This document shows, one piece after another, positions 1 through 64,000 of a stretch of DNA of 64,000 bases. The translations under genes were made by a program, and so were the position numbers. The notes below the pieces were generated by a model. It was not told the DNA's origin. It saw only the letters and a program-made list of their open reading frames with translations, and searched no databases. Each line of letters starts with the position of its first letter. Position 1 is the first letter of the stretch. Source of the DNA: Chrysomallon squamiferum (taxonomy: Eukaryota; Animalia; Mollusca); contig CM022677.1 of the NCBI GenBank assembly GCA_012295275.1, positions 9,300,001 through 9,364,000 of the forward strand, given 5' to 3'.

Positions 1-91
1 AATTTGTCTTTAGTTTCATTTCATTTTGTCCTAGTTTCAGGTTAAAAACAAATAGAAAACAATTTAAAAAAAAATATTACTTAAAATATAC

Positions 92-2288
92 TTATCACAG
101 ACAGACGTGCCTTGTATTTTGTTTAATTGTTTGTTGTTTTCTGTAGAAATGTTTTTTCTGTTGACACTGTTGCCTGACAACTCTGGCTGTGATTCCTTTA
201 AGCTGTCTGTTAATAAACAACATAGCAGTACTTACCAGTAGAATATGTAATGTACTATTACTGAACTTGTATAACATTAGTAATATTGATATTAGTAACA
301 GTATTGCAAAACAGGTATTCAATAGTAGAAATATTAGTATTTTATTACTAATCTAATAATAGTTCTATTACAGCAATAGTAACAAGTATTAGAACTAAAT
401 ATAGTAAATATAATAAACTAATATTATAATAAACTAGTAACATAATAAAGAGTAACATTAGTAACACTAAGCCATTAGGTAGTAGTAATAGTAACATTAA
501 TATTAGTAGTATTACAGAATTATTAGTAGTAGTGTATGTTACTTCATACTAAATTAGTAGTGGTAGTTATTAGTAGTAGTAGTGTATGTTACTTCATACT
601 AAATTAGTACTGGTAGTTATTAGTAGTAGTAGTGTATGTTATGGTAGTTATTAGTAGTAGTAGTGTATGTTATGGTAGTTATTAGTAGTAGTAGTGTATG
701 TTATGGTAGTTATTAGTAGTAGTAGTGTATGTTATGGTAGTTATTAGTAGCAGTAGTGTATGTTACTTCAAACTAAATTAGTACTGGTAGTTATTAGTAG
801 TAGTAGTGTATGTTATGGTAGTTATTAGTAGTAGTAGTGTATGTTACTTCATACTAAATTAGTACTGGTAGTTATTAGTAGCAGTAGTGTATGTTACTTC
901 ATACTAAATTAGTACTGGTAGTTAGTAGTAGTAGTAGTGTATGTTATGGTAGTTATTAGTAGTAGTAGTGTATGTTACTTCATACTAAATTAGTACTGGT
1001 AGTTAGTAGTAGTAGTAGTGTATGTTATGGTAGTTATTAGTAGTAGTAGTGTATGTTACTTCATACTAAATTAGTACTGGTAGTTATTAGTAGTAGTAGT
1101 GTATGTTACTTCATACTAAATTAGTACTGGTAGTTAGTAGTAGTAGTGTATGTTATGGTAGTTATTATTAGTAGTAGTGTATGTTACTTCATACTAAATT
1201 AGTACTGGTAGTTATTAGTAGTAGTAGTGTATGTTATGGTAGTTATTAGTAGTAGTAGTGTATGTTATGGTAGTTATTAGTAGTAGTAGTGTATGTTACT
1301 TCAAACTAAATTAGTACTGGTAGTTATTAGTAGTAGTAGTGGATGTTATGGTAGTTATTAGTAGTAGTAGTGTATGTTATGGTAGTTATTAGTAGTAGTA
1401 GTGTATGTTACTTCAAACTAAATTAGTACTGGTAGTTATTAGTAGTAGTAGTGTATGTTATGGTAGTTATTAGTAGTAGTAGTGTATGTTATGGTAGTTA
1501 TTAGTAGTAGTAGTGTATGTTACTTCAAACTAAATTAGTACTGGTAGTTATTAGTTAGTAGTGGATGTTATGGTAGTAGTAGTAGTAGTGTATGTTATGG
1601 TAGTTATTAGTAGTAGTAGTGTATGTTACTTCAAACTAAATTAGTACTGGTAGTTATTAGTAGTAGTAGTGTATGTTATGGTAGTTATTAGTAGTAGTAG
1701 TGTATGTTATGGTAGTTATTAGTAGTAGTAGTGTATGTTACTTCAAACTAAATTAGTACTGGTAGTTATTAGTAGTAGTAGTGTATGTTATGGTAGTTAT
1801 TAGTAGTAGTGTATGTTATGGTAGTTATTAGTAGTAGTAGTGTATGTTACTTCAAACTAAATTAGTACTGGTAGTTATTAGTAGTAGTAGTGTATGTTAT
1901 GGTAGTTATTAGTAGTAGTAGTGTATGTTACTTCATACTAAATTAGTACTGGTAGTTATTAGTAGTAGTAGTGTATGTTATGGTAGTTATTAGTAGCAGT
2001 AGTGTATGTTACTTCATACTAAATTAGTACTGGTAGTTATTATTAGTAGTAGTGTATGTTATGGTAGTTATTAGTAGTAGTAGTGTATGTTACTTCAAAC
2101 TGAATTAGTACTGTTAGTTGTTTTGGAGAACAGTAATTAAGTTGTACAATTATTATTTATATATTTATTTATTTATTTATTTATTATGATAGTTGATGTT
2201 GCTGTTATTATTATTATTACTGTTGTGGTTGTTGTTTTATCATTATTATTATTGTTATTGTTATTGTTATTATTAATATTTTTATTAT

Positions 2289-2321
<33 letters not shown>

Positions 2322-2664
2322 TTATAGGTTTACCTTTGTCTTGTCTTTTATTTTCAGAAATGTTCTTGACAGATTCTGTTTTCTTCACCTCTGCTGTTGT
2401 TGCTGTAGTTGTTTCATCACCACTTTGTGCTGCTGTTCTCTTTAAGCTAGTTTCTGACTGAACTGTGTTTTCACTGACTGTGTTACTGGTGTTTTCTACT
2501 TCTATCACTGGCACATGCTCTACCTCCATCATCTTTTTACCTACAAACAAGTGATATTTTTATATACCTCTTATCTCTTTATAGCACAGTGTGTCATTCT
2601 GTTTCTACATACTTTTCTTTGTACGATGTGTAAGTATGTGGGTGTGGAGGGTATTTTGTTTGTA

Positions 2665-2699
<35 letters not shown>

Positions 2700-5600
2700 T
2701 GTGTGTGTCTGTGTGTTTGTAGTCTGAATATGTCTGTATATATAGATATAGCATTTTAAATTAATTAATAAAAATACAATTAATAACAACTACAAATAGG
2801 TTATTTTATTCAGTTTTTACTGCTGTTTAATTTGAGCATGAAAAAAAAACAAAAAAACACCCATAACAGCTCTAGATACATCATATCAGACTATTTCTTG
2901 TTTTATTTAAACAGTGTTTTCTCAACTAATAGTTTAACCATAATTTATACATCAAAATTTCAACTTAAATAAACATAAATATGATAAATAAGTTTTGAGA
3001 TAAAATATTTATAATAAAGACTAAGGAATGTGTGTGTGTGATAAAAATATAATAAATATTTTCATACATAAAAATGCATGCAGAGGTGAGTTAAAATAAT
3101 GATTTGTTGAAACAAAAGAAATATTTGGAAAAGTTTCTGAAAAAAATATTTGTTGAGTGAAACAAATTTAAGGTGAATATTCAAACAAAAATAAAAAAGA
3201 TTTCAGTGAAAAAGAATACAAAAAATACTGAATTTTGTACTGTTCTTCTTTGCTTTATTTCTCTCCTGCATTACCACTTCTTTCATTTCTTCTGTTTTAT
3301 TTACTTCAGTTCTGTTTTCTATAGATATATATATATATATATGTATATAAATGTATATTTTTGTCTGTTTGTGTTTCATGTCATGCATATAAAATATAAG
3401 AGGTGCAGCAGTCTACAAGTGGAATGATACATGGGATACATGTCATGCTGTGAGACACACTGTGAGACAGGCTGTGAGACATGCGTGAGACACATGTAAT
3501 AAACAAACGTCACCTGCTACCATTGATCTGACACTAGACAGAAAACCTGTGGAGGTTTTTACCAATCGGCCAAATCTCTGCATACCTTTGTTTTAATAAA
3601 ACATAACACTGTGTAATGTTTATAAATACCAGTTTTGTATATACACACACACAAACAAACACACAGATACAATACAGACATATACATATACACATACAAA
3701 TACACAAACACCTACAAATTGATTCACACACAAACACACACACATACACACCCATTCATACATAACTAAACACACAGATATACATACATATTATACTCAC
3801 AAATACACATATAAATACACAGACACACATAACACACACACAAATAAACACACTGATAATACTAAATAGACTTACTTGTTTTTGTTGTTTCTGCTGATTT
3901 AGAAGACAAATTAGAAATTTCTCTTTCTGTTTCAGCTTTGTTCAGTGACACACCACCTTTGTCTGCGTTAGACAAATTTGACTTCTCTCTCTATAACAAA
4001 TGTTGTCACTTTTTAAAATATCAATGAAAAAATGGCACTAAATCAATGAAAAATATGAATAATTCAGATTATTTATTATACAATAATTTATTGAAGATAA
4101 ATTACTACTTCAGAGTACATAAAAATTGACAATTAAACATTTTAAAAACAGCAACATGAAAGTATGAAGGATTAAAAAGAATGTTGTAAAGAACTCAACA
4201 GAAAAGCATTGATTATTTTTTTTCAATGAGTACAGATATTTTGGCAACAGACATTTCATCAAGGTAACTTTCTTTCATTAAAAAACCTTCACAACATATT
4301 CACTGAAAACATGCTAAGCCAAATCACTGTACATTGTTTCAGACTGTGAGTGAAGCTGTACTCACTCTTCTAAGAAGTTTGGATACAACTCTGGATCTGG
4401 CGTTTGTCGACAGTTCCTCTATCGGGTTTGGGTACACTGCTGTTTTTTTTTCCTGTCTCGCTTTTTCTGGCAGTTTGGAAAGTTCTGGAACTTTGAGCCA
4501 GGCTCGTTGCTGGGCTTTGTCAAGAAAATTTAGAAATTCTGGCCAGCTGAGACAAAAACAACAACAAAAATGTATCTGTTAGTTTAAAAGTGTAATTTAT
4601 ACTGATTATCATCATTATCATCATCAATATTATTATAATTATAATCATAATTATTATTATTATCATCATCATCATCATCATTATGATTTAAAATTGGGTT
4701 CTGTTATTAGTTACTCAGTTTTTCATCTGATTTTCATTCAATATATATCATCTGTAATTATAACATTTTCATGTGATAAAGATGTATATTTTTTTCAAAT
4801 TATGTAAAATATCAATGACAAAAATGAATTCTTTTTGGATTTGCTTGTTTTGTTTAATTTTTCTGAGCTTTATTTTTAAACAAAATTTGTATATGACAGA
4901 GAAATGTGGTTACCTCACTTGGTCTGTTTTATCCACATCACATCTTTTAGCCAGATTTTTCAACAGAGCACCATACAGTGGAGTACGATCATTGCATATC
5001 AACATAACCTGAAAAACATTTACAACAAACCTGTCAACATCATATCAACATAACCTGAAAAACATTTACAACAAACCCATCAACATAACCTGAAAAACAT
5101 TTACAACAAACCCATCAACATAACCTGAAAAACATTTACAACAAACCTGTCAACATCATATCAACATAACCTGAAAAACATTTACAACAAACCCATCAAC
5201 ATAACCTGAAAAACATTTACAACAAACCTGTCAACATCATATCAACATAACCTGAAATCATTTACAACAAACCCATCAACATAACCTGAAATCATTTACA
5301 ACAAACCCATCAACATAACCTGAAAAACATTTACAACAAACCCATCAACATAACCTGAAAAACATTTACAACAAACCTGTCAACATCATATCAATATAAC
5401 CTGAAAAACATTTACATTAAATGTCACTTTATACTCTTCATCATGATGATCATCTTATTATTATTTGTGAAAATACAATGTGCAAATACAAAGACAGCCA
5501 CAACAATTCACACACACACACACACACACGCGCGTTATTATACTAGTAATACATTCTAATGAACTATTTAATGATGCAAATGATTATTAAAGTCAGGGAT

Positions 5601-8600
5601 GATTAATTTTCTTTCCCAGTTATCACAAAATTGACGTTATAAAAAAATATCATTGATTGAAATACTGATTACCAATAAATCATTCTCCTTCCTGATCTTC
5701 ATGTATAAAAGAATAAAAACAATCAAAGTAAATTCCAAACATCAGTCTCTGCAGCGGTGAAGTTAGTTCAACAATTACAAAATAACAAAACCCAACCGAT
5801 TACATTTACACCAAAAATAAAAAGGAAATAAATAAATAAATAAATAAAATATAAATAAATAATTAACAGTAAATAAATAAATAGATAAATAAAGAAAGAA
5901 AGAATAAAAAGAATAAATAAGTAAGTAAATAACTAGGCAATTAAAAAATAACTCAGTAGCATTAACTAAATAAATAAATAAATTTTGTGTTGATAAACAT
6001 TTAACTTTATGTGTTGCTTTTCAGATGACTTGACAGTTTTCTAAACTGAAACATATCAGAAAATGTTAGCTACAGTTAATTAACCTCTGCCTGAGGAACA
6101 AATAACTTAAATATTTGCCTATTCCAAATCAGCCAGTGAGCTTTTTAAAAAGAAATGGTTTCTGTATTTCTATTTTTCATAGATGGAAGAGATAAAAATG
6201 GGGGGATGATCACTTTTTAAGGGATTTACAAATAAATTTCCAATTCTCAAAATAGGGAAAGAAAACTTACCTGTACTGCTCAATAGTAGTAAAAACAATA
6301 ATAACAAAAGTAATAATAATAATAACAATAATAACAACAACAACAACAACAATGATGATGTTATTACTGATTCTTTAGATATTTTTCCTGTTCTTGTTGA
6401 GTCCCAGGACTGGAAATCTTTCCTCAGAGCGTCGATGTCAAAGAAAACTTTGTCTTTGATGAGCATTTCCTCAATACGTCTGATGAAGTCTGTGTCTTGT
6501 TTGTCCACCGTCACGTCTGTGTGGGCTGCCAGGTCGTTTCTCAGATGTCTCGCTAAAACACTGTCACGTCCTGCAACAACAACATCATTTTCAACACGTC
6601 TGTCTGTCTGCCTGTCTGTGTGTCTTTTGTGTGTATGTGTATGAGTATGGGTGTGTGAGTTGTACAATGTGTATGTCTTTGAGTGTATATATATTTTTAA
6701 CTCAAAAGCTTTACTTAAAACAAAGATTTCATTCTTACACATTTTTTCTTGAAATTATTAACATGGAATCCTTGTCATATCATGATATGTTAACTATGTC
6801 TTAGACATAAAATAATTATTATTTATTTTACCTCTTTGTTGTTTTTAACCTTATAGTCAAAATAAGAAAACTCACTCAGTAAACCATGATCTTAAATGTT
6901 ACTCAAATTTGACATCACTTACTTTTCTGGGCATTCAAAAATTTTAATAAAATACCAAAAAATATAGAGGAATTACAAAAACCCTGATACATTTATTTTG
7001 TCAAATCAAAAGGATGAGAAACAAATTATTTTTTTATGCTGGCTTTATTCACTAACTACCTGTTTTGTTATGAGCTGCTGTGAGACACTTGTACAGCTGT
7101 TCATAGTCCACACCAACATGATCCTCAAAAATGTCAAACATCATTTGAAAAAGTCGGTTTGATACTTTCACCTGGTTTTCCTAAAGAAACACAAAATTAT
7201 CTTCAGATTTAAATGTTTATTAAATAAATTAATATGCATACATTACTATTATTGTTGTTGATGTTGTTGATGTTGTTGTTTTTATATCAGAGCTACCTTA
7301 GTGGAAGTGACTGATAAAAACTAAAATGATCACCTGAAATGCTTGTTGAAGATCTTTCTGCGATATTCTGGCTTCTACGTTGCTATAACGACGCAGACTC
7401 ATGTGCACTGCTCTGAGCCTCTGTCTGGAATACTCCGCAAGTGCATCCTTTAAAAATGTTTCCAGTTTGCGTCTGGGATCAATCTGCTCAGCAGATGGAA
7501 TATCTGAATCACAAAAAATTCTTGTTACAGAAAAACAACAGAAAAAGAAATTCAGTAATATGACACATGGATATCAGTTAAGCACCTTCACTGTCAAGCA
7601 TGTTAATTATACTTAAAGAAGGTTAATTAAGGATAATTAACTTTGTGAATTGAAAGACAAAGGAGAAAGAAGTATATCAATATTTGATGTAAAGAAGCTA
7701 TCTAGGAGAACTTTACCAGCATCAGCCAGTTTTAGTCAGTTCAAAGTTAAATATATCAGATCAGAACAGAGTTATCTAATTGCTGTACACCATATATTAT
7801 CCTCTTTTAGTGTTTATGTGAAAATGTTTCATATGGCTGGCTAAGATATAACTGCATCCCTCATTTCTTCAGTTAGTAATATTTCCATCTAGTTGCTTTG
7901 GGTTTTTCATTAAAATATTTTTGTGTGAATATCAAGATGTTGTTTTTAAATCATAATAATTTAGATTTTTAGAAATGAAGAAGTGCAATGTGTATTGTAC
8001 AGCTTTGATGAGGTCAGAGTGAGTTATTTATATAATTCAGTATAAACTTATCATTAATAAAAACCACAAAAAGAAACAAATAAAAACAAAAACAACAACA
8101 ACCAGGAATAACAATTTGGAATTTGCTTTGTTAACGTACTCATGCAGATGGGCTGCAAGAAAAACGGACAGTAAAATAAAGTGACTGGAAGATTCAAAAA
8201 TCAAACCAGTAAATGAGTTACATTAGTTACGTCAATCTGGTTCCTTAGACGTATAATAATCTTAATATCTGCAAAATTATGACACTTTTTCCAGCAATGA
8301 CATGTTTCCTATCACTTCTCGTTTAGAAACCACGTATCACAGTTAGCGTTTCATGTGTTTCAAAAGACAGCTACTGTAATCATTTTATTTGTAACGTTAA
8401 TGTAATACGTTTCAGACGAGATCGTTCTTCATCGCAATAGTTATTACAAGCTATGTAAAGTTAGCTATTTAATTATTTCGTGGTGAATTATTAGTTCCAC
8501 CAGAAAATCGCAGGAATCTTTGTATAAACAAACTGTATAAAAGATAATAACATTATAGAAAGAAATAGATTTCATTGTAATAAAGAGAAAATAATAATCA

Positions 8601-8808
8601 GTAAAGGCACAGATTAATAATAATTAAAAAAAAAAAAAAAAAGATTTAATCTATTTATCAAATACCGATGGACGTCGCATAATTAGTTGTCTTACCTATA
8701 AATTCCTCTGTTGGTACTTCGACATTTCTCGGCGTTTTTCGTCCATATGGCGACGGAGAACGTTCTTGTCTACGACCCGCCTGTAAGTCAAAATCACTTT
8801 AGTTTCAG

Positions 8809-8849
<41 letters not shown>

Positions 8850-9643
8850 GAAAAACTCAGAAATTAGAATAATTTTCTATTAAGGTAATGCATTATTTTT
8901 ATTATTTAAATATAGATTTGACAATATTTGAGCAACATGAAATTTATATACATTGTTTGTTATAATCACAAGTGGAATTATTATTATAATAATAAATAGA
9001 TTAGATAATAATAATCTTCATTAAACATGTAAGAACTGTTAATTATTATAACCGTTCTTACAGAATGCAGGGTGTCGAGGGAATTGCCAGAACCTTTATA
9101 ACTAGCATTTCTTTCTTTTCTGTTCTGCGTTCTTAGAGTAGAACTCATTGTGACATCAACTTCTACGTCAACATCATCATTCTGAAATTATAACACTACA
9201 GTAAAAACAATACGTAAACTAGAGCAACATGAGCATGTTACAATGCAATGCACTAAATATAACTGACAAAGACAATGATAACATAATTATTTTTTTCTGT
9301 TTTACAACAAAGTAGTGTTCCTGGTAGCAATGTATTAGAAATGAAAAACACAACACAACACAACAACAACAACAACATGTGTTAATATCACTGTTAATGC
9401 TACTACTACGACTTTTGCTCCTATTATAACTATCTCGGTTGCTGCTGCTATTGCTACTACTATTACTATTTCTACTACTACTGGTATTTCCATATTACTA
9501 TTACAATTGCTGCTGCTACTACTACTAGTACTGTTGTTACTATTATTGCTACCGCTACTACTACCATGTCTACTGCTTCTACTACTATTATTAGTTTTGT
9601 TGCAAATGTGACTTACCTTACACAAACTGCCTGTGTTACTCAT
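92..9643 (-). CDS. Uncharacterised degenerate EF-hand-like protein (possibly C1orf87-like), 3'-partial, start uncertain
   Basis: Phase-consistent exons: 9617-9643 (ATG; exon may extend to 9672), 9062-9181, 8696-8780, 7334-7503, 7060-7180, 6368-6570 (DFQSWDSTRTGKISKE), 4914-5008 (CDVDKTDQVS), 4366-4546 (WPEFLNFL), 3876-3990, 3241-3318 (weak), 2334-2540, ~92-206 (weak end). EF-hand-like loops are followed by a Glu/Lys/Thr-rich disordered tail. The family name is tentative. Confidence 0.75.
520..2115. repeat. Complex intronic minisatellite (31-bp core with optional 19-bp insert)
   Basis: Repeated tggtagttattagtagtagtagtgtatgtta, irregularly followed by cttca(t/a)actaaattagtac. Confidence 0.95.
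4997..5416. repeat. 35/46-bp tandem repeat (11 copies) containing a splice acceptor
   Basis: Unit caacataacctgaaaaacatttacaacaaacc(cat|tgtcaacatcatat); the leftmost copy overlaps the exon boundary at 5008. Confidence 0.95.
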
Positions 9644-12349
9644 AACTCCAGTCAAACAATTTTCAAATATGTCTAAATAATTCTAAATAGTTTTAATATA
9701 TTGGATATTTTTATCAAAATAATAAATAATCCAAACTCGTACAGAATATTTGTTTCCTATCTTATAGTATTTTCTTCTGGACCTTCTAAAAATTAATTAT
9801 TCTTTGCTGTGTCTATATAAAAAAATAATAACTCAAGCTGACTTTCTATCGATCAATAGCTACTTTGAAAAATTCACACCACGCATTATCATGAAAATAC
9901 GATAGTCTCTGTGAGGCAGTATGGTTCCGTGGACATATTATAACTAGTCTTAATGTTCACTTTGACAGTTAATGTGCACGCACGCAATTGCTCTTGTGCG
10001 TTTGCACACGTTTGTTAAAACTTCATTACGCTGATTATAAAAAAAAAAAAATATATAATATAGACAAATACAGGTTTATAATAATTAAGTTCTATTATGT
10101 TTAAAAGACTACTTTTTTGTGCAGCTCGTGACTTTTTTTATTATTTTTGTTATTTGTGTTGTAAATTTTTTTTTATTGTGTGCATTCATATAATCAAACA
10201 GATTTTTATTTATTAAATTGAAATAGCAGTACATGTAAATAAACAAAATTAAAAATGAATAGGAAAAGAAATATAATGAAAATAAATTTAATCATTCAGT
10301 AACATTAGTTATTTTTTAAATACTTTAAATTATTATCTCTATGCAAATAAAATAAACCATGAAATAATGTGCAAAAATAGCACATAATTAAAAAAAATAA
10401 AAATAAAAAAGACCAATAATCGTAATATCTCATAGCATTAATGCTGTATTTACACAAAATGGTGTCAACTTTGGAAGTCAATACTCTTTGTAGTTGTCTG
10501 TTACCTAGCAACACTATCGACCTGTTAACTCCTAAACCTCATTTATGTGTTTTGGGCGCTCTGTTAATCAATGATCAGTTAACAGCATCGTCAAATGTTC
10601 ACGAAATAGGATTCTAAAAATTATTATTAACATCTCATCAACGAGAGATAGGCCAAACCCGTTTTCTCCATGCTCCATTTAGAAAAATAACTGACTCCAT
10701 AATATCTTTTGCTTTGTAGTTTTATTCAAAGTTATTAAATTCTGTTTACTCACAGAAAGAGTTAATATTTTCAGTTAGTGTTTACTGACATGCATGAGTA
10801 AGTTTAATCAACTAACAACATTATTTGTTATTTTTTAATGTCAGAAACTTATTACTGAAAAATGTATACGAGTTCACAGGCTGCTGTGTCAGTTGTAAAC
10901 TGAAACTGCAAGATCTTCGAAGTGTTTCTTCTTATTTGCTTTCTTTATTATTATTATTTTATTTTAAAGTTTCTAAAATTATTTATTTTTTAAATTATTG
11001 TAATGATGATAAAATAATATTTGAGTTGTTTTTTTTACCATTTTTATTAATTTTGAAACGAATCATCTGATTTATAATATTCAAATTTTTATTTTAAAAT
11101 AATATCCTTCTGATAATATTTAATTAATCTTCAAGTGCTTTCTTCTTTAATACCAAACTACTTCTGTTTCTCATGTCTTCTCCGGCTTATATTATAGTTA
11201 TTAGTGAAATTAGCAATAGTAAAATTACATTTAAACAAAGAGAAGCATATTATAGTTTTTCATTGTTGTTGTTTTGTTTTTTTAATAGTTAATTTAGAAA
11301 GTATAAAATTGTAATGAAAAATCTATCATTTTAAATTAATGATTGTAAAGACCATGAAACTGAATTTTAAAAAGAAGAGAATACTTCAGACATGATAAAT
11401 GAAAAAAAAAAAAATGCAAATAATAATAATAATAATAATAAAAAGATTATTAACAACTCACATTGTAAGAAACTGCTGTCACAGAATAATTTTCACAAGA
11501 TGATAATCACATTCCAAGACTTGACAGCTTTCACTTACAATTTCTCTAGTCTCTAGACTTGATTAAATCTTTCTTATAACCAGCTAACTGAATGACGTAG
11601 GCTAATTATTGTTATTTCCGATAATTAAGGCCATTAATGTTCTGTTAAACAGAAATACTTACAAATAGTAAATAAATTAATAAATAAGATTCTGTCATAA
11701 TTATCACTGATTTTCTTCTGTTTCGTCTAAAGCATAAATTATCTATTTTACAATAAAAGAAAAGGAAAGATAAATTTACTGTTAACAAAAAGCCATTGGA
11801 AAGTCTAGTCTAATTCAAACGCAATTATTTCAGTAACAAATACGTTTACATTTTGGCCACAAAGTTGTGTTTATCATCACAGTGCGGATATGATTTGTCG
11901 TCTAGCAAGTAGGAGCACTTAACAAATCGATCACCGCTATTTTCATTTAATCCACGCATGCTCTGCCTTTTGACTTTATTTACGAAATTATTTAAAAATT
12001 AAAAGTAAATCATTAGTTAGTGTTACATACAAATAAATAAACCGACAAACCAATAATAGATAGATAGATAAATAAATAAGCAAACAAACAAACAACAAAA
12101 AAAAAAAAAAAACCTAACTAAAGTAATAGATAAACAAACAACAAAATTATACATAATGAATGAATGAATGAATAAAGGTCAGAATGCCATGGGAGAACCA
12201 TTTAGTGTCATATTTAAAAACTTACCTGTTTTGTTAAATATATCATCAAAATTGTTGCATTGCCCGGAGTGGGTCTACAATACTGTTATGATGGTCTGTA
12301 TCAACATAAATTTATCAGTGTGTGCTGAGTATACAAATATACATTTCCA

Positions 12350-12350
<1 letters not shown>

Positions 12351-12417
<67 letters not shown>
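12351..12417. repeat. (TTA)n microsatellite
   Basis: Pure trinucleotide run. Confidence 0.95.
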
Positions 12418-12418
<1 letters not shown>

Positions 12419-13143
12419 TATCGTTTATTTTCACATACACGAGTTAGGTAACGGACACAAGAACATACAGACCGAATGTCAGCCAAAACAAACACAATAG
12501 ATACATTCTGGTCACATTTTTAACAGAGTTGTACGTTTCACGTCATAATTATATATTAAACAGTTGCTTTGAGTGACATTTCTAAAACGTTTCTAGAGTT
12601 GTCATAACAAAACACTGTGACTTACTCTTTTTACTATTCAGTTTAATTACAATGAGAAAATACACTGAATCAGCGCAACCATTACAAAATTCTTGTTTGT
12701 GCTTCTAAAGTGTAGAATAGTTTAGCCATGGAGATTTTGATTAAAAACATTGTTTTAAGGTAGAACATTTTGGCTATATAAACGATAGGAATAGTGGTAA
12801 AAAATATACATTTTAAACTGTCACAGTAAAATATATATGCACTAGATAAATAACACATTAACAAGAGTACAGTTTGAGTTATTTATTTATACACAGAACA
12901 TATTATATAATAACATTTAAAAAAAAAATAAGCGCAAGTAAATTAATTACCTTTTTTGAAACTTGAGTTAAAATAATTAGAATCAAATTATTACGAATCA
13001 GAACTCAACACCGAAGCGCACATATAATAGATATAGTAGATTCCTGCAAACATCGATGGAAACCGCGGAATCAAAGAGAAAAGCGAAGTAACTTCAAAGC
13101 TGTGTTTATCATAATAATCGGATTTTACCTTAAGGAATGACGA

Positions 13144-13144
<1 letters not shown>

Positions 13145-13213
<69 letters not shown>
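13145..13213. repeat. (AAT)n microsatellite
   Basis: Pure trinucleotide run. Confidence 0.95.
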
Positions 13214-13214
<1 letters not shown>

Positions 13215-13513
13215 CTTATGTTATGCAAATGACTTTATAAGACTTAGTCTCCAATCGTACCCAAAATTTCACAATAAAAATAATAAATTAGATTATTATC
13301 ACAGCTTCAATTCAAATAAAGGTTGAGCATTTAAAAAACATTATTTTATTACAAATCGATAATTTTTCGACTAACTGTGTGAGCGTGAGAAGAGAATAAA
13401 AGTTATTTTTCTTTTATTATAAGCGAGAGCGAGTGAGAGAGTACATCAAAAATTAACATTTTTCTTTTCTTATATTTCTGTGTATAGTGAAATGTAAATA
13501 ATTGTTGTTGGTG

Positions 13514-13569
<56 letters not shown>

Positions 13570-14185
13570 GTTACTTATTATTGTTGTTGTTGTTGTTTTC
13601 TTTATGTTAATATCTCACAAACTCGTTTTTAGCTTTGTTATAATAACGTATTGCATTACACTTTTTCATTTACAGTCTATAAAAGTTCATTTTAATTTAT
13701 TTGTTGTTCTTTTGTTCTGATGATCAGTATAATTATTTATTATTGTTACAGTTTGTTAGTTTACCTCACAACTCGATCAGTCGAAGTAACTGCGCATGTC
13801 TAACAGATCGTCCATTGCAGTGTACACTATCGTGAATAGTACGGTTTCTTTTAAATCCTCGTGATTACGAGTAATTGTATTCAGATTATAGTAAACAATA
13901 TTTAAACCAAAACTGTATTAAGTTTAATCATTCTTTTTCTTTACTTACATTCATGAAACGAGAAAAAAAAAGAAAAAAACAGGAGAAATTTTTGACTAAT
14001 ATTAATAAACTTAATATAATAATTTCAAATAGCACCAGTTATTTGTAGTTGCACATAAAATCTACGGCAACTTGACTAGGTAGGAAACAATTTACTGCGA
14101 TTGTAAATAAAATCAACGCGATTTCGGTCTGTAGAAAACGTAAATTAACGGCGATTTCACTAAGCACGTGCTATAAAAGTTTCAA

Positions 14186-14488
14186 GATGGCGATCGAACA
14201 CCGAAATGACACACAGACCATATTTTACGAGGCAATCATAACAATTAAATGCGTCCAAGCATTTTGATAAAATTTTAAAGACAATAAGATAAAAATCTAA
14301 TTATTATGTCCACTTACCTTTCGTTCGTGTCACGTAACCGGTTTTAGTGATTGTAGCATGTTGAAAATTCCGTAATAGTGTCACGATGGCGATCGAACAC
14401 CAAAATGACCAACAGACCATTTTTCACGAGGCAATCATAACAATTGAATGCGTCCAAGCATTTTGATAAAATTTTAAAGACAACAAGG

Positions 14489-14519
<31 letters not shown>

Positions 14520-14587
14520 GTCCAATTACCTTTCGTTCGTGTCACGTAGCTGGTTTTAATGATTCAAGCGTGTTGAAAATTCGTAAT
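14186..14587. repeat. ~190-200-bp direct duplication, CpG-rich
   Basis: 14186-14376 and 14385-14587 both read gatggcgatcgaacac..gaggcaatcataacaatt..ttacctttcgttcgtgtcacgta..gttgaaaatt. Confidence 0.92.
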
Positions 14588-15102
14588 TTTCTAAAAAGCA
14601 GCGTAGGCACAGAAAAACTCAACGGAATCAAAATATTCGAAATCGTGAGCACTTATCAATATCCCGTCTGAGTTTGTATGCAGAAATCCCAAGTAAAAAA
14701 TATAACACGAGTCAATGAAAAGCGAACAAACGGCGCCCCCATGCGAAATACGTTTTCAGTGGAATAGCTAATTGGTAAGAAACGCCATCGCTAATCACGA
14801 TTATCTGCACATACCTAAATAAAGATTATTATGAATTATTCCGATAGAAATGAAAATATCAATACTTCAACAACAACCATTCAGTTTATATTTATGCAGA
14901 ACAAATTAATTGGTTACCCGTATAGAGGCTGAGTTTTTTAATTTTTATTATAGATCGAAATTTTATCGAACAGAAACATTAAAATTAATATTTTCTTCTT
15001 AATTTATATTCATCTTATTTTTATTTATTTATTTATTTATTATTATTTTTTTATTATGAATGTTTGGATTTACGTGTCATCAAGTCGCTAATGGCTGTAG
15101 AG

Positions 15103-15104
15103 TG

Positions 15105-15185
<81 letters not shown>
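15103..15185. repeat. Compound (GT)n(GA)n microsatellite
   Basis: Seen directly. Confidence 0.95.
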
Positions 15186-15187
<2 letters not shown>

Positions 15188-15327
15188 AGCTTATCTTTGT
15201 AACAATTTTAAGTTTCGTTCTGCCATTACAATGAACGTATCTCCGAATGAAAAAGTTCGGGGCTATAGCTCACCGCAAAGAAACAACAACAAAAACAACA
15301 GAACAAAAAAAATAAAAATAAAATAAA

Positions 15328-15362
<35 letters not shown>

Positions 15363-17531
15363 GGACATAAGAACATATAGAATTATTATTTTATTAATAA
15401 TGGTAAGAATAATTTTCAAAAAAGTGAGACACTGGCATATAATGGGTGATAGAAAAGATGCAGAAAACTGAAAGCATTGACATTGTAAATATTAACATGT
15501 TTAAACAAGTAAAAAATGATGTATAAATAAAAATATGGATGACATCTGAAATGAGATTTCTGAAGGCCAGGTTTCTAGTTGTAAACAGTGTTTTGTTACC
15601 AACTATTGTAAGAAAAATGATATATCTATTAATTTTAGTACAATTGTATTTTTTTATGTCATAATACTAAACAAAAGCTACCACTAATAATACTAATAAT
15701 AATAATAATCATCATCATATAATAATAAATTTCCTTCTTTTTTTAAGAATAAATTAATAATACTACTACTTAATAAAATTTAAAAAACAATTAAAAAAAG
15801 AACAAATAATAAGAATAAAAAATTAAATAATCACATTTATCCCATTTATGAATAACAATAAGACTTGAGTACCTGACATTAACTGCACACAGAGTATTAA
15901 TGGAAGTAGATGTAACTGAAACAAATGTATCATGATGGAATGTGCAGTTTACTCATATAAACCTGTTCAGTGAAAACACATGAAATTATTTTCTGCATAA
16001 CACTGAAATATATTTATAAAAGCATTAGAACATTTTTAAATTAACAACAAGCAAAAGATATTTTTTGTTTATATAAATATATACATACATAGGCAATAAC
16101 TGGTCTTATGATTTCATCTTTACTATGTGAAGGTTAGAACAGCATTTCCAGCAAGGCTCAGCCAAGTTTTGTTTGTCATTCAAAATTAAGCTGAACTTTT
16201 AAGACATTAACCATTATGTCTTATAAAACTAAATATTACAAAAAGTTGATGCTCTCAAAAGTAGTAGATTCATATGTATTGATTTTATCTTTGCCTACAA
16301 AAACAATGTATCAAAACAAAATAGGTCTTAAAAAAATCTATTATTTTGTAAATGAAAACTTTTTAAATTGGAAATAAACACTAAAAGAAATAACTTGTAC
16401 ACACTGTGTTTGTGAATAACAACTAACTTACTAAAGTAAAAATAGTTCTCTCCTTAAAAAAGCTATATATCTGGTCACTGAATAACCTATGGAAATTTAT
16501 ATTAATTGTCTTCTTTTAACAAAATCATTCAGAATGAATCAATATTCAACAATGCAATACTAATGGTCCATATTATTTGTAATACATTTCAAACAATTCA
16601 GTTATTTGCCAAATCCAGAATATTAAACACATTGCTTTTTCAAAAATTAGGAATAAATTGATATATTTTGAGTTTCATTTTAAATGAAATTATGTCAAGT
16701 GATTTTTTAAAAATTTAATTTTTACTAAGAATAGCAGACATGTTGCACAGGTTTTTGAAAAAATACCAAACTGTAATCTGAGGTTTTATTCCTAGAAAAC
16801 ACTATATATAACAATGAGCATTGTTTGTACATAAGTCTTAATGCTGGCTCAGCAACAACAAAATGGATCGGTCAGTAATGAATACTGTGGTACCAAAGTT
16901 ACAGCTGCTGGAAGAGTTGCCTAATACAAACGTGTCAGCATTTTTTTAACTTGAATAGCTAACACACAGATGAAAATAGATTTATTGATCCTTTAACAAA
17001 ACTTGTAATAAAATAGTTCTGGATAGGGAACTGGTAGATCAGCAGCGATGACAACATCAAAAATAATTACAGTAAACAAGGCTAGATTACACTGCTTTCA
17101 CAGGAGACTGACAAGACCTGAATGTGGAATGTATCAATGAAAATAATATTTGAAAATAAATGTCAGTGAAAAGAAAATGTTTTCTAGCTAAAGCAAGACA
17201 AGCATGAACAAAACATTTCACAAAATCAACATTTAACTTTCTTTCTTTGTATGATTGCTAGGAACTGCAACCAAATTCCCTGAGTTGCACATTATATTCA
17301 GAAGTTACATCATTTTTTTAAATTTGTTTAATTATATAAATATGGCAACAAATTTCAGGGATAACTGGATAGACCAGAAGGTAGACATTATTTAAAATGC
17401 AACAATCTTGTTCAGAATAAAATAAACAAAATTTCTATTATTATAGCTAAATAGTAACATGAAAAGCAAGTGTACAAAAATTCCAGTAATGATTAACAAA
17501 AATTCTAATGATGATTACTTCTTTTATTTAG

Positions 17532-17566
<35 letters not shown>

Positions 17567-18052
17567 TTAAAACCAAAACATTTACATGTCAAGAATTCAT
17601 TATCTGAAATGTCTGTGACTGCAAGTGTTTTGGTTTTTGAAATTAAAAGGAAATAACCAAAATTTAAGTCTAAATGCAAAATCCATGTATAAAAACATAT
17701 TATTAATTATACATTTTTAACAGAAAGGAAAAGATGGTGTGCAAATGTTTTCCTAACCTGTTTCGTATATGGCTTTCAGAGATAGCATGCATGATTTAAA
17801 AAAAAAAAAAAAAAAGCTTTGTTCATGAAATTAAGTCTGGACATGCTAAACCATCTGAAAACTGTATATATTACCATTTTGTCTGATCACAAAAAGTTTT
17901 ATTGTACATATGTTACATCATTTATAGATCATAATTTTACATAAGGGATTCACAACCTATATATATATATTTTCTAAAAAAATTAACAAAAAGTGTTATA
18001 AATTCTTTTTGAAAAAAAACTATATAAATAAAAAAACTAATAAAAAAAAACT

Positions 18053-18057
<5 letters not shown>

Positions 18058-18113
<56 letters not shown>

Positions 18114-18128
18114 TACATACATACATAC

Positions 18129-18192
<64 letters not shown>
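18058..18192. repeat. Compound (AT)n/(ACAT)n/(ACATAT)n microsatellite
   Basis: Seen directly. Confidence 0.93.
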
Positions 18193-18197
<5 letters not shown>

Positions 18198-18551
18198 AAA
18201 AAAAAAGACCTTGAATAAATGATAAATAAGTAAAAGCTGCCAAATCTATTTCCTAAACATATATTCTTTCCATTCTTTACAATCATAGATATTATGTAAT
18301 GGAAAGTAATGTAGATTGTGCAAACTTACCAATATATATATATATAAAATTAAAAAGAGGTTTCACAGCAAAAGATTAAATTAATTTTATATAATCTATT
18401 GGGATGGAAATGAAGTCCATGGCTTTTTCAAAACAAAATTCACAGATGGTATTTAGATATTGTACATAGATTTCATGATTCCATCCTCCATGTCATTTTT
18501 CTGAGTGATGAAATGGTTTAAATATTATGAACTTTTCTTTCAAATATATAT

Positions 18552-18559
18552 GTGTGTGG

Positions 18560-18612
<53 letters not shown>

Positions 18613-18686
18613 TGTGTGTGTGTGTGTGTGTGTGTGAATTTATATATATATATACAGAGAGAGAGAGAGAGAAAGAGAGAAAGAGA
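18552..18686. repeat. (GT)n/(AT)n/(GA)n microsatellites just 3' of the TIR gene stop
   Basis: Seen directly. Confidence 0.93.
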
Positions 18687-18692
18687 TAAAAA

Positions 18693-21600
18693 TCAGTGCA
18701 TCTGTTCCAGTGCTGCAGCAAGTCTCAACATGTCAATCAAACCCAGGTTTAGTCGTTTCTCAAGGCACTGGTAGAAATAATCAGGCGCCTGCAATAACAA
18801 TATAATTATCATAGAACACAAAACAGAATAGAATAAACTTAACCAGAAATAATATTTTTATTTTTAAACATATGTGTTTATGACGAAGTAAGACAGCATT
18901 AAACATAACCAGAACATTTCTTCGAGGATAAACAGTAATAAACAAAAATAGCAGTACCTCTTATTTCATTTCTTTGAGGTTAAACAGTAATAAACAAAAA
19001 TAGTGTACCTCTTGTTTCATTTCTTTGAGGTTAAACAGTAAGAAATAAAAATAGCAGTACCTCTTGTTTCATTTCTTTGAGCTGCCAAACAAGCTGTCCA
19101 TCAAACTGATTAAATAACGTCAGACAACTGAAAAAACCCAAAACACATAGATATATTTCTAATTTTATATTTTTTTATTTATATTAAATAATCTGGTAGG
19201 CAGTCAATTGATTGTTAAGTCCTGAATGATTTAAACTGAATAACTGTTTCTAATCTGTAAAACAATCATGTTATACAACTTTTAGGTCTGTTGTTAATTT
19301 CAAGACTTCGTCCAAACTGATTTTAGACTAATTTTTAGAAACAATATTCTTATTGCTTGTCTTTAGAGCTTCCTCCCTGTGGCTGCTTTAACTCAGAATA
19401 AATTATCTCCTTTAGATCAACTTTTAGTAGTTCTTTTGAGACTTAGCAATGATTTTCACAAGTTTCCTTCAGTTAAAAGTTTTCTGCTCTAGGTTAACAA
19501 AAATGTATTGTGAATGGGCTTTTTTTTAATCAACAAAATTGGACCCTAATTCGTATTATATCATCTGTTTACATCATATTATTACAGTAATGATTAATAA
19601 ATTTCAAATAGCTTAAACAGTTTATAAAAGTATTTTAAGTGGAAGGCTACTGTCAAACTCTATTCATAACATATTTATATTTATTTTTAAAATAAAGTCA
19701 GAGTTCATACAATGCTATTATGTGCTGGAATGAGGGACTCACATCTTGATTATTGCCAGACTAGTTCAATAAACTGTAAATACTGTAGAAATGTATCTTT
19801 AAAAGTCTTGAAATCAATTTTTGAAAGAGAAAAGTAACATTAAACTTCTAAGAAACGCCTACTTTTCTAACTGGTTTGCCAACAGCCACTTCTGTACATC
19901 ATCCTGTGTCATCTGAGTGTGAGGAGGAAGCGGTTCACTCTGTGTGATGCTGTAGTTGGTGCGGTGAGGATTTCCTTTCAATGTGTCCACTGTTGTCATT
20001 ACTTCTGCCGGTGCATCAACATCGTCTGAAATATTGAGTGCAAAATCTGTTTATTGCTATCTGCATTATAATAAATTTACTGAAACTTGATAATTATTTT
20101 TAACTAAGTTTTATAACAGCAAACATAACAGCTGTATTCTAAATAACACATTTAACAACAACATGTTCTAGTAATAATACATAAAAAATAACAACGTCAG
20201 TAAGTCCTAATAATAAAACACTTAACAATTCCAGGTTCTAGTAACACTAGGTTTTAATAACAATACTAGGTTTTAGTAAGAAAACTGTGCTCTAGTAACA
20301 ACACTAGATTCTAATAACAAAGTAACAGTATCAATAACACTCTTACCTATACTTTGTTGTGCACTGACAGAGCCTTTCTGTCCACGACCTCGCAGTTCTT
20401 TGAGCAGACCTGACATGGACTTCTCAAATGGATATTTTCCACTAAAGTCAAAGAAAAGTTTTGCCCCAAGAATCAGTCCCAGCCACCCGTCCGGCCTGTA
20501 TTTTCTCTGCATCATCAGTGGTATGTAGTCTTTACGTAACTGGAATGTGTACTCTGCCTCTAAATATTAAAAAATAAAATAAAATAAAATAAATAAATAG
20601 ATAAATAATAATTATAATAATAATTACAATAATAATGATGATGATGGTAATATAATAATAAATAATAATAATAATAATAATATGATGATGATGATGATAT
20701 AAAAATCATTTTAATAAAAGTGTAATAAACCTGATCTGAATTTCTCACGTAATTTTGTAAGCTTGATCACTGGTTTCAGAAAACAAAAAAAGAATTTAAA
20801 ACTTGTTTTGAAAACTCTGCATTCATAAAATCAGCTTTAATGGATCGCAAATTTCTGAGTGACGTTAAATAACCTATTTCTCTTTAAGACTGAGAGTTAG
20901 CAAAATCGAAATTAAAACAACTGCGTAAGAACTACAGTGTTTATTTAATTATTATTTAAAGACACCCTGTGTCGTAACAGTTTGTTAAAAATACCTGTGC
21001 GGCAGTTTGGACTCTGTTTATACTTTTCTGACATGCACACTAAGACTACTGCAGCATTTTCAATAGCTGTGGCCATTGCCTCCAGTGTAGACCCACCCAT
21101 TTGCTCAATGTCAATCCAAACTGAATAACCCTCTGCCTGCAAAAACGCATTAAAACATTTTTTTGTCATTGCTATAATCCTATGCATCTTTCCAAGTTAA
21201 TTAAACCAAAAAAGTGAAATCTAGCTAACAAAATGAAATCCTATTTAATATCATGGCTCCATTTTGAAGTATATTTAAAAAAGAAGAATATTATTCTGAA
21301 TGATCTCTTTCTGTCATAATACACTGGCTTCCCCAGTCAAAACAGATGTCTGACAATGTCACTGCATCTGTAGTCAGCAATATTATCTGTTGTATAACTC
21401 ATATAATACTCCTTAGCAAAACATTTCATTAACTTTGTGGTAGAAAGTCAATGGTTATGTTAACAAATAAACAATTTAAAAGTAATGTGCAATTCTCTAA
21501 TGAAATGGATAAAAAATATATTAATAATAAAATAGAAAGTTTGCTATAAAAGTTTAATATAACTGATATACCTTCCATAGTCAAAAGAAAAAATATCAGT

Positions 21601-21776
21601 TTATTTTAAAACATTTTACTTTTGTTTTGTCACACACTGTTCTAATTGCTGTTTTAATTCACAAATAGTGTCTATAATGTATTTATTTCTCATGTGAGTA
21701 ATTAAAAACTATTAAATAAAAACAGATTTGAAACAAACTATATGATTATGAAAATATTTAACAAATACTTTTTACA

Positions 21777-21815
<39 letters not shown>

Positions 21816-22758
21816 AATAAATAAATAAATAAAAATAATAATATACCAAAAAGATTCATTGCACCATATGTCAATATATTTCCCCTGGACTTAATGAACT
21901 GAAAACAAAGTTTCTTACCTTCAGTTTGTTGAGTATCTCTTTAGCCTGCTGCTGGTCACTCCAAGAATAACTAATGAAAATGTGGTTTTTGGTTTTTACT
22001 GCTGATTTTGGACCTGATTTGAAAAAAATTGTTAGATAAATAAACAAATAAATAATTAAATAAACTAATAAACAAGTAAAAACCAAACAAATAAATTTTC
22101 AAATAAATAAAGGACCACATAAGCAAACAAGCAATAACAAAAAATACAAACAAACAAATAAATAAAACAAATAATAAATAAGCAAATAAATAAATAAAGA
22201 AAGAAAGAAAGAAAGAAAGAAGGTAAAAAGAAGAAAGAAGGACAGTTCATTACAAATAAGAGGAGCAGTTATTCAGCCTAGAGATGATTCCTACTAAACA
22301 AATAGCATACTGTGACTATTATTATTTTTTATTAAAAATAAAATCACTGGGATGCACATTCTGTTTGATCAAGCTGAGAAATGTAAATTGATTAATCTAG
22401 TTCTCTGTGAACTGAACCAAACAATGTAATAATACAAATATGAGTAATGATCTGTTAAGTTATCAACTGCTGTGGCCATGTGACTATAGTTACATTCATT
22501 AAAATGGTTCTTGATGAAAATCACTGATTTAGGGTTATCTATATCACTATATCACCTATGGTATTTAATAAAATTGTTTCACTATACGAGTCAGGCTGAA
22601 AGCAGAATGCTTTATTATAAAAAATCTTTTGAGACTTTTTCTCTCTGAGACTTTTTTATTTTGAGTTTGATATTAAACAGATTAAAGTGCCAATATAAAT
22701 TTCACAGTAACTGGAAAATCTACAGATAAATATAAAATGTTTAAAGAACAAACAGGTG

Positions 22759-22808
<50 letters not shown>

Positions 22809-22815
22809 GTGTGAG

Positions 22816-22871
<56 letters not shown>

Positions 22872-25829
22872 TGTATGTGTGAATGCATGCATGTGATAAA
22901 GCATATACAAACAAGACTTACGTTCACTTGTAGGATCAATTTCTCCTTTCAGTATCCACAATGCACCACTGGCATTTTTGTGTACTTCCTTATCTGAACT
23001 TTCTGATAGTTTTTCTAATGTTGGCACAAGATTGTCAAACTCAACAAGTTTTTGTTTCACTCCCTTGTCAAACGACAGAGTCCATATACACCTCGCAGCA
23101 ACACTGTGTTCTCTAACATCATCATGTAACAACATCTTCATAAACAACGGTATAGCACCTTCTTCTATTATCTGAAATTTGTAAATATTAAAATATTTAC
23201 CAGAACAGAATACAAATCTCTTTGATTATAAGTATTAAAGCAAATTTCAGTATTTTTGGGTGGGATGAACCAAGAGTCTAAACTAAAAAAAATTGGGTTT
23301 TTGTTTTTTAAAAATTGGTAACTGATTAGAATGTCATAAACCATGGCATAATTTTAGGAATAGGGGAAAAAAAAAACAAATGATATAATAGTATTATTAT
23401 AAACCAACTCACTCTTGATTTGTTGCCATCATTGACAGCTAGTTTGTCTAGACCCTGAGTTAATTCTGTAGGACTAAAGCCTTTAAATCGCCGTTTTGGA
23501 CTATCCAAAGCTTTCTCTATCCATAGCACTATATTCTTAATAGTTCCTGAACAGAAAATATAATTGTTTACAAAGAAAACTCATTTTTTTCAAATCACAG
23601 AAACTTTTCATGAACTGCAGCCAACTGTAAACAAACTAAATTAAATTTGTCCTTTAGTAAAATTCTTTATACAGAATAACAAAGATTGTTATTAATTTAA
23701 AAGAAGTTCTAGGTTTCATTAGCTTTGGTAAATTTGTTTTATTATAAATATAATAATAATAATAGTTTTTAAATTCTTTATATTTTTAATCTTTTATTAT
23801 TAATTACATTAAACTTACAAATTGATGAAAACATATTATTAATTATAAATTTTTAACAGAAAGGAAAAGATGTTGAGGAAATGTTTTCCTAACCTGTTTC
23901 ATCTATAAGTTTGCCATTGTCTTCTTCCTCCACAATGTACGCTAATGTCAGCATCGCCAACACCTTCAGCATGTCATCATTCATTGTTATAAATGGCATG
24001 ATGACCTGTCACCAAAAATATTCATATTCTTTATTTAATCAAGAGAACATAGCATACATTTAGTGTCATTTTCAGGAAATGTAAACACAACATAATGTTT
24101 ACAGAAATGTGAAATCATACATACTTAAGACTTTTTTTTAAGTACACTCAAAACCTAAAAAGACTGGTTTTTGAGAGGATACTTCAAATAAAACATATAT
24201 ATAATTAACAAAATATAAAAAAAGAAGAAAAAAAGAAAAACGTAAAATTAAAATAAAATAAAGATATGTAAAAACAAACTAACAAAAGTAATAAAACTGT
24301 CAAGTTTACAAATTAAAATTAATTACATCTGATGTTTTGTTTTCTTTAAAGAATGTCTTGGCAACTGGATTTCTGGCAATGTTGTGTAGAATACTCATGG
24401 AGGCTTTGATCACATAGTACACATTCTGAAAAACAACAGAAAACATTTGTCTTTGTTATTTTCAAAGACAGACATATTTTATTATCTTGCCAGTATACTG
24501 AGATAAAAATATATTAATAGTAACATGCTATGTACTGCACAGAAATACATATATATTAATACTAACCTTTCTGTGTACTACACTGAGATAAAGATATATT
24601 AATACTAACACTGCTATGATCTGCACTGAGATAAATATATATTATTACTAACCTTGCTATGTACTGCACTGAGATAAGGTTTGTGACCACAATTCAGAGT
24701 TAACAATCTTACTGCATCTGCTTCTGCTAAATTCTGAAAAAATAAATATACAAAATAAACCCAATAATGTCATTATAATTATTTTTTGATATAAAAAAAT
24801 TTATTGTCAGATATTTTATTCATAAACTGTTTAAGTGTAACGGTTTTATTTCTGATCATAGCAGTTAATATAGAAATTAACATCTAATAACTCAGTTTGC
24901 TTTAAGCTATTGCATAATATGCTTACCAATTTAAAGAGAAGGAAATAATAAAAATATTTGTGCTCAAAATCTTTACTTATTAATTTTCACTCTATCTGAC
25001 AAATGTAAAATGATTACTTTTCTCTCTGACATTTCAACTGTAGTTTTATATAAACAGATTACTATCTTACTAACTTACTTTGGCTAACAGCTCACTGCAG
25101 TCTGAGTAGTTCCAGGTTGTGTTGTATGTGTAGTATGTAGGGAACCAGACATCATCATTCTTAAAAATACCAATAGTGTTCAGTCCCTTTAAGATCCGAA
25201 CAGTTATTGCTGTAATAAGAAATTCAGTCTATTAATACAAATGTCATGAAAGTGTTTCATTATCCCTTTCCATTATCCAATTTTAAATTTTAAAAATGAA
25301 TCACACTCACAGAGTATTATAATATACATATATATATATACATAAAATACATAGATATAAAAATATTGGTAACAGTTAAAATTAAAAGGATAATAACATT
25401 CCTAGTTATCTGAGACAAATGTCTAAGTTCAAACATATAGTAATTACAACTGACCTGCATAACCAGCCTCAGCTATGGCATCACCTATCTGTTTTCTGTG
25501 AGACGTGTAATCCCAGTAGAAATCTCCCAGACATTTCTGTAACTGCATCACCTCAGATCTGTTAAACTCAACAAACTTGTCCAGCTCTGAGACTATTGCT
25601 TTAGCCTTTTCAACTACATCTTCTATAGGCAAATGTTTGAGATTTTTCCTGTCCTCTACCAAGCTGCCATTAACCTGGGTGGAATTTTGATTGGTAAACT
25701 GTTTTTCTGTTTGTTTCTGACTTGATGCTTGGTTTTGATTAGAGGTTGTCTTGGAAGCTGACTGGTTGGCATCCTGTACATTTGTATACATGCTGCTGTC
25801 TATAGAGTCTTGCACACTGATCGGACCAT
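18693..25829 (-). CDS. ARM-repeat + TIR + C-terminal SAM-like domain protein (13 shared coding exons)
   Basis: GT-AG, phase-consistent exons: 25455-25829, 25079-25209, 24653-24733, 24327-24425, 23894-24005, 23413-23546, 22922-23171 (ARM-like: IIEEGAIPLFMKML..AARCIWTLSF..NASGALWIL), 21919-22013 (TIR box 1 HIFISYSW), 20995-21136 (GYSVWIDIEQMGG..VCMSEKYKQSPNCRT), 20347-20559 (EAEY..IPLMMQ..PDGWLG), 19863-20025, 19061-19127, 18693-18788 (SAM-like DVQKWL..FDGQLVWQL..LGLIDMLRL, TGA). Confidence 0.92.
18915..19080. repeat. 51-52-bp tandem repeat (3 copies) containing a splice donor
   Basis: Unit aaacagtaataaacaaaaatagcagtacctcttgtttcatttctttgaggtt; the rightmost copy is the 3' end of exon 19061-19127. 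Confidence 0.9.
22762..22881. repeat. Interrupted (GT)n microsatellite
   Basis: Seen directly. Confidence 0.93.
24487..24678. repeat. Degenerate ~42-bp tandem repeat (about 5 copies) containing a splice donor
   Basis: Unit ~tgctatgtactgcactgagataaatatatattaatactaacc; the rightmost copy is the 3' end of exon 24653-24733. Confidence 0.82.
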
Positions 25830-27328
25830 CTGAGAAATAAAATAATGGAGAAGTGAATAAACATCAGACTATTGATTAAGTCATTAAACACTAATACAAC
25901 AATAGATAATTTGTGTGCACGATACTGAAATGTGGTGGACTAAGCCTCTTCATGTAAATGAATTTATAGTAACAAGAGCACACCATATATATTTAATCTT
26001 ATACTGTTTATGACAACAAACTGAAACAAACTTTTTACAAATACAATATCGACAACAATTATGAAGTTGTTAATATTTTAAAATTAAAATTAATAAAATA
26101 GTGCAGGTGATAATAATCATGATCACATGACTATCTGGGTTGCTCTTTCTGCTGGCAATATCCCACCCAGCAATTTCCCATTCATCAGGCCTCTAAGGAG
26201 CTAATCAGCAACATAGAAAGAACAAACAGTGTTATTAAATGAACCAATGTAAACAATTGTACAGCCTCTGCCAGGTGTACAAAGAGAAGTTAAGTAGCAC
26301 ATCTACAATGTAATTTCAAATTTAATTTCCTCTTTCTGGATGCTGATGTAATCAAGATGCTGAATCTACACTAACTGAAAGAAAGACCCCTTAATAGACA
26401 GGCTGTTTAAAGGTTTTGAGGGCTGGAAGATCAACACTCCAATTAATTGCCTGGAGAATAATAAACAACTTGTATTTTCACAATCTTCTGTGGCAGGAAA
26501 TAGTTATTCTGAGATGAAGATGTGGATGCTGTCTTCATCTTGAAGTACAATCCTGATTTTGTATCCTTCACAAATACAGAAATGAAATGTAGAAAAAACA
26601 GTTAGCCACTGTTGTATGCCCTTGACTTAATCTTAGGGCTAGATACGTGAACTACTTACCAAGTGAAAAAAATATATTAAAAATATGGAATATTGAAATG
26701 AAATGCAAAATAAGGTTTTTTAAGGAAAATAAATAAATATATGAAAAAAATAGAACAACAAAAAACCCCAAACACTCATGGATACAAGTGTTTAGCTAAA
26801 TGCTGAGCTTTGGTTTCTATCAAACGTCCTTTGATGCCAATGCACGAATCAAAAATGACAAACAAAAAAGTATGAACAAAATAATAATTACAAATAAAAT
26901 AAAATATAAACAAAATAATAATCACAAACAAAATAAAATATAAACAAATTAATAATCACCAATAAAATAAAATAATAACAATCACAAATAAAACACAGTT
27001 TATGAAAATCAAAGATAAACTTACATATGGTGGTAATGTCTGAAGTCTTTAAAACAATAAAAATATACAAATTGGCTACATTTTGAAATTCTCTGTAAAC
27101 AAGTAATTTATATATTAAAAATAATTGATCACATGCACTAGACTGGCCCCTATTTACAAATGTAACTATTTACATATATTCAACATACTGTACTATTAAA
27201 CTGTTTAAGTTTATCTAACACTATAAGCATAAAGAATTAATGAATATTTACTTTACTTAACAACATTTGTATTATTAATGGTCAGCATGTGTTTTCTGTT
27301 TAATGATATGGAAGCATGTGTCACTACT

Positions 27329-28362
27329 CATTAGCAAATGTTATCAGTCAGCAGTAAAAGATATTTTACATTAGCAAATGTTATCAGTCAGCAGTAAAAG
27401 ATATTTTACATCAGCAAATGTTATCAGTCAGCAGTAAAAGATATTTTACATCAGCAAATGTTATCAGTCAGCAGTAAGATATTTTACATCAGCAAATGTT
27501 ATCAGTCAGCAGTAAGATATTTTAATCAGCATATCTTTCCAGTCAGCAGTAACAGATATTTTATATTAGCAAATCTTATCATTCAGCATTAACAGATATT
27601 TTACATTAGCAGATCTTATTGTGCTGCAGTAAGAGATATTTTACATTAGCAGATCTTATTGTGCTGCAGTAAGATATATTTTACATTAGCAGATCTTATT
27701 GTGCTGCAGTAAGAGGTATTTTACATTAGCTGATCTTATTGTGCTGCAGTAACAGATATTTTACATTAACAAATCTTATTGTGATGCAGTAAGAAATATT
27801 TTACATTAGCAGATCTTATTGTGCTGCAGTAACAGATATTTTACATTAGCAAATCTTATCAGTCAGCAGTAACAGATATTTTACATTAGCAAATATTATC
27901 AGTCAGCAGTAAGAGATATTTTACATTAGCAGATCTTATTGTGCTGCAGTAACATATATTTTACATTAGCAAATCTTATCAGTCAGCAGTAAGAGGTATT
28001 TTACATTAGCAAATCTTATTGTGCTGCAGTAAGAGATATTTTACATTAGCAAATCTTATCAGTCAGCAGTAAGAGGTATTTTACATTAGCAGATCTTATT
28101 GTGCTGCAGTAACAGATATTTTACATTAACAAATCTTATCAGTCAGCAGTAAGAGGTATTTTACATTAGCAGATCTTATTGTGCTGCAGTAAGAGATATT
28201 TTACATTAGCAAATCTTATCAGTCAGCAGTAACAGATATTTTACATTAGCAAATCTTATCAGTCAGCAGTAAGAGGTATTTTACATTAGCAGATCTTATT
28301 GTGCTGCAGTAACAGATATTTTACATTAGCAAATCTTATCAGTCAGCAATAAGAGATATTTT
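27329..28362. repeat. 40-bp minisatellite (~26 copies, two variant types)
   Basis: agcaaatcttatcagtcagcagtaacagatattttacatt is interspersed with agcagatcttattgtgctgcagtaagagatattttacatt. Confidence 0.95.
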
Positions 28363-28883
28363 CCCTCTAACATTGTAAACAAATTCTGAGTGCTGTGATA
28401 ATGAACCTACCACACTGAAAGTATGATATTGAGATTTTACAAAAAAAATATATATAAAAAAGGTAAAAGAGTTATTCCATAAAGTGAGACCAGAGTTTTG
28501 AGATTTTATAAGTAATAAAATATTTAAAGAATACTTTGGAATGTTTTAGATTTTTGAATATTTCATATATTGCTTTTACAAACTTTCATATAATACTTGT
28601 GATAGTCCAAAAACTGTAAGATATTACTAAATCTGCTCCTAGATAATAACTTGGGATTTCAGAATTTTGGATAAGAATCCTCAACCTGTACTAACAAGAA
28701 ATCAAACCTACTGAAGTGACTTTTGAAGTGACTATTCTTAGTATTAGTTGAACCTATTATGTTAGTTGATTTGTTTAAACTAAAATATTTCTTGAACAGA
28801 ATTAAGTTTTTATTTTCTGAATATTGTTGGGTAGTCTCAATATTTTTTTAATATTAATTATACCTAATTTATAAACATGAAAA

Positions 28884-28922
<39 letters not shown>

Positions 28923-30430
28923 ACTAATTAAAAATAACATAAATAAAACATTTTTAGAAATCCCCACAGAAGTGTGCTTTCAGGGGTTTATCCAACTTGC
29001 CTTTGAATCATTTATAAATTATTCAAATCAAAATAAAATTAAACTAAGTGAAAAACTCTTGAAAAAAAAGATAAAAAACCCAAACTAATATTTAAATTTT
29101 TTAGAAATAAAATGAAAAAGTAATAATAACTGACACTATATAATCAATTAATACTCACTAGTTAAATAATATTCCATATAAATTATTCTATTCAGGCACC
29201 TGGCAAGTACTTGAACCTTTTACAATTGGCAGTAACCATGGACTCAAAACACAGAATGTTAAGAAATCAAACACTCTTTTTATATTACTGTATTTCTGTA
29301 AACCAGTCATAAAATAATATAATTTTCCATGATCATGTGTAGTTATTAAGCAAATATTTAGCTTATGAAATCACAAATTTGGAAACATTTTATTTTATCT
29401 TCTTATCATGTCTTGAAATATAGCTCATGAAAATCACTAATTTAGATATCATTTCATAATTCTTACCAAGTTATGAAAGGAAAATCACAAATATAGAAAT
29501 ATTTCACAATATTCTACCTTATTTGAAATGAGAATACATTCAGAAAGAGTATATAGTAACTGTCACTGTTGCATAAAATATTGTATTAATATTTAGGTTA
29601 AACATCAGGTAAAAGGTGACATGTGGAAATGAACCAAGTTTCATTGATCTATCAAACAATATCTGTGTGTCAATGAGTCAGTGGCTTTGTCAAAATCAAT
29701 AGTGCCACAAAAAGAAGAAACCTTCAAGGTAAGTTCAGACTCTTGTCTAAGTAGAATATGAATGAATGAATGATGTTCTGCTTAGGCAACAAACATGCAA
29801 TGCTCTACAACTGTCATAAACTTATCATTAAAATAGAATCTCAGTATCTGCTTTTCACCATTGTTATCTTTCAGAGAAAACAAGCTGCCAAGTCTGATAC
29901 CAAGGGAGCTGAGGATTGATTGTATTACCTCCAGTAAGAATGCTACCTGAGAGCTACAGCTGGTTCTTTTCATTAGAAGCATTGTGTGACACTCACTGAA
30001 ACATAACAATGTCTTAGTCATGCTCAAACTGAGAGACAGGAAGTAATCAAATTATATTAAGAAAATAACTTTCAATCGCTAAAATTTTCAAACTGTTGGA
30101 TCAAAAGATTATCTAGCTTATTGCATTAAAAAAATATATGTTTACTACATCAAAATTTTAATGCTATGCTGTCATGTACAAGAAAAGTATTAAGTGTTAA
30201 AATTACTATTATCTAGCATTAACTGAATCGTCACATTATTTCTCAAATATCCAGGCAAAAGATTTATCAACTTGAAAACTCAAGTACGTCAATATAACTG
30301 CAGAGTCTGAAGATGAATTATAATAATTACACCATCATCATGTGACTAAAAACTTCCTTTGAAACACACTTCTAAAATTCCTCCTGAGCAAAAAAAAAAA
30401 TTTATATTAAATTTATATCACATCACGTAC

Positions 30431-31169
30431 CATCAATACATTTTTTCTCAATGGAATCCCAGTGTGAAAGCAGTAATATGACTTTGGCTGATTTCTGTCT
30501 GCTTGTTGAAGAAACAATTTTATCTTTCACATAAACATCAACAGGAATAATGGATCCACTTTCAATAATATCATGAACTACATTTGCAATACTTTGCCGT
30601 TTTAAATTATGTGGATAAAAGTCAAGTATTTGGTTGGCTTCATCTGAATGATGGTATTGTTTTTCTTGTATATTCCTGTTTTCTGCTGGATCATTCAGTC
30701 TCAGTAAATCAGACTCTGTAACTGTCTGATCACTAGAAAAGCTAACATCTGAAGAATCAATTTGTCTTCTACTGCCAGGTTCAGTTTCAGCTACATCAAA
30801 TCCAGAAGAAAATTTAATTTGTGAATTATTAATTAACTTAACAATTTCAAACATTTTTTCATTTTTGTTTGAAACAGCATCAACTAAATCAACTACATTT
30901 GATTTGTTGTCCTCTGCCTGAGATGAACTTGAATCTAAAACCACTGTAATTTCATCACTTAGCTTTGATCTATGACATAAATCATCATCTTCTACACAGC
31001 AGCTTTTTAATTCTTCTGTGAGATTTTGTGATTTTGTAGTTTCTAAAGTAACAAGAGGTCCTGACATTACTTCTGAAAATCTTTCACTTCTCCTATCAGT
31101 GGCAGATCCTACCACCACAGACAGAATGTCAGTATTTGAAACTGTTTGTTTTTCTATCGTTTTGGCCAT
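30431..31169 (-). CDS. Alternative first coding exon of the ARM-TIR-SAM gene (246-aa acidic/Ser-rich N-terminus; 898-aa isoform)
   Basis: The longest ORF in the window, in AT-rich surroundings. It ends at GAT G|gtacgt, a phase-1 donor compatible with the phase-1 acceptor at 25829. Confidence 0.72.
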
Positions 31170-32191
31170 AGAGAAAAATACATATAGTTATTGGGACAGC
31201 TGTTTCATGTCAAGCTTCAGTGATCTTTGCAAACTATTATGCCAATGCACAATACAGTATATATATACATATATATATATTATGAAAATGTATTGTTTAT
31301 GTCACTGAACTCACTCAAAACCATTAGACAGTCTAATAAACTACTCCAGTAAAAGCAAGTTCCTGTAGAAAAAACTTGTTAAGTACACAAACATTGATCC
31401 CAAAAAACAACTCTCCTCTCAAAATTTCAGGAAAAACTATTTATTTAACTTTTCCATAAAAAAACACTCAGATAACTCTAGCAATGAGCAGACTTGCAGA
31501 CTATTAACCACTTGTTGACAAATACATTCCACACTGCTTCAAAACATGACTTGAATCAACCAAGCAAACAAATACTATAAAGTCTATCTGACAAGCCCTG
31601 TTTGTACAAAATGACACACAATTATTCCAACAGCTTAACAAATTATGAAAATATTACCATCAATTAACATGAATTGCCTAAGTGTACATTAAAGAGACAA
31701 ACACTAGAGTATTTTGTTGACTGACTAAAATATCAGCCAGAATAAACAGCATATTCCCCCAGAGTCTCACCTTTGTTGAGATGTACACTACGTCCATTAT
31801 CAGTGTCCAGCAATTTATGATTGTCAGAAATATAGCTCTATGTAGTAATATGATCACAATCCCTAGACCATTCATACCATCAAGGGAAAACAATAACTGC
31901 AAGTTTTATAAGCCATCACCACAGAAATGATTGACAACTGGAAATAAGCCAATTCCTATACCAGCTGTTGGTGTCAAAACTAACTATGTTCCAATGAACA
32001 GCCTTTGTTTAGTAAATTCAAACAAAATATAACTAGTATTATGGAAATAATCAATTTGTTATTTGCTTTAGTGATACACATATTTTACACACACATATAC
32101 AAACATACAAAATCACAAGCAAAAGATGTATGTGTGTATGAATGTGTGTGTATGTGTATGTGTAAGTTTTGTGTGTGTGTGTTTTGGCATG

Positions 32192-32243
<52 letters not shown>

Positions 32244-35126
32244 CACACACAAACACACAGACATATATATATATTTCATTATCAAAAATTGCATTGATTA
32301 ATCATTAAAAAAAACTTTAACATAAATAAATAATAAAGAAAATGTTTTATAATAAATCAAGATTTTCAATTTTTTTATAGAATGGTTTATAGAATGCACA
32401 CACACATACGCACACATACACATACACACACAGACATACATATATATATATTTTAAATACATCACACACACTAATATTTGCACACAGAAATACACACACT
32501 ATTTTAAAAACAGCACCTCTTGCTCTATTGCATTCTCTGAAGATATATCCAAACATTCCAGGTTTCCATGAGCACAATTCAGTAATGATGGATACAAAAA
32601 GTAAAAACAATATTTGTACAGCACACCATTGAAGAATCATAATCATCCTCACAAGATACTCAAAAACTCTCCTAGAAATATTTATATATATTTTTTTTTT
32701 TTTTCAAAATTTATAATTTTCATTTTTAAAAAACTTTTCACATTTTATTCATGTATTAATTAACCATATAGAAGTTGCTATGGAAAGGGAGTGCACATCA
32801 ATCAAATATTTTCTCCAAGGGATACCATTAGAAAAAGTTTAAAAACTTCTGCTCAGCAGGGATCACTTATTCCTATCTCCTTGGGTGAGATACTTGAAAT
32901 TATGTACAAGCTAATTTATCATCTTCCTGAAAATGCTCTACAAAAATATTGAATTCAATAAGGCATCTGAAAAGGACTATGAAATACTGTCAATAAATCT
33001 GAATAAAGACATCTTATCTGTGAAAAGATAAGTCTCAATGATTTTTTATATCATAACTAAGAGATAAAGGCAATATAAATAAAACATTACACATCCTGCT
33101 CATTTGTTCTGGCAGACAGCATAACAAGATGAATTGGTTATTAACTACAAGAGGAAAATTATTAATATTTGCAATGAATGACCTAAATTCTAAGTCATGT
33201 AAGTGACCCCCAGGGATGTATGGTTTGCTGTGAAATAGTTTCAATATCACATCCTGCTGATCAATGAAGTACATAAAAACAAGACTACATTATTTTATCA
33301 GTTTTAATATCAAACAGATTAGCAGACATCAAGACTCTGTTTCATCTGTATAAGTAAAATTTACGTGTTTACCTTATATAAACTACAATGGTTGTGTGGA
33401 AACACAATTTTGGAAATCAAATTATTGTTTATGTAGTCTTTTGACATCGGTTTTGACGTCAACATTTAGTAACGTTAAGACTATATGCTTACCTCAAAAC
33501 CAAGGTCAAAGTAAGGATTATAGGCATGCCCTATAGCAAATATATATCATGAATTAGGGCCTTTAGTCTTCAGTTGCAGCTCAATAGCTTTTGCTTTGAG
33601 ATTGTGTGCTTCCATTATTTTATAGTGTTGATGCTTTTATGTGCATATTTTTTATTATATCCTATCCAATATGGTGCCCAAGAAAACAAAAAGTGAAAGC
33701 AATAATGCTGGTGGAAAGTATATATGTATAGCATAGAGGTTAAGAAAGAAATAACTGCAAAACATGAAAGTGGATTAGTGTGTCTGACACACTTTGGTTT
33801 ATGTACAGTTCGGTTTACGAATCAAGTTCTGGAATGAATCAAGTTCATAACTTGAAGATCCTCTGTACAGGTAAAAATGAATGCAATAATACCCATTAAA
33901 ATCAAAGCAAATGCAATATATTTATATGCTATGTTATTATTCCGTAATTTATAATAATATTTTCATTTAATATATATTCATGTTATCATTTCCATAAATA
34001 AGCTGGTTGGACTGATAACAAAACATTTTATTCTTCAAATATACAATGTGCCAATTTCTAAATAAATATCTTTTAACACAGACGTTTTTATCACATAATG
34101 TGCACATCTAACTTTTATCATCATTCCAACAAAGTGAAAACTTTGCCATTTTATAAATAATTAGTTTGCTTATAATTACAGGTCTTATTAATATTCAGAA
34201 TATTCAAAACCATATACTCTGTAATTAAACATTTTTGTACAAACTGAATCAACATTATTCTGTGGATTCTTTTCTTCAAAGTCTTATTCTTGCTTTTCCC
34301 TTTCAAAGAGTCATTTATTATTTTATTACATTACCAACACAGTCACATCTGACCTTTCAAAATACCATGTACTTGCAAAATATTTCTCAATAATGACATA
34401 ACAACACAGAAATATTCACAATTTAACAATTACCCAAAAATTTCCCTTTGTAAGTTAGCATAATTATGTCAAATAACACACATGCAAAGACATAATTAAC
34501 TGTTCTAATTCAGTCCTGTAGGTTTTTTTAATTTATCCAGAACTGAACATTTATTTTTTAAATTTCAACTAATCTTTTCCCATGAATTAAAAAATAAAAA
34601 TGCTTTGATGTTATACATTAATAACAATTAGTAAATTAATAAATCCATTTCAAAAAAATAATATTCAAAAAGAATGAGTTATTTTGGAAAGACAAAGCTT
34701 TTTTATTAATAAATAGAAATGAATATTTCTCAAAATATAGAAAATTCATCCTTAGCAGCTAACTTAATAAATACACTTACAGAATTCTGAAGTTTATGTT
34801 TGAAGATCAGTCCTAGGCTTAAAAAAATATTCATCATGTAAAGTATTTAATAATTTAAGTAATTCTGAACAGTTAGGTTTAACAAAACTACTAATTAGAA
34901 AAGATGATGATTTTGCTATTTTATTAGCAAAATATCAAAGTTTATTTTATTTCTTTATGTTTTTTAATGGCTTGTCTGAGCTATTCCAATCACTTTAACC
35001 CTTCAAAACTTTAGATTTTGAGCATTAAATCATTAACCTACCACCCATTTGTACATTTGGGAAAGATATATATGTTTTGAAATAGTTATGTAAACAAGAT
35101 AATAATGTTGATAATAACCTACTTAC

Positions 35127-35160
35127 CCTGTAAGGCACTGTCTGAGAATGAATCACTCAT
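35127..35160 (-). CDS. Alternative short first coding exon of the ARM-TIR-SAM gene (MSDSFSDSALQ; 663-aa isoform)
   Basis: ATG at 35160 followed by 11 codons plus G, then a consensus donor CAGG|gtaagtag in phase 1, matching the acceptor at 25829. Confidence 0.6.
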
Positions 35161-35797
35161 GATGAATTATCCACTAACACAACAGATTTTCTAGCACTGT
35201 GATATACTTAACTAACTACTTTAAACATCTATGAATACTTTTTCACATAAGTAAAAACTAGTAAAATGATAAAAAGTATTTCTAATCAAATACAGTTCAT
35301 CATTTAACATCCTAACACAAACAGGTATCCAAATACATATCTCAAATGTATGATATAAATTTCTATCAGTTTATAAATAAATATATTAAATAAATCTGTG
35401 GCAGATTACAAACAATGATAGATGCCTGGCAGCCAATTCTGAGCTGATAGCAAACTGAAGAATGGCTCAGGTTTTACAACAGCATTTAGAGAATTAATAT
35501 CCAATCTGTTTCATTGATAAACTGCAAGCTAGTCACGTCCACTCGGCACATCTCACATTCCTCAGAGAGACCTAACTGATGATGCTGCAAACATTTCATA
35601 CGTACTTGTGAAATCCAAGTAAAAAAAAGAAATCCCAGAATATTTAATCCTCAGTCTTATTATATTATTTTAATAAACTTAGCTGTTGATAATTCCTGTA
35701 TTGATTAATTTAAATTATTTTAATTGTAAACATTCTCATGATTACATTAATTAAATAAACATAGCTAATGCTTGTATTAGTTAATTGTAATATGCTT

Positions 35798-36266
35798 TAT
35801 ATGTAAACGTTTCACATAAAATGATTTCATTATTAAAATAAACTTAGCTATCACTGAAATTACTGTATTAATTAATAGTATTTTATTTCCAAATATTTCA
35901 CATGAACTAATGATATCAGTATTTAATTTGAAAATATGTTAACCAATTTGCACTTTCTTATAAAGAAGATAAAAAATAAATCATAAATTTCCCTGGAAAT
36001 TAATAACTTAATGGTGATGATAAATAAATCTCAGCTCATCTTAATGATTCCTTATATGTAAACATTTCACATATAATACTTTCATTATTAAAATAAACTT
36101 AGCTATCACTGGAATTACTGTATTAATTAATAGTATTTTATATGTTAAAAATATGTTAACCAATTTGCACTCTTATAAAGAAGAAAAATGTAAATCATAA
36201 ATTACCCTTGAAATTAATAACTTAATGCTGATGATAAATATCTCTTGGCTCATCTTAATGATTCCT
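35798..36266. repeat. Local tandem duplication (~215-255 bp)
   Basis: tatatgtaaac..aaataaacttagctatcactg..aaaatatgttaaccaatttgcac..gctcatcttaatgattcct occurs at 35798-36052 and 36053-36266. Confidence 0.88.
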
Positions 36267-37142
36267 GACTGTCAGACTTGGTTCAGTCTGTTTGACTTTT
36301 GGCTTTTTAAGGAAATAAGAGAAATAAAATCAATAGTTCTGATACTTGTAACATGAAATATGAACAGTAACATTAGAAATCCATTTTAGAAAATAGAGAA
36401 ATAACAATATAATATGTAGTAGTAGTAATAATAATAATAATAATAATAATTGACAGAGCTACATTCTTTTTAGTGAAGGAGTGGGTAGGCTTATAAAATA
36501 TGGCATAAAACCAGTTTAGGATAAAATATTAATAAAGTGAAAACAACATTTAGTATTCTTGAGACAAATCCCAGAATTGCATTGTTATCATTATTAATTC
36601 TCAAAAGGACCATTAACAAGCAACACTACAGCCGAAAATGTTGTCAGTAATTGTTGATGAAAACTGACATGGATAAGACAAAGGCAAATCAGGCTCTAGG
36701 TCTGAACATTTATTTTTTGAAAATCTCACCCAATCTAGTTCTATGAATTAAAAAAAAATGAAAATAATTTTGATCCTGATAATAATCAGTAATTTAATTT
36801 TAAAAAAAAGGTTGTGAAAAATAAAATATATAAAGAATGTGAAGTTATTTTGGAATGAAATTAGAATTATTATTATTATTATTTTTTTATTTCTTAATAT
36901 TTTTTTTTATAATAGAAATAAGTACTTCCCCAAAAAAGAAATGCAGCCTTAAAGATAGCTATGATTATTTTATTACACAAATATAAACTTGTAATGAAAC
37001 ATATCTAAGTTTAATGTTTATAATTTTTAAATTATTCATAAAATGTTTTCATAGTTTTGGACAACAGCAGTTTTGCAGATGTCAGTAATAATTATAATCA
37101 TACTGAGTAATTCATGGCTAAATGCATGTCTCTGAAGATAAA

Positions 37143-37620
37143 TGTAAAGCAATTATCAAAAATCACTGATGGCAGAATTCTCTAAATCTGGGCATTCCCT
37201 TTAATCATGCTTATTACTGCTTACGTCAAACATTAACTGTCATCTGATAAGTAAATATAGATAGATAAATAGATAGATAAAAAAATAAATATAGATAGAA
37301 TAATACAAAAAATAAAAATACATGTAACAGACAAAAAATAAATATTGATAAATAAACAGTAAATAAGTGTAGATAAATAAATAAATAAATATATAGGAAA
37401 ATATAGAAAAATAAATAAATACAGATAGATAAAAAGAGAGAAAAATAAATATGTATCAATATAGATAAAAAAATAAATAACATTTATTGTAAAGCAATTA
37501 TCAAAAATCACTGATGGGCAGAATTCTCTAAATCTGGGCATTCCCTTTAATCATGCTTATTACTGCTTACGTCAAACATTAACTGTCATTTGATAAGTAA
37601 ACATAGATAGATAGATAAAT
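37143..37620. repeat. ~120-bp near-identical direct duplication separated by low-complexity DNA
   Basis: tgtaaagcaattatcaaaaatcactgatg..cttacgtcaaacattaactgtcat..gataagtaaa at 37143-37265 and 37488-37612. Confidence 0.92.
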
Positions 37621-39570
37621 AGAAAATAAATAAATGTAGAAGATAGATAATTAAATATAGATACATAATAGATAGATAGATAGATAGGTAAATAAAAGAG
37701 ATAAATAAATGAAAGCAATATATCAACATAGTTCAAAACAAACATAATAAATTAATTAATTAATAAATAAAGAGATTAGCTAGATTAATAAATGAAGGAG
37801 ACCTTATTAACAAGTCAAAATAACAGGCAGCTCAAAAACAAATCACTAAAATAAATAAATAAATAACTAAATAAATAAATATACAAACAGCAATATACCT
37901 TATTAAGGAGTAGTACATCATCATAGCTAGTTCTGAAACAAATCGCTAGGGAATGAAAATATCAATTTTATTAATTGTGAGTCTCTAGTATCAGCTAATT
38001 TATTAATCATTTTTATCAGTCTGTGTGCCATAAACCACACTGCACATGTAGAACCTTACATAGCAGTTTTATTGATTGCCTTACTTGACTGAAAAACTGT
38101 CCAAAATATTTTTTTTTTTAAATTGTGAGAAAGATGTTAGTTAGGCAAGCATATACTGGTAATAACATAGGCAGAAGCTTTAAAACAGAAATTGTGAATG
38201 ATTTAAAACTTACACAATCAATATGTCTGAATTACATTTGTTTTTTTATTTATGTGTATCTTTTGTTTTCTTTTCTCACTTTAACGATATAGTTTTGTAA
38301 CACCACCAATGTTTGTTACCAAATTAGAAAATCTTTTTCACCATCTAAATTACAGATATAACAAGTAGTCCACAATTCTATCAAAATTGAATTTGTTAGT
38401 AATTATTACTAAATAAACATATAAATTTACAGAAATCTGTGGATTTCTTTTCTTTTCTTTCTTTCTCTTCTTTTTTTAAAATATAATCTCTGCAAAATTA
38501 ATATTAAATATGAAAAAAAAAAAAAAAATTCAAAACTTATGAATAGATAAATATCTTTGTCAAACAAAACAACTTCTAGTTAAAACAATTGTAATCAAAG
38601 AGAAATTTGAAACACTGTGCAACAATACACAACCTTTGGAATAAAAGCTAGCCATAAAGGTTATAACAGATACAAATAACTGGAGATATAAGCAAACTGT
38701 GTATAGGTAGGTGGATATGCACTGGTGTTCATGTGTATGTACATGACAGATGATTATATTTATATATTAAGTAGTTTGTAATCAAACCCACTGTTTTTGT
38801 TTTTTTAGGAACACATAAAATTCTTCATATTTGATTCCATAAAAGCCCAAATTTATATTTATATATATATATATATATATATAAATACACACATTTTCTT
38901 TTATTATTTATAATATCTAAAATATAATATATACTGGACAGTTTGAAGTGAAAGTTTGCACCTACCTCTAATAAAAACTGGCATATCCAATTTACCACAT
39001 AAAATGAAAATCTACATATATCTGATAGTTTTCCCAACACATCAACACATGTGCATAATTTCAAAATGCCAACATGACTGCTTGCAATCCAGATTGATTA
39101 AAAAAAAAAAAAAAAAAAAGCCAGGATAGAGAAGCAGACTCCTGTAGATGGCTATTTCTCCAAGGCCTGTTAACTGGTATTGATTAACATACTGAAAGAC
39201 CTAGAAATGGAGCTCTGCAGGCTAGATTCTGACATACATGTAGGAAAAGTAATAATTCAGATGCAGTAATGGTATCATTGTTCCCATACAAGTGCAATGA
39301 CCATAATTTCTTCCATAGGGAGATTTGATGATAACAGATGCTCTGATATAATCAGACTGATGTATTAAATTATTGTCTTTGATACTGATCATAAAATGCA
39401 TGAATGACTTGGAAGAGTGACACTATGTGTGTGAATGTATGTGTTGTGAAAATATGATAAATTATATAATATTATTTGTGTGGTAATTAAAAAATAGAGT
39501 GAAAGATAATTATTATCTGCAAATATCTATATCAGTGATTAAACAAAAACAACCAAAAGAAGCTATTATT

Positions 39571-39573
<3 letters not shown>

Positions 39574-39620
<47 letters not shown>
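39574..39620. repeat. (AC)n microsatellite
   Basis: Seen directly. Confidence 0.95.
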
Positions 39621-39621
<1 letters not shown>

Positions 39622-40402
39622 TTTTTTCTCTCTTCCTTCACAGTAGTAATCTCACTGGATTAATATCTGAATTCATTGATTTACAGGTTGGTAGAATATG
39701 AACTAACAATGATATGGTATTATAATAAACATAAAAGCGAGTGACAAATTCATCCTCAAAGAAATTCTTTTAAAAATAGGATAGAAAGCCTTTCTGTTGT
39801 TTATTTTTCATTTTAAAAAGTTTTTTGTATAAACTCTACAATTAATTTCACTGATTTATAATTTGCAAATAGATTCCTCCATAGAACAATGGCAAAGTCA
39901 GATATTATCCATGCCCATGAGAGGTATATTTGAAAAGTTCTTTCACTGAAGTATGATAAAGAATGTCTCAGTCAGCTGGATTACATTTCACATAATATTC
40001 CACATTCAGTACATATTCACACCTAATTGAGAGAGACTTGATCAACCTCTCTAGCTCTTTTTCTCTGTTTTAAATCTTTTCTATCAATTTTATTTTAACT
40101 TGGGTTTCTATATAAATTCTGAATTAATAAAAATATTGTTACTAGATAAAGCATTCTTACAACACAACTATGCTACAGCTGCAGTACATCCTATTTACAA
40201 TGACCACTATAACCTTAACTTGGTAGTTTGTACATCATCATGTTATTAATTCAAATGAATTTTTGATAAGATAACATACAATACGTGTTGTTTAAAAGCA
40301 CAGTAAAATATTTGCAAATATAATTATAAAAAATAAACATACTGTAACAACTAAATGTCTATCATAACTGGACATCAGTTGGAAACCAAAATGTAGGGTT
40401 AT

Positions 40403-40404
<2 letters not shown>

Positions 40405-40469
<65 letters not shown>
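40405..40469. repeat. (GT)n microsatellite
   Basis: Seen directly. Confidence 0.95.
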
Positions 40470-40470
<1 letters not shown>

Positions 40471-41299
40471 TTGTAAACATGTATTGAAACAAGTAACATT
40501 AATTCAAAATATATTTCTATTCTCATAAAACTCATGTCACATTTCAAACCCTTGCCAGTTTATGCAAAATTAGAATGAATTTATAAAATTTCAGTTTTGA
40601 TTACATTCTTCTCATTTGGTCATTTCTTTTTGTAATATGACAAATGTGCCTGAAGGGTCAAAATACATGTATATCATGCAAATAATTTATACACACAAAC
40701 ACACACACATTTTAAAGCTTTTCTTAGAAAATAACAATTTTCATATGCACAACGAATTCAGTTTTCCTTTTTGTTGTTTGTTCCTTTTCATTCTTTAAAA
40801 AAAAAAAAAAAATGTTTTCTTTGTTGCTGCCTTTTATTATTATTTGTTTTGTTTATGTAATGCTAAAGGGAGATAAATAGCAAGACTCGTGTAGCTGAAA
40901 TAAAATTAAGCTACAACGACTGCATTTAAATGCCAGTGTGTCAAGCAGTAGTCACCTTAGCATTTATATTAGGAAAAGAAAAACAGAAAAAACAAAAACT
41001 CTTATAGTCATGTCAAAACTGTAACTGTTAATATTATATTTATTATATATTATACTACCGTCAAGTTACAAACATTTTTAGCAAGTTATTCTAATATGAA
41101 AATATTCAATTTTTCTATTTTATATCTTTATAATGATATTGATTTATTAAAATCAGAATTCTAGCACATGTCTACAAACATCTTACCATATTGTGGGGTT
41201 TTGTTTTGTTTTGCTGTAGCCTTCTTGTTACCTGTTGTCAACGGGTGCTCGATCAAGCCGATGGAAATGGCAAACATCAACAAATCAATAGTCGTCTGC

Positions 41300-41357
41300 T
41301 ATTGTAATTTTTCCCATGCATATTTGTTGGTGGTAAATGTATTCCTACAGCGATATT

Positions 41358-41410
<53 letters not shown>

Positions 41411-41740
41411 TTAAAATAATAATAATAATAATTACAGTTATAATAATTCCTTTGGCAATGAAAAATTAATAAGTTGCACTCTACTGACTGGTTTTAGGCA
41501 AATGTATAATAACCGGTTTATCTTTGCGTAACATTCAAGCCTAAAATGGGGATTACTTAGACGGAAGAGTTTCATGCGATTTGTCCAGACCAAAATCTAA
41601 ATGTGTTTAAATTCAACATTTTAAAAAAATATATTATTATTATTATTATTATTAACATTATCAGTATTATTATTATTATTAAATATCGCAATAAGAATAC
41701 ATTTACGCACCAACAAACATGCATGGGAAAAATTGCAATA
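41300..41740. mobile_element. Putative MITE/foldback element with ~60-bp imperfect terminal inverted repeats
   Basis: tattgtaatttttcccatgcatatttgttggtggtaaatgtattc..gcgatattt (41300-41359) is the reverse complement of aaatatcgc..gaatacatttacgcaccaacaaacatgcatgggaaaaattgcaata (41681-41740). Inner (AAT)n and (TTA)n tracts extend the stem. Confidence 0.55.
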
Positions 41741-41979
41741 TTTTTATTGCGCATTTTTAATTATTTTATGATATGGTATATATGTACTAAAGTATCGATA
41801 TTTTTCTTCGCGTGGTTTGCAACTTATCATTCGCTGATAAAAAGTGGGTTTTTGGGGGGGGTTAAAAGCATATATATTTGTTCAAATTGTGTCGTGATAT
41901 ATATATATACATACGCCGAACAAATATCACAATGACACAAGCTGAACAAAAAGAAAAACAAGTCGAAATCAGAGAGAGA

Positions 41980-42029
<50 letters not shown>

Positions 42030-43583
42030 AATTTCGTCCGAATGTAAGCAACCATGTAGTACCAGATAGGTTTTCTTTAGGATCGTTTCATTTGAAAACG
42101 AGTACCAAATTTTCTTCACCAGATTCGAGGAAGCCCATAAATGCGGAACAATATATAAAAGAAAAAAGAAAGCTTATTATCAGTGAGAACTGGTCTGCAA
42201 TAAATAAAATCTTTAAAAACTAAAAATATTGTTTGCTTGCAAATATGCTGTCAGCCTATAATTATTTTACTTGTAATCTGCCTTATTCCAGTAGTCATAC
42301 TCATTTGTAATTCATTCATTCATAGAATCAGTGCACCAAAACGTTTTAGAATAATCTATAGCAAAGTACTCTTACAATTAAATTTTATTAGTTTAAATAT
42401 TTTAACACGGACCATCAAATCTCTACTTTGATGTTTAGAAAAGGGTTGTAAAAAAATAAAAATAAAATTTACAAAAGACAACAAACTCTAAAACTGCCAA
42501 AACTTTATTTTTATTTTTCAAATTATTTTTGCACAGAATAAACTACTGAAAACATAAAACAAAAAATAAACAAGTTTGACTTGATTATGCAGTTTTATGA
42601 AAATAATTTAGTATATTTGGAAAAGATATTTTTTAATGTGGTCACAATAGAAAATTGTAAATTATTTTAAACCATAAACAAAATGTTACTACATGGCAAC
42701 TTCAGCTTTGAATTATATGATTCTTTATAAATGCCATAAGCAAGTTTTAGGTGAATACGCTGAACTTGGGCTAACACTAAAAATTAATGTGATATAGTCT
42801 ACAAAACAATTATACTAAATTAATCTTTTCATAATAAATCAAACAGAACTTTTGAATTGGTCAAACATTTCAGATTATTTATAAACTGTTAACTTAGTAT
42901 TAGGTTTAAAATGACAGATTAGTTGGTGCTTTTGTGAAAAATTATTTTACATTTACTTATCAATCTCAATTTTAACAAATCCAGGAGAGACTAAAGTTAC
43001 AGTAAGAAGTTATAAGTGTATTACGAATTTGTGAATGGAATGATCATATACTGTTCTTGAACATGGTACATTTTCTTAAAGCAGGTCACACCTTTTATTG
43101 TAAAAAAAGATCATTTAATACATCATTTTGATAAATACTCCCTGCAATGTCATATTATAATTTTTCTTTTTTACATTTTCCATAAAAATAATAATTCTAA
43201 GCTATTTGACAAGATAAACATTATTTGCAGCATGATAATGATTTGAATATCCAAAAAAGTTTTCAAAAAAGTTATTTTAGTTCTTGAGAAATTGTAACTT
43301 TCATACATCCATGTACACAATATGAAACAAAAAAATAACAAACATCACAAACACATTCCATGGTCAGATCGTGATTTTTTAATAAGCATTAATAACTTTC
43401 AATTACTGCTCTTAATGCAGACAAGCTTTCTGTTAAACTTTGTTCTGTACTTTCATAAAATGTGTATCTTCATAAATTTATATGTACGTGTATTTGTGTG
43501 TGCAGGTGAGAAATATTATTTTTCTTTTGTTTATCTAAGTGTGGCAAAGGGATTAATAATTAACACTTAGAATATCACCCATC

Positions 43584-43823
43584 TTAAGACAGAACTGTTG
43601 GTTTTATTGTAGACTTTTTCTCACTGAAAAATCCACGCAATACAAAAACCTGTCCTACACTGACAATCATAATAAGCAGTGTCATCCCAAGTGACCAGTA
43701 TAAAACATGTGAATTGAGTGTCTGGGCAAATATTCGTCCCTGTGCCTCTCGTAGTCTGTAGTGAGTCTGTCCATCAGCTATGTACTTGAGAGCTTCATGG
43801 ATTTCAACACATCCAGTCTCCAT
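43584..43823 (-). CDS. TMED7: TMED7-like alternative (distal) terminal exon: coiled coil, TM and cytosolic tail (213-aa isoform)
   Basis: Acceptor catag|ATG is phase 0. METGCVEIHEALKYIADGQTHYRLREAQGR..VLYWSLG..GQVFVLRGFFSEKKSTIKPTVLS* is intact and colinear with exon 3a; no separate upstream GOLD exons were found. Confidence 0.88.
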   Translation of the reverse strand: METGCVEIHEALKYIADGQTHYRLREAQGRIFAQTLNSHVLYWSLGMTLLIMIVSVGQVFVLRGFFSEKKSTIKPTVLS

Positions 43824-45527
43824 CTATGAAATGCACAAAATCTCATTAAACAAGTTTGATATTCTTCTAAATACATAACATGACCAAGGTAATAAAAACA
43901 TTACAACTGTAAAAGAATCAAATTATAATGAATTAAAATGAGCATTAAAAACTAACAAGTAAAATGCTGAGTTACAAAGCCATGTATGACATTTTTCCAT
44001 ATAACAAAAGAAAAGTTAATAACAACTGTAAAAAAAGACATCTGTTTAAATTATTAGTTTTTAAAAAGTTGTATTAGCCACTAAATTGTCTAATATTATA
44101 TATTGGAAGGAAATTGAGATAACATTCTTTACAATTCTTTTCAGGAACTGCTTTTTTCATTCCCCCCCCCTCCAACTGCTTCATTTCTATTGGAAAAATC
44201 ATGGTAAAAATGCAAAACAAATTAACATTAAGTGGTAGTGATTTTGATTTTATTATTATCTGAATTATGAAAACATTTTGTTCAAAATATTTATAACACT
44301 GAATTAGATCAACAGTCATGAATTATTTAGTTTCTTTTATTACAACTTACTAACATCACTGTCTTGTTTCATTACAAAAATAACTGAACAAGTAGAGTGT
44401 AATAACAGTAAAACCACCAGTAAATAACTGTTTTGCTCAGTTATTTTCTTTTTCCAAATTGAACAACTTCAAAGATAAAGTAAAAATGCCTTTTCTTCAG
44501 CTCTTTAAAGTATTGTTATGAATATAACTCCATCAAGAAAACATTATTTGCAAAATAATACATTTTATTCTATGAAAAAAATAAACACATGCCATAGTTT
44601 TCCTTTTTTTTGTTCTTGACTTTTTTCTTATTATCATCTGAATTATGAAAACATTTTGTTCAAAATATTTAACTAAAAAATGCAAGTAATCATTTATCAC
44701 AAGTATTATTCTGTATTTCCACAGCACTGTTCTTGCTGTTTACTCTTCTACAACACTTCCAGTGAAAACCAATTTTCCTACTTCACAGCTTTGTAGAATG
44801 ACTCAGTAACACTTTTATTAGCGAGTACATATTTAGTCTATAGATTTATAACCTGTAACATCATCTCCAGATATTTTATTGGTAAAAATCTAAAGTTATG
44901 TGATTATCTATTATAATACAAGAAAATTTACTTTTTAAAAAATATACATTACTTCATTCATCTGAATTATGTAATTACATCCCATATTGTATCTAGTTAG
45001 TTTTATTTTTGTCTTTGACTTTTTAATCCTAACTGATATATACTATTTAACTTAGGTGTTTTTTATTATTCGCATCACAGACATATCCATATTTGTAGTT
45101 ACTGTATTTTCTTGTAAAATACTTATTATATCCTGCTGTGTAAAAGTGGAAATACAAATCGCCATACCCAGCTAACTTCATCTGCTCTAATAAATTTCTT
45201 TCTTACAGTTTATTTCCTATTTTGTTTTCATACTGAATTAGAAAATTTATCTGGACTTTTCTTGATACAAATATAACTGAAAATGGCTCATGACAGACTT
45301 AATAAAAATAAGAAATAAATAATTAAATAAAAAAACGCTATTTTTGTTAACAGCAGTAGTTTTAATCTGATCAGTTTATGACTTCCAGCTGTATATATAT
45401 ATATAAGACACATAGTAAAAACAAAACCCACAATGTCAGTATTTGAACATTGTATTATGTACATCACTTAAGACAAAAAAAAAAAATGATATTAAAAAAA
45501 TTACTATTAGTAATAATAAAAATGGAA

Positions 45528-45574
<47 letters not shown>

Positions 45575-46206
45575 TAAAACAATAATAATAATAATAAAAA
45601 TAAAAAAAAATAAAAATATTGGTACTATTAATAAAGTATAATAAACAAAAACATTATGTTAAATAAAGAAAACAATGATTATTTATACTAAAATCAGGTT
45701 TCTGAAGCTAATATTTCTGCCACCATCAAACTAAATTTTGCAATAATAAATAACAGCAATTTTCTATATAATCCTAATGTGGCTAATTCAAATTCAGTAA
45801 ATATTTATTCATAACCAAAATTCACAGGAAATATCAGTCAATAATTCAAAACAAATATTCTAATGAATTTGTTCTGAGTTTGGTTATTATTAGTATTTTA
45901 TTTTTATTTTTTCCTTTTCAAAACAAATTAAATATTTTAATATAATTCTAACTCTTATGAAACAATATAACTTTATTTCTAAACTGAAGGGATGAAATAA
46001 TTTATTTTCATATATAACAATTCATTCAACTATTCTCGAGAAAAAATATAAAAATATTTATCATTAAACTGAAAACAAACTCTGAATACACAATCAGGTA
46101 AACTTTCAGCTGACATGAATTATTTATAACTAAGTAACACTCATTCCCTGACTGTTCACAGAAATAAAATTTGTTAGAATTATAAAACACTACAACAGCT
46201 TGTCCA

Positions 46207-46775
46207 TCACGTGACAGTAGATGTTTTGTGTTTATCAGTGAACAGGCTTCTCAACACTAGAATCTGTCCAAGGCCTATAGCAACAATAACAACACTTTGT
46301 CCTATACTCCAGTACAATACACGTTCATTAAGATCTTCAGCAAATGCCCGACCCTGTGTTTCTCGAAGACGAAAATGAGTTTGGTAATCTATTACTGTGT
46401 TCAAACTCTCATGAATGCTCACAGCAGACGTTTCCATCTAAAATGAGAAATGTGAAAACAATCTGTTACCTAAACACCATGTGATCCTGAATAGTGACAT
46501 CTGCTTTTTCAACAAATAAATCCAAAATTTAGTATTATTATAAACAATTATTTAATGACCTATATACAGAAAAAAAGCAGGAAAACACTGTTTTCCTTTT
46601 GTCTTGTTTTTTTCATAAACTGATAATTTTGAAGTTCAATAAGCAGTGTCGTGTTAACTATTCAGTATCAATATTTGGTGCCAAATTTATTATTATACAA
46701 GCAGATCATTTAATGTAGCAAAAATATACCATTATCCAATTCCAAATACCACAGAACCATAAAGCTTGAAAAAAT

Positions 46776-46829
<54 letters not shown>

Positions 46830-49800
46830 GGAATCAATATTATGTTAGTAATTAGTGAAAGAATTAGATTTTTATAATTCAACTGCAAACAAAGTCTTTC
46901 CATCACAACACAGTGAAATTTGTATTTATGTAACCAGAAAATATTTTCATGTTAACCGTTTCAAGCCACTTTGACTAATAATCAGCCATTCTCAAAAGGT
47001 GGCCTAGCACACTTGTATAGAAAACAAATTCAGCTATTTGTTCCTTCTTTGAGAAGCACAAGAAAAGCTACTAAAAGGAAAAAGTGAAAAATAATCAAAA
47101 TAAATAAAGTGTTGTAGAATGGCTGCTTATTAGTCAGTGGCTCAAATAAAAGATAATGTCCTGTTAAAAAGCAAAAAACATGAGAAATATTTCAATTTGT
47201 AAAATAACGGGACTAAAATTGACAACAATAATTAATTAAACTGTTCAGGCTGTATTTAAGTTATAATGTAATTTCAAGAAAATTTTGTTTAACTAAATGG
47301 TTATTTATCAATATTTTTGCTCTTTAAAGATGTAAACAAGATCTTAAGGAACTGACTGATGAATAGTTATATAATTTTATATATGAAAAACATGCACCAA
47401 AGTAACAAATGATCTGCTTGTATTTGTTTTACTAAAATAAGACAAAAAAATCTGTTTTTAATTCTTTTTTTGAACATATCCTGTAAAGAATTTGTTTTCA
47501 ATTGAATATAATCTCATTTCAAATGAAAATATCTGAATTATGGTAAGACTGTTATAAAACAATTTTATTACTGCAAACAATTCTTTAAGCAACAAACTTC
47601 TTCATGCCTTTAATCCTTTGAATTATCAAAGCAAATAACATATCCAGTGCTGCTTACACAAAACCCAAAAAGAAAAATATAACTTAATTGATGCAGAATG
47701 AATAACTCATTCATTAAAATTGAATTTTAATAATCGCATAAAACTTGTATCTTAAGATAGTAACTAGTTATTCTCTATTTATCCTGCTGTGGCAAGTTCT
47801 GGTGATAAATTCCATCTTTTTTAGATGAAACTATATTTACTTCAATAATTTTATATATATGTAAAATTACTGAAGTAAATTAGTTTCATCCAAAAAAGAT
47901 GGAATTTAATATATATATATATATTACTTAATGTTTAACTGATCGTCTGATGGGTTAAATTTTATAGGACCAGAAAATGGTTTTCATTTAAAAATTAAGA
48001 AAAAGAATTGTTGTCATTTAAGAAATATTTTGTTTTATGTGTATCTTTTTTAGGTGACAATTACGATATTAGTTGTTACTATCTTAAGTAATAATATATA
48101 TATATACACACCAGAGCTATTGCTATATACTGTAAGAGAGGGCAGTTTTGCAGTTTTGGGGTCAGCAGTTCACGTCTTGTCCTTAAACAAAATAGATGTA
48201 ATCCAAAGCGACAACTGTCATATTTACAAAGGAACGCAATCCATTTCCTCTGAAATATGCTGCTATTCACAATGCTTGTGTAATCAAGGCTACTGTAGCA
48301 GGTGCTGTGCAGCTAAACTATTGTGAATTTTAATCATTGCTACAAATTTTTGAACATGCACCTGTATTAAAATTGTGTTACATAAACATTTTAAAATATT
48401 GTCTTCGTCCTTCGATCCGCACAATGTAAAAATCAGTACCATCCCTTCGTTTAACTTGCACAAGTTATGCTGATTTCTGCCATCCCTTTTACAAAAGGGC
48501 ACTGATGTACACACATATACTTGTATGTGTGTTTATTACAGTTAAACACAAACCCATAATAACAAGACTTGAGTAATATTCTGTCACATATTTACATAAT
48601 GAAAAAAAAAGTTACAAACAAAATGTTTTCTAACTAATAATACATTTATTCAGCTCTGAACAAAATAATTTAGTACAATGAAAAAAATTAAACCATCAAG
48701 CAATGAACTGAACAATATTTAGTGATTATGAGTGAAAACATTTTGAAAGATTAAAAAAAAAAAAAAAAAACATTCTGTGAGAGGAAACTGATCAGTGTGT
48801 GTGTGTTTGAAGTCAAACGTTTGCTTATTGTTGTTATTTTCAAGTATTACATTTTTCAGTTTACACAGTAATAAACTCAGTTAAACCTTTCTTGCTAAAG
48901 ATAAAAAAAATCAATACATCAAAGTAAAATAAATGAAAACTTAGGAAGAATTCAAGTAAGATCATCAAATATTAGACCCAGCTAACATATAAGAATTACT
49001 ATAATTACATTATTAGTAATATTTCTTCATTAATATTTTATTTTTATCAGCTTTACTAAAGCTTACCAAGGGTTCCAATGCTTCAAGGAAACTACCAGGA
49101 CAACCCTATTGTCCGTTATCATTTTGATCTTATCTGTTATGGTTATTACAATTTCTTTTCATTATATATGTATCAATATTCTTTATTAGAGAAGCCCATG
49201 CCAGGAAGCAAAGCACACTTAGGGCTAAATTATTAATTTCTAAACACCACTGGCAACAATGAGGTGAAAGGAAATATAAATCCTCTAATGAATGTTAATC
49301 TAAAAACTTTATTTTTGTAATAAAACATTTGAAATATTTAAACATTCTGACCAAATCTCTAATTCTTATTATATTATTGCCAAACATATGACCTGAATTC
49401 ACCGACACATTCTGATCAGTATCAATATGTGCTAACTTACCAATGTCATGGCAGTTGCATGTGCATTTCCTGCCATTTCTTGAACGATAGGCTTCTCTTC
49501 CCCAACTTCCAGATCAAAGTAAACAACTTTATGTGAGAATGTTGAAAACTCATTACTGAAACAGAACTTATGTATGCCTGTCTGGTCAGCATTCCAGGTG
49601 AAACTATCATACTGCTTCTTTACATCCTTGTAAAGAATTTGACCATTTGGTGCTACAAGTTCCAGATCAACGTCATACTGTCCTCCAGTTATAACCTGTA
49701 ATGGAAATATTATTTTGACAAAAAATTATTTACTAATCCAGATTGTTCTTTCATCTGAAACAAGATTTTATGTTCTACTGAAAACTAATTATTTACAGTA

Positions 49801-50393
49801 TAACTTCAAAATTCAAAAGAAAATAACTATAATTGATTTTGTTTTGTTTTGTTTTGTTTTATTTATTAGAAGTTTAATTAAATGGCAGGTCTGGAAAAAC
49901 GAAAAAATATGAAGTCAAAAGGAAGTCATAAGACAGAGGGCTCAGACAAGTTTTAATATTATCAAATAGTTCGTACAAGCTAACCTGCTCCAGTTTTAAA
50001 CAATGCTTGACGTTAAGGGTATGCAACTCCACTAACTGTAATATACAACTTACAATGTCAACAGTTAAAAATTCGGAAACTGTATGATGTATCCATATGT
50101 CACACTATTATCATGATTACATCACAAGATAAAAAAATAATAATAATAATAATATATATATATATATATATAAGAGAGAGAGAATTTATTTCATGCTTAT
50201 TAAGCAATAAAAAATCAGTTATATATTATTATTCGCTAACTTTTACCTGAAATTCCAATGTGGATTTAACGCCTTTGTCTATTTTTTCGAAAAAACACTG
50301 CTTCTGGTTATCAGGCAGTTCGAATGTGAGTTCAGTAGCTTCGTTTGAAATAAAATATACCAATAAAAGAAAAAGATGAAAAAAGTATTCCAT
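46207..50393 (-). CDS. TMED7: p24 gamma-subfamily (TMED7/TMED3-like) GOLD-domain cargo receptor, isoform with proximal terminal exon (210 aa)
   Basis: Exon 1 50247-50393 (signal peptide plus [20 protein letters not shown]|gt), exon 2 49441-49695 ([32 protein letters not shown]|gtaagt), exon 3a 46207-46437 ([39 protein letters not shown]). All junctions are phase 0. Confidence 0.93.
47806..47908. repeat. ~103-bp near-perfect palindrome/hairpin
   Basis: taaattccatcttttttagatgaaacta..tttacttca..taatttta pairs with taaaatta..tgaagtaaa..tagtttcatccaaaaaagatggaattta. Confidence 0.9.
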
Positions 50394-51010
50394 TTTAATA
50401 AACAAAACTATTTTTCTAGTTAACGAAGACTAAAGAAATATATATCTTGGAGTTCTAAATTATAAATCTCGGCCTCCTTCGCACCGGTATGTTGACAAAA
50501 TGGAGTCTGCAAAGACAACGTGGCAAACTTCCGGTATTCCAAAATCTCACAACATAGTTAATGTTTTAGAACCTATAAATTATTTTTGAGAGAGATACAT
50601 TGTAATGTGGATGCAGGCAAAATATTATTGCTGATAAATTTTATAATTATAATAATGTGTTTATTTTAGGGTTTTTTCTCATTGACAATTATTACATAAT
50701 TATGGCCTGTCCGTTACTTTTCAAAACAATGTTACATAATCATGTTAAACGTTCTACATGACATCGATTTTTAGCCTAGTATATTTTCAGTAAATAATCA
50801 GTTGACTTAGTCCACTCGAGATCAAACATTTCGGTTTTTATTACTATCTGTAAAAACAAACTGACAGATTCCGTAAACAATTCAACTCTTAGGATGGGCT
50901 GAGTTGTCTTGCAGTCTCGATATAACCACGCCATTTACAGATCATTAGAATGCGCAGCAGTCTTAATATAAGCGCAGATAAGTAAATCAGTAGCTTAGTT
51001 ACGGTGTAAT
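50394..51010 (-). promoter_or_regulatory. Putative promoter/5'UTR of the TMED7-like gene
   Basis: CpG-retaining region upstream of the ATG with an ETS-like acttccgg (50527-50534), a YY1-like cgccattt (50929-50936) and tgcgca (50951-50956). Confidence 0.55.
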
Positions 51011-52082
51011 TTACAATATTTTGTTACTGGCAATTATTATTGTTGTTGTTGTTGTTGTTTTTTTATTCAGTTTTCATCTTGTGTTATTGTGATGTCTGCA
51101 TGTGCAGAATAATTAGTTATTCTGTCAAGTCAGTGAAGAATTTTGTCTGTATTAAAATCTCATAAATTGTTTTTATTAAAGTAAGATTCTATTGTCTTGT
51201 GAAAAATATATAATAATAATAATAATAAATGAAAAATTTTTTAAAATAAAATAAATAAATAAATAAAATAAAAACAGAAAAATGAAAATCGCCCAGAAAC
51301 CACCCGTCTTGATAAATATTTTCTCCAGTGTGTAAAAATATTTTTGTTTTACAAAGATGAAACTGATTATTTATTAGTAAAAAAACTGAATTACTCAGTG
51401 TAAAATTGCAATCTATATGTATGCCTGACAAATACATACAAAACAGATACCTCATAAAACACTACAAACACTTTTGTATTTGAATTTAAATTTTATTTGC
51501 TTTATAATACAACTTTTGTTGTTTACAGCACTAATATAAAGATTAAAACATTCCAAACAATAAATAGGCTTCAACCAGCTTGGAAATTTTAAACTTATTT
51601 GAATGTTTTTCACCTTCTGTGACTATAAACAATAAATATTACTAAGACAAGTCAAGTGGAAACAAGGTATCACAAAACAGTATTCAAATATTAGTTAGCA
51701 TCTACTTGAATAAAGTTAATAAAAATAAACACAAACAGACATATTGCAGATAATTTTGAAACTACAAAAGCAGATTTGATCATTTTAAAACAAAACAAAT
51801 TTATATGTTAAAATGTATAAGATTTATCAGTATTTTTACTAAATAAGCACTGAACTTGTATGAAAACACACAGAAAGAAAAAATTAAACACACACTCCTA
51901 AATGAAGCTTTAAATAAATAAATATAGGAAAAACTAGATGAAAAATCTCCTTGACTAGGCAAATAAGATTTGTCATGTAAAAACAAGAACTGTGCTGCAG
52001 GCAGTCAGTAGTTGTTTTTTTTTATTATTAAAAATGACCCGAAACATAGGTTTTATTAAAGCATTGTGGTATTTGACAACAT

Positions 52083-52645
52083 TGTAACAGAAACTGAAAT
52101 ACATGTTGTAAGTAAACAAAATATGAAATAAATAGAGTACACCAAATTACATCCACTAATATTAATTTTGACCTGTGTGAGATTGAAAAACATGTATCAG
52201 AAACTAAAATAAATTTAAGAAGTAATAAAATATGAAATAAATAATTAAAGTTCTCCATATTATATTTAGAATCACTAATATTTATTATTGTGATTATGAA
52301 AAAATACACCCAAGAAAGACAACCAAAAAAAAAACAATCAGAAAGGATCTAAAATATTGTAAGAATTAAAATATGAAACAGAGTCCACTAAATTGTTTTC
52401 AGAATCAGTAATACTGAGATTTGTAAAATTGAAAAAGTTTAATAGAAATAAAATATATACTGAAAGAAGTAACAAAATATGAAATAAATACTTAGTGCCC
52501 ACCAAATGATATTCTGAACCACTGATATTAATATTGATTTTTATGGTGATGGAAACTTGTAACAGAAACTAAAATAAATACTGAACTAATATAAAATAAA
52601 TAATTTAAAAAGCCATTAAATCACATTCAGAATCATTAAATATGA
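52083..52645. repeat. Degenerate ~110-120-bp tandem repeat downstream of the PK stop
   Basis: Recurring tgtaacagaaact.aaata..aaaatatgaaataaata..agaatca(c)taata blocks. Confidence 0.6.
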
Positions 52646-54127
52646 AATTAAGAAAGCACTGAGGTTGAAATAATCCAGATATAAAAAAACAAAAACAGAA
52701 ATTTATTTGTAGTGTGACATAACATGAGTGACATGATTTGAATTGATATAATTATTAAGTGATGATATACAAGTATAATCAGTTATCAGTGACAACATCT
52801 GATTAAGACAATAATGGTGTAATTATTAAAGTATTAAAGGTAAAGTAAAACCTTATCCACAGAGGTACAGGCCAAAAAAAAAAAAAAGAAGAAGAAACTT
52901 AAAATTCGTTAAACTTATCTGAAGCATGTTTTAAAGTAATGCTGAAGTAAAATACAAAGTTAATCATCCTGGTGATTTTAAACATATTTTTCACCTTTTG
53001 TGTCTATACTTTAAACAGATGAGATGAATCAGTTCCAAAAAAGATATACGAAATAGTTATTTCATTTATTTAACGAAGGGTCTGCTTAGTCAGATTTGGC
53101 ATAAATGTAAAGCATCGTGATTACTTGATCAATGAGCTTACTTTTGTACATACTTTATAAATCTTTGACTAATTGCAGGTTAATTAACATCAAATATTGT
53201 GATAAAACTGAGATAGTTTTAACTTTGTATTCCCAGGAACATTTTTCTTCATTATTTTCTTTTTTCTTTTTGTATTTCAAATTTTATCAAACGATAGTAA
53301 TTCTCAGCACAGAATGCAGCAAGTTATAAAGCAATAAAAAATATCCATTTTTATAAAAAAAAAATTACTTTTTACAGTGCATTATAAAAATGAATACAAT
53401 TTTTTTTCATTTTAATTACAAATGTGAAGCCAAATGATATAAACTAGAATTTAATGAATTTCAGATAAACCTGCAATTTTATTTCCATTGTCTTTAACAT
53501 CAAACATTGACATTACAAACTTGACAAACTCGGAATTAAATTTTTTTTTTTTTAAAATGGTATTTAATATAAAAAATCCAAACTTCTAATATACTCTATA
53601 TCTCTCTAAAAAAAATATTATATATTGTAAGGTTTTAATTTATTAATGTTCAAAAATAAGTTTAACTTAAAACAAAATATAATATTATGTACATATAGAC
53701 TTGTTGTGTTCATGAATATAAAAAAAAAAAGGTTGTACAAATGATATACATCTTAGCAAAATACAACAATACATAAACCGTAACTATACTTTGTAATAAA
53801 TGCTTGTTTTTAACAATAAATTTACATTTTGTTCGTTTCCTCAACTTAAAGCTACTCTTGTTCAACATATAAAATAAACTAAGATCCTTCAGTCTATTTA
53901 ACAAGCATCACATCTGTGGAAGGGATTGTTGCCTTAATTGCCTAAATAATACATAACATTAAGGACCTGTTTATTTGTACATTTTTTGGCAAATTCAAAA
54001 AAAAAGAAGATTATTAACTGAAAATTTGGATATTTTGTTCGAAGGAAATTTTTATACTTCTCTAAATTTAAACATTGTTTTAACCAAACGAAAACAGAAA
54101 AAAAAAGGCTGATCAAAAACTGTGGTG

Positions 54128-63775
<9,648 letters not shown>

Positions 63776-64000
63776 CTGTTTACAGCAAAAACATAACCAA
63801 AATAAAATTTAAACTAAAATGGATTTTCATACAGATTAAATTATTAAATATTACTCTTAAAATTAAAAAAAAATAAAAATAATAATAATAACCATATTGA
63901 AATCACTTCCTAACAATAACAAAGAAAATTAATGAAAATATTATTGGTATCATGTATGTGTGTATATAATTTTTATAAATTTTACTTTTTAATTATTTTC

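What the first reader, a model, noticed from the sequence alone, without database searches (positions are those of the whole stretch)
18693..25829. ARM-TIR-SAM protein: SARM1 domain set in shuffled order with an intact TIR catalytic-position glutamate
Seen: 13 clean exons encode ARM-like helical repeats, then a TIR (FISYSW..VWID..S..Y..SPNCRTEAEY), then a SAM-like C-terminus. Established: SARM1 is ARM-SAM-SAM-TIR, with an ARM sensor/autoinhibitor, SAM oligomerisation and a TIR NADase whose catalytic Glu sits in a (W)CxxE-type helix in plant and bacterial TIRs. Here CRTE keeps that Glu, its codon split G|AG across intron 20560-20994. Inference: an independently assembled sensor-gated, oligomerising NAD+-cleaving immune or cell-death enzyme rather than a TLR adaptor.
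Basis: partly seen in the sequence, partly recalled or inferred. Interest (0 to 1): 0.8.

Follow-up and report, generated by a model that had tools for sequence, protein, structure and literature searches.

The report
Snail ARM-TIR-SAM candidate NAD-cleaving enzyme
This is a real, spliced snail gene whose protein has the same three kinds of domain as the nerve-death enzyme SARM1 in another order, but it belongs to a separate, very old and already catalogued family shared with algae and amoebae that likely cuts NAD+ and for which I found no functional test.

Summary
The gene is real. All 13 exons have AG/GT ends, give one open frame, and split the Glu codon G|AG as described. A 14th coding exon (31169-30431) was missed; one RNA contig joins it to 25829, giving 898 aa. 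ARM, TIR and a single SAM are confirmed or well supported.

It is not SARM1 and not a new assembly. Relatives with the same domain order occur in molluscs, other invertebrates, green algae and amoebae. They are catalogued as TIR group 18, TIR clade 10 (SARM1 is clade 8) and 'ARM-TIR'; a placozoan protein of this order is labelled ecTIR-DC 3, 'Sarm1-like'. This scan has reported the family before in sea urchin, oyster and octopus.

The catalytic-position Glu is kept in 372 of 385 family TIRs. The Trp four residues before it, needed for ADP-ribose cyclisation in tested TIRs, is absent in all 385 (mostly Asn/Ala/Ser).

Best reading (0.45): a regulated NAD+ hydrolase yielding mainly linear ADP-ribose. 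Activity, ARM gating and SAM clustering are all untested. A non-catalytic scaffold (0.3) or a signal-making cyclase (0.2) remain open.

The parts
30431..31169 (-).
   Evidence: In-frame stop 7 codons upstream and open 898-aa frame; RNA contig joint 30431 to 25829 in 1 of 4 runs, contigs on the exon in 2 of 4; same motif in register in 5 oyster, scallop, mussel and octopus proteins
31170..31226 (-). 5' untranslated stretch seen in RNA
   Evidence: One RNA contig covers 31062-31226; contigs cannot show the true start
25455..25829 (-).
22947..25635 (-). ARM solenoid, residues about 312-632, exons 2-8; 21 helices, about 7 repeats in the model of the 86%-identical orthologue
   Evidence: Pfam Arm E 1e-8 on exon 23171-22922; AlphaFold2 model of P0001; Z 20-23 to armadillo proteins
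20384..21984 (-). TIR domain, residues 651-778, exons 22013-21919, 21136-20995 and 20559-20347
   Evidence: Pfam TIR_2; TIR fold in both models; Z 12-16 to solved TIRs including SARM1 (model of paralogue P0057)
20558..20995 (-). Glu720 codon, G at 20995 and AG at 20559-20558, split by phase-1 intron 20560-20994
   Evidence: aligned to the Glu of C. elegans TIR-1, Cat1 and RPS4; Glu in 372 of 385 distinct family TIRs
21005..21007 (-). Asn716, at the position of the Trp of the WxxxE motif
   Evidence: Aligns to Trp in Cat1 and RPS4; Trp in 0 of 385 family TIRs, Asn 276, Ala 63, Ser 23
18699..19921 (-). Single divergent SAM domain, residues about 826-897, exons 20025-19863, 19127-19061 and 18788-18693, after a 45-residue flexible linker
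   Evidence: Five helices at pLDDT above 90; oyster orthologue passes the Pfam SAM_3 cut-off; a profile of the animal region hits the stretch that Pfam calls SAM_2 (E 1e-9) in algal relatives; ESM Atlas leads under its naming bar
18693..18695 (-). Stop codon TGA

Best explanation
The gene encodes an 898-residue ARM-TIR-SAM protein of an ancient eukaryotic TIR family, and it likely works as a regulated NAD+ hydrolase that is predicted to release mainly linear ADP-ribose rather than a cyclic signal. Shown: gene, splicing of the first intron, domain order, Glu at the catalytic position, loss of the Trp four residues upstream, deep conservation of the pocket-side motifs. Inferred: Glu720 attacks NAD+ once TIRs are brought together. 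Inferred by analogy with SARM1 and untested: the ARM solenoid holds the TIR off until a ligand or partner binds, and the C-terminal SAM clusters the protein. Inferred: the outcome is local NAD+ loss or ADP-ribose signalling in stress, defence or cell death. The trigger is unknown.
For: The TIR is the most conserved domain: mean identity to the window protein is 0.77 TIR, 0.60 ARM, 0.46 SAM among 36 mollusc orthologue-like proteins, and 0.61, 0.24, 0.30 among 132 others. In a 137-row alignment spanning animals and algae the near-invariant columns cluster in strand A/AA loop, BB loop/helix B and helix C, plus helix D; PMC7075850 names the first three as forming SARM1's ligand pocket (passage). 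The Glu aligns with that of TIR-1, Cat1 and RPS4 and is kept in 372 of 385. The Chlamydomonas protein is 33% identical over 342 aa of ARM plus TIR, so the conserved surface predates TLR/MyD88 signalling (established knowledge). Non-TLR animal TIRs, including a mollusc one, are enzymes in E. coli (10.64898/2026.04.20.719644). In 10.1101/2022.05.07.491051 (passages) all 12 cyclase TIRs had an aromatic residue at the Trp position, and AbTir W204A stayed partly active but made far less cyclic product (24% versus 93%).
Against: No activity was measured. The Glu is in more than 70% of all TIRs, including inactive TLR2-type ones. Only 12 of 61 Glu-bearing animal TIRs were active, and most active ones made cADPR without depleting NAD+. 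Trp-to-Ala abolished activity in plant L6 and ROQ1 and lowered it in SARM1, so the Asn may mark an inactive pocket. A second Glu (722) is nearly as conserved, 339 of 385, so conservation here may be structural. The ARM region resembles generic armadillo proteins; SARM1 is not among the 50 best structural matches. No evidence was obtained for SAM self-association.
Confidence: 0.45

Rival explanations
1. Non-catalytic scaffold or regulator: the TIR binds other TIR proteins or a nucleotide without cleaving it, while ARM and SAM recruit partners. In animals it could tune TLR/MyD88 signalling.
For: Glu conservation does not track activity. 49 of 61 animal TIRs with the Glu showed nothing in the E. 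coli screen. The Trp is lost in all 385, and non-aromatic residues there are commoner in non-cyclising or inactive TIRs. Surveys file the Aplysia orthologue LOC101845869 under TLR adaptors. Some unusual amphioxus TIR proteins inhibit MyD88/TICAM signalling (review passage; their architecture was not checked).
Against: Full-length relatives exist in green algae and amoebae, which have no TLR pathway (established knowledge). The invariant residues map to the elements that form the NAD pocket. The E. coli screen tested isolated domains and looked for three cyclic isomers, so it undercounts.
Confidence: 0.3
2. Signal-making TIR enzyme: on activation it produces cADPR or an unrecognised ADPR conjugate for a downstream receptor, using a remodelled pocket in which the invariant Trp658, Arg718 or Tyr723 replaces the lost Trp.
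For: Most active non-TLR animal TIRs made cADPR without depleting NAD+, and one cADPR-producing protein in that figure carries ARM (figure legend only). Trp658 is kept in 326, Arg718 in 354 and Tyr723 in 367 of 385.
Against: All 12 cyclase TIRs tabulated in 10.1101/2022.05.07.491051 have Trp, Tyr or Phe at the -4 position; only 4 of 385 here do. Which tested TIRs belong to this family could not be seen because that preprint's supplements are closed.
Confidence: 0.2
3. Origin rival: the family is a rearranged SARM1 paralogue sharing a three-domain ancestor, not an independent assembly.
For: Same three domain types. The Chlamydomonas member hits SARM1/TIR-1 chains weakly by summed score (E 3e-5 to 5e-3, best stretch in SAM, no stretch passing alone). 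The family TIR-SAM profile's best PDB hit is TIR-1 (E 0.007). A placozoan protein of this order was labelled Sarm1-like.
Against: The TIRs fall in different clades in two published classifications: group 18 versus 24 and clade 10 versus 8, where SARM1 nests among bacterial TIRs. P0001 finds no SARM1 chain at E up to 1. RPS4 TIR is a better fold match (Z 15.6) than SARM1 (Z 12.4). Aplysia has SARM genes as well.
Confidence: 0.1

Closest known systems
TIR group 18, 'TIRs of lower Metazoa' (Toshchakov and Neuwald 2020, PMC7075850)
   Same: The group consensus in supplement 1 is essentially this TIR, and its listed members include Lingula XP_013394066.1, which is my hit P0293, and a Volvox protein.
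   Different: Defined on the TIR alone, described as mixed in architecture; I found no discussion of the ARM-TIR-SAM order, the missing Trp or function in the passages read.
TIR clade 10 of the eukaryotic TIR atlas (PMC13142454)
   Same: Lingula P013357 (my P0331) and a 996-aa Volvox Arm-TIR-SAM protein (same length and domains as my P0366) are clade 10; 408 entries, the first 14 from amoebae, many with TIR followed by SAM_1.
   Different: The paper states that clades 9-13 are uncharacterised; no biochemistry is given.
ecTIR-DC family 3 / invertebrate 'ARM-TIR' class (Gerdol 2017, not held; PMC6321704 supplement; PMC9334734; PMC4346834)
   Same: [quoted passage not shown] The Aplysia orthologue is listed as ARM-TIR.
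   Different: Proposed there as adaptors or regulators. Sequence homology of the Trichoplax protein to this gene was not tested.
SARM1 / dSarm / C. elegans TIR-1
   Same: ARM, SAM and TIR modules; Glu at the catalytic position; TIR fold match Z 12.4, rmsd 2.9 over 118 residues.
   Different: Order ARM-TIR-SAM with one SAM rather than ARM-SAM-SAM-TIR; about 20% TIR identity; Asn instead of Trp638; different TIR clade; no detectable ARM sequence similarity, so the NMN/NAD+ allosteric site cannot be assumed.
Cat1 (CRISPR-associated TIR 1) and plant RPS4 TIR
   Same: Among the nearest solved TIRs by sequence and fold; helix C aligns with the Glu in register.
   Different: Both keep the Trp and have unrelated regulatory domains; similarity is weak (E 0.005-0.07).

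Membership tests
SARM1 family | Order ARM, tandem SAM, C-terminal TIR | tested here: not met
   ARM-TIR-single SAM
SARM1 family | TIR of group 24 / clade 8 | tested here: not met
   Family members are listed in group 18 and clade 10; no SARM1 hit for P0001 at E up to 1
SARM1 family | Catalytic Glu equivalent to E642 | tested here: met
   Profile alignment to TIR-1, with a 4-residue insertion just before it; residue-level superposition was not available
SARM1 family | Nicotinamide-stacking Trp (W638) | tested here: not met
   Asn716; 0 of 385 family TIRs have Trp
SARM1 family | NMN/NAD+ allosteric pocket in ARM | tested here: inconclusive
   No ARM alignment to SARM1 could be obtained
SARM1 family | SAM-mediated octamer | not tested
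   No complex prediction could be run
TIR group 18 / clade 10 | Group consensus motifs in strand A, BB loop, helix C and helix D | tested here: met
   The window TIR matches the printed consensus by inspection
TIR group 18 / clade 10 | Homology to listed members | tested here: met
   Lingula P0293/P0331 and Volvox P0366 were retrieved with family queries and are listed members
ecTIR-DC 3 | Armadillo-TIR-SAM architecture of about 660 aa | tested here: met
ecTIR-DC 3 | Sequence-based family definition of Gerdol 2017 | not testable with these tools
   Paper not held; Trichoplax sequence not in the supplement text
NAD+-cleaving TIR enzymes | Measured Glu-dependent NAD+ cleavage | not testable with these tools
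   Needs a bench assay
ADPR-cyclising TIR enzymes | Aromatic residue four positions before the Glu | tested here: not met
   Asn here; aromatic in 4 of 385; rule
MyD88/TIRAP/TRIF adaptors | Death domain or adaptor-type TIR lacking the Glu | tested here: not met
   No death domain by Pfam; Glu present, whereas it is rare in MyD88 and TIRAP

The most novel reading that the evidence does not exclude
ARM-TIR-SAM proteins are a second SARM1-like NAD+ switch, older than animals and possibly as old as eukaryotes, built separately from SARM1 and kept in algae, amoebae and most invertebrate phyla. Their Trp-less pocket would do chemistry unlike known TIR cyclases, gated by an unknown ligand on an ARM groove whose key residues are conserved from algae to snails, with lipid-anchored, organelle-targeted and cytosolic versions differing only in the N-terminus. 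The single Chlamydomonas-type and mollusc orthologues make this directly testable.
Probability: 0.25. Interest if true: 0.75.

Novelty: new member of a known kind. Interest (0 to 1): 0.42.

Why it matters
SARM1 was long the only animal TIR enzyme. If this family is also a gated NADase, then a sensor-TIR-oligomer switch arose twice and the older version is widespread in invertebrates (expanded in corals), algae and amoebae, yet unstudied because common model animals seem not to carry it. The family-wide loss of the cyclisation Trp gives a sharp prediction about its product. This particular gene adds little beyond being a clean, expressed, conserved orthologue; the family is catalogued and the scan has met it before.

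Tried and rejected
No whole genome is held for this window, so paralogue count and a true SARM1 gene in this animal were not checked. RNA was laid only on the upstream exon; the other 12 introns rest on splice signals, open frame and homology. The ARM-with-TIR complex prediction could not be run because the queue was full, so ARM-TIR binding is open. Mean-field coevolution on 292 sequences (effective 114, 531 columns) did not recover a believable contact pattern and is uninformative. An IQ-TREE run did not finish; the FastTree tree is midpoint-rooted, has no SARM1 or bacterial outgroup, and does not decide between inheritance and transfer for the algal genes. A viral-contig scan with an environmental relative found none. 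A 47-aa exon found nothing in the PDB, and an alignment containing ARM returned only armadillo proteins in the 60 rows shown. I rejected the idea that the Chlamydomonas TIR shown to make 3'cADPR (E264) is this family: the family Glu is at 337 in the 496-aa model and 431-547 in longer algal models; this rests on numbering only. ORF 30051-29782 was considered as an exon and rejected, since the RNA joint skips it. In one search several armadillo-peptide fusion structures align out to model residues 459-460 in TIR helix C, and the model's pTM is 0.69 (ESM Atlas model 0.57); this may hint that the TIR docks in the ARM groove, but only end residues are reported, so I give it no weight. Ten literature searches found no functional study of this family; 'ARM-TIR-SAM' as a phrase returned 0 papers. 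Most subscription papers are not in the library.
Full report
Observation. The region is AT-rich eukaryotic DNA. The Glu codon is split G|AG across intron 20560-20994. The product is 86% identical over 644 residues to Gigantopelta aegis LOC121373745, so the host is inferred to be a related gastropod. Four RNA runs of one study hold 0.16-0.23 of the sampled words of an interval that is 0.26 coding, as expected for a spliced transcript.

The gene is longer than reported. Position 25829 is a phase-1 acceptor. An exon at 31169-30431 begins with an ATG seven codons after an in-frame stop, ends in a phase-1 GT donor and gives an 898-residue frame. Its 3' end encodes a motif found in register in 5 oyster, scallop, mussel and octopus proteins. 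In 1 of 4 RNA runs a contig of depth 2 stops at 30431 and continues with 18 letters identical to 25812-25829. Other orthologues carry different sequences before the same junction or start at the internal Met, which suggests alternative first exons (inference).

Domains. Pfam gives Arm and TIR_2 on the window's exons and on the orthologue (TIR_2 E 2e-25, Arm E 1.5e-8). AlphaFold2 was run on the orthologue P0001, not on the window's own protein: mean pLDDT 80.9, 21 helices of ARM, a flavodoxin-like TIR, a disordered linker and a five-helix C-terminal domain. The ARM matches generic armadillo proteins at Z 20-23, with no SARM1 chain among 50 rows. A TIR-SAM model of a paralogue (pLDDT 64) matches RPS4 (Z 15.6), Hydra TRR-2, MyD88, Cat1, TIR-1 and SARM1 (Z 12.4-13.2). 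The SAM is supported indirectly: Pfam SAM_3 above cut-off in the oyster orthologue, and a profile of the animal region hits the stretch that Pfam calls SAM_2 at E 1e-9 in Chlamydomonas.

Family. A search with one TIR exon returned 67 of 128 candidates, mostly molluscs. A Nematostella query returned 612 hits among 7,993 scored, many of them coral paralogues. A TIR-SAM profile found 684 clusters at 50% identity with E up to 1e-30. Of 327 proteins then held, 255 were ARM-TIR-SAM by family profiles. Of 20 diverse representatives looked up, 17 carried names: 5 molluscs, 2 annelids, 2 nemerteans, 2 flatworm, 1 brachiopod, 2 echinoderms, 1 tunicate, 1 lancelet, 1 green alga. The algal query returned Chlamydomonas, Gonium, Volvox, Astrephomene and Haematococcus proteins with Arm, TIR_2 and SAM; the snail and Chlamydomonas proteins are 33% identical over 342 residues. 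No vertebrate, insect or nematode name appeared in these lists, but only top hits were shown, so absence was not tested; PMC7075850 reports some bony-fish members of the TIR group. In a FastTree tree of 137 rows the nearest orthologue sits in a supported mollusc clade that roughly follows the species tree.

Prior description. In PMC7075850 (passages and supplement 1 parts 9-10) the group 18 consensus is this TIR, with animal, Volvox and apusozoan members. In PMC13142454 (section 5, passages, supplement 1 rows) Lingula and Volvox members are clade 10, called uncharacterised, while SARM1 is clade 8; the first 14 of 408 clade 10 entries are amoebozoan, many with TIR then SAM_1. PMC6321704 (passages, supplement 1) shows a Trichoplax Armadillo-TIR-SAM protein labelled ecTIR-DC 3, Sarm1-like. 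PMC9334734 (passages, supplement row) lists the Aplysia orthologue as ARM-TIR, and PMC4346834 (passages) uses the same class for oyster. Gerdol 2017 was not held. Ten searches found no functional study (see Tried and rejected). The scan's own notes report the family from sea urchin, oyster and octopus.

Active site. The family profile aligns Glu720 with the Glu of C. elegans TIR-1, Cat1 and RPS4; that these are the catalytic residues is established knowledge. Glu is kept in 372 of 385 distinct family TIR domains of at least 96 residues; a second Glu two residues on is kept in 339. The position four residues before is Trp in Cat1 and RPS4 but Trp in 0 of 385 here (Asn 276, Ala 63, Ser 23, Tyr or Phe 4). 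According to 10.1101/2022.05.07.491051 (passages), all 12 cyclising TIRs had an aromatic residue there; Trp-to-Ala shifted bacterial TIRs towards linear ADPR, lowered SARM1 activity and abolished that of two plant TIRs. The Glu alone is weak evidence: it is in over 70% of TIRs, and 12 of 61 Glu-bearing animal TIRs were active in the screen of 10.64898/2026.04.20.719644 (parts 1-4 of 6 read; supplements closed). Against that base rate, the TIR is the most conserved domain and its near-invariant columns lie in the elements that form the NAD pocket, across lineages without TLR signalling.

Mechanism. I favour a regulated NAD+ hydrolase with mainly linear product (0.45), over an inactive scaffold (0.3) or a signal-making cyclase with a remodelled pocket (0.2). 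ARM gating and SAM clustering are analogies only; the complex prediction could not be run and coevolution was uninformative. Twelve ARM positions are at least 85% conserved from algae to animals, clustered in the last three repeats, which implies a conserved binding partner, either the TIR or a ligand (inference). A myristoylation-like N-terminus occurs in 76 of 132 non-orthologous members and 0 of 36 orthologue-like ones (pattern recalled), and several algal members have N-termini that look like organelle transit peptides (by eye).

Verdict. The gene is a new member of a catalogued, functionally untested family. Interest 0.42.

Noticed in passing
window 18915-19081: A 52-base tandem repeat (3.2 copies) duplicates the last 21 coding bases and the GT donor of exon 19127-19061 twice into the following intron; the copies sit behind in-frame stops, so they are probably unused donors.
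   Followed up: partly
window 24497-24677: A 43-base tandem repeat (4.2 copies) likewise starts inside exon 24733-24653 and copies its 3' end and donor-like sequence into the intron.
   Followed up: partly
window 17718-17770: A 53-base copy (91% identical) of the donor region of exon 24005-23894 lies about 1 kb downstream of the stop codon.
   Followed up: no
window 27329-28362: A 40-base minisatellite of 26 copies in the first intron.
   Followed up: no
window 43587-50429, minus strand: A p24/TMED (EMP24_GP25L) gene region with two separate exons encoding the same C-terminal part of the domain (46210-46437 and 43587-43823): alternative last exons or two neighbouring genes.
   Followed up: partly
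window 54131-63263, minus strand: A pyruvate kinase gene with two exons encoding the same end of the PK_C domain (56956-57225 and 54131-54481), suggesting alternative C-terminal exons.
   Followed up: partly
P0045, P0054, P0059, P0066 and other paralogues: Many paralogues begin with an MG-x-x-x-S/T-like myristoylation pattern, some with a nearby Cys: 76 of 132 versus 0 of 36 orthologue-like proteins.
   Followed up: partly
P0068-P0073, P0187, P0323: Coral, anemone, annelid and snail proteins with tandem ARM-TIR units; in one Biomphalaria copy the Glu is lost.
   Followed up: no
window 2173-9187, minus strand: Exons of another gene (EF-hand-like wording in ORF 6170-6754 by eye); not identified.
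   Followed up: no
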